Below, piece after piece: positions 1 to 64,000 of a stretch of DNA of 64,000 nucleotides; the stretch's first letter is position 1, and the number at the start of each line of letters is the position of its first letter. Under the pieces are notes generated by a model. It was not told the DNA's origin. It saw only the letters and a list, made by a program, of their open reading frames with translations, and did not search any database. Position numbers and translations under genes: made by a program. Source of the DNA: Elsinoe ampelina (taxonomy: Eukaryota); assembly GCA_010093995.1 (NCBI GenBank), contig ML992513.1:124001-188000 (forward strand). Direction: 5' to 3'.

Positions 1-1
1 T

Positions 2-1078
2 CCTCAAGCTCCAGTGGCCCAAGCTCCTTCCCGCAACAAAGGTGGTCCGCTGGTACTCAAACGGATGTCCGACAACCAATTCGTCAAGCTGGTCTGCACC
101 AAGTGTCACCGCAGCGACTTTAGCAGCGTCCAAGGTTTCTTGAATCACTGTCGTATAGCACACAAGATCGATTACAAGAGTCACGAAGCTGCTGCTCAGG
201 ACTGCGGTCATCTTCTGGAAGCCCACGAAGCTGACCTCGCCGCAACTGCTCCTCCACCTGTCGGAACTACTGTCCGTACGCCTGCGCCCAAGCCGACGCC
301 TGCCGCCGTCCCTGCCCCTGTTGTTCCAACCACTACCAAGGTTCACGCTCTCAACCAAGAATTCATTCCGCGACCAACATGGAAACGTCAACGCCTGGCC
401 TATGTTCAAGAGCTCAACAGCAAACCTGCGCCCCCTGCCAGCCAGCTGCCCAGACCTGCTAATGTTGTCTCATCCGCTGCTGCTCCGTTCTTGTCATCCC
501 ATCTCGCTAAGCGCGGTGTCGGCGTTAATCTCGCCGCCATCATTGCTAAGCTTGGAGAGAAGATCGACCTCGGCCCTGAGTCATTCGAAGAGGTCGAGGA
601 CAGTCAAGGCACCAGCACTCCTGTCGAGCCTGTCACCGGTGCTCGTACCGTCAGCGGCAAGCTAGACCGCCCCGGATCCCGCAAAGCCTTCCACCAGTCC
701 GGCAATCGTCCTCGACCCGCTCCTTTGTCTACACCTTTGTCTACAGCTTCCATGTCATCTGATGAGATCCCAGAATCTCCTCAGGAGAACGAGCTTAGCC
801 CACATACTGCAGACAGCAACCCTGGTCTCGTCAGTGACCATGAGGACGATCCTGTCTCTGATCCCGAAGAGACTGGCTCTGTCATCGCCGCCACTGAGCC
901 CATCCGCATTCACAGTGGCTGCGGGGATGCCATGGATCTCGACGTCGAGGTCGATGACGACCATGATGGTCACGGTGTAATCATCCGCTCTCGTGGATCA
1001 ATGCAGGATGACACCAACATTCGAGATGCCGGCAGCCCCTCCAGGTCAAGAAGCAAGTTTGGAAGGCGGGAGAAGTAA
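2..1078 (+). CDS. AHC1: ADA histone acetyltransferase complex subunit Ahc1-like, C2H2 zinc-finger protein (5' partial)
   Basis: The frame is open from the window edge. The motif LVLKRMSDNQFVKLVCTKCHRSDFSSVQGFLNHCRIAHKIDYKSHEAAAQDCG is typical of the fungal Ahc1 zinc finger. Acidic, disordered tail. Confidence 0.7.
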   Translation, partial: PQAPVAQAPSRNKGGPLVLKRMSDNQFVKLVCTKCHRSDFSSVQGFLNHCRIAHKIDYKSHEAAAQDCGHLLEAHEADLAATAPPPVGTTVRTPAPKPTPAAVPAPVVPTTTKVHALNQEFIPRPTWKRQRLAYVQELNSKPAPPASQLPRPANVVSSAAAPFLSSHLAKRGVGVNLAAIIAKLGEKIDLGPESFEEVEDSQGTSTPVEPVTGARTVSGKLDRPGSRKAFHQSGNRPRPAPLSTPLSTASMSSDEIPESPQENELSPHTADSNPGLVSDHEDDPVSDPEETGSVIAATEPIRIHSGCGDAMDLDVEVDDDHDGHGVIIRSRGSMQDDTNIRDAGSPSRSRSKFGRREK

Positions 1079-2140
1079 GGACGGATAAGCACATGCGTAT
1101 GACGAAGCGATTAAATTGTAGTATTATCTTCTAGCTTCAACCCTGTCATGACTACAGATTGGGATAACGAGCAGGGGTTACACCGAGCAGTTCTTCTCGG
1201 GTGCCTTGGGCTTGGGAACGCAGAGATAGATAGATTGTAATTGACTCTTCCCTCGATTTTGGTTCTACTTTCTGTTTCTGACCCAAGTGACCTGAACGCC
1301 GCGCTGATGCTTTGACAAAACCAGAGTGACTGCGTTGAGCTCCTGCTCTGATCGTGTATTGAGAGGCCGTGAATTGTGGCCACCTGCACTGCGTACACGT
1401 TGCCTACTGGCCGATGAGGAGGGAGACCTGCGCCCATCCATCAGCACTCGAGAAATACCCAAAGTCAAGAGCACTTACAGCCATGGCGACACAGCACAGA
1501 CTGACATACGGACTCAATCGCTCACCAACCCTCGCCGCCCGCCAAAATATACCCATCACGCTATCACGTGTTAGCTACCATGCCGAATCCGATTGCCTTG
1601 CTGACGAGATGTATCGAATCGCTTCGTGACTGATGCAAAGAGAGCAAGACTCACCCATCCTTGTGACTGTCCATGATTCGAGGGAAGACATAATGCGTGT
1701 AGGCACATGTGCAGATGAAGAGGAGGATGACCAGGAGGAGGGATTGGAAGTTGAAGAGGGCGGACTGGGGGATGTTAGTTTCGTTTTCATATTTGACGTG
1801 GGCAATATCTACCATTTCTCCAGCTCTTCCAGATGATCTTGATTGAATTTGATGTGGACAGCTTCAGAGAGAGGACTGATGGCGAGAATAGCGTCGGGGG
1901 GTGAGGCAGGCCGCGAGGTGATGTCTTGGCGTGCTCCACGTGCTTCTGAACCTCTATCATTCTTCTTTGACACTTCTCTCACCTGCGCGATTCCCGACCA
2001 CCATAAATACGTCGCGAGCGACATTCCACCTCGACTTTCCAGCCTATTGATCAGGCTTGTCTGTGCGCGAGGATTGCTGCATGCGTTCACCGCGGCCTCA
2101 CTCATAACCTCAAACCGCAGTCACCTCAAACCCACCCACC

Positions 2141-2756
2141 ATGGCCGAACCACGAATGCGCGTCCGCCAAAAAGGCCAACAATTCCCCACTCAAGACAGT
2201 ACGTCCCCTCCCCTCCCCCTACCTTCAATCCCTCCCTCCTCCTCCCCTCCCTCCTCCTCCCCTCCCTCCTCCTCCCCTCCCTCCTCCTCCCCTCCCTCCT
2301 CCTCCCCTCCCTCTCCCCCACCTCCCCCCGNNNNNNNNNNNNNNNNNNNNNNNNNNNNNNNNNNNNNNNNNNNNNNNNNNNNNNNCAGTCGAAGCCCTCC
2401 TCCTCTCCTTCCACCCCTCCCCGACCGTCCTGCCCACCACCGCCAGCCTCCTCGACGAGATCCTCACCGACTTCATCATCGAAACATGCCACATCGCGGC
2501 CCTCTCTGCGTCCTACTCGCGCCGCCAAAAGATCAAAGTCGACGACTTCAAATGGGTGCTGCGCCGCGACGGGAAGAAGCTGGGGCGCGTGGCGGAGATT
2601 TTCGCAAAGCAGAGGGAGTTGACGGAGAGTAGGCGCGCGTTCCAGTTTGATGAGATGGGGGCGCAGGGGGGGAAGAGGGGGTTGGGGGAGTTGGTGGAGG
2701 GGGAGGATGGGGAGGGGAAGAAGAGGAGGGGGAGGAAGAAGAAGAGGGTTGAGTAG
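2141..2756 (+). CDS. TAF13: TFIID subunit 13 (TFIID-18kDa histone-fold family), 2 exons
   Basis: Exon 1 is 2141-2198 (MAEPRMRVRQKGQQFPTQD). The intron runs GTACGT 2199 to CAG 2388 and spans the gap. Exon 2 reads IEALLLSF...LLDEILTDFIIETCHIAALSASYSRRQKIKVDDFKWVLRRDGKKLGRV. Confidence 0.88.
2230..2330. repeat. Polypyrimidine minisatellite, unit CCCTCCCTCCTCCTC (~5 copies), in the TAF13 intron next to an assembly gap
   Basis: A 15-bp tandem unit is directly visible and is followed by 55 N. Confidence 0.9.
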
Positions 2757-3204
2757 GTTGTTTTTTAAGGGTTGGTGATTGAGAGGGTGGGATCTACGTT
2801 GAGGAGGCCGAGAAGCAGGGTGTGTGCTGCATAGATCAGGGAGGCAGGGGAGGCCTCGCATTGCATGGTCGTAAGGATATCGATTAGCATGGCGTTCGGG
2901 GCATCAAGAGTTCGGGAAACGTCAAGGATTGTGTGCAGGCTGCTTCCCGTGGATCAGGGCAGCAGTGACCGGGCATGACAGTCACGACGAGACAGTACAA
3001 AAGGCCAGCATTATCGATGCTTTCAGACAGAATATCATTTCACCCATCACCCTTCCTCGTGATGCCGCTACCGGAATACCAGCATTTCCACGCCATGGTG
3101 CCCTATCTACCAAGCCCCTATGCCTCTAACTTTTTCCCAATAACACAAGCACCCGAAGTAATCGCGTCGCCTTCGCCAGGCGGCGCAGCTTCTCCCACGG
3201 AGAC

Positions 3205-4295
3205 CTACAATTCAATCGGCCGGTTCTGAGCCCGGCCTCCTTGACGACGGTTCTGGCCTCCCCTTTGCTGGCCCTCTTTCCCTTCTCCATTCTGCTGCTG
3301 GCTGTCCCCTGAGCCTCTCGACGGGCCGAGCGTGAGTGCTGCCGTCGCGAGACGATTTGAGAGGTCGATTTGTGTGCGGATTGTGTTGGCGAGGTAGGAT
3401 ACGAGGAGGACGTCTTGGATGTGGTTGTTGCTGGGAGAATTAGCTTACATCCAATAGAAAGGGGGAGCAACACGTACAAATCCCGCTCAATGTCTTGCGG
3501 GTCGACTTTGGGAGCGAGGGAAAGGGTGTTCATGAGGAATTGGCCCAGGGCGCCGCTGGGTTCGGCTTCTTCGTCTAGCACGTTGGAGACGTAGTTGCTT
3601 ACTCGGTCGAGCATACCGAGGACGAGCTCGATGTTGCGCTCTAGTCCTTCCACGTCGGTCGCGAGGGCGAGTGTCCGGTCTTCTTTGTCCTTTGCTGCGC
3701 TGATGGCTTCGAGCCCGCTCTTCTCTGCCTCGCCGTACCGTACTTCGTGCGGCACGGGGATGAAGCTGCAGCTGTCTGCTGCGCGTTCGGGGGTGACGCC
3801 GATGGGAGCGCTGATGTAGGCGCGCACTTCGACGTCTTTGCCAGGGACTGTAGCGCAGGTGAGATGCACGGCGGGGTGGGGCCAGGTGCCTTCGCCTTGT
3901 TGGGAGTAGAAGTTTTGGATGAGAGCAGAGAATGTGTTGAGTTCGCTGCTGGTGGCGTACCAGCCTATGAGGACTTCGCGGGGGTTGGCGCGAAGGTGGA
4001 GGCCGAGCATGCTCTTTTGGTATTCCATGTCTACTTCGACTTGCTCGGCGGTTTCGGTGTGTGGGACTGCATAGCAATTCTTAATCTCGACTTCTGTACC
4101 ATCTTCGCTGCGTGTACCAAGAAGAGTGCCAATAACGCGCTCACTATCCGCGGGCCGGCGGAGGGAGTGGTCAAGAATTGCGAAGAGGGCCTGTGGTTGA
4201 ATAGTGACAGAGAGAGGGGCTGTTATGCTGCTTGCGCCCACGGCAAGAGGTCCAAGGGGTCGCGCCAGGTGGAGGAATGAGTCGCCTTCTGCCAT
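3205..4295 (-). CDS. eIF3f: Eukaryotic translation initiation factor 3 subunit F (MPN domain), 2 exons
   Basis: Motifs [23 protein letters not shown] and [11 protein letters not shown] short intron (~3431-3478, GTACGT...GCTAAT...CAG) restores the C-terminus [28 protein letters not shown]. Confidence 0.92.
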
Positions 4296-4494
4296 GTTGG
4301 GTGGTCGGGGCAGTGGGACTTGGGAGACGTGTGAGGCGCGCAATGGGTTGGAGGGGTGAGGTTGATAGAGGTGCGGATGAAAATTGTAGAAGTTTTGCCG
4401 GCGTTTGGCCGTGTGGTGTTGATGGAGGTGTTATCGATAAGCGCGGACTTGAATATGGTCCAACTTTTTTTTAGCCAGACAAATTATCTTCGAA

Positions 4495-6666
4495 ATGGTA
4501 CCGAAATTCGGAAACAGGGGTCGGACTGAGAAGAGGAAGCCCTTTGCTAATGGTGGTAGCAAGGGGAATGCAAATTATGAAAAGTCCGAGCAGGGGCGCA
4601 AGAATGTGAAGCAGGAGGAGGAATTTGATGCCCAGATTGATGATGGAGGCGACTCTGCGAGCGACGATGAGGAACCTGGCAAGGCGGGACCGACTGCATA
4701 TGCGACTCTACTACAGACGCTCGGAAAGACCAATGACAGTAACAGTCGACCTCGGAAACGAAGAAAATTATCTTCTTCGGATGCAGAGCGCACATTTGGG
4801 AAGGTGAACGGCAAAGCGGTCGAAGAATCCCAAGGAGAAATCGACTCGGAGGACTCTGACGAAGATGAATCTGGTGATGACCAGGGGTCGCACCTCGGCT
4901 CAGAAGAAGACGAAGAGGTAGCGGATGGGGAAGGTTTGGATGGTGGCGAGTCCGCCGACGAGGACGATGTCTCTGGAGATCCTTTCAACGATCACTTTAC
5001 CACAAACGATGCACTGGCTGCCAGGATCAAAAATGCAGACGGAAAGAAGTGGCAATCGACAGCGACGGAGAAGGATGGCTGGAAGCTGGTTTGGCAGTAT
5101 CCTGATGACTCTCCGAAGGGCGCTGCTCGCAAGCGATACAAGTCGAGCAAAGACTTACCCTTGAAGAAACGGCTGGAAGATCCAGCAGCGTCACTCAACA
5201 TACCCGACAGCAACGAGAGCCTGGAGACATTGAACGCCGTCTTCAACTATCAATCCCTTCTTCATGGAGGCAGGACTCCAGCAAACGGAGAGCATTTGCG
5301 TGACATTACTTCTCTACATGCTCTCAATCATGTACTCAAGGGCAGAGATAAGGTGATTCGAAACAACGAACGCTTAGCAAAAGCTGGTGACGATGTCCCG
5401 GACGACCTTGACGTACGAGACCAAGGCTTCACTCGACCCAAAGTGCTCATTCTCCTGGAGACTCGCGAGCAATGTTACAAATGGGTCTCTTCCATCCTAC
5501 GCTTCTTCGAACCAGACCAAAAGGAGAATTGGAGCCGCTTCGCCGACGCCTTCCACTCCGAAGACCACATCCCCGAACACATGCCCGACGACTACCGCGA
5601 CATTTTCGAAGGCAACGCCGACAACGACTTCCGAATCGGCATCAAATTCACGCGCAAAACCATCAAATTCTTCTCCGCCTTCTACCAATCCGACATCCTC
5701 CTGTGCTCCCCCCTCGGCCTCCGTCGCATCATCGCCTCCCCCGACCCCAAGTCCCGCGACCACGACTTCCTCTCGTCCATCGAAATCGCCATCCTCGACC
5801 AAACCTCGGCCATGCTCCAACAAAACTGGTCCCACGTCACCTTCGTCATGTCCCACCTCAACCTCCAACCGCGAGACTCGCACGGCGCAGACTTCACCCG
5901 CGTCCGCCCCTTCTACCTCGACGGTCATGCCTCCCACCTCCGGCAAACCCTCATCTACACCGCCCACATCACCCCCGAGATCCAATCCCTCTTCTCCACA
6001 ACCCTCACCCTCTCCGGCCGCCTCAAACTCTCCCCCCTCCACCCCGGCACCATCACCCTCCCCCTCCCCGCCCCCATCCGCCAGACATTCACAAGATACC
6101 ACTCGCCCCACCCCTCCTCGGACCCAGACTCCCGCTTCGCCTTCTTCACCGCCACCATCGTCCCTTGGATCGTGAAAACCGCCGCCCTCTCCCCTTCTTC
6201 TTCTTCTTCTTCCCCGGCCGGCATCCTCGTCTTCGTCCCCTCGTACCTCGACTTTGTGCGGGTGCGTAACTTCTTCGCCTCCTCCCCCGCGACCGAGAAT
6301 CTGGCTTTTGGCCAGGTGAGTGAGTATTCCCCCGTGTCGGAGCAGAGGAGGGCGAGGAGTCATTTTGTTTCCGGGAGGAACGGGGTTTTGTTGTACTCTG
6401 GGCGAGCCCATCATTTCCATCGGTATAGGATTAGGGGGGTGAGGAGGGTGGTGTGGTATGCTGTGCCCGAGGATGAGGGGTTTTGGAATGAGGTTAATGG
6501 GTGGGTGGGGGAGAGTGTGGTGAGGGGAGAGATCGGGGAGGGGGAGGCGGGGGTGAGGGCGGTGTTTGGGAGGTGGGATGGGTTGAAGTTGGAGAGGGTG
6601 GTGGGGAGTGCGAGGGTGGGCCCGATGGTGAGGGGCGAGGGAGGTGATGTTTTTGACTTTGTGTAG
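4495..6666 (+). CDS. UTP25: U3 snoRNA-associated protein 25 (DUF1253/Def family)
   Basis: 723-aa ORF with an acidic N-terminus, RDQGFTRPKVLILL, FRIGIKFTRK, FYQSDILLCSPLGLR, DFLSSIEI and LQQNWSH. Confidence 0.93.
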   Translation: MVPKFGNRGRTEKRKPFANGGSKGNANYEKSEQGRKNVKQEEEFDAQIDDGGDSASDDEEPGKAGPTAYATLLQTLGKTNDSNSRPRKRRKLSSSDAERTFGKVNGKAVEESQGEIDSEDSDEDESGDDQGSHLGSEEDEEVADGEGLDGGESADEDDVSGDPFNDHFTTNDALAARIKNADGKKWQSTATEKDGWKLVWQYPDDSPKGAARKRYKSSKDLPLKKRLEDPAASLNIPDSNESLETLNAVFNYQSLLHGGRTPANGEHLRDITSLHALNHVLKGRDKVIRNNERLAKAGDDVPDDLDVRDQGFTRPKVLILLETREQCYKWVSSILRFFEPDQKENWSRFADAFHSEDHIPEHMPDDYRDIFEGNADNDFRIGIKFTRKTIKFFSAFYQSDILLCSPLGLRRIIASPDPKSRDHDFLSSIEIAILDQTSAMLQQNWSHVTFVMSHLNLQPRDSHGADFTRVRPFYLDGHASHLRQTLIYTAHITPEIQSLFSTTLTLSGRLKLSPLHPGTITLPLPAPIRQTFTRYHSPHPSSDPDSRFAFFTATIVPWIVKTAALSPSSSSSSPAGILVFVPSYLDFVRVRNFFASSPATENLAFGQVSEYSPVSEQRRARSHFVSGRNGVLLYSGRAHHFHRYRIRGVRRVVWYAVPEDEGFWNEVNGWVGESVVRGEIGEGEAGVRAVFGRWDGLKLERVVGSARVGPMVRGEGGDVFDFV

Positions 6667-6856
6667 GGGTTGAACAGACAGGATGGGATGACCAGGAATG
6701 AGAAGGAATGAGAAACCTGGCATGTAGAAATGTCATCGTGGGCAAGGACTGTATATACACTGAGCACTTCCTGTTGGCTCTGTATTGCGAACTTGTCTCT
6801 TCCAACCCATCGTCTTCGGCCGTTCAACATCGTTATACTCCCGCTACTCTGACACA

Positions 6857-7570
6857 TCAGTGTGGCTCGCGTAGCTGCTTCCAGTCGATCTTGGTTTTCC
6901 GAACCTCTTCCACACAGCTGTGGCTTTGGGTACGCTTGAACAGGGTTCTTGATTCGAATTGAAACTGCACATTAGGTGAGCTGGAACTGCGTTTCCGCAA
7001 CGGGTTACTTCGCCAATACTGTTTGATGTCAAGAGCTTGTCTGGTAGTATCAACCGAGTCTCCATCGGAGAAGACAGGGATGTTCTTCCAGTCGCATGTG
7101 CCATGGCGATAATTGCACTCTCCTTCCAGCCTTCGCTGCAGATTGTACCAATTGTTCGAGCGTTGCTTGCAGGAGGCGTCACATGCTCCGTCAGTCATGC
7201 CGGAGAGTGTGGCCTTCATGCTGGCTCTGGTACATGGCTTCGAGACGGAGACTTGGGTTCGGCGACGAAGCTCGGGAGCGAAGGGGCTCGATGTTATCGA
7301 GTTCAATTTGCTCTCTTCGCTGGCTCGGTCGCTGAATCCAGTCTTGACTCTTCGGATCGTGGTTTGGAGCTTGTCGAAGGTGCCTTTGATGGTATGTCGT
7401 TTCAGTATTGGTGGCCTGGTGGGCTTCATCTCTCCGCTTTTAGCACTATTCTGCCTGGAGAAGGGCATTCTTGACGAGTTATGGTGATTGATCACCTGAT
7501 CCTCGTATATCAATGGTTTCTTGGGCGTGTGCAATAACTTGGATGGAAGAATTATCATCGGAAAGAGCAA
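6857..7570 (-). CDS. Hypothetical basic protein (orphan-like; start uncertain)
   Basis: A 237-codon open frame in an otherwise empty 1.1-kb gap between genes. No family recognised. Confidence 0.4.
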   Translation of the reverse strand: MLFPMIILPSKLLHTPKKPLIYEDQVINHHNSSRMPFSRQNSAKSGEMKPTRPPILKRHTIKGTFDKLQTTIRRVKTGFSDRASEESKLNSITSSPFAPELRRRTQVSVSKPCTRASMKATLSGMTDGACDASCKQRSNNWYNLQRRLEGECNYRHGTCDWKNIPVFSDGDSVDTTRQALDIKQYWRSNPLRKRSSSSPNVQFQFESRTLFKRTQSHSCVEEVRKTKIDWKQLREPH

Positions 7571-7787
7571 CGAGGTCTGTCGGGATAGTTGTAGTGGTCG
7601 TGCTGGAAAGGTGAATGGAGGATGATTTAAGATGACCAGCGAGGACGAATTTGTTGTGCTTGAATTATGGTTGTCAAGCGAAGAGAATGGGCCGGAAGTA
7701 TGATGCAGGTGGATGGAGTGTTGGTTTTGCTGGGGTGGGAACAGCCGTGAGTAACTTATAGTATCTATGCCTTGCGGAGCAAAAAGT

Positions 7788-8623
7788 CTATGTCGTCTTC
7801 TTCGTTATCCGATAACTATCATGGTCAGTAGATGCCGAAGTCAGTTGATAGATGACCGACAGATGAATATTTTCTCTTGAAAAGGTTGGTCGGTCGGGGT
7901 CGTCAAGGTCTTGCACGCAAAAGTGCTTTTTTGCGGATTTGACAAAGTTTAGATCTGCTCGTCGACGCTTCTTGAAGCAGAAGTAACAGACAGTATTATC
8001 GCCAATCAGATCGTGCATGGTCTGCTGCAGGAGAGGAAAGGCAGGTTCAAAATAGACGCAGTCGGCAGCAAGTAAGACATCCGGGGGTGATATGTCATTC
8101 GGTACAGGTGAACCCCAATCGTAAATGGAAGCGGTAACTTTGTCTTGGAGTGAGTTGAGCCTGGTATTCTTCCGCATCAAATCAAGCATGGGCAGCTGGT
8201 CTGTGATGTGGACTTGTGCGTTTGGGTGGGCAAGAGCGACTGCTAGGCTGTTGTCTGTCAATACTGTACACTATGGCTCGACGTCACAAGCGATATCGCG
8301 TACTGACCCGACAAGACCGCCGCCAGCTCCCAATTCGAGGCTGATTTTGTTAGTAATTCCCGGGCAGTCTCTGCGGGCGAGACCTACACTGATCCGGAGA
8401 TATTCTTCTGTCGTAGTAGGTATTTGGACAATACCACGCCGGCAGGCCACAACTGACCCCCGCAACCCTCTTTCAAGTCCTCATGCAGGAGGAGAGGAGT
8501 GTCCAACAGGCCGTCAAAGTCGTTGCTGGACACACCGGCCGCCTTGTGATCAGGCGACTTGATCAGGTCTTCACTTATCAGGCCGGACAGGAAGTCGTCC
8601 TGGGGCGGGGAGAGTGAAGTCAT
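7788..8623 (-). CDS. EFM6: Protein-lysine N-methyltransferase EFM6 (METTL21 / Methyltransf_16 family), multi-exon
   Basis: Motifs LHEDLKEGCGGQLWPAG, LELGAGGGLVG, VHITDQ, DVLLAADCVYFEPAFPLL and FCFKKRRRAD, split by short introns. Confidence 0.88.
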
Positions 8624-9453
8624 GGCGGAGCTGGGCGGAGCGTTCAACAGTACGGGTGTTTCCAAATCGAAGGGGATCACCGAAGGAAGTGGCTGATCAC
8701 GCTGCTGGGCTGCAAATCGAAATCGCGCAACATCCGTCACTCCAAGACCAAGACGGGCGAAAAAAGTGACACAAAGCTGGAACTGCGGCTCCGGGCGGTG
8801 ACCCACGGTTGTCCTTGGTTTCTCTCGGCGACAGGGCGGCAGATCTACCCACTTCAATATCCGGATTCTGCATCATAGCGACATCTCCGGTCTGCCATTT
8901 TCATCTTTGTCCCATCTTCGGACCTTTTCCGATGGCGAATGTTTGCGACGACGATGAAGGCCGTGTCAGCAGTCGCCCTCTCTGAAGAGGCAACGCCTTT
9001 TGTCCATCTGATCCTCTAGCGGCAGTGCTTATCTTTTGCTGAACGATTTCTATGGGGACAAGCGGGAGAGAAAGATCTCTCCATGTCGGTCTGCTGTTTG
9101 ACAGACCTCCAAGTCTCGAGACTATCGCTTTGTTGCCTGTCTCGCTGATAGTTAAGGATATCACACAGCTATAGCCCGGTCTGTGCCACTGCAACCATAA
9201 GCTAAAGAGAAGGATGTCTGATAGTTATTGAATGCAGGTAAGAATCCTGGTCATGGTATGTTGCCAGTCATCACGTTCCAGATCATCCTCGACATCCCTT
9301 GCACTGCATTCCATTCTTTACCCCTCCAGCCATTTCAGCACGCGCAAGGTGGCCGAATACCTTGTACTGTACGCGTCCCTTTCGCGACGGTCCGTACAGC
9401 TTTACTAGGATCATCATGCATACTCCTGCATTGTCCACAATTATGCGACAATC

Positions 9454-12309
9454 ATGCGCCTTGTTATCCTCGGCTTCGTCGCTACTGCATCGGCTGTTCC
9501 ACGAATCGCATTTCCCTTCAATGCCCAAGTACCACCGGCGGCAAGAATCTTGGAGCCATACAGCTTTCAATTCGCGGCCGCGACCTTCGGAGGGTCTTCC
9601 AATTTAGCGTACACCCTGGTCGATGCACCATCTTGGTTGAGATTAGAGACACAGCGGACACTCACTGGCACTCCTCCGGCCTCAGAGGTGGGCACGAAGA
9701 CCTTTGGCATCAGAGCTAGCGATGATACAGGATCATCTCTACTCAATTGCACATTGGTCGTGGGTCTGGGCAGTGGACCGAATGTACGAAACGAAGCTCA
9801 AAGCCAGCTATCTGGTCGCCTCTCAGCACCTGGAACTTTATCGCTATATCCCGGCGATGCCTTCACACAACAATTTAGCGAACAGACATTCTCAGCAGGT
9901 ACTTCAGAGATAAGAGCATACTATGCAATACTGGCAGATCGCACGCCGCTTCCATCATGGATCGGCTTCAATCCATCCGCACTATCCTTCTTTGGAGTCG
10001 CTCCCGCGGTTGGCAACGAGGCGTTAGTGTACACTGTGACCATAGTAGCTTCTGACATCATAGGCTTCTCTGGAGCAGAGACGACGTTCACTTTAAGAGT
10101 AGGCAAACGGGCACTGGCCTTTAATCCGCAAAGGGAAGAATACAACATTGATCTCGATGTCAGCATCAATCTGTCTGGACAAGTCTACCTCGATTCGACT
10201 GCGCTTCCACCTGACCAGATTGTCAGTGCAACATTATTTGGACCAAGCTGGCTGAATCTGGACAAACAGACACTGACCGTCTCGGGACGCACACCGGCAG
10301 ACTTCACCTTTCAGGAGGCTAGTGTCACTATTCAGGACGTATCGGGTAACCTGGCCGAGAAAACATTGATATTCAGAAAGAAAGGAAGCAATGTGTCGGA
10401 TACACCAGATGGTGATGTTCAGTTCCCAAACATCCAGATCAACAATGTCACAGTCACCGCAGGTCAGGACATTGATTACACGCTGCCTGCCGGGTACACC
10501 AATCAGCCAGATTTCGACACGACAATAGTGTTTGATCCTCCCGAAGAATGGCTGGCCTTCGACCAGGACGAAGGACAGATTAGAGGTCAAGTTCCAGCAG
10601 ATTCCATGCAGTCGGATATCGAAGCTGTGGTGACCTTGAGGACTGCCTCTGGCAGGTCCACCCGCAAGACTTTCTACATCAACGTGAAGGAAGCAGATAA
10701 AGGTGCAACCTCCACTACGTCAGATGGGCCAGGTATGATTGGAGAGAATCCGACCGGGCTACCACCAGAAACGGCACGCTTGAACGCACGGCAGGTTGCC
10801 GGTATTGTGGTTGGTTTGATCGCTGCTGTCGTCCTGCTTGCCATTCTGCTCGCAATTTGGTGCCAGCGAAGGCGGAAGAGGAGATCTTCAATCGACAAGA
10901 GCTACATATCCCGACCAATGCCAGACCCGCAGGACCCGTGGCTACTCACCACACATGCCGAGACCGCCATAGCACCAGTTCCGCCCGTGGAAACTGAGCC
11001 AAAGCTGGATGACAAACCACCACAGATCCAGCTAGATGTTCCAAGCAGTCCAATGAAGACTAGCGCATTCAAGAGAAGCAGGATGAGTACGGTCAGCTCT
11101 CTGGGGGCAGGCGAGAATGCGGTCCTCGCCGACGACAACATACCAGTCTGGGGACAAGATCGCAGACATGGGCTGCATGACAGCTACTCTGCAGCAACCC
11201 GACTGTCCACTATCACCGGCGCGAACAGTGCCCACACAAAACGCACCACCTTCGGCGTTCTACCAAATCGCCACTCCCGAGCCAGCGTCAACTCTCCCCT
11301 CGACCTCAAATCACAAGAAGCATCCCACCACGCCCTCTCCTTCCCAGCCGACACATCCTCCTCGGACCTCCTCTCCCGCACCACAACCACCACCTCCCGC
11401 ACCCCATCCCGCCCCAACTCCGTCCTCATCCGGCCCCTCTCCCGCATCGCCATGGAAAACCGGCGCTCCATCCGCCTCGTCGCCCCCTCCGAATCCCACC
11501 TCTCCCGCACCTCCACGCGCACTTCCCATCACTCCACGCTCGACCACCGCCCCCTCGCCGAACGCCGCCAATCCTTCATCCGCCACCGGGCCTCCTCGGG
11601 CCGTCCAAGCCTCCTCTTCACCACCGCCTCCCGCGACGCCGAAGCCCCAACCGGCACCTCCGCCCGACCCCGACCCCCAGCGCGCAAGACCCGTTCCGCT
11701 TCCTCCGAGCTCCAACCGCCGGCGCGCAACCCCCGCCGTCTCGAGATGGACCAGACCCCGCGCGTGCTGAGCGTCGGCCAGCCACACATCCCCGGCGCGG
11801 TGACGCCGGACGGAAGCAGCCAGTACTCCACCACGAGCGAGGAGATTGGGTCCGAAGAGGAGGAACTAGAAGCGGTGTGGGTGCGTGAGGCGGCGTTGCC
11901 CAGGGGGATGAGGAATTGGGTCGTTCCCGGGGAGGGGAGTCCGACGCCGCCGCCTAGTGAGAGGGAGAGGGCGAGGTGGAGGATGGGGAGGAGGTTGGGG
12001 AGGGATGGGAGGGGGGAGCTGGGGCAGGGGACAGGGACGGGGGTGGGGGTGGGGAGTAGTCCGCTTGTTGGAGGGGCGGAGGTTATCGAGCCGAGGGGGA
12101 AGAGGGAGGTTTTGGGGGTGGTGAGGAATGAGAGGTTGAGTGGGTTGGTGAGGGGTGAGAGGTTGAGTGGGAGGGAGAGGAAGGCGAGGGAGGAGAGGTT
12201 CTTCGGAGGGAGTGGAGGGGCCGGGGATGAAGGGAGGGAGGGGGGGATGGTGATGAAGAGGGTGAGGGAGAGGGAGAGGAGGGAGGGGAGCGGGAAGGTC
12301 TTTATTTGA
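9454..12309 (+). CDS. AXL2: Axial budding protein Axl2-like type I membrane protein (cadherin-like/He_PIG repeats)
   Basis: Signal peptide, FPFNAQVPPAARI and RTPLPSWIGFNPSALSFFG, repeated PSWLxL units, one transmembrane helix (VAGIVVGLIAAVVLLAILLAIW-CQRRRKRR), ISRP motif and a long disordered tail. Confidence 0.85.
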   Translation: MRLVILGFVATASAVPRIAFPFNAQVPPAARILEPYSFQFAAATFGGSSNLAYTLVDAPSWLRLETQRTLTGTPPASEVGTKTFGIRASDDTGSSLLNCTLVVGLGSGPNVRNEAQSQLSGRLSAPGTLSLYPGDAFTQQFSEQTFSAGTSEIRAYYAILADRTPLPSWIGFNPSALSFFGVAPAVGNEALVYTVTIVASDIIGFSGAETTFTLRVGKRALAFNPQREEYNIDLDVSINLSGQVYLDSTALPPDQIVSATLFGPSWLNLDKQTLTVSGRTPADFTFQEASVTIQDVSGNLAEKTLIFRKKGSNVSDTPDGDVQFPNIQINNVTVTAGQDIDYTLPAGYTNQPDFDTTIVFDPPEEWLAFDQDEGQIRGQVPADSMQSDIEAVVTLRTASGRSTRKTFYINVKEADKGATSTTSDGPGMIGENPTGLPPETARLNARQVAGIVVGLIAAVVLLAILLAIWCQRRRKRRSSIDKSYISRPMPDPQDPWLLTTHAETAIAPVPPVETEPKLDDKPPQIQLDVPSSPMKTSAFKRSRMSTVSSLGAGENAVLADDNIPVWGQDRRHGLHDSYSAATRLSTITGANSAHTKRTTFGVLPNRHSRASVNSPLDLKSQEASHHALSFPADTSSSDLLSRTTTTTSRTPSRPNSVLIRPLSRIAMENRRSIRLVAPSESHLSRTSTRTSHHSTLDHRPLAERRQSFIRHRASSGRPSLLFTTASRDAEAPTGTSARPRPPARKTRSASSELQPPARNPRRLEMDQTPRVLSVGQPHIPGAVTPDGSSQYSTTSEEIGSEEEELEAVWVREAALPRGMRNWVVPGEGSPTPPPSERERARWRMGRRLGRDGRGELGQGTGTGVGVGSSPLVGGAEVIEPRGKREVLGVVRNERLSGLVRGERLSGRERKAREERFFGGSGGAGDEGREGGMVMKRVRERERREGSGKVFI

Positions 12310-12786
12310 TATTTGTGTCGTTCGGCTTGAGGGTTGGTTACACAGTATTAGCTATCATGAATTATGAGATTTGCTTGACTCTCCCGTTCGACTTTGTGTG
12401 CATTGTGAGTGCCCAGGTGCTTGTCCCGCGACCGACCTTTCCTTGAAAGTTTGCCGGGAAAATGTTGTTGAAGATTTCCTCTTTCGGTTTCCACGTCGGC
12501 ACCTCTTCAACAAACCGCGTCCATTTGCAACCAGCTTCCACCGTGTATCGCGCGATGTAGTCAGAGGGTTTGAACAGTAAGTAAGAAAATGTTTCATATC
12601 ATAGTGTATAGCTGTGGCCTTGGTCGAGACCGTTGTATAGCTCCTGCACGACTTTCAATACACGTTCCTCTTCCTCCATTCTTCTCGCCATCAAACACCA
12701 TACTGCCGATCAATTCCGTCCTACATTTGGATATCGTTAGCCTAACATCTTCAAAAGATCTTCCATTCATACACGCAGTCCTCGAC

Positions 12787-13346
12787 ATGTCGATCGACCC
12801 ACCTCTCCCCGATCTCGAAAAAACCCACTCCCTCCTCTCCCTCACCATCCTCCCAAGCAATCCAGTCTCCACACGCGCCACCTCTATTCTCAAACATCTT
12901 CGGTCTGCCCCTACCTCCAACAAATCCAAGCAGCCTGTCCTGCTCCGTCTCACAGCCCGCGCCTCGGCAGCGAACAAGCTCATCACCATCGCCGAGATTG
13001 TTAAGCGCCAACTCGCCACCGAGGGGGTGAAGGTGTTTCAGTACTCGGTCTTGGGGAGGGAGACGGTGACTCTCCCCAACAAGACCGACGTAAAGGTCAA
13101 GGTAAAGGGGAAGCGGGGGGCGGTTGGTGGGGAGGCAGAGGCTGAGCTGGACGAGGAGGAGGATGGAGAGGCATTTGAGGTCATGGCGGGGAAGGAGAAG
13201 GTGAGGAGTGTGCCTACTCTGACGATTTATCTGGGCTTGGAGAGCGCGAAGGAGCTGAGGAAGGGATTTGGGTGAGTATTGACTCTGGTGGGAAGAGGAT
13301 AGAGCTGACGGGTGGTAGGGAGCAGACGAATATGGATGAGGCATGA
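12787..13346 (+). CDS. Alba-like DNA/RNA-binding domain protein, 2 exons
   Basis: Motifs LTARASAANKLITIAEIVKRQL...FQYS and KVRSVPTLTIYL. An intron at 13272-13318 gives the ending GEQTNMDEA*. Confidence 0.72.
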
Positions 13347-13739
13347 AGATTTGTGACGGTATGGTCTGCAGGTATGATAAGAGGGGAATGCCATGACACT
13401 GGCGCTTGTGCATTGTAGATCATTGGATTCGGGTCCAAACCGACTCGATCGGCTCGTCGTTGAGGTGGTTTGGATTAGACAATCAGGACTATGATGCAAG
13501 GCGGTTGTGGCGAGGAGGAAGGTGGCCCAAAGGCATTTTGAGACCTTGCGAAGATGATAGTGGGAGCTGCTCAGGGAGTGTCAAGACTATGAAGAGGAGC
13601 TGTCACGCGGACGACACAGGGAGATCTGGATATTACGGCATGAGGCTGAAACCGATCAGGTTCGAAAAATCAATAGACACAATTTGACCAGCATATCCCC
13701 AGCCAGGCGTCCGTCGATAATGCATGGCTAGCACTGGTT

Positions 13740-14691
13740 CTATTTGCTCGTACTCTCGTTCTTCTCAACCAGCTCACCCACGCCCAATCCCCTGCCAACC
13801 TTGACCTTCCGCTTCTTCTCCTTCTCTGCTTGACCCTCACTACCGACCGGAGCGCCCTCATCCTTACCAACAGATGACTCCCCTTCATCGTCTTCATCAC
13901 TGCTGGCCGCATCCAAGTCTTCGTCTCGCAAGTAGTCCAGGTCCATTCGCATACTGAAAGCATCCTCGCCGTCAGCATAGTATTTGGGCTCGGTACCCAT
14001 GACTTTGAAGCCGAGGGTGTCTCGGTAGAGAGCGAGGGCGGCGACGTTGGAGACACGGACGTGCAGAGAGACGTAGGAGGCGCTGTAGGTCTCGAACATG
14101 GCTCTTTCTGGGAAATGTCAGTCGGAAGATCGGAGAACAAAGTTACAGGGGTATGGTGGCAAGTGTATCGAATCTTTCTGTACGAGAGACCCTCATCTCG
14201 AGAGGTATGCAGAGGCAGATGCGGTCGGGGGACACCCATGCATGGTACATGCACATAGCGCATTGCAGGGATCAATGAAAGAAAGGTGGCGAACTTACGG
14301 CTTTGCCTCATGAGCTTCTCCGCAAGACCCAGCCTTCGGTGCGTCCGCATCACACTCAGACTTGTTATGTGACCATGCGGTACGCCGTCTGTGTTGTCGT
14401 CGTCCATCTTCGCAAGGACATACCCCACGATCTTGGGCTGATCGTATGGAGACTTCTTCGGCCGAGAGACCTGTCCTTGATCAGCATCACTTGCGTCTCG
14501 GGTCATTGGCCATGATCCATCGGCATGATTCAGCCATTGGGTGGACGTACGTCTACGGCGACAAAGGAGAGCTGTGGCCATGAGAGGACATGGTAGAGGT
14601 AGTACTTTGAGAAGTAGTTTTCCGGTAGGTTTGTGATGTTCGTTTGCTGGACATGCGGGATGTCTGAGGTCCTGAGAAGGCGGATATCCAT
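13740..14691 (-). CDS. ARD1: N-terminal acetyltransferase A catalytic subunit (Ard1/Naa10), multi-exon
   Basis: Motifs MDIRLL...[70 protein letters not shown] and YYADGEDA. Confidence 0.95.
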
Positions 14692-15288
14692 CCTGAATAG
14701 GAACAAATATCTACTGAATGGGTTTTGGAGATATTGTAATTATTATTCTATTTTCCGTAGGCATGTCAATATTCGCGAGTATTCTGAAGTCCGGATTTCG
14801 AAGTTCACACCCGGTCGGCTGTCATTGGTCGACACGGCTCGCTTGTGGCTGGTAGCGCAGTCTAGCGTCTCTTGGCATTATCAAATGGTCGCTCTCACAT
14901 GCTACATTCGAGGCATTTTTCTCATACATTTTCGCTGTCAACACTGCTTAAATCATATTTCTCACATGCGACCCCGTTTCCAGTCGCTGCCACTTGGCGC
15001 ACAGGCCCCCACCTGCGTATTCTAATAAATCCCTCACCTCATCTCAGCTTCACTTCCTCCCTCTTCTCTCACAACCACAACCACATTGCATCGCACCACC
15101 ACTGCGTTTGCAATCCCCCTGGCACTGCGCACAAAGCTGAACAAGCTAGATAGCATCAAACGTGCCATACAGTAAGCTCCAATACCTCATCCAAATCCTC
15201 ACATGATGACGAGCACTAACCTTTCACCAGAACCTCTCACATCACCCACTCTCGCATCGGCATATAGCCTTTGCACATCACCAAGGCC

Positions 15289-18039
15289 ATGGCACCGCTA
15301 CCAGCCTTGTCAAAGATCAAGACCTGCAAGCCGGTCACCGCTGGTGTCGAAGCTATGCTCCACCATGTGCGCCGTGCTTCGCACATCACATCGCCAAATG
15401 GCAAGCGGATCACCAACCGCAAGACCTACGGCAAACACAAGAGCCGCAACCTGTTCAGCAGGCCGGCCGAGGATCTGGCGCGCGTTGGCACCGACCACAC
15501 CGCCACCACCTCCACCCCCTCCTCTCTCCGCCTCCCCTCCCTCCTCTCCGCCGCCACCCTCAAGAGAAATGCTCACCTGAAGCATTACATGGGGCTCAAG
15601 CAGTTCCACAAGGTAGCTGGAGATGTCCAGGCCTTGATCCCTGATGTCATGGACATGCTGGATTCGGACTTGGCCACGATCTTTGCTCTTTCAGCAAAAA
15701 ACGCCGGCCATGTGATGACCGAGGAAGAAATCGAGCAACTCGAGCAAGAGTTCGCAGAGACCAAGACCTCCCTTGAGTCCACCCAAGCACAGCTCGATAC
15801 CACCAAGAGCACACTCGAATCCACACAAGCTCGCCTGGAGACCACCGAAGCCAGCCTCAAGACCAGTCAAGAAGACCTTGAAAAGGCAAGCACCAAATTC
15901 GCCAACAGTGAGAAAGATTACCAGCAGCAGCGTGATGCATCTCAAAAGATCCACGACAGCGAGATCTCCTCCAAGGAAAGCGATATCAAGCAGTTGAAGA
16001 GCGCCAAGGGAGAGCTGAGCAGCAACATCCAGAAGTTGACCAGCGCCAACGAAGAGCTGAACAACACGATCCAGAAGTTGCAGCAAGAACTCAAGCAGAA
16101 TTCATCCACGATCAACTCACTCAACGGCAAGGTTGCAGAAGTCACCAAGCTTTACGACCAGAAAACAGACCTCTCCGAAACCCTCGTCGAGGAAAAGTCC
16201 AAGGTCCAGTCAGAGCTCGATACTGCAAACCAGGAGGTCAACAATCTCAAAAATGAAAAGACTTACATTACGACCCAACACGCCACCGCCGTCCAAGCAC
16301 TCAAGTCTCAGCACACCGCCGCTATCGAGGCACTCAAGTCTCAGCACACCGCCGCTATCAAGGCACTCATGACCCAGCAGGCCAAAGCCATTGAGGATTT
16401 GAAGTCCGAATGCATCTCCACCATCCAGGATCAACAGTCTCAGCATGACTCTGCCATCACAAAACTCCAGAGCCAGCTCGCAACCGCCAATGAAAAGTGC
16501 AGCCAGCGCAGCGAAGAGATGATGGACATGGACTCTGAGGACTATGACAACCAGTCCGAAATGGAGCGCGAGCTCGCCTCCGCCAACAACACCTGCACCC
16601 AACTCCACCAGGAAATCGGTCGCATCAAGTCCCAGCTTTATCAACGCGACAAGGAATGGTCTGAAGCTACTGCCATTGTTCAGTCTGAGAAGGTGCAGAC
16701 CCAGCAGCACATCTCCAGTTTGCAGTCCCAGCTCGCTGAGAAATCCAACCTCATCGCCGACCTCAAGTCACAGAAGGAGGAGGCCGAGAAGAAGTCAGAG
16801 CGCAAGGACATGGTCGAGAATGAAATGTCCGCGCTCGATACCAAGTACAAGCAGCTCGATGCGCAGTACAAGCAGCTTGAAGCCGAGCACAAAGTGGCGC
16901 AAGACCGCATCGTCGCATACGACGAGAAGCTCGAAGAAATCAACCCCAAGCTCGCCAATGTCGAGTCCCAAGTCAAAGCTCACGTCGAGACCAACAAGGC
17001 CTTGAGCGAGAGGAACACCTTGCTTGAGCGCGCCGCCAACTCAAGCGACCAAGACATGAACAGCCTCAAGTTCGAGTCCGAAGCATTCAAGCACTGCGTC
17101 GAAGATGCTCTGTCTCGCCTCTCAGGCATCTCCCCTCCCAGCCCAGAGGCTGCTCAGGACGAACTGGACGACATCACCTCCATGTTCGCCAACACTTCCA
17201 ACAGTATCCAAGACCTCAGCAGCCCAGAAGCCAAGCGCAAGCTGTTCCTCCAGAAGCTCAACTTCATCATGGAGGACTTTGACCAGGTCAAGCGTCAGCG
17301 TACCACTCTTGACGAGGATGTAGTCGTGTATCGCGCGTCCATCAAGAGGCTTCGAAAAGTACAGGGCGACGAAGCGTATGTGCGCAACGAAGAGCAGAAG
17401 CAGATCAAGAGCCTCCAGAAGCAGGTCGCTGATCGCACCACGCAGGTCGAAGGTCTCTTCGAGGAGCTAAATGAATTCAAGCGCCAGGCTATCCGCCAGG
17501 AGGCAGCACGCAGTGCGCCCGCACCACGCAGGTCCGACGCGCCTCGCAGTGTCCTCGCAACCTATCACTCAAGCAGGATCGAGCGCAAGCGTCCGCAGCC
17601 TCGCCGAGCCGACAGAGCCGCAGCGAAGCAGAAAGGAAGAGCCGGCCATAGGCTTGGCCATGTGTTTGAGGCGGAGGACACACCAAACCCATCGCTCATG
17701 GACGCAGACGACCGGGCCGAGGCGCTGTTGTCCACCCGCGACGCATTCGCCGAAGGAGAGGACTTTGTGCCTCTGGAAGGCTTCGACCAGGAGGAGGCAT
17801 CCTTCCCTGCACCATTCATCAAGCAGGAGGGATCTCCTTCACCCTTCCCTACACAGTCCTTCAAGCAGGAGGGATCTCCTCCGCCCTTCACCAGCCGCGA
17901 GGTCTACTCGCCTGAACCCTTCATCAAGCAGGAGCAGTCCCCTCCTCCCTACTCTCCTCCTCCATACAGGGAGCGAGAGCAGGCTCCTTCGCCTGAGCCT
18001 GAACATCAGGCAGAAGAGGGCGAGGAGATGGAGTTGTAA
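15289..18039 (+). CDS. Large coiled-coil protein of unknown function (~916 aa)
   Basis: Long uninterrupted ORF with strong codon bias, about 600 aa of heptad-rich sequence, an internal 33-bp repeat (SQHTAAIxALK) and a Pro/Ser-rich tail. Probable 5'UTR intron at 15172-15230. Confidence 0.75.
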   Translation: MAPLPALSKIKTCKPVTAGVEAMLHHVRRASHITSPNGKRITNRKTYGKHKSRNLFSRPAEDLARVGTDHTATTSTPSSLRLPSLLSAATLKRNAHLKHYMGLKQFHKVAGDVQALIPDVMDMLDSDLATIFALSAKNAGHVMTEEEIEQLEQEFAETKTSLESTQAQLDTTKSTLESTQARLETTEASLKTSQEDLEKASTKFANSEKDYQQQRDASQKIHDSEISSKESDIKQLKSAKGELSSNIQKLTSANEELNNTIQKLQQELKQNSSTINSLNGKVAEVTKLYDQKTDLSETLVEEKSKVQSELDTANQEVNNLKNEKTYITTQHATAVQALKSQHTAAIEALKSQHTAAIKALMTQQAKAIEDLKSECISTIQDQQSQHDSAITKLQSQLATANEKCSQRSEEMMDMDSEDYDNQSEMERELASANNTCTQLHQEIGRIKSQLYQRDKEWSEATAIVQSEKVQTQQHISSLQSQLAEKSNLIADLKSQKEEAEKKSERKDMVENEMSALDTKYKQLDAQYKQLEAEHKVAQDRIVAYDEKLEEINPKLANVESQVKAHVETNKALSERNTLLERAANSSDQDMNSLKFESEAFKHCVEDALSRLSGISPPSPEAAQDELDDITSMFANTSNSIQDLSSPEAKRKLFLQKLNFIMEDFDQVKRQRTTLDEDVVVYRASIKRLRKVQGDEAYVRNEEQKQIKSLQKQVADRTTQVEGLFEELNEFKRQAIRQEAARSAPAPRRSDAPRSVLATYHSSRIERKRPQPRRADRAAAKQKGRAGHRLGHVFEAEDTPNPSLMDADDRAEALLSTRDAFAEGEDFVPLEGFDQEEASFPAPFIKQEGSPSPFPTQSFKQEGSPPPFTSREVYSPEPFIKQEQSPPPYSPPPYREREQAPSPEPEHQAEEGEEMEL

Positions 18040-18480
18040 TCACCACCACCGACGCCGCCGCCTCACCTCACCTCGCCATTTTCACATCACCTTCAGTCTT
18101 CGCTCTGGCTTTGCTGGCGGCCTGCATACTTCCTCAGCAGGTCGTCGGCATTGTTCTGGGCTAGGTGAGAGCGGCGGTGCGGTTTGGTGGTGGTGAATTT
18201 GGTTGTCGGCGACCGGTGGGGGTCGTTGGCAGTTTTGTATCAACAGTTGGAGAAGAGTATGGTGGAAGCGGTTGGGGTTGGTCCTGGCAGGACTTGCCTC
18301 AATCGGGGCGATTGGTTTTTGCATTGCGGTGGAGTTTTCGGGTCGGGCAGGCCGTTGGTTTTGGTCTTCATTTTGCCTTGTGCCAGGGGACATTGTCCTG
18401 GCCAAGGCGGTATCATCTGCGGAGGATTTTGGATAGGCCTGCCCGGCCCACAGGTTGGGAGGAGTTTGGGTGTTTGACCG

Positions 18481-18675
18481 GGTCTGGTCTGGTCTGGTGT
18501 TGGGGTGTCGTCTGGTCTGGTCTTGGAATCTGGTCTGGTCTCTGGTCTGGTCTCTGGTCTGGTCTCTGGTCTGGTCTTTGGTCAAATGTTCTGGTCTGGT
18601 CTCTGGTTGGTCATGCGGTCTGGTCTCTGGTCAAGTGGTCTGGTCTGGTCCTGGGCTTTGGTCGGCCTGGGCCGG
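18481..18675. repeat. TCTGG / TCTGGTCTGGTC-type microsatellite tract
   Basis: Directly visible 5-bp and 12-bp units. Confidence 0.9.
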
Positions 18676-18785
18676 GTGTTGGGGAAGAGGAAGGTGGGTT
18701 GAAACTGGGAGCCATTGGCTTCAGCAGTGGTGGTGCATCTTGCCACAAGCTGCAGGAAGGGGGAGGGTGTGTGCGCTATCACTCT

Positions 18786-19430
18786 TGCGCCGCCCGGGGA
18801 AAGGGGAGCCGGTTAATATCGGTCACTCTTGGAGGTGGAGCCTCCGCGGCAACGCAACTGAACGACTTCCTCAACGGGAGGAGGGTGGAGTGCACATCGA
18901 CTTGTGCGCCTCCGCGGCAACGCAACTGAAAGGCTCCCTCATCGAGGGGAGGAGGGTGGAGTGCACATCGTCTCGTGCACGGCCCAGCGGACCAGTCGCC
19001 TCCGCGGCAANNNNNNNNNNNNNNNNNNNNNNNNNNNNNNNNNNNNNNNNNNNNNNNNNNNNNNNNNNNNNNNNNNNNNNNNNNNNNNNNNNNNNNNNNN
19101 NNNNNNNNNNNNNNNNNNNNNNNNNNNNNNNNNNNNNNNNNNNNNNNNNNNNNNNNNNNNNNNNNTGCGCCGCCCGGCGAAAGGGTCGCCTCCGCGGCAA
19201 TGCAACTGAAGGGTTGTGTCCTGTCGGCGGGAGGAGGGTGGAGTGCACATCGTCTCGTGCGCCGCCCGGCGAAAGGGGAGCCGGTTAATACCGGTCCTTT
19301 GGAGGGGGGGCCTCCGCGGCAACGCAACTGAAGGTTGTGTCCTGCCCGGGGGAGGGGGGAGAGGTGGCACGTTTAGTCGTGCGCCTTCGGGGCGAAAGGG
19401 GAGCCGGTTAATACCGGTCATCTGGAGGAG
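18786..19430 (+). repeat. Shuffled tandem repeats (~70-120 bp modules) resembling a 28S/LSU rRNA domain III fragment; contains an assembly gap
   Basis: GCCTCCGCGGCAA occurs at 18840, 18908, 18998, 19188 and 19310. GAAAGGGGAGCCGGTTAATA occurs at 18799, 19271 and 19394. GGGAGGAGGGTGGAGTGCACATCG occurs three times. The rRNA resemblance is recalled from memory, not searched. Confidence 0.8.
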
Positions 19431-20136
19431 GCGCTGGGCGGGCTCGCGGGTAGGAGGTACTGTGATGCGGAGCGCAAGGTGCGGGAGGTAACGACAGCGA
19501 TATCACGCGCAAACCAATGGACCTCGGCTTCGATAGTCGGACCCTCGCTTCGGCTCGGTCTGTACAACCAGCGTTATCCAGCTGGCCCTGGAGTGGACTG
19601 CGGTCCCCAGGTGGCGATGGAAGCTCTGTCGCTCGGCCCCTGTTGTGGTCGGGTATACGACAACTTCGACCTATCGTGGAGATAGGTCAACTGTCTTGAG
19701 GCGTGTAAGGCTTCGTGCCCGTCTCTACAGCATCGTATGTGCAAGGTTCATTGGAGGTTGGTAGATCCCCTACGATAGGGTTGATCCTAACCGGTGGGTA
19801 GGGAATGCCAGGTGCTGCAAAGTGGAACGAACCAAGATGAAGCCCCCTGGCCTATGAGCTGGGGCGTCCTCTCTCTTGGTGACCTCGGAGCGGAGCCGGA
19901 TCTCTCTATTCAGGGTGTGTCTGCCGGCCACGGTGGCATCCGTGGTCAATAGGGCTTCACCAAGACGTGTAGAATCGCGACCAGGGGGAGGACGGCCTGC
20001 GTTATGCCGCGAAGAGGAGGAATTGGGTGGGAGAGCCCGTCTGGCGTCGAAGGCTGGTGGTTGTGGGGATTGGTGCATGTATTTAGTTTTGTTTTATTTG
20101 TAGCTGCGGTGGGATGGAGGAGAGGTGTGGAGGACT

Positions 20137-20345
20137 TGGCCAGGCCAGGTCAGACCAGACCAAATCAACGACCAGACCAGACCAAGGACAACGACCAGGA
20201 CCAGGACCAGACCAGGACCAGACCAGGACTAGACCGACCAGACCGACCAAACCGACCACACTGACTAAAACGACCTCATCGACTATACCGACCAGACCTC
20301 ACCAACCCACGCGGATCAGACCAGACCGGACCAGGCGACACCACT
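20137..20345. repeat. CCAGA/GACCAG microsatellite tract (reverse-complement motif of the 18481-18675 tract)
   Basis: Directly visible ACCAGACCAG and ACCAGGACCAGG units. Confidence 0.85.
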
Positions 20346-20772
20346 GGAGCTTCAAGGACTGGACCATGGCACATTGTGGAGGACAGAATGGATCGAACGA
20401 GGTTGACGACGATGATGATGATGATGATGGTTGAGATGGAGATTGGAAGAGTGTCTCAAAGGTGGAAGTCAAATTGGTTTTGCTTGGCGGACTCAGCCGC
20501 GGGAATGGTCAAGTGGCCTGTACTCTATCTTTCAGACCCTCAAAAGCAATAATAACAACTCTCAAAACCCACTGATATCTGAATTCCAAGTCTTCGCGAT
20601 CACACCTTTGATACTCGGATGTGAAAGCTGATAAATCGTGATTTCAGCGACCTCTGCAACCAAAGCGACCTCACCAAGTACGCCGCCATCAAGAACGATC
20701 ACCAGCATGCAATAACGACTTGCAAAATCATCAAAGCCATCAGATCCTTTCACAACCCCTTCAAACACCAAA

Positions 20773-21895
20773 ATGAGTTTCTTCAAGTACTTCCCCCCTC
20801 CTCCCTTCTAACCCCATCCCCCCTCCTCCTTCATCACTAACCCCTCCCAGCCTCCAATTCCTCCTCTTCACCGTCCTCCCCTTCGCCTACCCCCGCCTAA
20901 TGTCCCTCTACCGCACCCTCCGCGCCCCAGCCACCTCCCTCCCACGGCCCCTACCCCCCCGCGCCTCCCTCGCCCTCCAACTCCTCCTCCTCTCCGCCCT
21001 GGGTTTCCTCCTCAGCACCCTCCCTTTCTTCTCACCCGCCAACCTCTACGCCCTGACCTCATCCCAGCTCTCCACGCCGACGGTCGTGCTGTTCAACCGT
21101 CTCTCCGCGCTGCGCCCCCCTACAGCCGTGGAGGAACGGTTGCGCACCGTCTTCGAGGCAGGGGGCAGGGAGGCGCGGTTGCTGTACCTCAAGTTCGGGC
21201 CGCAGGTGTTGGCGGGGTGTCGGTTCGTGGATCACAGGGATGCGGGCGCGGCGTGGATTTTGTACGCGTATGCGCTGCCTGGCATGTTGGCGCCGCATTT
21301 GTTGCATTTGGTTGTGTTGGGGGTGGCGACTGCCACGGGGGTGACGGGGAAGGAAGGGGGCAGGTGGAGGGCGTTGGCCGTGGGGACGGGGGTTGTGTTG
21401 GCTTTGGCGGAGGTGGGGGTGGTGGGGTGGTGGGAGCATGGGTGGAATACGGAGAATGCGAAGCTGGGGAAGCTGGTTTACCTTTTCTGGAGGGTGAGGT
21501 TGGTGAGGGGGTTGGTGGTGGCGGCGACGGATGCGGTGCTGGGGTGGGTGGTGTGGTTGGGGGCGACGGGGAGGGCGTTTGTTGTGCCGGCTTCGGGGGC
21601 GGAGAGGGTGGAGATGGCGACGAGGGAGGCGGAGGCGACGTTGATGAAGTTGAGGGCGTTGGGGACGATGAGGAATGTGGTGCATAGGAATCAGGTGTTG
21701 AGGGGTCAGGTGGAGAGGTATTGGGTGCATGAGGGGGAGAGGATGAGGAGCGTGGTGGAGGATAGGGATGTAGTGTTGGCGATGACGAATGTGTTGGAGA
21801 ATACGAACATGGAGCAGTTGATGAGAGAAGCGGATCAGCATGTTAATGCTTGGGTGCCGGACGTGCAGATCACGGAGCAGCCGGCGGCGAGCTGA
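20773..21895 (+). CDS. Conserved fungal multi-pass membrane protein of unknown function, 2 exons
   Basis: MSFF, then an intron at 20787-20850 (GTACTT...ACTAAC...CAG), joins LQFLLFTVLPFAYPRLMSLYR. Several transmembrane segments, EARLLYLKFGP and LRGQVERYW. Confidence 0.75.
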
Positions 21896-21972
21896 GTATG
21901 GCACGGATAGATGGGTGAGATCGCAACGATTATGCATCGTATAGAGCTAGAGAAAGTATAGATGTGCCACCA

Positions 21973-23418
21973 CTATTGCTTCTGAAGTGCTTCGAGATCT
22001 CTTTGGTCTTGCTCTGCCTTTTCTCGCTCGAGCTGTTCCCTGCGACGAACAGCCTCTTCGCCAATGCCCTTGACACCCTTCACCCTTTGCCTCTCTTCGT
22101 ACAACTCACGACTCTTGAGAATGCGAGAAACGATAGATGTAGCATTAATCTCAGAGAAAGCATGTGATCCGACTTCCTTGTAGATGCCAAGTGCTTTCAC
22201 ATTTGCGTATGGATCTTGACCAGGAGGAGCCGAGACCGTCGGCCCATGGTAGACGGCGGCAACCTTGTAGGGCAGATGGTCGAGGAATGCTTCCGAAGGG
22301 GAGAAAGGGGCAGAGAATACGAGAGCTGAAACGTACTTGAGAGAATCAGCAATCGTGATTCTGATCCAATATGAAATGGACCTACCTTGCATTGCAGCAC
22401 GCAAAGACCTCGCTCAAAAATGTTCATAATGGGATAATTTACCCCTTTCCATCTGTTGACAACATGATCATCATGTATCCCAGCGATGAGATAGACAGGT
22501 GAATAGTCACGGCCCTGCTTGGAAATCCGTTGTTGCCGCGCGGCACCGTCGAACCAGCCAGATGATTTGGCCTTGATAGATTCGGCTTCTACAACGCTCT
22601 TCAGGAATTCCATGTGACCAGGAGTGAAGAGGTCGAAACCACCGTCGACATAGACGACAGTCTGATCAGGCAGGGGAGAGACGCCCTTGACCAGCTGCTC
22701 GAGTGAGTTTGTGTCAGTGTCATGGCTCCAGACTTCGACCAGAGGTGTGTGGCCAGACTCGTCAGTGGCATATTCTTGGATCCTTGTCCGCATCTCAGCA
22801 CCAGTAGACTTCTTCTCTGAGTCACTGCCCCCGCCTTCAATACCATTCAGGACGTCTGGTAGACGCTTGATGAAATGATTCCTAGTGCAAAGCAGCATGC
22901 GGCCAACAAGATCCGTGGTGCTGATACCAGGAGTGCGCTTGACGATCTTGAACCTGCCTGCTTGCTTGACGAAGCGGTAGCAGTCTTCACCACCACTATC
23001 ACTTGTGATATCGTCTCCATGAACGACATAGCGGCATCCGTAATGCGAGATCCAAGATAGTTGAGTGACGTAGGGTGCATGAGGAACAGCTTTTGTCGAC
23101 CACCGGCAAGCATCAACAGCAGCTACACGTTCGTCGAGATTCATGACAGTCGGACCTTTATTCTCCAGGATGGCTTCATCCGAGTGTATACCGACAAGAA
23201 GCTCGGTCCCCAAGCGGCGTGCTTGCAGCATGGCGCCTGCATGGCCGTGGTGGCTAAAGTCAAAACAGCCGTCGATCCAGATGCGGTCATCCTCAATTGG
23301 AATGTCGTCTTGAGGATCGACTGGCCATTGACCTGGAGCAGGTACAGTCTGCAAAGAATATCAGGATATCCCTGTCGACAGGCGCGTGCAGGATCTGGTG
23401 CCCTACCTCGTCACTCAT
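21973..23418 (-). CDS. ECT1: Ethanolamine-phosphate cytidylyltransferase, 3 exons
   Basis: Two cytidylyltransferase domains: RIWIDGCFDFSHHGHAGAMLQAR with RTPGISTTDLVGRML, and VYVDGGFDLFTPGH with YPIMNIFERGLCVLQCK. Confidence 0.92.
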
Positions 23419-24163
23419 GACCCCTACAAGACCCCGCCGCACAGACGTGAGGGGTATTTATGCTGAGGGGGTTTTGGGATGACGGCAAGCTATGCCATGC
23501 CCCTTCTCAATGTCGGTTTGTGAGTGTATTGGAACGTTAAAGACAGGAAACATGTGCAACGGAGGACACTTTGTCGTTCCTGAACACGTGGGGCGAGAAT
23601 GGACCGGACGTGGTCCAATGAGGCGCTTGTTCCTGCATGATCATCCCAAACTCTTTATTGCACAAAGGAAAAATTGCCCTGACCTTGGTATTGTGCCACA
23701 AGTAATGGGAAACAAGCATGTCGTGACGAAGCCATTGCACACGATTCCTGACATGCCTCGCTCTCATAGATGGATATTATTTTGACCAAGAGAAAAGCAC
23801 CTCAGTAGCAAAAAGCAGAAGGAGATTAGCGCCGGCACATGGGCAGACTACGGAGGCTCATGCGTGCGTGCCAGCCAATCGAAACCTTGTTTCATATGGA
23901 AATGAACCACCAGAGGGACCTGGACGAGCATCCGTAGTCAACAAGAAGGAGTCTTCTCAGCTTCTCCACGACGAGGCTGAAGAACATCCGACGGGTTAAC
24001 GAACAGACGAACAGACGGATCGACAATCGTTGGTCCCTTTGTGGTCCCCTTGGCGGCGTCTGCGTCGATTGTCGTTCCTGCATGACCTACAGGTCTATCC
24101 TCGTCCTCTGAACGACATTCCAATCACTATCAAGGCACGAGATCCGATTTCTTGGAAGACAAG

Positions 24164-25571
24164 ATGCTGGAAACTCCTCCTTCTCCAGGTGGCTTCGGCG
24201 TAGAAAGATCTTTGACCTCGCGGAAGAAGCCCCGTCAAGCTCCTTCCCTACCGCCCGTTGCAGACACCGTTGCGGAAGACCCGTACACCATCACCACCCA
24301 TCGCAACGCCTCTGCTGCCTCCTCTTCGTCTCCTGTCGATTCAGCGTACAGTCCACGACGAGCATCACAAGGTCAATTCGGAACACTCCCAGTACGCAAA
24401 GCCCGAAGCGGATCAGTCGCTCTACCATCAATACCTCAGAACTCGCCCAAAAAACAGCATCGACTTAGTCGTTCGATAAGCGCGGGCATCCCAGCCACCG
24501 ACACTACACCACCGGAAGAGAGACAGGTTCGGCTGCAAAAGAGATCGACAGACCTACAATCGGCGGCCGCACAAGCACGACAACAGCAGAAGCCGGCACT
24601 GCGAATGTTGTCCACCTCCTTTGGGAAAGCTTCAGACTTGCGCAAACCTGGTGATCAGCAACACGGATTGGGAATGGCAACACACGGGGGTTCAGGAGCG
24701 CAGACGGGCTACTCGCCCCACGCGACGTACAACCACATACATGAGATGGCTGCAAAGAGAATGGCTACATTGGATTATCTGAGGAAGGTGTAAGTACAAG
24801 CGGCACACGGTCATGGCCAGATACTGATTGCGCAGTCACGAGGGCCAAGTCTACTACTTCAGCACCATTTCATACAGCGCGAACAACCTCTCGACTCTCC
24901 CATCTCTGCACCCCACTAAGCTGGGCAGAAGAGCAACCAACTATCTCCTCCTCGGCACATCCCTTACCCCTCTCCTCGAATTCTATGCCACCAATCCTCT
25001 CGACTATCTGCGAGCTCTTGCGGCGCTCCTCTCCGAGTTCGACACGTACACGCAATTGTCGGCCTCAGATTCAGGCATGGCCTCATTAACAAGAACACGA
25101 ATGGGTGCCATGTTCAAGTCGGGCATGTCGGGCATGCGCGGTGTGAAGGGCCGAAGAGCATCGACAGCAGATCACTCGCTCGCCGAGCAGATGGCATCAG
25201 GCAATGGCAGTAGCTCGAACCTGTCCTCCGGCCTATCATCCATCGCCGATTCTATGCCCTTACCTCCATCGACCGGCAGCCACGACTTCCAGTATCTACA
25301 GCTTCCCAACTTACCCTTCGACCCCGACTTCAACACCAGCTTCGCGACTCTCACAGATATCCTCATGGAGGCATACAACGGGCTCATGACCCTCCTCCCT
25401 GGTCCCGAGGCCTGTGTCCCTGGTGTCGCTGAAGCGTTTGCAAAGGCAGACAAGCAGATGCGCAAAGTCATGCTGGGCGGCATCGTGAACGAGTTTGGGG
25501 ACAATACTCGACGAGAAGCGAAAGCTGAAGTTGGCGGCTTGGGTAAGCTTGTGCTGTCAGGCCTGATGTAG
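24164..25571 (+). CDS. Conserved fungal hypothetical protein, 2 exons (start uncertain)
   Basis: A disordered N-terminus leads to HIHEMAAKRMATLDYLRK. An intron at ~24790-24836 joins HEGQVYYF, RRATNYLLLGTSL, YLQLPNLPFDPDF and FAKADKQMRK. Confidence 0.75.
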
Positions 25572-25732
25572 AGAACATCTATTCGTACTTGGATCTTTCG
25601 GCATAGCGTGGGAATGGGAGGCAGGCACTTTGGTTGGTTAGTCAGGTAGATACCCCTGGAAATTCGATCCGGATTCGCTGAAAAATTCATATTCGCATCT
25701 ACCTCCTTCGTCCTTGTGTCCATTTGCCTCCG

Positions 25733-26523
25733 CTATGTCAACTTTTGCTTGATGAAGAATGCCCTCAAATGCGACAACTGCCATGCACAGGTCACGCCCA
25801 ACACGGCCAATTGGATCAACGTCCACCTTACCGCCCTCGCATTCACCGCCTCTGATAGATCTCTGAACTCCGCCTCTCGTTCCTGCACTCATTAGCCCAT
25901 GCCCCCGGCCATCCGATGCTTTTCCCAATACTCACCCTTTGAAATATCTGCTCCCTCCTAATATCCTGCAACCTCGCATTCAAATCCTTAACCCTACTCA
26001 CCAAATCCCCCATCTTCTCCTTATCACTCGCCTCAATCTTACTCGTCTCCCCGATGGCCATGTCCAGCTCAAACTTGACGTTCCCCCTCTGGTGGCCCGA
26101 CCCGAACAGCCCAGACGTCATGGGCACGTTCACCGGCAGGAAACAGATCTTGTGGTCGCCGCTGTCGGCCGCCGAGAAGGTGAATTTGCCCTTTGCGGCG
26201 CCTTTCTGGGACACGATGACGTGGTCGTTGTCGAAGACTTCGTCCACGGAGATGTAGATGCCCATGTCGGTTGCGGTGGTGTAGGTTTGGGTGCCTTCGT
26301 TGAAGAGGGAGGCTTGGTAGTGGCCTGGGCAGAGGGGGTTAGAAGGGGGAAAAGGTATTGGGAGAAGGGGATTGGAGCACGGGAACGTACCGACTACGAG
26401 GGTGTCTTTGGGGAGTTCTTCGAGGAAGCATTTCTGTGTGGGTCCGTCGAGGTAGAAGTGTAGTGCGTTGGCTTGGGAGAGGAGCGTCGCTGATGCGGCG
26501 AGGAGGGGGGCGAGGTAACGCAT
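25733..26523 (-). CDS. p24 (emp24/gp25L) family cargo receptor, Erp1-like, 3 exons
   Basis: Signal peptide, [25 protein letters not shown], a GOLD domain, coiled coil [15 protein letters not shown], a transmembrane helix and the tail FFIKQKLT*. Confidence 0.9.
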
Positions 26524-26761
26524 TGCGGCGCTGGATGTGAGAGGTGCAATGCGATGGGGTGGTGGAAAGGAGAGCTAGGCTGGTGATGATTGTCCTGAGG
26601 ACACGCGAGCTGGACATGTTCCCGGTGGGGAAGTTGAGCCGGGGATCTGAGCCGGTGGTGAGCCGCCAAGACCTTGAATTGCGGACTTCGCGACCGGGAG
26701 ATGCTTTGCGACACTCCATTCTCCTGCCTACTTAGAATCGCAAACGAAAGATTTCGCCATC

Positions 26762-28344
26762 ATGTCGGCTCAGGATCTGCGCGATATGCTGGGCATCGAC
26801 CCTAATACCGTGCGACCTCCCCCGTCTAAGAAGCGGAAGCTGGTCGACAAGAGACCGCGTGAGTAATGGACGGAAGACATTGGAGTACACGACTGACAGA
26901 CCTGGCAGTGGAAAAAGGTATGGCACGAGAGGTCTCAGCACTCATGGGCGAACGAGCGCCGCCGGTATCGATGATACAAGTGCAGCCAAAATACAAGCAG
27001 CGACCAAAGCGACACACGAAAGTTACTCCCTGGGAACTGGCATCATTCAAGAACGAGGCCCGCACAGACGACCTGGAATTACACCACTGGCAGAAGAAGC
27101 GACAGCTCAAAACCGAGACGAGTGTAGGTGAAAGCGGGGAGCCAGCCGCTGAGGAGAGCAAGACGGAGAAGGCGGAAAAGCCATACCAATTCGCCAAGTA
27201 CAATGTCCAGGTGGATGTGCCGGAATACACAGATGAGGTGTACGAAGCGTCTATGAAGAGCGATGACTGGTCGAAAGAAGAGACGGATTACCTGGTCACA
27301 CTAGTCAAAGACTACGGACAGAAGTGGGCAATCGTCTGGGATCGATACGAGTTCACACCTCCCGAGGGACAGGCAAAGACTCGCTCGATGGAGGATCTCA
27401 AGTCGCGATTCTACGCAGTCCGTGCTGCTGTCCTCGCACATCAAACTCCCGTCGCCTCCATGAACGGCCAACAATACGAACTTTACCAGATGCTCACCCA
27501 CTTCGACGCGAAACAGGAAACCTCCCGCAAACGCATGACAGAAGCCCACCTCTACCGCTCAGAAATCGAGGTCCAAGAAGAAACCGCCCTCCTCGCCGAA
27601 CTCCAACGCATAATGATGCACCACACCACCCTCGAAAGCGCCCGCAAAGACCTCCGCGAACGCCTCGACTACCCCTCCTCCGGCCACCCCACCATGGCAT
27701 ACACCACCTCCCAAGCCCTCGGCCAACTCTTCCAACAACTCCTCGCCGCCGACCGCAGCAAAAAAGACCGCCGCCTCAAAGAGCTCCCCAACGTGCAAAC
27801 CCACGTCCCCTCCTCCGCCCACCGCGACTCCATCACCGCCACCTCCAAACGGCCCCGCGACTCCCTCGCCTCGGCCACTTCCGCGCCCGACGTCCCAGAA
27901 ACCCGCTCCCGCGCCCTCTCCCCGCACTCGAGAGACCGCTTCTTCGTCTCCCTGCACGACAAGCTCTCCTCGGGCGTGTCCTTTGCATCCGACAAGCTCA
28001 GCAAACCCCGGATCGCCAAGAGCACGGTGCAAACGGAGCGTATCACTGCGATCCTCACGCAGCTTAAAGTCCCGGACATCATCCCGCTGCCGACGGGTAA
28101 AGTGGTGGAGGAGTTTGAGAAGTTGATGGCCAAGGTCATGGGGTTGTTGGAGATGAGGAAGGTGGCCGAGAGGGAGGAGGCGGAGTTGAAGGTTAGGGAG
28201 GCGGAGAAGGGGATTAGGGACTCGGAGGGAGGGGGTGGGGTGGGGGATGGTGAGGGCGAGAGGGGGAAGAAGAGGAGTGCGAGTGTGCTTAGTGAGGGGG
28301 AGGGGGAGGGGAGGGAGAAGAGGAGTAAGAGGCAGGCTTCTTAG
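26762..28344 (+). CDS. SWC4: SWR1/NuA4 complex subunit Swc4/Eaf2 (DMAP1 family, SANT domain), 2 exons
   Basis: MSAQDLRDMLG, GMAREVSALMGERAPP, FKNEARTDDLELHHW, FAKYNVQV, WSKEETDYL, AIVWDRY and RSMEDLKSRFY. Confidence 0.92.
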
Positions 28345-28715
28345 TGGGAGGTGGTTCTTGGATAGGAGAACACAGACTGATGGTCGTCAAAGTAATGAAG
28401 CATGATATCCACAAGGCTACGGCCACTTCGCGTTCCCGACACTGCCGTGCATATAACCAGCCGCTCCCGACTGCGTCATCCCAGCAAAGACCACCAAGCC
28501 CGATGTATACTTCGCGACCGCCACAAAAAGTTCTCTCTTCCTCGCACTAGCAAACACGCCCACCAACACCGCAAATGTCGATGTGACCATCCCAACGACG
28601 GCCATCTGCTTCACCTCCCCCAACCACATCAAGGCGCAACCATAACAAGTCAGAGTCACTGGTTCGAAAAATGGATGACCGTCGATCGTCGTCGAAGGAT
28701 CAATTCACTTGCCTG

Positions 28716-30054
28716 CTACGAAGGACAGCTACCGCGGCTGTAGAGTCTAGCCCTTCTATGGCACTTCCTTCCAAGCCTACTTGGACGGATCTTCCCAGGC
28801 CACCCAGCTCCACCGCCTCCAGACACTCGCTGATCGCCAATGACTTGGCGATAGACACCCAACACCGCCTTGCCATACCTGTTGTTGATCATCTCCTTGT
28901 GGACCATCTTGACACTCTTCGCAGCTGGGTTGAAGCATTCAAAGACCTTCCACTCGACTGAATCCTGGACGACCGATACCGAATACCCGTGCAGATTCTT
29001 GTGTATGAAGCAGACTGCCGCATACTCCACGTGCCGGACATGGCCGATGAAGTTTGTGATTTTGAGTATGAGGGGCTCGGCTTGCTCTGTGAGCCCGTAA
29101 TTCTCGAACACTTCCCCTAGGATTGCCAGGTGATATGGTGGTCGATCGCCAATCACTTGCTTCGTGTTTTCTTGCGAGCCTCGGCAGCGGGAGCACTCTC
29201 GATCGTTCGGGACGTAGCGGTAGTCAAAGTGCTCGTTGATGGCTTCGTTGAGGGTCTTGAATTTGTCGATATCGTTTTTGAGAATGTGTTCTGGCTCATC
29301 AAGACGCAGTTCGAAGTTCGTGTCGACAGCGCAGGCGGGTTTTGGGATCGCCAATCAGGATCTCGCACTCACAGTCCAGGCCATTGGAAGCGACGTGTCT
29401 TTTTACAAGTTCTGACACCGTGAAAGAGAAGGTGCGGATGCCTAGTACACAATGCGTCCACAAGCTTCTTATGGTCACGCCGTGCGACTTCCTGGTGGAA
29501 CGTCACGCTAAACCTTCGACTCTGCCAACCTGATCTTGGATTTCTTTGCTGGCCGAGTGAGTGCCGCTCTTCCGACACCGGGAGATCCAGGTGGTCTCCA
29601 ATAGCTGCTTCATGGCGGTGGCGAGCGTGCCCAATTTCGACAGTTCCGCTTGGCCTGAATGGTGCTTGTCGTCGATGTAATCAAAGGTGTTGCGCCAGGC
29701 TTCGCAGTGATTGAGCACGGTCAGGATGGCAGCAAACATCCCGCCTTCTCTGCTTGTATCGCTGGTGACAAGAACGACATCCAGACGTCGGATAGCTTCG
29801 AAAGCAGCTTCGTCTGTAGAGACTCCCGGTCCAGCCATCGTGCGTGGTCTGCGTAGAGTAGATGCGTATTGGGGATACATATCCTTGAAGAAAGAGTCGC
29901 GCCCAGCAAAGTCTGAAAAGTCGCCTTCAGTCCTTGGAGAGAATGCGACTCGCATCTTGTCCCACGGACGATCTAAATAAACGAATGCACCGGGATCATC
30001 ATCATAGCAGTGGTGATAATGGTGACTTCTCGTGATTTGGGCTCGTTGCGACAT
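28716..30054 (-). CDS. Divergent ubiquitin-specific-protease (C19) fold protein, probably inactive or pseudogenised
   Basis: Three consecutive ORF pieces carry USP-like boxes: MFAAILTVLNHCEAWRNTF, TLNEAINEHF...ECSRC...PPYHLAI, YAAVCFIH...WKVFEC and AVLGVYRQ. A putative 38-nt intron lies at 29492-29529. The junction at ~29355-29375 is unresolved. Confidence 0.5.
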
Positions 30055-30350
30055 TACTGCGGTAGCGGTCAAGTCGATCAGATATCTTAGCGAGCTAGGA
30101 ATTGCATTAATTGGAAGCAAGAGTGTATGAAGGTATAATAATCAAGAGTGAAGTGGAAAGGAAAGAGAAGACGAAGGTTCACATTTCACTGAATGCGAAA
30201 ATATGTTTCTTACCGATCACAAATTGTCACATGCCAATGTCGTCCCTGTCTACCATCCTCCGCTTTCACCATTCGAGCCTGCTTAGCCCAGATTGTAGGA
30301 TTCAACGGCAAACAATCACACGGAAAGCCTTCAACTACTATCAGCACCCA

Positions 30351-33031
30351 CTAACCCTGCAGAGGCGTGAAAGTCGTCTCCTGCGCCGCATCCCTACTAT
30401 CCAACCCCACCCTGACCCCCACCTCTCCCTCCCCAATGATCCACTCCTGCCTAACGACATCCCAAGAACTCAGATCCCTCCTCATAACATCAAAGCCCAC
30501 AGTCGTGCTCTCACCGGCCGCAATACCCACCTTCTCGAAACCTCTCAACACCCGCACCGGCTGATTCGTCACTCCACCCTGTGCAGGTAGGGACAGGTAA
30601 AGCTGCGGTACAGCTTGCCCTTGTCTCTCGCCCGTATTGGCCACAGTGACGGATACTCGGTAGAGGACATCCCACAGCGTGGGGTTCCCGCCGGGGACAG
30701 TAGCTGCCGTGGGCGGCTCGGCTGAGAGGGGGCCGGAAGTAGTCCTCGCGATAGACACATTTGACAACTCGAAGGTGGTGTAGCTTAACCCGAACCCAAA
30801 GGGGTAAGCGACAGAGAGGTTGTAGAAATCGAAGTGGCGATAGTCGATCAGGGGTCCTTCGGTGAAGTCAGACTGCCAGGCGGTGGCGTTGGTAGTGTTC
30901 AGTAGCTCGGACGAGTTTGTGATGGGGACGAAGGAGTAGTCGCTTTCGGCGAGGGGAATGGTGTAGGGGAGGTGGCCTGAGGGGTTGGTGTCGCCGTAGA
31001 GGACGTCGACGAGGGAGTTGCCGACTTCTTGGCCGCCGAGGTGGGCGGTGAGGATGGCGGTGACGTTGGGGTTGGAGGCGAAGCTGGGAATGTTAGATGG
31101 GGTGTGTGCGGGGGTAAGGGCCAGAACTCACGGGAGGTAGTTGAGACCGGCGGAATGTGTGACTACCACAGTATTGGGGCAGAATGAGGCGACTCGGTCG
31201 ACGAGGGCTGTGCCGTTCCAGTCGACGAGGAGAGAAGTGCGGTCATCGCCTTCCGAAGCGTAGGTCTTGACGAAAGCGATGCAGACATCGGGCGGTGTGC
31301 CAGCAGTGAGGGTGCTGGGTACTTTTAGAGATGAACGGCTGGTACAGGGAGCTACTTACGCTGAGCCCGAATTGATGACCAGTGTGTTGTTTTGAACGTA
31401 CTGGACGATGGTACCATGTTGAAGTGAGCGTGCTTTGACAGCTTCGAGCGGCGAGATGACATAAGTATAACGACCAGTTCCAGATCCGCCGCCAGAGCCA
31501 AGCACGCCAAACTCGTATCCGAACTCGTTGCTGCCGCTCAGAGGGTTTGCGTAAAGACCCTCGGTGAGATCGCCAGCATCGTTGCCAAAGACGGCGATAT
31601 TCCTTGGGCGTTGAAGTGGTAGAGTATTGTTCTCATTCTTGAGCAGCACGATACCGCCCGCGCCGAGCTCACGGATAGCTGCAGCATGATTCGCGCGGAC
31701 ATCGACGCTGGATTGATTGTTCAAAGGCCAGGTATAATTTGATCCTCTGCCGCCAGCAAGTTCTGTAATGTTAGCCAGCGATGAATGGTCAGGCTGGTCC
31801 AGTACTTACGGGTAAACAAGTTGAGTGGAATTACAGCCGGGTCGACAAGCGGGAAAGAAGCATCATTCTGTTTTAGTCGGAAGTATGGTGTCATGACTCT
31901 CCTGACCATGTCGTCGACGCGCTCGATGGAAAGACTGCCATTGTTGACCGCAGCACTGATATTACCGCCAAAGTAAGAAGCCCCAGACAGGTCGGTGAAG
32001 GACAGAGCGCCAGGCATATCCATATCCAGACCAGCTTGAATCGCTGGAACACCAGATCGTGTGCCGCCCCAGTCCGAGACCACGTAGCCTTGGAAACCCA
32101 GTTCTTCTTTCAATAGTCCGTTGAGGATCTTACTGTTCTGGCAGGAGTAGGAGCCATTGACGCGCTGGTAGGCGCACATGATGGAGGAGACGCCGACCTT
32201 GACGGCGTTGGCGAACGGCCAGAGATATACCTCATGCATGGTCCGGTCATCGATGTTGGAAGAGACGGCCTGGATAGTATTACCATTGACGGTGGAAGGA
32301 TTGCGTTGGATTTCTTGCTCGTTTCCGATGTAGTCTGACTGACGTTAGCTCGTTGAGAATTGCTAGTAAATCATAATGCCTACGTTTAGCGCAGGCTTGC
32401 GAACCTGCCTCTTCCATGCCGAGGATGGTCTGGCCGAACAATTCTCCAGTAAGGAATGGGTCGGGCGAGAAGCCCTCCCAATTGCGGCCTCCAAGAGGAG
32501 ATCGTCCGAGTGGGCCAGCGACTGGACCAAGAGCAATGTGAGAGCCCTTACCAACAAATTCAGCACCTATCTGCTGTCCTCGCAGTCTGGCAAGACCTTT
32601 GTCCCAAGCAGCTGCTACCGTCAATCCGGCCGGGAACACGGATGCAAAGTCAGCCTGGCGAATGGCGAGAGGTCCGTCTTGCAAACAGAGACCATTAAAG
32701 CCAAGTCGAGGAATGGTTTTGATACTACCAGTACAAGGTCCAAGAACACCAGTCACGACATAGGCCTTCTCCTCCAAAGTCAGGTTCGAGACAAAGGCAT
32801 CGGCTTGAGCGTAGGCAGCTTCCCATCCGGCTCCGCTAGCAATGGCTGGGCGTGTTAGCAGAGGTTGAGTAGTAGGGTCTGGTACTTACGGGCTGGGTAG
32901 ATCGGAGGACTTGTCGCATAGTCTGCTTGATTCCACGCTGGAGTGGATGATGAAGAGTTCTGTGCATAAACCAGGCTCAAGGTTAGAGTGAGGACAGTAC
33001 ACAAGCTTGCGCTTGCTCGAGAAGGGCCCAT
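30351..33031 (-). CDS. Secreted glycoside hydrolase family 3 beta-glucosidase, multi-exon
   Basis: Signal peptide, LCLQDGPLAIR, LGRSPLGGRNWEGFSPDP, ELGFQGYVVSDWG (nucleophile Asp), IVLLKN and an Fn3-like tail VPQLYL...LRGFEKV...RRDLSSWD. Confidence 0.93.
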
Positions 33032-34052
33032 CGTGAAGCAGAAATGAAGAGATGACCTACCACTGCTACTCACGACTGGCACTGGAGATACCGAGCAGGT
33101 TTTATGTACATTCCGGCCACAGCATACCAGATAACGGCTTTTTCGTCATGACCGGAAGCGATGGAGGAGGTGCGGGGCTACACCTGACTTGTGAAAGTGA
33201 AGGTCAAAGTGCAAATGATTTCCAGAACAAGACGTCATGGCAGAGAGGGTCTGCGTAGACTACATGACGCCTTGGCTTGGGGGAAGAAGCAATAGCCAGT
33301 AGCGAGCGGAGAGATGAAGCTATTGAACAGATTTAGTGCCGGTCCTCCACATACCCCGCCTTTGCCCGCAGCGCCATGTGCCTGGTCGTCCCTCTCGTGC
33401 ATCATCTATGCGAGATGGCATGCGCGCATTCGGTTCAATGTCGGTCCAGGAGGATTTCTCCAGAGTGTTCTTCGATGATCGTCTGTGCATCTCTCCGGAA
33501 TATCGGTTCGGAAAAGCATGATTGCGGACGCGTCTTTGTCACGCTATGTGAAGTAGCAGCAGTCCGCTTCTTCCTACTACGTCCAGGGACGGCTCTCGGA
33601 CTGATTCTGGCTCTCTCCAAGATTCCCTGGAGTGGCCACTGCCGTCTTCTAGTCATCCCGCTGCCGTCAGTGTCGTCTGGCTGGACTTGGCAGCCCGAAG
33701 TGAGGCCGTGAATGTCGTTGCCGCATCCGGGCGTTCCGGGAGGACTTTTTGGTTGCTCACAGGCTGGATGTGACGGTCATGAGTCCATCATGTGCTTGCT
33801 CGGTGTGTTGAGGAATTGACGGAAGGAAAGAGGTTCTGCTCAAGCTTTGATGATGCCCAGACAAGCTTCGGTCATGGAATCGTGGAAAAGTCGGGGTCTT
33901 GTCGGCTTCGTGATTGCCGATAGCCCTAGCCATGACGACAGACGGTCCCGATTTGAGTTTGCAAATGAGTGTCTGTCTTCCCAACGCGACTGGTGCCTCA
34001 GTTACGATATGTAGGCAATGGCCAGTCCTGGACGACAGTTATACCGGTAGCA

Positions 34053-37000
34053 ATGACGACGGTCCAGAATGAAGTCGAAGCAAAGGACGCCCATGGCGAG
34101 AACAGCTCGCAAGGGGAATCTGGAGCCACTCGGACTTCCTCCGCGATCCAAGATGGTGGCAGCAACGAGGAGAAGAGGAAGAAGGACATACGTACGAAGA
34201 TGAAGGAGCTCTGGGCAAAGACAGGCCTTGATCCACCGACTATGATGGTCATGGCAAAGGGTGGATTGGCTCCGACCATTGCTCTGGCGGCCTTCCAAGC
34301 CACCAGCTTTGCAGAGACATACACAACTCTCGGATATCTGGTAGGGGTGGTCTCGATCCTGAGTTTTGCCGTGATGCCACGGGCAAAGTTCCTCCAGACC
34401 ATGTTCTACCTTTTGTTCACGACTTGTTTCGCTACAGCTGTGGCTCTGCTGGCCATCTTCTGCTGTGTTCAAGCAAGACTCAACACGACCCCTGGAGCAG
34501 ACACCCCGGGAACAGGAGGTTCGGGAACGTCAGGTACACCCTCTCCAGGTGCCTCGACTGCTCCGTATAATTCATCTGCCTCTGCTGTTGCGGCCATTTT
34601 CTTGTTTGTGGAGGTATGGTTGATCAACACGATGCGAGCTCGAAATCCTGCTCTCACCATTCCTGGCATCGTTGCCGCTATCTTTGCGAATGTGTCGCTT
34701 GTCTACGCGCCCCAGTTCAGTGCCATGTCTCAAGGTATCAGCTTTGCCAGAAGACTGCTCGAGGCATTCTTGACAGGGTTTGCAATCGGCACAGGTGTCT
34801 CGCTCTTTGTCTTCCCAGTCACAATGCGCCAGGTTGTCTTCAAGGAGATGACTGGCTACATCATGACTCTTCGCAAGGTCATGGGTGCCCACATCACCTA
34901 CATCGAGAGTCTGCAAGAAGCCGACATGTTCAATCGAACGCCAACTGGGTCGCCAGATACGCCGCGCCTACCGCAAGCTCAAGCTATTAAAGATATCATG
35001 GCTGGCCTTGCTGCTTTACACGGCAAGCTGTCTGTGGACCTGGTCATCGCAAAGCGCGAAATAGCCATTGGTAAGCTTGGACCTGATGATCTTCAAGAAT
35101 TGTTCCGTCGCCTACGAGCGTTGCTGCTACCGATCAGTGGACTCAGTTCTGTCACGGACGTTTTTGAAAGAATCACAGAGGAATACGGGTGGGAAGGCAC
35201 TGCCGATGATCGTCCCCTAGAGGAGATTGATGACGCCAACATTCGCCATCGAGCCCAGGCTGTACAAGACTGGCAACAGCTGTCGTCCATGCTCAAGGAC
35301 CCATTCTCGAGAGTTGTGAAGAGTATCGACGAGGGATTTGCTCATGTCCTTTACACCTTGGAACTGGTCCCCAGACCGAAGAAGACAGAAACCGATGTTG
35401 AAGGTAAAGCGGACCTCCCACCATCTCCGGGTGAGGCTGGCTACACTGCCTCATTAGAGAAGCAAGTCGACGAATTCCGCAGCAAGAAACCTAACCTTCT
35501 TCGGAAGTTTGCCGAGCTCAGAAACATTCAGCTGCCTGACGACTTTTTTGATCGACCTCGGACGGCCTCATTCGATGCTCCAGATTGGTACTACCAGAAG
35601 CCAGAGAACTCCCAGCAACGAACGCGATATCGCCGTCAATTATTCCTGGTCTTGTACATGGACTATCTACTGGAATCCATAGCCAGGAGCGTGCACGACT
35701 TTTGTAAATATGCCGACGATAAAGCAGAGACTAAGTTGAAGAGAAAGCGATTGATCGTGCCTGGGATCAAGCGACTACGCAAGTGGATCAGGACATCGGC
35801 CACGCACAAGACGGACAATTACACGGATGAGCAGCATGGGATGAATGAGGACGGAGGCCGATCAACGGTATATCTGGGCGATGCGTACCACAAGCGCAAG
35901 GACCCAGAGCATCTACCGCCGACCAATGCAATTCAACGCTTCGGTGACAGGATAAGAGCTATACCGCACTTTCTTCGTTCTCCTGCTTCCATGTTCGGTC
36001 TTCGAGTGGCCATGGCAACCATGAGTCTCGCCATCATTGCGTATCTGCGAGAGACTCAGCAATTCTACGTCGTGCAGCGCCTCTTCTGGGCACAGATCAT
36101 GGTCACCATCTCCATGAGTCCCTCAGCAGGTCAGAGCGTCTTCAGTTTTGCTTTACGTATTCTGGGCACCCTAGCTGCCATGATCACTTCCTTCATCATC
36201 TGGTATATCGTCGATGGTCGGACACCTGGAGTACTCGTCTTCTTCTGGCTGTTCGTCATGTGGGGGTTCTACATCGTGCTCAAATACCCAAAGATCACAC
36301 CCGTAGGCATGATCTTCTCAGTCACTAACACTCTTATTATCGGCTATGAGCTACAGACCCGCAAGATTGGTATTCAGCTATCCGAGTCGAACGGCCAAGC
36401 ATACTATCCGATATATGAGCTTGCGCCTTACCGTCTGGCTACTGTATGCGCTGGCATCTTCATTGCTTGGTTGTGGACCATATTTCCCTGGCCGATCTCG
36501 GAGCATAGTGAATTGAGAAGAGACCTAGGTGCATCTCTATACTTACTGGCCAACTACTATTCCGTTGTCGACAGCACAGTCCGCGTTCGCATCTCCGGTG
36601 ATCTCCACTACCTAGAAGCCGATCCCTCCTCGCCTCTCTCCCAGCTCGACAAGGCCCGTCAGAAAGTCTTCTCCAAATCGCTCCTACTCCTCCAAGCCCT
36701 CCGAACCCACGCCGACTTTATCAAATTCGACTTTCCCATCGGCGGCAAGTTTCCAGCGGCCACATATCGCAAGACAATCGCAAGGGTCCAGACCATTCTC
36801 AACTTCACCTCTCTCGTCGCCTACTCCTCCCAGACCTTTGCAGATATGTACGCCGCCAACCGAGAAGAGCACTCCGAGAGCGAATGGCTCCGAGACTTCC
36901 GTCGTCTCAGCTTGTCCACAGCTTCGACCTCCCGCGAAGTCACGACCCTGCTCGCCTTGCTCTCGGCATCCGTCTCCTCAGGCCAACCACTCCCGCCCTA

Positions 37001-37301
37001 CGTCAAGGCGCCCGAGCCATATGCGCTGAGCCAAAAATTGGACGATCTCGACAAGGACATCCTTAGTATACACCACCTGGTCGAACCGGGCTATGCGGCG
37101 TTCGCTTGCATGCAGATCGCTACGAGGTGTATAGGAGATGACCTGGCGGCTCTGTTGAGGGATATAAGGGAGCTGGTAGGCGAGATGGATTTCAGCTTTA
37201 CGGTGGTCGAGGGGGTCGAGAGTGGGGAGAGTGTGGCGAGTAGTGGGAGGGCGAGTAAGGATAGTGTGACGAGGAGAAGGGTCGGTGGTGGCGCTGAGTG
37301 A
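34053..37301 (+). CDS. FUSC-like / ArAE-family membrane protein (ER transporter 6TM N-terminal, DUF2421)
   Basis: A ~1080-aa ORF with two transmembrane bundles (TTLGYL...MPRAKFLQ and FGLRVAMATM...FWAQIM...RILGT...IIGYELQ), plus KDPEHLPP and GGKFP. Confidence 0.8.
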   Translation: MTTVQNEVEAKDAHGENSSQGESGATRTSSAIQDGGSNEEKRKKDIRTKMKELWAKTGLDPPTMMVMAKGGLAPTIALAAFQATSFAETYTTLGYLVGVVSILSFAVMPRAKFLQTMFYLLFTTCFATAVALLAIFCCVQARLNTTPGADTPGTGGSGTSGTPSPGASTAPYNSSASAVAAIFLFVEVWLINTMRARNPALTIPGIVAAIFANVSLVYAPQFSAMSQGISFARRLLEAFLTGFAIGTGVSLFVFPVTMRQVVFKEMTGYIMTLRKVMGAHITYIESLQEADMFNRTPTGSPDTPRLPQAQAIKDIMAGLAALHGKLSVDLVIAKREIAIGKLGPDDLQELFRRLRALLLPISGLSSVTDVFERITEEYGWEGTADDRPLEEIDDANIRHRAQAVQDWQQLSSMLKDPFSRVVKSIDEGFAHVLYTLELVPRPKKTETDVEGKADLPPSPGEAGYTASLEKQVDEFRSKKPNLLRKFAELRNIQLPDDFFDRPRTASFDAPDWYYQKPENSQQRTRYRRQLFLVLYMDYLLESIARSVHDFCKYADDKAETKLKRKRLIVPGIKRLRKWIRTSATHKTDNYTDEQHGMNEDGGRSTVYLGDAYHKRKDPEHLPPTNAIQRFGDRIRAIPHFLRSPASMFGLRVAMATMSLAIIAYLRETQQFYVVQRLFWAQIMVTISMSPSAGQSVFSFALRILGTLAAMITSFIIWYIVDGRTPGVLVFFWLFVMWGFYIVLKYPKITPVGMIFSVTNTLIIGYELQTRKIGIQLSESNGQAYYPIYELAPYRLATVCAGIFIAWLWTIFPWPISEHSELRRDLGASLYLLANYYSVVDSTVRVRISGDLHYLEADPSSPLSQLDKARQKVFSKSLLLLQALRTHADFIKFDFPIGGKFPAATYRKTIARVQTILNFTSLVAYSSQTFADMYAANREEHSESEWLRDFRRLSLSTASTSREVTTLLALLSASVSSGQPLPPYVKAPEPYALSQKLDDLDKDILSIHHLVEPGYAAFACMQIATRCIGDDLAALLRDIRELVGEMDFSFTVVEGVESGESVASSGRASKDSVTRRRVGGGAE

Positions 37302-37929
37302 TCTTTGATATCATGGTGGCTGTGTAGGCGTTTCATGGATATCCTGGAATATGGTAGCATTGGCAGGTGTTTCGGTTCGGAAGTACTACCAGGTCACTCG
37401 TCATCGCACAACATAATGAGTACAGCTCTCCGGGATTTGAATCTGTCGGTGATGACCCGCTCAATCTGGAGGGCAGTCGGTTCTATGAATCTGAGGTACG
37501 ACGTCCCTTTCATCTCTCTGACCTGTGGTTTTTGCCTCTTTGGGACTAATGACGTGGCTCACAAAGGTGCGTGAAGTTTTCCGCCACGTGATTCTCACAT
37601 GCTACCACTTCCTCGGATCTCATGATTGGCTCACATTCCTCGCTGGCAGTTCTCACACTTCCGTGATATCTATTTTCTGCGGCAGATCTTTCACGCACTT
37701 CAGGCGTCCATCTCTCACCATAGCCACAGCATCATCTGCAAAGTACTTGCACAGGATTGCGCTGCCTGCACCCTAACCATTCTGGATCATTACCAACAGT
37801 TTAGAACGTGCTTTCTAGGGCATCAGGACAGGTACGACTATCAGGATATGGTGATCGCTACAACTTCGAAGCGAATCTTTGCCTTCCTGACTGATCGATT
37901 CAGTACTTGGGAACATTGCCCCGCCCAGC

Positions 37930-40900
37930 ATGCCACAAGTCTTCCGAGGGCTTTTATCAATCCAGCCTCTATCAACTGCTGACGGCAGTCTCAGTACCGG
38001 TCAAGATCTTGTCGACGGTCTCGGACGATTGAGCATCGACTCCGAATCTGGACTCTCGTTGGGCAATCTGAACGATCTTATCCAAACTCAACGAACAGGT
38101 GCGCATGATCAGTCACAAGTACATCTCAGCTTGGACATCAGCAATACCCACGCGACAGTGGCATACATCGATATAACACAGCGCGACGGATTCAAATCAC
38201 AGCTATTCTTGCATGGTGATAACATCCTTGGGGAGGTGGTTGTTCGTCCAATCGACGACGTCAACCATGTGGATTTATCTACATATCCGCATGTAGCTAT
38301 ACAGACCACGAACGCAAATGTCCTCTCCTGGCACCGCCATTCTTCAGATCTATGCGAGGTCGATCTGACATACAACGGCAAGTTCACGGGATGTCGCATC
38401 TTCGAGCAGTCGATTGGAAATATCGACACACAGCAAAGCGTTCAGGATCTCGCCGACCACTTGCAACGTCCCTGCCGCATCCGCTTGCTACTTCGGCACG
38501 AAGCCAGTCTCTCCTCGACTGGGCCCCCGTTCGGCGCTCGCCCTCATGAGGTGCCTGTTCAGTCCTTCGAACGATTTGACATGCTCGTCAATGAGGAGCG
38601 CCAGATCGGCAAATTTCCCTTCCAGCACCTGCTCCAAGAGGACGGACCTCGACAGAAGCCCACAGTGGTCGATCTCCAAGAGCCTATTGATCCCGACTTT
38701 ACAGCGCGGATCTCCTTCATCTCTGTCAAAGAATTCTTCACGATCATGATCGCTAGTGCGACTGGTCTTGCCGACCGGGAGTTTCTAGAAGAAAGTGTCC
38801 AGGTCAAGGGCACTGGTCAACTGATAGATCTGTCCACAGAGAAATCGAATGGGCTGCTTGGGGTCTTACCTCTTGATCTGCTGCCCGACAAAAACTGCGC
38901 CAAAGGCACCAAAATCAGCATCGACTTCACTGAGTCCTCACAATTTTCCGAAGACGGCTTTCCCAGCTCTTTCAACGGTGTGGTCATCGACAACCCCCCA
39001 GGTATCAACTGCTTGAAATTCCGCTGCGTGAAACTCAGGGGCAAGCCCGACGAGAAGGGTCAAGAAACTTTCAGTACTCGACTTCAGGCAATGGATATCC
39101 GATCTGCCACCAAAATCAGCAAGGATGGCGGTTTTGGGCCTTATTTTGCCGATACCGACCACTTCGATCTTGCTCTCGACGTCTGTCCTGACACAACATC
39201 TGCTGATAGGCGAAGAGACGCTCTGGAGATATTGCGAAGCAGGGTTATCTACCCCCCACCATCATCACCAGAAGTGTTTCTCCGTCATCTTCTCTGCGGC
39301 GGGAGGTTGGACCAAGTTCCAAAACTTGACGCTCTGCAAGATTTGGAGTCTGCTCACATTGAGACCGCTTGTCGAGGCATGAATCCAGCTCAGCTTCAAA
39401 GTATAAGCCTGCTGAGAAACATGACTGGAAACATTGGACTCATTGCTGGACCTCCAGGATGCGGCAAGTCTTTCATCATCAAGCGCATTATCTCCATGTT
39501 CGCTAACCTTCACTTCACCATGGACGGATCTCGTTTTGGCAAAAATACCTTTGATAGAATGCGGGAGGGCATCCCGACTGATGGCTACAGAGCCACCTGC
39601 CCTGTCATGGTCACTGCACCTGTCAATAGGGTACTGAACGATTTGACGAAATCAATTTATGCCGAGCTGCTGAAGATCAAGAAACACCCAGTCATTGTAC
39701 GTCCATTGGCAAGTAGGGTCGAATGCAAGCCGGATATCACAACGAATGATTTCGCTCCGATAGAGCATCAGTATGGATGCCGCGCCATGGTCAACATCAA
39801 GAACACTCAAGACATGATCACGAAGTTCGACAGGAAGCTTCTCTCGAATCCGGCGACTACAACTGCCAATGCCACCATCCGACTTGAAGGCAGTGACAAG
39901 GAAATCTCTATCGACTTGTTCGCCCACTCCATGCCATTCCACATCTACACCGCAATCGGATTAGCCATACCAAATAGCCTCATCAAACATCTCTACGTCG
40001 ACAGCCTCTTCTACGGCCCGCTTCGTCGGTATGTGGCAGGGAAATATGGCGAAAGCTTCAGCTCGACCTACCAGGCCCTGCTGAATCCTGGTCCGATTCT
40101 GACGGACATTGAAGACTACGAGAAAGCTCTGAATGAGATCTACGATGACGTTCATGAACTTGTCATCAAGCATGCCGATGTCTGCCTCGTAACCTTGGCT
40201 CATTCACTCGACCCTAAGTTACAGACTACGCTTCGACCTCGCATCATCCTCGTCGACGAAGCCGCCAAGGCTCGCCCTGACGAGACTCTTCCTTTACTGA
40301 GCGCTTACAGCTCCGCGCACGCAACCGTGCTCGTCGGCGACGAAAAGCAATTGAAGCCTCATCTCCAGTTCCCACCTTCCACGATTCCATACGGTCACCA
40401 GCTCGCGCTCTCGGAATTCGAGCGTCTCCGTCTCCTCGGAGTCCCCTGCGGCCAATTGACTGAACAACACCGCTCAGTCCCTCTGATCAACGACCTGGTG
40501 AACCTCATGTACAATGGCATCCTCCACCCCGTCCCATCGACACTGAACCTACCAGGCGCCGCCAAATTCGCCGCTCACGCTCGCCACCTGTTCCGTTCTT
40601 CCAAAGCCGTCGTCCTTCTCGACCTGAACAACTCCGAGACCCGAATCCGCGGCTCATCATCCTACAACCCCTCCGCAGGCCGCGCCGTTCGTGATGCCGT
40701 AGATTCCCTCCTCTTCCCCTCCCACCCTGGCCTGCAACGCTACACCGCCAAGGAAATCGCCATTCTCTCGCCCTACCTCGCCCAGAACAGCGATTACAAA
40801 GACGACCTCGCCGCCCTGGCTGCCTCGAGGCGCGATCCCAGCGTTGAGGACGTATTCGTGGGGACATTCGACGGTGCGCAAGGAAGGCAGTTTGATGTGG

Positions 40901-41097
40901 TGTTTTGTGATTTGGTGGTGAGTAGGGGTTTGGGGTTCGTGAGGGAGTTGGGGAGGTTGAATGTGGGGTTGAGCAGGGCGAGGTTTGGGTTGGTGGTTGT
41001 GGCGGATACCAAGGGGTTGGAGGGGGCGGTGAGGGGGCATTATCTTGAGAGGTTGTTTCGGTGGTTGAAGAGGGAGGGGACGGTGGTGAGGATGTGA
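37930..41097 (+). CDS. Upf1/DNA2/NAM7-like SF1 helicase (AAA_11/AAA_12), paralog 1
   Basis: Motifs GPPGCGKS, VTAPVN, ILVDEAA, LVGDEKQL, LTEQHRS, LSPYLAQ, TFDGAQGRQFD and RLNVGLSRAR. 1055 aa, no internal intron needed. Confidence 0.9.
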   Translation: MPQVFRGLLSIQPLSTADGSLSTGQDLVDGLGRLSIDSESGLSLGNLNDLIQTQRTGAHDQSQVHLSLDISNTHATVAYIDITQRDGFKSQLFLHGDNILGEVVVRPIDDVNHVDLSTYPHVAIQTTNANVLSWHRHSSDLCEVDLTYNGKFTGCRIFEQSIGNIDTQQSVQDLADHLQRPCRIRLLLRHEASLSSTGPPFGARPHEVPVQSFERFDMLVNEERQIGKFPFQHLLQEDGPRQKPTVVDLQEPIDPDFTARISFISVKEFFTIMIASATGLADREFLEESVQVKGTGQLIDLSTEKSNGLLGVLPLDLLPDKNCAKGTKISIDFTESSQFSEDGFPSSFNGVVIDNPPGINCLKFRCVKLRGKPDEKGQETFSTRLQAMDIRSATKISKDGGFGPYFADTDHFDLALDVCPDTTSADRRRDALEILRSRVIYPPPSSPEVFLRHLLCGGRLDQVPKLDALQDLESAHIETACRGMNPAQLQSISLLRNMTGNIGLIAGPPGCGKSFIIKRIISMFANLHFTMDGSRFGKNTFDRMREGIPTDGYRATCPVMVTAPVNRVLNDLTKSIYAELLKIKKHPVIVRPLASRVECKPDITTNDFAPIEHQYGCRAMVNIKNTQDMITKFDRKLLSNPATTTANATIRLEGSDKEISIDLFAHSMPFHIYTAIGLAIPNSLIKHLYVDSLFYGPLRRYVAGKYGESFSSTYQALLNPGPILTDIEDYEKALNEIYDDVHELVIKHADVCLVTLAHSLDPKLQTTLRPRIILVDEAAKARPDETLPLLSAYSSAHATVLVGDEKQLKPHLQFPPSTIPYGHQLALSEFERLRLLGVPCGQLTEQHRSVPLINDLVNLMYNGILHPVPSTLNLPGAAKFAAHARHLFRSSKAVVLLDLNNSETRIRGSSSYNPSAGRAVRDAVDSLLFPSHPGLQRYTAKEIAILSPYLAQNSDYKDDLAALAASRRDPSVEDVFVGTFDGAQGRQFDVVFCDLVVSRGLGFVRELGRLNVGLSRARFGLVVVADTKGLEGAVRGHYLERLFRWLKREGTVVRM

Positions 41098-42502
41098 GGT
41101 GGTGGGGAGGTGGGGTGGAGGAAAAGGGGAGATGCAGAAGGGCGAGGCGGAGGTCTGAGGGTGAAGGTAGAAGGAGGGAAAGAGAAAAGACATTCTGTTG
41201 ATTTGGAAGAAAGATAGACTGTCGACCTGGTGGGGACTTGGGGTGGGAAGTGGCAGGAATTGTATCGCCAGAGGCGGCGACGTAGAAAGCATATCGAGAG
41301 ATGCTGGAGCTACCAGCAATTCTGGTAGTTTTCTCGCTGTAATAAGGGATCAACAAACATAGAATCACAATTACCCCACAAAGGTGATGCGGTGCACATT
41401 GGGAGATTCGCACGTGACCTGTGCACTTAACCTCGGCTATGGTCACTCCGACTTCGACCCCATTTCAAGAAGCAATTCCTGGACCAACAGTTTTCCATAC
41501 TTCTGCTTTTCTCTGTGATTATCTCGACGGGTCACTATATCGTGTCCGCGCCTTGTGGATTGGGTTGGCGTCTCAGAGTGATATTTGCTACTACGAGGGC
41601 AAGGTGAGCAAATACGTCGCGGCAAGCATGATGACCAGGTGCTGTAGCAGACGCTAACGCCCCTGAAGCTCAACGTGGGAATCGCAGATCTTCTGGTGAT
41701 CCGCTGCCAGTCGATGGACGTGTGTCGCTCGGGCCTGTTCTATGCTAGAGCGATAAGTCGAGGTTGCCCGTGAGCATGCTCCACTACCGCCATCCAATAC
41801 AGCCCGGCATTGCCACTGGTCTACCGCGATCTCTCATGATCAGAACCGCCTCGAATGCTGGCTGCTTGGACAGAGAATACTTCCAATACCATCTGCCTGG
41901 GTTGGCACCACGATGTTTCACAGCGGCTTCTGGTTCCAAGGAGGTGGCAAGAACAAGTCCATCCGTGTTCGGCTTTATTGCCATCAAGCGTCTGTCAGTC
42001 AATGGTCAATCGGTCTAACAGGATACCTGGGTCGCTGTGGTTCTCTACTCTTTTGGTGTCATCGTCACCGAGCCAGCTAAGGTGCAGATGGTATAATTGA
42101 ATACCTGAAACGAGCCTCGACATACCGTCTCTCCTCTGGTCCTTGGCCTTTCTCCGGACTGAAAGATGATTGCGATACCAATTGGATGGTCAAATGTGGC
42201 AGCCGATAGATGTTGAATCTAATCTGCCGCGCAAGAGATAGGTTGGAGTGTGAAGGTAGCCTGCGAATCGTCCCGGACTTCTCTGTCACATGCTCGGTTT
42301 TGCTGTCGATTCACCACGATGACGTGGCGCACTGAGTTTGCTGCTTGCTGGACGCCTTCTCCTACCTTTCCATGTGTCTCCGAGAAATTCCATCTTGCAT
42401 TTTCACCCTGTTCCCTCCCAGGTCCTGCTCTGTTACTTCTTCTATTGGCGACAATCGTATCAGAAGCCTTCTACATGGTGCACTGGCAAGACAGACTCCG
42501 CA

Positions 42503-45500
42503 ATGTTCACTCAAGAGTCCACTCGGAAGGAGTTGAGAGACCTGATGACGGCCCGGATCAGATCTGAGTACATCTCCCATATTCAAAGTGCACGGACAGG
42601 ATTCTTGGAGGAGCATCCTTTTCTGGACCAGCAAGTGGACTTGTCGTCCAGAACTTTCAGTGATCGCATAGACAAGTCACCGACCCCATCGACGAAGGAG
42701 ACGTCGCGCGCTAGGAATAGAATGGAGGACAACTCCTTCAAAACCCCGCAGTCTTCCGCCATCGCCCTGCGCATTTCCAGGTATAGCGAGGTGGGAACAA
42801 CGAAGCTCAGGTCTGCCCAAGATCCACTCGCAGAATTTTCTCGTGCGTCTCCAAATGGCGTGCCCACTACAGACGAAGTCTCGCAATTGATATTTGGGTC
42901 TAACTCAGAGAACGGACCACAAGCAGTCCGCGACAGCTCCGCGACTCTCACTCTGCATGCACCCTCCGGTCATGCTGCAGTGGGTAGGATATCTATCACT
43001 CTGCCAAACACAGCAGACACACCTTCGGATGTCTGTCTCGTCTACCTCGGGTTCGATTGCTTCAATCTGTTGCAAGAGCTGGTAATTGGTGAGGACGAAT
43101 CTGGTCCGTTGCAAGTCCCGATTGCAGGAGGACGAAAGGGCACAAAAGATTGCGCCAGAGGGAGAAAGGTCATCACCATATTCTGTGCACATAGGGGAAC
43201 TGTTGAAGGCCTGTCGGATGACGAATACGACACTGCCCGCAATATTGAAACAAAGAAACAACTCCGAGCGCTACTTCACGGTGGTATACGCATCTCGATG
43301 CTCGTTGAAGCACCCTTAGCAGAGCATCTTCAAGAGTTTAACGCATACATCCTGTCCGAGCTGCGATGGGGCCCAGACTTTCTTCGTTACCTGCCGGACG
43401 GCCAGCGCTCGTACCCGCACGCGAAAGAAATTGTTCTACGCCGCGAAAGACCAGGTGTGAGATTGGCCGCTACCAATGTTTTCTCCTCGCTGGCCGAATG
43501 GTTCTCTGTTATAGCGATGGGATTCAGGTGGATCACAGAAATAGAACTACTAGAAGACTCTCAACCCATGAAGGATGCACGCTTGTGTCTCTTCAAGCAC
43601 TCTGGCCATGTCGAAAATTTAGAAGCATTTCATGGAGTGCTTCTGCGAGGCAGTGCGAGGTTCTCGGTAGGCGACCGTGTTGACATTCGCTTCAAAAGAC
43701 AAGGCCAACTCGCTGATGCGAATCCGAAGCACTGCGCTCTGACCTGGACAGCGAGAGTCATGGAGCAGTCTCAGTCGATGGATAATCAGCACCGCTCCAT
43801 TCACATGAAAGGGCCCGACCGTATCAGAGCCGAAAAGGAGCTAGCTGGCATAAGGACCGAAGAGGCAGAGACCATGGAAAAGGAGTTCGAGCCCATGGAA
43901 GAGCCGTGGAACTTCTTTGATCATGGCATATTCAAGCCGCTCGCAGTCCTTGACGACGTAAAGACCGATGAGGACCTGGCAGCGTATCTCAAGGATGAAT
44001 CCAACATTTTCGCCGTGGATGTGGAGCCTATTGAGGACGATACTATGCTCCAGCGCTTTGACAACGCCATGCCTGGACTGAAACGGCGTATTCGTCTGGA
44101 GGCAGGTTGCTGTCCTCAGGGTTTGGGGGCCACGATCATGCTCATACTGGGCTTTCCAAAAGAAGACCTACCACGTATTGACTTCTATGAAGGGGTCGCG
44201 GAATCTGCCACAGGTCACATGGGCACCCTCGAGGCAGCTCAACTTGAGTTCATCGCCAGTCTTCGAAGCATGACATGTGGAGTTGCATGCCTTCAAGGTC
44301 CAGCTGGAGTCGGCAAGACATTCACTCAGACCATTGCTGTGGCTCCTCACTGCGCGAAGCCGTTGGACGAGGGCTGCTTGGACTCCTCTTGTTCTCGGCC
44401 ACTTCAAACTACACCAGTAACCAGCAAGGTCCGTTTTGGTTGTCCCATTCTTGCACTGGCCCATAGTCACGAGAACGTCGATCTTCAGACCAAGGCACTA
44501 GATGTTTCTCTGTCCAAAGTGAAAGATTGACCGATCGTCATTAGGCAATATCGCCGACAAACCGATAAAAAGGTCGTCATGATGAGATTTCCAAAGCGGT
44601 ATTTGGCAGAACTTGACAAGAGGGGTATGGAGGACTTACTGCAAGCAAGCAGCGACGTGGATGAGGTGAAAGCTGGCATGTTCCTCGCAAGATCGGGTGG
44701 TAGAACGTGGCAAGGTCTTTTCAACTCTCTCAAAACTCGCACTCGTGGCGATCGAGTCATTCCGGACAGTATCAAGGACGATATGTATGTCTACTCCATG
44801 GGGGTGGCCATCCATATAGCTTTAGGGTTGCCACTTCACCGCAGTCTCCAACAAGATCCGCACGTTCAAGACTTACTACAGACAAATCTCGCAAAAGGGA
44901 CGCAGCGCTTCAAACACGTCCGAGCTCTCCTTATAGAGTCTGATCGACTGCCATCAGGCAAGGTCCTAGATCCCAAGAAGCAGGTCAGGCTCAAGGACGG
45001 TATGCGAGACGTGCGCCACTTTGTCCTTCGTGTTGCAGATGCGGTCTCTATGACTGCTTCTCAGAGTCTTGCCAGTCACACGTACGAGTACCTGTGTCCG
45101 ACCGTCATTGTTATCGACGAAGCTCCCAAGATACCCGAGGCTCTGTTATTTGCGATTCGAGGTGTCTATCCTGGATGCCAGCGCTTCCTTCTGGCCGGCG
45201 ACAAGTGTCAAATTGGAGTTCACGTCGACCAACACCAGGAAGATATGCCCACCGTAGCGCAGTATAGGCGATCCTTCTTCGAGCGTGCAATCAATCTCGG
45301 CTACACCAATACCAGCCTGAATGTGACCTACCGTTTCAACAGCACTCTCGCCAACCTCTCACGCATCTGGTACGGCCCATCCTTTCGCTCTGTCCAAATC
45401 ACAGAGCAGCACCCACACCATCTCCGCTATCAGAAAGTTGCCTCACAGGCTTTCGGGACGACCAACAGCCTCATAGTCGTCAATGTCAAGGATGGATCTA

Positions 45501-46000
45501 CAGGTGAGAGCCGAGTCGGCAACTCTCGCACCAATCGCCTCAACGCCCGAGCAGTTGCCAAAATCTATGAGAGGCTTCTCACCAGCCACGATCCAACACA
45601 AGCTCCTTACGAGCCATGCGACATCGGTGTCTTGACTCCATATGGTGCTCAATGCATCAAACTCCGAGACGAGCTTCTCAGTGTCGCTTGCCGCTTGCGT
45701 CCCAAAGCCGCTCTCCCAGATCACGAGCAATACAAACGCAACGTTCGGGCATTGACGATCAACCTAGCACAAGGGCACGAATTCGACGTCGGCATCCTCG
45801 ATATGACGGTGAGTAAGCACCTAGGTTTCGTCCCGGATCCGCAGCGGTTGTGTGTCGCGACGACTCGTGCGAGGTTTGGATTGGTGATTGTTGCGGATTG
45901 GGATGCTGTCAAGATTGCGGCGTTGAACGACACTAGATACGATAGCTGTCAGAAGTTCAGGAAATTGATCATGCATATGGATAAGAATGCGGTGTTTTGA
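42503..46000 (+). pseudogene. Upf1/DNA2/NAM7-like SF1 helicase, paralog 2, with a single in-frame TGA at 44528-44530 (pseudogene or recoded gene)
   Basis: ORFs 42338-44530 and 44579-46000 share one frame. GPAGVGKT lies before the stop. VIDEAP, LAGDKCQ, LNVTYRF, LTPYGAQ, TINLAQGHEFD and RLCVATTRAR lie after it. Confidence 0.8.
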
Positions 46001-46496
46001 AAGGTGGGGTAGTGGAAGTGATTTTGTCTTCGGCGATATATGCTGGTCGAGGTGCGAGGCTGTGCAGGAGTGGAAATAGGGGATGGAAAGATCAGATTTG
46101 TGGTTGGTATGGATCTTGGGATGCTTGGGTAATGATATGATCGCAAATGCAGTTTCTCGTGAACAGATTTCACCAGAGGTAACATGATCAATGTCAGGGT
46201 GAGATATCGTCAACTTCTACGTGTACATTTCTGGCAATTGTATCTGATGGCTGTTTTTTGGTCACGGTCGCAAGCTGTTGTGGATTCTGCCGGAACCCAA
46301 GTCCACTCGATCGTGACCCATGTATACCTGTCAAGTTCTGATGTGTCCTTTGTACCGCCTTGACTCTCTGGCTTGTATGGTTTATTCCATCTTCCCGGTG
46401 TCCAGTCCCCTTGTCATCATTCCCGCCACGCAATTGCCCGGCTTGCGGCTTGCTCTGTAATCCCTTCACCTGCATCTTCTCCAGACCATGTATGCT

Positions 46497-49079
46497 CTAC
46501 CTCGTCTTCTTCAGCACATCCAACGAGGGCGTCGGCATCGGCACAGCTGTCGCGTTCTTGGGTTCACGTAGATAGTCCAGAACCTTGGTCAGAGATCTTG
46601 CGAACAACCTGCTTCTGGCTTTCGGCAGCAGAGTTTCGTCATCAGCGACCACCACCATACCGTATCTTGCTCTAGTTGTCGCCACGCAAATCCTCTTTGG
46701 GTCCGGGATAAATCCGAGTCGGTCGGTCGCAACGACGTCGAGAATGACAATGTCGTACTCCCTGCTCTGCATGTTGTCGATCGTGCTGACTTCGATCTCT
46801 GGAGTCGGTGCATCGGGGCTACGGTCGACGAAAGCTCGCAGCGCCAGGTCGTCCGTAACCTCCTTGAGTGCAGCGTGGTGCAGTTGGTTCTGGCGTGTGT
46901 AGGGACTGATGACGGCAATCTTCGAGATGTCTACGGAGCGACCGTCGTCGTTGAATGCAAGAAGCTTCCTCACAATGTTACATACGGTGTGGACGGCCAA
47001 GGTATTCGTCTGGGAGTCTGTGGACATGCCGTAGTCATATGCGCCTCTGATTTGGGCGAGGACCAAGGGCTTGATGTCGGATTTCCCAAATGCGTACTTC
47101 AGAGCCGCGTGGGATTTGTCGTTGTCAGGGTGCCCCTCAGTGGATGCCATTGAGATAAGACCATTGGGATAGTGGCAGGACGCCAACCCAGCCAGAGCGC
47201 TGTTGAAACGGAAGGTGCGTCTGAGAGTCTCAAATGTCCAGTCTAGGTTGATCATGCGTTCCAAGAGAGATAACCTGTAAAGCGCGATGTGAGGTTGCTT
47301 CTCCTGGTAGCGGTGGACGAGCGGACCCAGCTGAGCTATGTCGCCACCTAGGATGAGATGCTCGACCGAGGGATAGCAGCCCAAGATGGCCATGACATAT
47401 GCCTCCGGGAGTCTACCGGCTTCGTCCACAATGCAGACTCGGGGTGTGATTGCGTTGAACATTGTCTCTGACATTGCGTGTACGGCCGTCGTGCAGACTG
47501 CGTCAGCATGGCGCAGTACAAAATTACGAAGTTCGCATGTGAGGTCCATGAGTTGGTCACTCTCCGCCTCATCCAAGACCTGACCTTTGGCGAGTAACTG
47601 TCGAGATTTGACAGACAATTCGTTAAAGCGGTTCCAGCGACTTCTGTCTTGCCCCTCGTATGCTGAGCTACGAAGCAAACGTATGACAGCATCATCCTCC
47701 TTCATGGCGTCAGATAATTCACCGCCAGCTATAACGTACATGGCGAAACCTAGGGAGTATGGGTAGATCGCGGGAGTGACCCTATTATCTGCAATTGGGC
47801 GAGAGTCGTAGGACTTATTGCTTGCATCCGTCCAGTGGCCGTGGAAGGACCGCATACCGGAGCTCATGAGTTGTGCCACTTTGTGAAATTCTCGAAGGTC
47901 GGGGATAGCTTCGACGAATGACTCCCTCATCTTGGCTGTGTTGATTCCCATACTTTCTTCTCCTTCGACGGTGCCGAACATGTTGTTCTTGTGTTCAGAC
48001 TGTCTTGGAAACACTCTCAAAACTAGAGGGTTTTTCTTGACTTTCAAGAATCGACGATGGAAGTGCAGGCACATCTGATCGGCCCCAACATTGCTTTCGC
48101 ATACTGCCAGAATCTCACATCCGAGACGTTCTTTCTCGTTGGCATCTGAAAGTTCGGGATTGTTCGCCAATGCTTGAGAAGTGCATGCACCGGTTGCCAG
48201 CGTCTTTCCAGCAAAAGGCGAAACAACTGCAGCAAGAGTAGATGTTTTACCAGTACCAGCTGGGCCCTGCAAGCCACTGACACCTTCGGTCGCCGAACGT
48301 TGCTTTTGCATAAAGCTCTGCTGATATGTGTCGAGACCTTCTTCTGCGATCAAAATGTATTCACTCGGAATTCCATCATAAAGATCAGCGCTGGTGACTT
48401 CGTCACCATCAAGGCTCTCCATCAATGCGTACACTGCTCGACTGGCGGCTTTGCGCTTGATGCCGAGTTTGAGGCTCTCCAGACCGTGTGTGAGCCGCAT
48501 ACGTACTGTTGCGTCCGGAACAGTCTTGATGTCGACCTTGAAGCCGTTGTTGGAGTTCTTCATGTATGCCTCCATCGCTTCGGTGTCCTTGATCTGCTCA
48601 TCCGTCCGTAGATGTGCGAATGCTCCGGTGCTGAATGGGTTGTAAGGTATTTCAATCACCTCACGCTCACCTCCCCGGCGTGAGTGATGTGAGGTTGGGA
48701 GACGCTTTTCCTTCTTGTTCGGACCTTTGATATCGATGCAGACATGCCCACTCGCGGCCTTGGCGTACGGTCGTACCACTCTGCCGATCCAAATTTTGTC
48801 GAAGGTTGCCGGATCCTCTCTTGCCAGCTGAGCGGTACGCCAAAATCGAATTTCGACCTTGTCTCCGACTTGCAGGGCATTCGGCTCCCGTAGAATGGCA
48901 TGGAACCCTGTATCCTTGGCTTGATTCTTCTTGAGTCGGTACATGAAGAGACTTCTGTTTTTCAAGTGCCTCTCCTGTTCTATTTCCTCCAATCGGCACA
49001 GGCGGATGGCGACATCGCCACGGGTTTCAAACCAGTTTGCTTGTGTGAATTCGCTACTGCTATCGGAGGTCGCGGACAT
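46497..49079 (-). CDS. Upf1/DNA2/NAM7-like SF1 helicase, paralog 3
   Basis: Motifs GPAGTGKT, IVDEAG, LGGDIAQL, LRRTFRF, ISPYTRQ, TIDNMQSREYD and RICVATTRAR. 860 aa, intronless. Confidence 0.9.
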   Translation of the reverse strand: MSATSDSSSEFTQANWFETRGDVAIRLCRLEEIEQERHLKNRSLFMYRLKKNQAKDTGFHAILREPNALQVGDKVEIRFWRTAQLAREDPATFDKIWIGRVVRPYAKAASGHVCIDIKGPNKKEKRLPTSHHSRRGGEREVIEIPYNPFSTGAFAHLRTDEQIKDTEAMEAYMKNSNNGFKVDIKTVPDATVRMRLTHGLESLKLGIKRKAASRAVYALMESLDGDEVTSADLYDGIPSEYILIAEEGLDTYQQSFMQKQRSATEGVSGLQGPAGTGKTSTLAAVVSPFAGKTLATGACTSQALANNPELSDANEKERLGCEILAVCESNVGADQMCLHFHRRFLKVKKNPLVLRVFPRQSEHKNNMFGTVEGEESMGINTAKMRESFVEAIPDLREFHKVAQLMSSGMRSFHGHWTDASNKSYDSRPIADNRVTPAIYPYSLGFAMYVIAGGELSDAMKEDDAVIRLLRSSAYEGQDRSRWNRFNELSVKSRQLLAKGQVLDEAESDQLMDLTCELRNFVLRHADAVCTTAVHAMSETMFNAITPRVCIVDEAGRLPEAYVMAILGCYPSVEHLILGGDIAQLGPLVHRYQEKQPHIALYRLSLLERMINLDWTFETLRRTFRFNSALAGLASCHYPNGLISMASTEGHPDNDKSHAALKYAFGKSDIKPLVLAQIRGAYDYGMSTDSQTNTLAVHTVCNIVRKLLAFNDDGRSVDISKIAVISPYTRQNQLHHAALKEVTDDLALRAFVDRSPDAPTPEIEVSTIDNMQSREYDIVILDVVATDRLGFIPDPKRICVATTRARYGMVVVADDETLLPKARSRLFARSLTKVLDYLREPKNATAVPMPTPSLDVLKKTR

Positions 49080-49480
49080 GGCTGCTAGATGACTACTGTG
49101 TTCTCCCTCAATTCAATATGGAATCGAGGCTGTCAGTCGAGCTGGTCGGTTGATGAGTGTGGAGGTTGGGGTGGCCGAGCTGATGACGCCGTCGATTGCA
49201 GGAATAGGAGGGACTGGCCTGCGCTGAGTTAGCCGGTGCGGTAAATCATGGTAAGAGCTTTACGAAACCTTCTGTTATGCCTGTTGAGGGTGGGACCTGG
49301 TGAAAGTGGACTTAGCGGGATATATCCTGCGATCGTGAGTCGCTTTGTACATACCGGCGTAATATGTTGTATGCATACGAGATTTTTCGTCTTCTGATCA
49401 GCCGTGCGGTAGGAGTGAGAAGTGCCGTGAATATCGTGTGCCTTGTGCGAGCAACCTTCCTGAAGGTGAAGGTCCAAAAC

Positions 49481-49565
49481 GAGTGAAGATTCAAAATGAG
49501 TAAAGATTCAAAATGAGTGAAGATTCAAAATGAGTGAAGATTCAAAATGAGTGAAGATTCAAAAC
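49481..49565. repeat. 17-bp minisatellite GAGTGAAGATTCAAAAT x5
   Basis: Copies start at 49481, 49498 (one mismatch), 49515, 49532 and 49549, with a degenerate copy at 49464. Confidence 0.95.
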
Positions 49566-50484
49566 AAGACTGATGGAATCGTACCATGTGAAAGTAAAGG
49601 TGTCGCAGTCCTTTCACATATCATCGAAACCAGAAGGCGAAGATTCCGCCCCTATATTGTGCCTCTTCAGAAAGAAACGTTCACCTCACCTCGTTCAAGG
49701 ATTCGCATCACGGACAAATCACCGTCATCGCAGATATAAACTAAGATGTTGAAAATGCCGTCGTTATTCGAAACCAGAAAGACCAGTCGTTGCCACTATT
49801 GACCAGCCTCGAAGCCGCGCGCTCAGCAGAACCAGCATGCCGCATCATCACCAGCGCATTGAATGACCCTACTCGCATACTACCGCCTCACTCCGCCTCG
49901 ACGCCAGCCATAGACCATCGATCCAGCCAAATATATGCCTCCCCGATTCGGCCAATAGACTCTCGATGCCCCGCTAATGATCATACCAGACCTCTCAGAT
50001 GAGGACAGCCATGTATCTCACACGCAGCCTCCACCATTTCTAGACCGACCCTACGGCGCAATGTCGTACAGATGTCGGACATAGCACCGGGCATCTCATC
50101 AAAGAGGCAGTCAGAAAGAGATCCGGCATCTGCGTTCGGCGAAACTGGTGGTAAGCAGCGAGAGTGCTACTGCTGGTGACAAGAACAGAGCATTGCATTG
50201 GCAGGTTTAAGATACGATAACTTGTGCTTGTACTAAGTAAGTGGCAACAAGGTTGTGTCGATGTTGGAAGCAATGCGTGGCAAGCAAAAGCTTCGATGGG
50301 ACGTTGGATACGCCAAGGAATCGCTGCGAAGGTCACGTGCGCACCCTTCAAGCACTGATTTTGACAGCCAATGCTCCAGTCGGGCGACAAAGGCGAAGTC
50401 ATTGCTACAATGAAAATTTTCAGTTGTCTGAATCGTTCTTCATGAGTATTACATGTCTTTTTGAGATGGACCATTTGTCTCGTG

Positions 50485-52426
50485 TCATCGCCCGGCAACC
50501 ATTTCCTGGCCCTTTCCGACCAATTCCTTCGCCCTTCTCAGCTCAGACCGCGTGATCCCCAAAGCATCTACGTATTCCCCGAATGTCATGATGATACCCT
50601 CGAGCCCTTCTTTGAGGGTGGAGAGAAGTTCGTAAACTTCCGGTGCTCTTCTCTCCTTGAACTCTACGTCCGTCCAGTGTGGAGGATATGACTGGATGAG
50701 AGTCTGTATGTCTTGTATCGCAGCCACGATAGCCCTCATGATCTTTCCGATGTCATGTTGGACCTGTCCAAAGTTGTCTTCCTTCAAGCTGCTCACTGTG
50801 AGTTTGCACAATGCATTCGTAGCGTTGTGAATGTTGGAGGCCCGGCTGTGAGGATGGCCGAAGACAATGGCATTCATGCGAGAAGGAAACATGATCCGGA
50901 ATGGGCCTCCAAGTGGCGTACGGAGAAAGTCGATTGCGTAGCTTTGGACCGATTTCGTAATGCTGTTGTAAGCAGAATTATCTGCCTGAGTTTCTGATGC
51001 GATGAAAGATTTGGCCTTGTTTGTCAATGGACTGGACCCCGGTTGTTGGCCCAAGGACTTGGCCACTGCGCCGACACCACTGGCTATCCGCTCTGTTGCA
51101 GAATTGGGATTAGGCGAAGCATTGAAGATGTTCGGATCATCCTTCAGCGGTTGCGAGATGCGCGACCTTGGCTCAGCAACCGGCGCTGGCTGTGGTGCAG
51201 CTGAAGGTAACAGAGCCGTCTGCGCATCCTGCACTGATTTCGATACACCTTGAATCTCAATCAGGCATATCGAGACAATGTCAGCCCACGTTGTAGAACC
51301 CGGCTTTTCAAAGTCGTTGTATATCGTTCTTCGTCGATCTTCGAATCTTTCCGCTATCAAAGATAATTCCCACAGAGCAATGCTATGCGGTAAAGACCGT
51401 CTTGATTTCAAGCCATTGATCAAGCTAGCATTCGGGTCCTTGGAGTCGTTCGTGAGCGGTGAGCCCTTTTTCAAGGGTTCTTGGAGGGCATATATGGTGA
51501 ATGCCAGATTAGTTGTTTGCCAAAGAATGACCAGTAGTGTCCCGGAGAAGATGAATCGTGAGAAAAGGGAGAAGGGATCCGCCAGTCCTGTGGGTCCGCT
51601 GGTCTTGTGAAGCTTGAAGAAAACTTTGCCAATGCTGTAGGAGACGTTCCAAGCTGTGCGCCTTAACAGAAGGTAGTAGATCGCTGTACCCCATACAGAT
51701 GTCACAAAGGTGTTGACGAGTGCACTCCGGAGTATTCTGATCGCATGGCTCTGTAGCTGCGCAACGTTGGCCGTCTGGGGAGTTGGCTGAGTCGTAGTCC
51801 TCCTATCTCCCACCCTCCGAGGAATGTCGAGGGCATCATAATCCCAAGCCAGATGCAGTGTTGCTTGCTCCAATGCCAGCAGGGAGAACATCGTGCGAAG
51901 CATGACCGCTCTCTCATTCAAGCGCATGCGCTCATATGACCTTCCTGGGTCGATCCATGCCAGATTGGCCGACTCGGCGGTACTGAAGATGTAGATCTCT
52001 GAGAACAAAAACCCGGACGTCCAATACCAGACCACCGTCCATATCGCTCTCTTACTGACGAACAGTCGCCAGAACGTCTCGGCAGCTGATCGATCGGTGG
52101 CAGTACCCGGATGAAGGAAGGCTACGCGCAGGACGAAGATGGTGAGGCAGGAGATGAAGAGCAAACCGGTCCGAAGACCTGTCCAGCCAAAGGGGAACCA
52201 GGACCATAATACTGAACTCGTTAGCAAAAAGTGATACGGCTGCGAAGGAAAACCCACGGCTAGGCTTTGCCAGCAGTATGGCTTCTACCCAACACAAAGC
52301 AAGTCCAATGAGCGCCGCGTTGGTGAAACATCTATGTAATGCCGGAGTGAGAAAGTCTTTGTATGGTCGCGCCCGAGGTGCCGTCTTCAAATTGGGCGCG
52401 ACGACGGCGCTCTTTGAAGCGGACAT
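50485..52426 (-). CDS. NDC1: Nucleoporin / spindle pole body membrane protein Ndc1, 2 exons
   Basis: ARPYKDFLTPALHRCF, RMRLNER, several transmembrane helices, PLKKGSPLTNDSKDPNASLINGLK and SLKEDNFGQVQHDI. Confidence 0.88.
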
Positions 52427-52784
52427 CTCGTGTCAGATAGCAGCACCGCTATGAAGGGGTATGTTGGTTGGACATGGTTGTCGTGCGACCCGCTGTGAAT
52501 AAATTTGGAGACAAGTAAACAGCTCCGAGGAAAGCTCGCTTCCCAAAAAGGAAATGTGAATCGCAGGCTCACGTGGCCGGCAACTCCCGACGTCATTCCA
52601 AGGCCTCCGCACGTGAGGCGGGCTCGTTGAGAAGAACTCTACATCCACTCTACCGATTCCCAGAACGCAGCATTGTACGATCTGAAGTCCGAGTTATCAC
52701 ATTCGGACAGCGACAATTAAAGGAGTACATAGCTCCGACCGCGATAGAGCGCTCCACGTGAGGCGCGACGGATATCAGGTCGCC

Positions 52785-53703
52785 ATGTCTTTCAACGACG
52801 CCGACAGGCTAGAGTGTACGTAGATCGGCAGGATCAAGGCTGGCAGAAATAGCAAATGTTGACTGTATACAAGCGCAACCCTCTGGATGGCGAGGAAACG
52901 ATGACAACTATGCGGACGACCCCGAATTCGAGCGCTTCACGACCCAGCTGTCAGACAAGCTCTTCAGCCTCACATCAAACATATCGAACCTGTCCAACCA
53001 GATCGCCAAGCTCGGGACGAAACGAGAGACTGAACGCGTCCGGGAAAGGGTCCAAGACTTGTTGGAAGAGACGTCGAATGGGTTCAAGGGGGTGGGAGAG
53101 GGATTGAAGAAGGTGCAGGCATGGCAGGATCTGGGGGTATGTTGCATACCAAAGGCACGGTAAAGGGGTACTGACGACCGGCAGCCATCACAACGTTACA
53201 CGCAAGGCAAACTCAACCAAGAATTCAAGGCTTCCTTGTCTGAATTCCAGGTCCTGCAGCGACGAGCAATCGAGCAACAACGCAAATCGGCCACGGCAGC
53301 GAGAGCTGCTCTGGAGGATTCTGATGCGCAAGGAGGCGAAGGCGGACAACAGCAGCAACAACTTCAGGAGCAGGAGCAATTGCGGCTCGCCGACCAGAGC
53401 GAAGTTGACTTTCAAGAATCATTGATCATTGAGCGCGAATCGGAAATCCGGAACATCGAACAGTCCGTGGGCGAGCTGAATGAGCTTTTCCGAGATGTGG
53501 CGCACATGGTGCATGAACAAGGACAATCCCTCGACATGATCGCGGATAACGTGACCAACGTCAGGGACGACACAAGAGGAGCGGACCAGCAACTGCGGAC
53601 TGCGAGCCGACATCAAAAGAACGCACGGAACAAGATGTGCTGTCTCCTCCTCATCCTCGCGGTTATACTTGTCGTTGTAATTCTAGCGGCCGTACTGGGA
53701 TGA
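52785..53703 (+). CDS. PEP12: Endosomal/vacuolar Qa-SNARE syntaxin (Pep12/Vam3-like), 3 exons
   Basis: YADDPEFERFTTQLSDKLFSLTSN, LGTKRETERVRERV, the SNARE motif IIERESEIRNIEQSVGELNELFRDVAHMVHEQG and a C-terminal transmembrane helix. Confidence 0.88.
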
Positions 53704-56581
53704 ATTGGTAATTACATAATACCCCTTGAACTATTCACTCCGTTTCTCAACCCCCTTCTCTTCCAGATCGTTGAGTACATTTGGGTTCGTTCATATGCCG
53801 ACCCGGTCTCTCTCTCTGTATAGGCGGAACTACAACGAGGAATGGCGTTCCCAATGCCTATAGAACTGATGACCTCGCAACCGCCCGGAGAGGCCGAAAG
53901 GTCTGGCCTTACAAGAAACGCCATATATAGCACTACCCACCGTTGAACGCCATCATCCTCACCGTCGTGCCACAGGAAATATGACTGTACGGACGAGAGG
54001 CTCCTCCCATCGGGCGTTGTCACCCTGTCGGGCGAAAGCAGCCTAAAAGCGCTCTCTCTCGTGGTAGCCACGTGGCGGGCTCCAGACCGGCAACGGTCCC
54101 ACCGCTCCTCCCAATGGAACCCGAACGGCTCGTTGGTCGCTTGGTCTTGCAGGCAGGCCACTCTACTCGTCACAGTCCATCCATATCCCCCCTAGCTTCG
54201 CATCCACGCGACAAGCCACAAGCGGGCGAGACGGGACAGCAGCAGTCGTTCTCATCACGCAACGAGCAGACGAGCGACGAAACGTCCCGGCTTTCGGCGT
54301 CACTTTGGGCTCAGCCGGACTCCGAAGCGTGCACCAACGCATGTTTTCGGCGTCACCTCGCGCGAGAGGAGGTATTCCATCCCACGCTTGTCACAGAGCA
54401 GAAACAGGGCCGGATAATGGCCGACCGCACATATCGATTTCAATTGCCGCCGACACTAAAACGGAGCATGCTGTGTTGGGGTAAGCCAGGCTGGAAGTGT
54501 AAGCAACGGAAAGCGTCCGCGGCATGATTGCGTTTGCTGGTCGAAGGAGATCGCTGCCCCACTCTGGCTGCCACGTGTTGGGCAAAGGGCATGGCAAGCC
54601 CACTCTTTTTGCGCTGCCTCACCCTTCCGAGCGGTCCGTTGGTGCTTTTTTCTTGCAAGGTAGCACCACGCGAGCAGGGCCGCCCGGACGAGATGGCAAG
54701 GGGTTCAGGTTCGCGCGTGGTGTTCGGCATTCCTGCCCTGTCTGCACCCTTGCGGGACCCACTGCGTCCAGCGATACGAGGACGGGAACGATGCTACACG
54801 TCAGTTCCTCCATTCTTCAGGACTGCTGGCTGGCCGCACGCGGAATGTGTTGAGATTTGATGAAAAAAGCGTGGCGTCCGCGGAGCAGCCATGTGCGGCC
54901 ATCTGCATGAGTAAATTGCAGTTCAGCTCCTTCGCTGTTTGAGGGGAGGAGGGTGGCTTGGTTGACAGCGCATTCCTCGTCGCGCAGAAGGTTGTTCGTC
55001 ATCTCGCACGGCCAAGACGATGATCTTCCAGACTTTCGGTACTTGGATTGTCAATCAACCCTTCGGATGACATGGAACGCATATAATTCGGAGTGGCACG
55101 GAAATATTCACTAAAGGTAACTTGTCTCGCAACCAGGCTTTGTGCACTTTTTTGTTCCAGCGAGCTACTTCGGATAGGGAAGCTCAGGAATAAGCGAGTC
55201 AGGGCTGATGTTGTGCATGTCGACATGATACAAGAGGCTGCGAAGCTTGAATTGGTGGCTTTTGGCTCGTGATGTCAAGTTGGGAGATAGACTCTCGCCA
55301 TTCCTTCTCGGACCTGGTGTGAAGCCCAACCGAGGTTGTCCAATGACCCTTGCATGAAGTTTCAGGCTGCAGAGGTTGATGGGAAATGACTGTAGAGGCC
55401 TGCAAGGGCTCATTCTTGCATGCATCAGGCCGAGGATGCCCATGGCATTCACGTTACGACGAAGATGAAACCAGCAATTTCCATACGCGCAGGGCAGAAT
55501 TTCGCGTCTTGGAAACAGCAAGGCGCAACACGGACCATTTTCTAGAACACTGTCAAATTTCTACGGACCACGGAGAGAAGCAATTTCCAGCAACATGACC
55601 GTAAATGGTCAATGCGGCGACTGTAAGTGTAACCACATGCCGCACGAAGAGTTGTCGGGCTGACGAGCGACGGGGAACGTTTCAACGTCAGGGCAGATAC
55701 CTGGGAGACGCGAGACAAAGGGACGACATCCAGGAACAGCTCATTCAATTGAAGTTAAGCATCAGTGAAGAAATAACGGGAACCGACCACGTTGGGCTAT
55801 TCGGGAAAGTGAGCTATGTAACGACAGCGCGAACAGCAAAAGTCAAAAGTGGCATCAGCATACCTTGGTAGGACATGTTTGGTCGGCTGCATTTCCCACT
55901 CGTACCAAAGGATGAGGGGCGGCTAGAGCACGATGCCATGTGGACCGGCAGGATTTTGATTGAGTTTCTGACCGCGTGGGCAGGGATACTGTAGGTAGCA
56001 GTGGACCAGACATCGGATCGGGGCTGATGGACAAGGATGCAGCGAACCCGGGGGCTGCCACGCGAGCGTATCCACGCTACCACGCTACTGTACCGCAGCT
56101 CACAGGGACGATCTGTACTTTTGTAACTACAGTAAAGTGAGAAGAAAGAACAAAGAGGTTGCTTTGGGTCCACCTAAAGGCGGCGGCAAAGGCCTCCTTT
56201 GAGCATCATCGAGCAGATCGACTCATGGCCGATGCGACTGATCGCCTTCTTTGATGCCTCTGCATGATCTTCCCTCGCACTTGACACATCCGGCGACCCT
56301 TGGCGTCGTGGTGCACGCGGTGTGGTCTTAGCTGATCAGACAGAGTTAGCTCGCCTCCCTGGGATCCTCGTCTGGTGGTACTCTGCCGTTACCGTTTTGC
56401 GGTCAAGCACCGGCGCCATCCTAGCACGACCATGAGCAGACAGCCTGTCTGAGCCTGTCTGACGCTGCTCTCTTTGCTGGTTCTGGTCGCCCATCTGACC
56501 AATTATTGACATGCACGCGCGGAGAGGGGGAAATTCCTTTTTGTAGCCTCCCGTCCGCTCACTCCCTCTTTTGTAGAAACC

Positions 56582-59116
56582 ATGCCACACCTGGCAAACC
56601 ATTCGCACTCCTCCACGAGCACTTCCGGAGCCACCGCCAACCTGAACGCAAACGTAAACGTCAACCTCAACGGCTCCTCGCTCAACTCAAATACTCCCGC
56701 CGTCTCGCAGCAACACCAACGACAGTCTACTGCCACTACACCGCCGTTACCACGTGCACAGGACCCATCGCCCGTCCACGCCCAATCCCATCCCCCCCAG
56801 GATTCGAGCGTCATCGATTCCCGAACGGTAGCCGACCCACGACAACGGTTGCTGCACTCGCGCTTCCCATCCCTTAATCGTATTCGCTCTCGCAAAAAGG
56901 TCGAGGACACCTACAATTCGCAGAGAGAAAGAGCTTCCTCCCATTCAGTATCCACTGACGACGGTCTTTCGTCTCCGAGGAGCCCTCAATCGCCCGTCCT
57001 CAGCTTCAACTCCACCACCACCGCTCCAGACACAGACGGCGACAAGGCTTTTGGATCGCTCTCGATAGATTCGCAGCCTTCCAGATCATCTTCCCACCAT
57101 CGTCAGAAGCCTTCCTCCGTCTACTCGTCAGACTCCACCGAGCATCTCCCGAGGCAAGAGAAGGCACCTAGGAGGAGCACCACTACATCCCCCGCGCCGA
57201 CGGGCAATTCAGACGACTGGTCGGAAAAGCCAAAGACACAGCCGAACAAAGCCGTCAACATGCATCAGACATCTTCTCGTCTCCTTCGCATGACGGACGA
57301 CGACCGTCCATTCACAAGAGTGAGTCCACACGACCCCCTTTTCATCTCTATAACCATGCACAATCAGTCATTGGCGGGCAGACGTACTTCGATAGTCCAG
57401 CTCCACCTTTCCATTCCAGTCCACAGGTCCAATTCATCTACATCTACATCTCCCATCCGATCTCAATCCACAACCCCTGTCCTGCACGCAGAGCACAGAC
57501 ATACATTTCCAGTCCTCTTCATCTACACAAACACAGCAAGAGCAGCACTATCCACCACCTCCCGACCTACGTCTGCGCCGGCATACTGATTGACATGCGT
57601 TTACAGGATGACTCCCCGCAGGGAAGGCGGTCCGCTAACATGAAGTCGCAGGACTTTAAGGATCTTTTCTCGACCCTTATGGTCAGTCTGCCATTGACTC
57701 CTCACAGAGTGCGATTCTCCAAGATTGAGCACTCTTTCACAACCGAAGAGGCCATCACAAACCTTGGGTCCCTCAAGTTCTCGCAATCAAATCGCATGCC
57801 AGACCCCAAGGATCCTTCAAGAATCGTGACCACAACCACCACTACCACATTCTCAATGGCAAAGGAGATGGCACGGTCGGTCTGCAACAAGTTTTTGGAA
57901 GCACGCTTTGTCGAGACCTGTGAGGGCAAGGCTGCTTTCGACTCCAGAAATTCCGTCTGGCAGCTTACACCAAAGGGCATGCGTGTTCTCACCAGATTCT
58001 GCTCGAGGAACGGTATTCATCAAAGGCACGTCAACGAGGTGCTTGACTCTCCCCGCAACATGCTGCAAATGGTCATTCTTGAGCGCGACATGGAGACCGA
58101 CAAGCTCAACCACGATCGCTCCACGATTGAGGTCATCTTCAGGCGATTCGCAGGACCAGAGCCTAATGTCAAGGCCTCATCAGCTGCATCAGACACAGAC
58201 TCGCTCAGCGAATACTCTACTGGTCTCGTCGGTGTTCGTGTGCTAAAGTCTGCCAAAACTGAGCTCAAGGACTCACCGTACGTCTTCAATGGCAAGGCTG
58301 CGATCGATTGGCTTGTAGACTGCTGCATGGTGGTTGACCGACGTGAATGCCACGAGATGGCCAATTTATTCATGGCGCACGATCTCATCTCCCAGCTGCG
58401 AGAGGAGCGCAACCCCAACGAGTCCGCACAGAACAGGCGTTTCCAGCCGGTCAAGACTGCGCACTATTCCATCACCGAGCGAGGCATGAAGCTCGCAGGC
58501 TGGACACGCAGCCCTAGCGCATCGATCAACGGTGACCACCTTGGCAAGCTTTCGCAGACGGCTGCCAACTCTCGTGATTCCAACAACAACAGGATGCAGA
58601 TTATTCTCCGCGATCCTGCTCTCCGCCTGCTGTTTAGGGAGTTTCTGCAGGAGACGCATTGCGAGGAGAATCTCACATTCTACGTCGAAGTCAAGATGTT
58701 CCTTGCAGAGTACGCAGTCGCAAAGAGGGCCAACCCACCAAGGCTCGATCTCATCCGCGAGAACTTGGCATCAGCATACAGTGAGTGGAACAGTATCCTC
58801 TCCAGTAGAATACGCTAACATGTGTCCAGGCTTGTACAACGCTTTCCTCGCACCAGGCTCACCTTGCGAGCTCAACATCGATCATAACTTGCGCAACGCT
58901 CTTGCAGGCCGCATGACCCGCGCAGTCGGCGAAGACTCTGAGATGCTCACCAGTCTCGACGAGGTTGCCGTCCTGTTCGATCAGGCACAAACCAGTGTAT
59001 TCAAGCTCATGGCTTCTGACTCTGTACCTAAGTTCTCGAGAGACCCGAAATACGCCACCACTCTCCGTGACCGCAACTTTGAACACCTCCTCACCACCTT
59101 CTCCGGCACTGCGTAA
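56582..59116 (+). CDS. flbA: Regulator of G-protein signalling FlbA/Sst2 (DEP + RGS domains), 3 exons
   Basis: MHQTSSRLLRMTDDDRPFTR|DFKDLFSTL (intron 57320-57651), LKFSQSNRMPDPKDPSRIVTTTTTTTFSMAKEMARS, FLQETHCEENL and LYNAFLAPGSPCELNIDH (intron 58781-58829). Confidence 0.94.
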
Positions 59117-61025
59117 ACGCCAACCCTGGTATCATCAAGATTGGAAACGAGCAAGATACGGCATGAAGGATGCGACACAGATACCCCGTCTTGCCTGTTT
59201 GGGCATTTCTTCGACTTTCGTTCATTGTGTGGATACACTCTGGTCGTTGGATTCAGCAACAACATTTTCCGACACCAGCGGCATAGGGCGACGGCGTTTA
59301 ACATGCATTCGAATTTCTTGATCCCTCACCAGTCTCGTATCTCGCTGTACTCTACCAGCCTGTCAAGATGACGGAAAGCATTATGATTTTTTGGACCCCT
59401 TCAAAGCATGGATACCACTTCTACCACCACCACCATCATACCCCCGACCTTTTACACTCGTACGTGCGCGAATTTGAATTTCATGGGCAAGCAGGCATAC
59501 AGGAGGTGGCGCGGCTACGGGACGTGGGATATTTCGGCGAGAGCACAAGAGACATTACCATTCAAGTTGTTGACTGTTCGCATGCCCTGCGACATGTCGC
59601 TTAGAGGTCTTCTCACGTGTCTGCCTTTTTTTTTGGTAGGAGAGCTAAAGGAGGCACACTGAGTCGATTGAATGTAGACAAAAATCATATCAGAAATCAA
59701 TCACACCACATTCCACCATCCTTGACCAGCCTATCGTGGATCCTACACAATATCACGCACCGCCCTCCCCTTAACCCGTGCCCCTGCCCTCGGCCTCCAC
59801 CGACTCATAAACCCCCGCCGAATCCCCGCCGTGCATGTGCATCAACGGCCCCATCATGCACGCCCTCGCAGAACTACTCACGCCCGCCAAATAAATCTCC
59901 ATCTGCACCTCGCTCGCAGCCCTGCAGAGTGAGGAGTAAAAGCAAGCGCAATGCTTGATGATCCTTCGTCCCCCACCAGCAGGCAATCTGCCACGCCGAT
60001 CCCTGCAGGAGCACGCACACATGCGTATTGCGTCGTCGCCCGCCGTACGCCCGGACAGTGCAGCAGGGTTATTCCCGGACGCCACTGCGTTCATGCGACG
60101 TTACATAAGGAGTGGAGCATTGGATGTGCGTGGGTGCATCGGGGCCATGTGCAGATGGGGGGAGGGACGGGGGGGAAGGGGGGGAGGGGGGGGAAAGTGC
60201 AGTGTCCGATTGGGGGGGAAAGAGCGGCGATGTGCGTGCGCTAGGGACTTGACTGTGCGGTGTGATCTGGCATGGAAGGTCGGTACTTTCGGACATGGGA
60301 AAATGGATAGGCACAAGGGCACAGTGACTAGACGAGGGCATGCGCTTCGCATCTGCTGGGCCTGGCGGCTTGGGGGTTGGATTGATAATTGCCACGCCCC
60401 GTGGCTGACGTGGTTGTTCGAGGACAGTTGCCGACTGGTCGTGATCGGCTTTTGGGCAACTGCTTTGGTGCGGAGAGTATCCATGGAAAGGCGTCAAAGA
60501 GGCCGAGATGCGAGTCAGATGAGACAGAGCATGACTCTGAAAGAGGGCATTGCGGCGAGGGGATTTCTTTGCTGTTTGGGGGGTGAGATCGGCGGTGATG
60601 TGGTGGTTTTCTTGTCAGGGACAGAGAGGGAGATCGAGTAAGTTACCCACGCTGGGAGAGAGATGTTGTGGGCGTGGGGACAGGGCCGGGTGGTGGGCCC
60701 TCGGGGGGGAGGCGGGTGCGGAGCCGAAGCGAATGTTGCCTGGGGAGGTGGAGGGGTCCTTGAGTGTTTATCGACGCGTGCTCGGAGAGGATAACGCGTC
60801 GTCCTGGAAATTTTTTGACTGCCTGACATATGACAGATTCACAGTCTGATCTTACTGTTGTGCGACTGGTATAGCGGCATTGGGTATGGAGTAATTGTAG
60901 TTTGCATCTTCTCTCTTTCATCAAGATACCCAGCAGCGTTAGAACTGCATTGATCTGGCAGGCGCAAACATGGGTGGACCTCCGAATGTAGGTATGTCGC
61001 AGGGAAGGTCAGGATCGCTATTGAC

Positions 61026-62778
61026 ATGTCACAGTCTCAGGCAGTCAGCCTCCCCAGTAATTTACCCTTTCGTCTTGTCTCGAAGACAATAGGCGCCGGA
61101 GCATATGCCTCGTGAGTTTCTCGACCAGCCCACAGCCAGCGAACTTCGCAAGAGATCGGACTGACATGTGACATGCAGGATACGAAAAGCAGTCCCGATC
61201 GGTCGATCAAGCCCCGTCATCGCAGTCAAGTTCATCAACAAGGACCATGCCATGCGCGTTGGCCGACTATCACCTCGCCAGATAGGACTGGAAATCTCCA
61301 TACATGTCGAAGTGAGCAGTGGAAAGGGACACCAGAACATCATCCGCCTGCTGCAGCATGGAGAGGACCCGGCATGGTATTGGATTGCTATGGAGCTTGC
61401 AGAAGGAGGCGACCTGTTCGACAAGATCGAGGCGGACGAGGGTGTTCCGGAAGAGGTGGCACATTTCTACTTCAAGCAGCTGATCGGTGCTGTGGCCTGG
61501 TGCCATTCGAAGGGAGTAGCGCACAGGGATATCAAGCCGGAGAATATGCTTCTCGGGGGTGATGGGGACCTCAAATTAGCTGATTTTGGGCTGGCGACTG
61601 CATACATGGATGTCAGGTCTGGACGGACCAAGACGGTCTCCACTGTCTGCGGATCACCACCATACATTGCCCCTGAGATCATTGCGACAGGACTTGCCAA
61701 CCAGAAGAGGAAGCAGCGTGGTGAGGTGTTTGAGAAGATGGGCTACACTCCAGACAAGACAGACCTTTGGTCGTGCGCCATCGTCCTTTTCGTCCTGCTG
61801 GTGGGCAATACACCGTGGGACAGCCCGATGGCCGACACGTCTGCTGAATACGCCGAGTACCTCTCCACGAATGGCCGACCTAGTGACGAGCTCTGGGACA
61901 ACATACCCAATGAAGCACTCTCGCTCATCCGCGGAATACTTCGCGTCGACCCTTCTGATCGCTTCACTCTGCAGCAAATCACGACACATCCCTGGTTCCT
62001 CAAACCCAATCGCTACATGGATGCGAAGGGCCAAACGACAGACGGCGTCGCGCTCGCCACAACAATGATGGAGCGACTCCGCGTCGACATCGATTCTCCC
62101 CCAACACGCACCAACACCATCACCCAAGCAGACTATGACACACAGTCCTGGTCTCGCGCCTTCCCCAATACCCAACCCGAAACTCCCATCAACGACGCCG
62201 CTTTCGACTGGGAGCCCACCACCACATCCGCGGCCCACTCTGCCTCCCAGCCCACGACAGAAATGGACCTCACCTCCGCAGCCGCCGTGACCGATGCGGC
62301 AGCCCACCTCCTTGAGACCGACATATCTCTCTCCCAGTTCACAAACACACAAGGCCTCCCTCTCACTTTTACGCAGGTGGCGAAGCGCTTCGGTGATATC
62401 GCCCCCCGCGAAGCACTGACAAGATTCTATTCCACCGTCCCGCAGGTCCAGCTACAAGACACGCTGCAATCCATCTTCCTCGAACTCGGGATGGTAGCTA
62501 CGCAACGCCGCAAGCAGGACAAGCAGGCCCAGGAGGTGGAGGCCAGGATATGTCTCTACGTTCAAGGCGTGGATAGCAGGAAGCAGGAATTGAAAGGCCA
62601 TGTTTTGATTGAAGCGGCGATGGGGAGGGGAAGTGGGTTGAGTGAGGTGAGGTTTGTCAAGGCAAAGGGCGATCCGGTCGAGTGGAGGAGAATGTTCAAG
62701 GGAGTGGTGAGGAGGGGGAAGGACGTGGTGTTTGTGCCTAGGGAGGCGGTGGGAAGGGTCGGGTGGAGTCAGGTCTAG
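61026..62778 (+). CDS. CHK1: Checkpoint serine/threonine kinase Chk1, 2 exons
   Basis: Exon 1 MSQSQAVSLPSNLPFRLVSKTIGAGAYA, then intron ~61112-61178. Kinase motifs ELAEGGDLFDKIEAD, HRDIKPEN, DFG and CGSPPYIAPE, an SQ/TQ region, and C-terminal LTRFYS and GDPVEWRRMFK. Confidence 0.92.
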
Positions 62779-63511
62779 GAGGGCTAGGGAGGACGTTCGT
62801 TGGAGGATGCGAACGATATCTCGAAAAGGGAATAAAGCTTAGGCAACTGTCCTAGGCGCCTGTCATGTGGGATTGGCCCTGGCACTTACGACACGAGTCG
62901 GGTCCAAATCCACCTGGTATGGCAGTGGCAATTGGAACGAGTTGAGGACAGGCGCCAGATACGTCTCAGCGAGCCCTGAGAGGAGCAGAAGGGGTCCTAT
63001 ACGAGACATGTTGGGGGAGCCAACGATCTAAGAAAGAGACATCGAGAGCCCACCCTCCATAGGCTATGGCCTCCTTTGTGGCAGGAATTGCATGAGCTGA
63101 GACACTGGATGAGTGAGAGTACATGCAATGGCACTGTCAGGCAGCAAGCAATGTACGATCAATCGTCTGACCCTGCCTCACCCTCTGTAGCGATATAAAT
63201 GATGAATGCTCTCTTTGCAAGAGAGACACGACGCTATATGTACAACCTGCGCCGTGGACAAGTGATCTGACCACACGCAGGCAGCACAAGAATACATTAA
63301 AGCAACACCAAACAGCCAGGCACGAACCATCACACATGGACAATTATTGGTAACAATCGAATCGCTATTCATCCAGGATATCTCATCGCTCGCTCGCTTG
63401 CAAAGAAAAACTCATACAGCTAATAATACATTACACCTTCTTCCCTCTCTCGAGAGCGAGACCGATCCCTCAGCTCCCTTGCCACCCCCCCTTCCACATT
63501 TCTTCGCAAGT

Positions 63512-63919
63512 CTAGTACCTCGCCCCCCTGCCATCAGTACCATGCATCCTCCTCGTCCCCGCGGCCTTGAGCCCGGGGCGCCTAGTCAACGACCCCCTGA
63601 GCTTCATGAGGCCACCGCTGACTTTGTCGCCGATGCTCGGACGACGCTTGTGGTGGTGCGCCGGGGTGGCGGTGGTGGTGCCGTGGGTGCGGTGGGAGCG
63701 ACGGCTGGTCTTGGCCGCGCGGGGGGCCGAGGCGGTGTGGTGGCCGTTGGTGGTGTGGGTTGTGGTGGTGGTGTGGGAGCCGGTGATGGGGTTGTGGGAG
63801 CGCTTGGTGGTGTGGGTTGTGTGGGCTTTGTTGCCGCGGAGGCGTTGCATGAGGGAGGGTTTGGAGTGGGTTGTGCGGGTGGTGGAGGTGGGGGCGGCGG
63901 TGCGGCGGGAGCGGAACAT
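63512..63919 (-). CDS. Small conserved fungal basic Thr/His-rich protein of unknown function
   Basis: 135 aa with the recurring fungal motif RRPSIGDKVSGGLMKLRGSLTRRPGLKAAGTRRMHGTDGRG. Confidence 0.75.
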   Translation of the reverse strand: MFRSRRTAAPTSTTRTTHSKPSLMQRLRGNKAHTTHTTKRSHNPITGSHTTTTTHTTNGHHTASAPRAAKTSRRSHRTHGTTTATPAHHHKRRPSIGDKVSGGLMKLRGSLTRRPGLKAAGTRRMHGTDGRGARY

Positions 63920-64000
63920 TGTGGTGGTTTTTGGTGGTGGGTGAGATTGGGTTGGGTTGGTATGACTTGTGGTTTGGGGAGTGGGCTTTGTCTGGTTTGA

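Follow-up and report, generated by a model that had tools for sequence, protein, structure and literature searches.

Three large genes lying next to one another in a 64,000-nucleotide stretch of the Elsinoe ampelina genome (the window) encode Upf1-like SF1B helicases, and the question is what they represent: a lineage-specific, diversifying array serving genome defence or the recognition of non-self RNA, as the first-pass annotation proposed, familiar housekeeping helicases side by side, the cargo of a mobile element, or members of a family of their own. The three genes are designated H1 to H3.

37930-41097, + strand: H1, a single open reading frame of 1055 amino acids encoding an intact Upf1-like SF1B helicase
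42503-46000, + strand: H2, a helicase frame of 1165 codons with one in-frame stop, the frame being identical on either side of the stop
46497-49079, - strand: H3, a single open reading frame of 860 amino acids encoding an intact, bare Upf1-type core (stalk, 1B, RecA1, 1C, RecA2)

The open reading frames, together with Pfam AAA_11 and AAA_12 matches and motifs I to VI, bore out the earlier description of three neighbouring large helicase genes on the +, + and - strands, with H2 and H3 arranged tail to tail. H1 matched AAA_11 (5.1e-16, 59.7 bits, residues 484-810) and AAA_12 (1.6e-23, 83.8 bits, residues 827-1027), and H3 matched the same two families (AAA_11, 4.1e-19, 69.8 bits; AAA_12, 5.8e-25, 88.4 bits), for which the gathering score used as the cut-off is 27 bits. 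H2 matched AAA_12 (1.8e-24, 86.9 bits) in the part after its stop, and the 675-residue part before the stop, scanned alone, gave no Pfam match. Alignments placed motifs I (GPxGxGKT/S), II (DEA), III (GDxxQ), IV (xR), V (TxxxxQ) and VI (RAR) in all three proteins. Motif V of H3 has QS in place of QG. Pairwise BLASTP gave 31% identity for H2 and H3 (820 columns, E 5e-111), 23% for H1 and H2 (893 columns, E 2e-39) and 23% for H1 and H3 (784 columns, E 1e-37), each alignment beginning well upstream of Walker A. Judged from their sequences, the mutual similarity is far beyond chance, in agreement with the earlier view of the trio as strongly diverged paralogues.

The conserved stretches ahead of the helicase motifs (of the GDKVEIRF, KVKKNP and SLGFAMY types) aligned in all three proteins. 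Their presence had been pointed out in the first-pass annotation and was borne out; their standing as a special domain was not, since they amount to the ordinary Upf1 stalk and 1B barrel, as the predicted structure of H1 illustrates.

38701-39321, + strand: stalk and 1B beta-barrel of H1 (residues 258-464), holding 'GTKISIDF'

In VIA comparisons this part of the H1 model aligned with human UPF1 291-452 (Z 7.0, rmsd 4.1, 152 aligned) and also with yeast Upf1 226-386, and Foldseek matched it to the UPF1 core 2gk6 (E 3.2e-4, probability 1.00). The AF2 model of H3 (pLDDT 82, pTM 0.83) overlaid residues 10-852 on human UPF1 295-905 with Z 30.3, rmsd 4.5, 567 aligned positions and 23% identity, H3 beginning directly at the stalk. 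A profile of the trio searched against PDB chains matched 24 sequences altogether, with UPF1 the best (5.9e-41), followed by ZNFX1 (2e-31), Aquarius (2.6e-26), Sen1 (6.6e-26), IGHMBP2 (4e-21) and Dna2 (4e-14), the weakest helicase match. On these models, what had been called pre-helicase features corresponds to the standard stalk and 1B barrel that every Upf1-type core possesses.

The likeness to the Upf1/NAM7 core (human UPF1 295-914; PDB 2gk6, 2wjv, 2xzo) extends to the same domain order (stalk, 1B, RecA1 with 1C, RecA2) and to all SF1B motifs, with H3 overlays spanning 567-587 residues at Z of about 30. The trio differs from Upf1/NAM7 in having neither the CH zinc-knuckle domain nor an SQ-rich tail, in an identity to the UPF1 core of only 21-23%, and in the N-terminal module of H1 and H2, which is of another, possibly PH-like, kind. 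At E<=0.01, no Pfam match to the CH domain (PF09416) was obtained in H1, H2 or H3; nor did the trio match SEN1_N (PF12726), the N-terminal PD-(D/E)XK nuclease of Dna2 (PF08696) or any zinc-finger Pfam family, NF-X1 fingers included. The lengths of 1055, 1165 and 860 residues compare with about 1700-2200 for Sen1/Senataxin, so the earlier statement that the trio carries no Upf1 CH domain and is not Sen1 holds. NCBIfam gave only sub-threshold matches, to IGHMBP2-family and PLuB helicases.

Ahead of the stalk, H1 carries an additional segment.

37930-38619, + strand: N-terminal module of H1 (approximately residues 1-230), possibly PH-like and belonging to no Pfam family

This module is present in H1 and H2 and absent from H3, and tblastn at E<=1e-3 detected no remnants of it upstream of H3. 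The 'variable N-termini' of the first-pass annotation therefore come down, by alignment and structure search, to one shared module that is either present or absent. Even at E<=10, Pfam returned nothing for the N-terminal regions of these two proteins, and an Atlas search with H1 residues 1-260 returned no usable match. By alignment, the module is conserved in H2 and in the proteins P0010-12, P0017, P0019, P0020 and P0026; an HMM built from it matched P0019 at 1.4e-7 and P0017 at 8.8e-6, and the N-terminus MxxxFRGLLS is common to H1, P0010 and P0011. Most of the 50 VIA rows listed for H1 1-228 were PH, PTB, EVH1 or Ran-binding folds, at Z 5.7-7.5, under the caution line of Z 8 and from an AF2 model of only moderate quality (mean pLDDT 63.9); the best of them, the PH fold of USP37, reached Z 7.5 (rmsd 3.0, 103 aligned), likewise under that line. 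From these models, the module appears to be family-specific and possibly weakly PH-like.

We then asked where the trio belongs, using a careful tree of 30 rows and a quick tree of 49 rows, neither of which includes Hrr1 or SAD-3. In the careful tree the whole trio belonged to a clade comprising 23 rows of unnamed helicases, with support of 100/99, in agreement with the quick tree. H1 grouped with P0010 and P0011 (100/100), H2 and H3 were sisters (96/93), and this pair grouped with P0012-14 (99/99); the 11-row family clade had a bootstrap of only 85%. P0003, named 'regulator of nonsense transcripts 1', grouped with a Sen1-like row outside the 23-row clade, and so did not join the trio. A clade of P0008 (a named NF-X1-finger helicase), P0157 and P0002, which includes helicase-AAA fusions, likewise lay outside it with support of 100/100. 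Both trees thus returned one unnamed clade rather than separate clades of housekeeping orthologues.

The clade is sparsely populated. Among 1.84 billion representatives searched, 29,346 matched at E<=1e-3, a number that fell to 419 at E<=1e-30, and only about ten (P0010-14, P0016-19 and P0022) matched over the pre-helicase part too. In none of the 48 top matches did Pfam, at E<=1e-5, detect a CH, SEN1_N, Dna2 or NF-X1 domain. A word-index search with the family alignment found 24 proteins at E<=1e-20, P0010-P0014 not being among them. The full-length relatives of H1 from outside the locus, P0010 and P0011, are 34% and 31% identical to it, and the one close relative retrieved with H3, KVT40_007620 of Elsinoe batatas, is identical at 562/623 residues (562/591 of those aligned), its gene model ending early. 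This Elsinoe batatas copy shows a frameshift and a 32-residue gap, either of which may be genuine or an error of assembly. A metagenome scan yielded 143 pattern matches, of which two code for a relative with an identity of about 25% in each case; tblastn placed these two nearer to P0033 and P0037 than to the trio, as generic helicases, and they are hence uninformative about neighbourhood.

The trio therefore sits among unnamed fungal AAA_11/AAA_12 proteins often annotated as 'DNA2/NAM7 helicase-like' (P0010-P0058, with Ascomycota the commonest phylum of the Atlas clusters), to which the 100/99 support assigns it. These proteins share its architecture, in which some 200-700 unassigned N-terminal residues precede the core; peculiar to this locus are the clustering of three genes and the state of H2. 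The small clade is apparently ascomycete, an assignment of taxon that draws only on the nearest Atlas clusters and on named weaker matches. A literature search on the expansion of fungal Upf1-like helicases and on helicases of Elsinoe genomes found no paper on this unnamed clade.

The same trees bear on the age of the array. The subclade of H1 (with P0010 and P0011) and that of H2 and H3 (with P0012-14) each hold relatives from outside the locus, so the split between them predates those relatives and does not reflect a recent local burst. The recent lineage-specific diversification that had been supposed was thus not borne out. As far as the protein comparisons go, the array is an old paralogy, in which H2 and H3 arose by a second duplication, younger than that split yet itself old.

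This result weighs on the idea of a diversifying defence array analogous to SAD-3/Hrr1, ZNFX1 and MOV10, which we regard as doubtful. Several observations are in its favour: the clade is small and seemingly patchy, the copies are strongly diverged, and losses recur across lineages, as seen in the H2 stop described below, the short H2 region of a related organism and the truncated H3 model of Elsinoe batatas. Gain and loss of this kind is a pattern often seen in defence genes. In addition, one source (10.1101/220111) describes ZNFX1/ZNFX-1, Hrr1 and SAD-3 as orthologous Upf1-like helicases in small-RNA silencing, the fungal orthologues Hrr1 and SAD-3 being without zinc fingers; domain content therefore cannot decide whether the trio is orthologous to them. 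As in the trio, the Upf1-like SF1B core of these proteins is accompanied by long accessory regions, and the ZNFX1 core aligned with the H3 model at Z 20.9, besides its match to the trio profile. However, not only is the split between H1 and H2/H3 old, with outside relatives on both sides, but the trio has no NF-X1 fingers and lies outside the NF-X1/ZNFX1-type clade (100/100) in a tree that holds no Hrr1 or SAD-3, and the scarcity of close relatives, on sequence grounds, argues against membership of a widely conserved orthologue group such as Hrr1/SAD-3. Furthermore, no nuclease, sensor, RdRP, Argonaute or other silencing gene adjoins the cluster.

Screening against PADLOC matched the trio to MkoA, the helicase of the bacterial anti-phage system Mokosh, at 76-130 bits (H1 3.7e-38, H3 1.4e-31). 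The controls scored far higher, with 278 bits (6.6e-83) for Upf1 and 294 bits (8.1e-88) for a Sen1-like protein, so we rejected the match as non-specific and as carrying no defence signal. The resemblance of the MkoA core to H1 and H3 is generic to Upf1-like cores, and the PLD nuclease domain or partner of Mokosh is absent from the trio and its neighbours. Defence or RNA silencing may be considered only one possibility for the cellular process in which the trio takes part.

The middle gene is interrupted at a single codon.

44528-44530, + strand: in-frame TGA of H2, within the conserved K-x-K-x-x-P-[IV]-V-x-R motif

This is the '*' in 'KVKD*PIVIR'; it is a real in-frame stop, and the middle gene is therefore not an intact reading frame. 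The gene model of the source genome, P0009, excises 18 codons (44519-44572) as a 54-nt 'intron', which deletes the conserved motif. In an RNA-like contig of 4428 nt, assembled from another sample, the stop is retained and the annotated intron is left unspliced. Two gene models are corrected by these observations, since the 54-nt 'intron' of H2 conceals a stop codon and P0015, the only H3 model seen from the source genome, is no more than a 217-residue C-terminal fragment. RIP was considered as the cause of the stop and rejected, the RIP indices being normal in all three genes.

Apart from the stop, H2 is well preserved: motifs I to VI are intact, and at 53 conserved columns it departs from the family consensus 10 times, compared with 9 for H1 and 7 for H3. 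We conclude that H2 is a probable transcribed pseudogene, although it could instead be a strain-level null allele or yield its product via read-through. A still functional H2, expressed through UGA read-through or as a split helicase made of the 675-residue product and a separately translated C-terminal part, seems improbable to us. The retained motifs, a conservation equal to that of the intact paralogues, a transcript assembled at full length and a stop context of TGA followed by C, which is the leakiest in eukaryotes, would fit such a gene. Against this, the stop falls inside a motif conserved across the family, re-initiation after a frame of 675 codons is unexpected in eukaryotes, and the corresponding region of a related organism is too short for the protein, which argues that H2 is dispensable.

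That related organism, termed organism C, keeps the order flank, H1, H3, flank collinear on one 150,943-nt contig. It differs from the sequence studied here at 492 of 3768 bases for H1 and 262 of 3748 for H3, within about 1374 differences overall. Its H2 region measures 2052 letters, compared with 4308 bases here, and H2 cannot be complete in organism C. A second difference in length concerns a repeat on the upstream side of H3.

49449-49581, no strand assigned: 17-nt tandem repeat, unit GTGAAGATTCAAAATGA, with six overlapping register copies of 48 nt, situated some 370-500 nt ahead of the H3 start codon

In organism C, a joint 49500->49611 skips 110 bases of this stretch, with 41 other letters in between.

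Transcription was assessed with three runs, X3, X4 and X5, which had been labelled as RNA by guess; spliced joints in X3 and X4 indicate that these two contain RNA.

37494-37564, + strand: 71-nt GT..AG intron (joint 37493->37565 in one X4 contig), situated after the stop of the upstream gene and before the H1 ATG, in the H1 leader or in the 3' UTR of the upstream gene
41601-41665, + strand: 65-nt GT..AG intron in the long H2 leader (joint 41600->41666 in contigs of X3, with a depth of 36.6, and X4), contig depth being no basis for ranking expression

Several short upstream open reading frames lie between the second intron and the H2 ATG. One X3 record covers 33500-40916, thus H1 up to 40916, with no joint inside the coding sequence, and another covers 41666-46093, and so all of H2, with no gap and no difference. 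H3 is covered in parts by three thin contig pieces, and the listed contigs of X3, X4 and X5 do not reach 48082-49349, which includes the 5' end region of H3, a gap in coverage that does not imply that the gene is silent. The possibility that the genes are never expressed, raised in the first-pass annotation, is thus answered for H1 and H2, which are transcribed according to spliced, RNA-like contigs, and H3 has thin cover only. The description 'intron-free' applies to the coding regions of H1 and H3 and fails upstream of the ATG, where spliced introns precede H1 and H2.

We consider it very unlikely that the cluster is the cargo of a mobile element or what is left of one, or that it was recently acquired by horizontal transfer. 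The family is rare, and SF1 helicases do occur in some mobile elements, but within 30000-56000 the cluster is flanked neither by direct nor by inverted repeats, nor by high-copy sequence, its neighbours are housekeeping genes with nothing transposase-like among them, and no further copies of the trio genes were detected in the 64-kb window (tblastn, E<=1e-3). Moreover, GC, GC3, codon use and RIP indices of the trio are similar to those of the neighbouring genes, with no RIP signature and no foreign composition, and gene order and flanks are the same on the contig of organism C.

That the trio consists merely of the ordinary housekeeping helicases Upf1, Sen1, Dna2 or Hcs1 side by side has practically no chance of being correct, for although UPF1 is the best PDB match by both sequence and structure, the CH, SEN1_N and Dna2 nuclease domains are absent, the UPF1 core is only 21-23% identical, all three proteins share a single clade that excludes the Upf1 and Sen1-like rows, and hundreds of close relatives would be expected where H1 matched only itself above 24% identity and the H3 search gave just one close relative.

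In summary, the locus most likely comprises three paralogues of a small, unnamed and apparently ascomycete clade of Upf1-like SF1B helicases, with H1 and H3 intact and H2 interrupted by a stop. Like other Upf1-type cores, H1 and H3 are probably ATP-driven 5'->3' translocases or remodellers, whose substrate, judging from the fold, would be single-stranded RNA or possibly DNA, and the N-terminal module of H1 may serve as an adaptor for recruitment or partner binding. H2 would be a recently inactivated copy, and the group as a whole may be accessory, evolving by gene gain and loss. Besides Upf1, Sen1, Dna2 and the silencing helicases, fungal genomes encode numerous other proteins of the Upf1-like type, and we know of no unnamed one with an established role.

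It is conceivable, if a long shot, that H1-type proteins with their PH-like adaptor and H3-type proteins consisting of the bare core form a conserved two-component module of an undescribed, patchily distributed RNA-surveillance or defence system of ascomycetes, from which H2 is being lost; in that case the two types would have long been adjacent because they work together, and not by chance. The locus offers a compact entry point to the clade: two intact, diverged members, one of them with an unassigned N-terminal module, a sister copy bearing one disabling mutation, and a relative missing most of that copy. Should a knock-out show no phenotype, the locus would represent ordinary paralogue decay, and should it affect small-RNA biology, the control of transposons or the load of virus, these helicases would constitute an accessory arm, new to science, of RNA surveillance in eukaryotes.

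Three neighbouring Upf1-like helicase genes, designated H1, H2 and H3, lie between a membrane-protein gene and a nucleoporin gene, in the following arrangement:

34053-37301, + strand, ArAE_2_N/FUSC_2 membrane-protein gene, upstream flank of the trio
37930-41097, + strand, H1, long reading frame of 1055 aa
42503-46000, + strand, H2, one 1165-codon frame with a single TGA break at 44528-44530
46497-49079, - strand, H3, uninterrupted frame of 860 aa
50485-51927, - strand, Ndc1 nucleoporin gene, flank on the far side of H3

All three belong to a small, unnamed clade of Upf1-like helicases; H1 and H3 are intact, whereas H2 is disabled. The helicase trio is real and was correctly described by the first-pass annotation, as motifs I-VI are seen in the alignment together with the three "pre-helicase" stretches quoted there; BLASTP homology (H1/H3, 23% identity, E 1e-37; H2/H3, 31%, E 5e-111; H1/H2, 23%, E 2e-39) extends from well upstream of Walker A through the C-terminus. 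Pfam scanning placed AAA_11 and AAA_12 in H1 and in H3, and AAA_12 in the portion of H2 after the stop. H1, H2 and H3 gave no Pfam match to the CH zinc domain, to SEN1_N, to the Dna2 nuclease or to NF-X1 fingers, bearing out the claimed absence of the Upf1 CH domain. Elsewhere, the window carries housekeeping genes (Utp25, a JAB/MPN protein, a DMAP1/SANT protein, an RGS/DEP protein and a kinase), a 951-aa ORF with three He_PIG Ig-like domains (9454-12309), and a 916-aa ORF (15289-18039) that encodes an uncharacterised P-loop or coiled-coil protein, its AAA_13 match being only sub-threshold (25.6 bits, where 36 is needed).

A 28-row family alignment yielded a confident model of H3 (pLDDT 82, pTM 0.83). 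Its residues 10-852 overlaid the human UPF1 core (295-905; Z 30.3, rmsd 4.5, 567 aligned, 23% identity over the overlay), a core fold common to the two end to end, which makes H3 a bare Upf1-type core. IGHMBP2 (Z 27.9), Senataxin/Sen1 (Z 22-25), Dna2 (Z 23), Aquarius (Z 20-22) and ZNFX1 (Z 20.9) ranked under UPF1. The GDKVEIRF-type stretch sits in the 1B barrel of the H3 model, flanked by stalk helices. A model of H1 residues 1-470, moderate only (pLDDT 63.9), matched the UPF1 core in Foldseek (E 3.2e-4, probability 1.00), with residues 258-464 aligning with UPF1 291-452 (Z 7.0). Given these overlays of H3 and H1 on the UPF1 stalk and 1B, the "pre-helicase" features are the canonical 1B barrel and stalk of all Upf1-like helicases rather than any special domain.

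H2 is disabled. Its TGA occupies the variable position ahead of the invariant proline in the family motif K-x-K-x-x-P-[IV]-V-x-R. In the own-genome annotation, P0009, a 54-nt GT..AG "intron" (44519-44572) takes out 18 codons; it spans the TGA and would remove this conserved motif. A 4428-nt contig from X3, a sequencing run on another sample of the same coded organism, spans 41666-46093 with no gap, zero differences and the "intron" unspliced, indicating that the TGA is real in that sample and that the "intron" appears to have been introduced in the annotation to bridge the stop. All H2 motifs are present despite the stop, departures from the family consensus at 53 strongly conserved columns number 10 in H2, 9 in H1 and 7 in H3, and the H2 branch length in the careful tree is 0.82 versus 0.76 for H3, suggesting that the lesion is recent.

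Both X3 and a second run, X4, carry an RNA label by guess only; their GT..AG joints (37493->37565 in X4, 41600->41666 in both, and the minus-strand Ndc1 intron 52211->52258 in both) show that they contain spliced RNA. The coding regions of H1 and H2 were unspliced, as the claim of intron-free genes had it, with introns confined to their leaders. Past its 65-nt intron, the H2 leader continues for more than 830 nt (41666-42502) and holds several upstream ORFs of 41-81 codons; a long leader with several short upstream ORFs is unusual for a fungal mRNA. Contigs covered H1 to 40916, H2 wholly, and H3 in X3 as three thin pieces (46317-47181, 47297-47447 and 47769-47991). Contig depth cannot rank expression. 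X5, a run labelled as another organism, contained small pieces of H1 and H2 with a likeness of at least 99% and adapter at one loose end. Within the H3-Ndc1 interval, about 500 nt (49747-50257) formed their own contig in X3 (depth 131), X4 (8.2) and X5 (16.1); no ATG-started ORF of at least 60 aa lies wholly inside, and the segment might represent the 3' UTR of Ndc1 or a small or non-coding transcript in its own right.

The trio profile, read against 1.84 billion representative proteins, had 29,346 matches at E<=1e-3, falling to 419 at E<=1e-30. Matches that also covered the pre-helicase part were few: the outside proteins P0010 (583 bits), P0011 (517 bits), P0012 (497 bits), P0013 (415 bits), P0014 (341 bits), and P0016-P0019 and P0022 (210-259 bits). 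Three more top matches came from the own genome or a close relative, namely P0009 (the own-genome model of H2), P0007 (H1) and P0015 (the final 217 residues of H3). P0015 (46497-47150) is the sole own-genome H3 model seen in the representative library, a C-terminal fragment set against an 860-codon frame; an N-terminal H3 model, if any, may be hidden within an Elsinoe batatas cluster. None of the 48 best outside matches bore a CH, SEN1_N, Dna2 or NF-X1 domain at E<=1e-5. Word-index searches returned two proteins for H1 (itself and a 24%-identical NF-X1 helicase) and six for H3, the only close one being Elsinoe batatas KVT40_007620. The Atlas clusters nearest H1 were eukaryotic, with Ascomycota the commonest phylum.

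Trees were built on the helicase core after dropping P0037, P0045, P0048 and P0006 (fragmentary or duplicated core), and the quick tree (49 rows) agreed with the careful tree (30 rows hand-picked from those 49). H1 clustered with P0010 and P0011 (100/100), and H2 and H3 were sisters (96/93) joined by P0012-14 (99/99). Together with P0016, P0019 and P0022, these groups form the family clade, with an SH-aLRT of 99 in the quick tree and less securely, at 85/96, in the careful one. This clade is nested in a bigger clade of unnamed helicases (100/99), apart from the NF-X1-finger/helicase-AAA clade (100/100) and from rows named Upf1 or bearing SEN1_N. The rows did not include Hrr1 and SAD-3, which, according to a preprint (10.1101/220111), are fungal orthologues of ZNFX-1 without its zinc fingers. 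On this topology, two duplications account for the trio: an older one, predating the divergence of the outside relatives, separated the H1 type from the H2/H3 type, and a later one, old too at 31-34% identity, gave rise to the tail-to-tail pair H2/H3.

Organism C, a related organism, keeps the same gene order on one 150,943-nt DNA contig, with Ndc1 after H3. In place of the 4308 bases between 41444 and 45753 it has 2052 unalignable letters, which leaves no room for a complete H2. Differences amounted to 391 in the upstream gene (33501-37311; 10.3% of 3811), 492 plus 13 gaps over H1 (37575-41342; 13.1% of 3768), 262 plus 34 gaps over H3 (45753-49500; 7.0% of 3748), and 197/1907 (10.3%) in the flanking housekeeping gene at 50483-52389. 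With all differences counted and codon positions pooled, the H3 region is thus less diverged, and H1 more diverged, than the flanking housekeeping genes; the lower H3 divergence could reflect strong constraint or a different history. The Elsinoe batatas H3 orthologue (562/623 identical, 95% over 591 aligned residues) is missing 32 residues across motif Ia and the KVKKNP motif and terminates in ...RRTFVSTAL, the expected outcome of a one-base frameshift at motif IV; a true lesion, a misassembly or a faulty gene model could each account for it.

Copy loss in different lineages fits a regime of gene gain and loss, which defence genes often show, but it fits plain dispensability equally well. PADLOC matched MkoA of Mokosh to H1 (3.7e-38) and H3 (1.4e-31); we rejected these matches as a defence signal because an Upf1 (6.6e-83), a Sen1-like protein (8.1e-88) and an NF-X1 helicase (3.2e-68), run as controls, scored far more strongly, so that the likeness is generic to Upf1-like cores. 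Nor was any nuclease, RdRP, Argonaute or sensor gene found adjacent to the cluster. A defence or surveillance role for the trio, first proposed by analogy, appears improbable. No sign of a transposon, of RIP or of recent transfer emerged: the cluster has no repeats around it apart from one short H2/H3 coding-level match and an array of 17-nt tandem units upstream of H3, its GC (0.52-0.53), GC3, CpG, codon use and two RIP indices are neighbour-like, and the gene order is kept in organism C. The array itself (49449-49581), made up of units like GTGAAGATTCAAAATGA, occupies the stretch 370-500 nt ahead of the H3 start, and this stretch has another length in organism C (joint 49500->49611).

Only one part of the trio is unassigned, the N-terminal module that H1 and H2 share, in which about 250-330 residues precede the stalk. 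Alignment A3 showed a conserved pattern there (..DIS.THAT.AYI.I ... LH..N ... Y.G.F.G ... L..PC.I.L), common to H1, H2, P0010, P0011, P0012, P0017, P0019, P0020 and P0026. Among the 175 proteins collected in the analysis and the three window helicases, an H1-type N-terminal profile matched P0019 (1.4e-7) and P0017 (8.8e-6). The module had no Pfam match even at E<=10 and no Atlas match. H3 is without it, and tblastn found no remnant upstream of H3. In the structural search, H1 residues 1-228 (model pLDDT 63.9) resembled PH/PTB/EVH1/Ran-binding folds, with the PH-type superfold making up most of the 50 rows listed and the USP37 PH domain as the best match (Z 7.5, rmsd 3.0, 103 aligned); with Z values below the tool's caution line of 8, a PH-like module is a lead only. 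Judging from the fold, the activity of the trio would most likely be ATP-driven 5'->3' translocation on single-stranded nucleic acid, and the N-terminal module would act as an adaptor.
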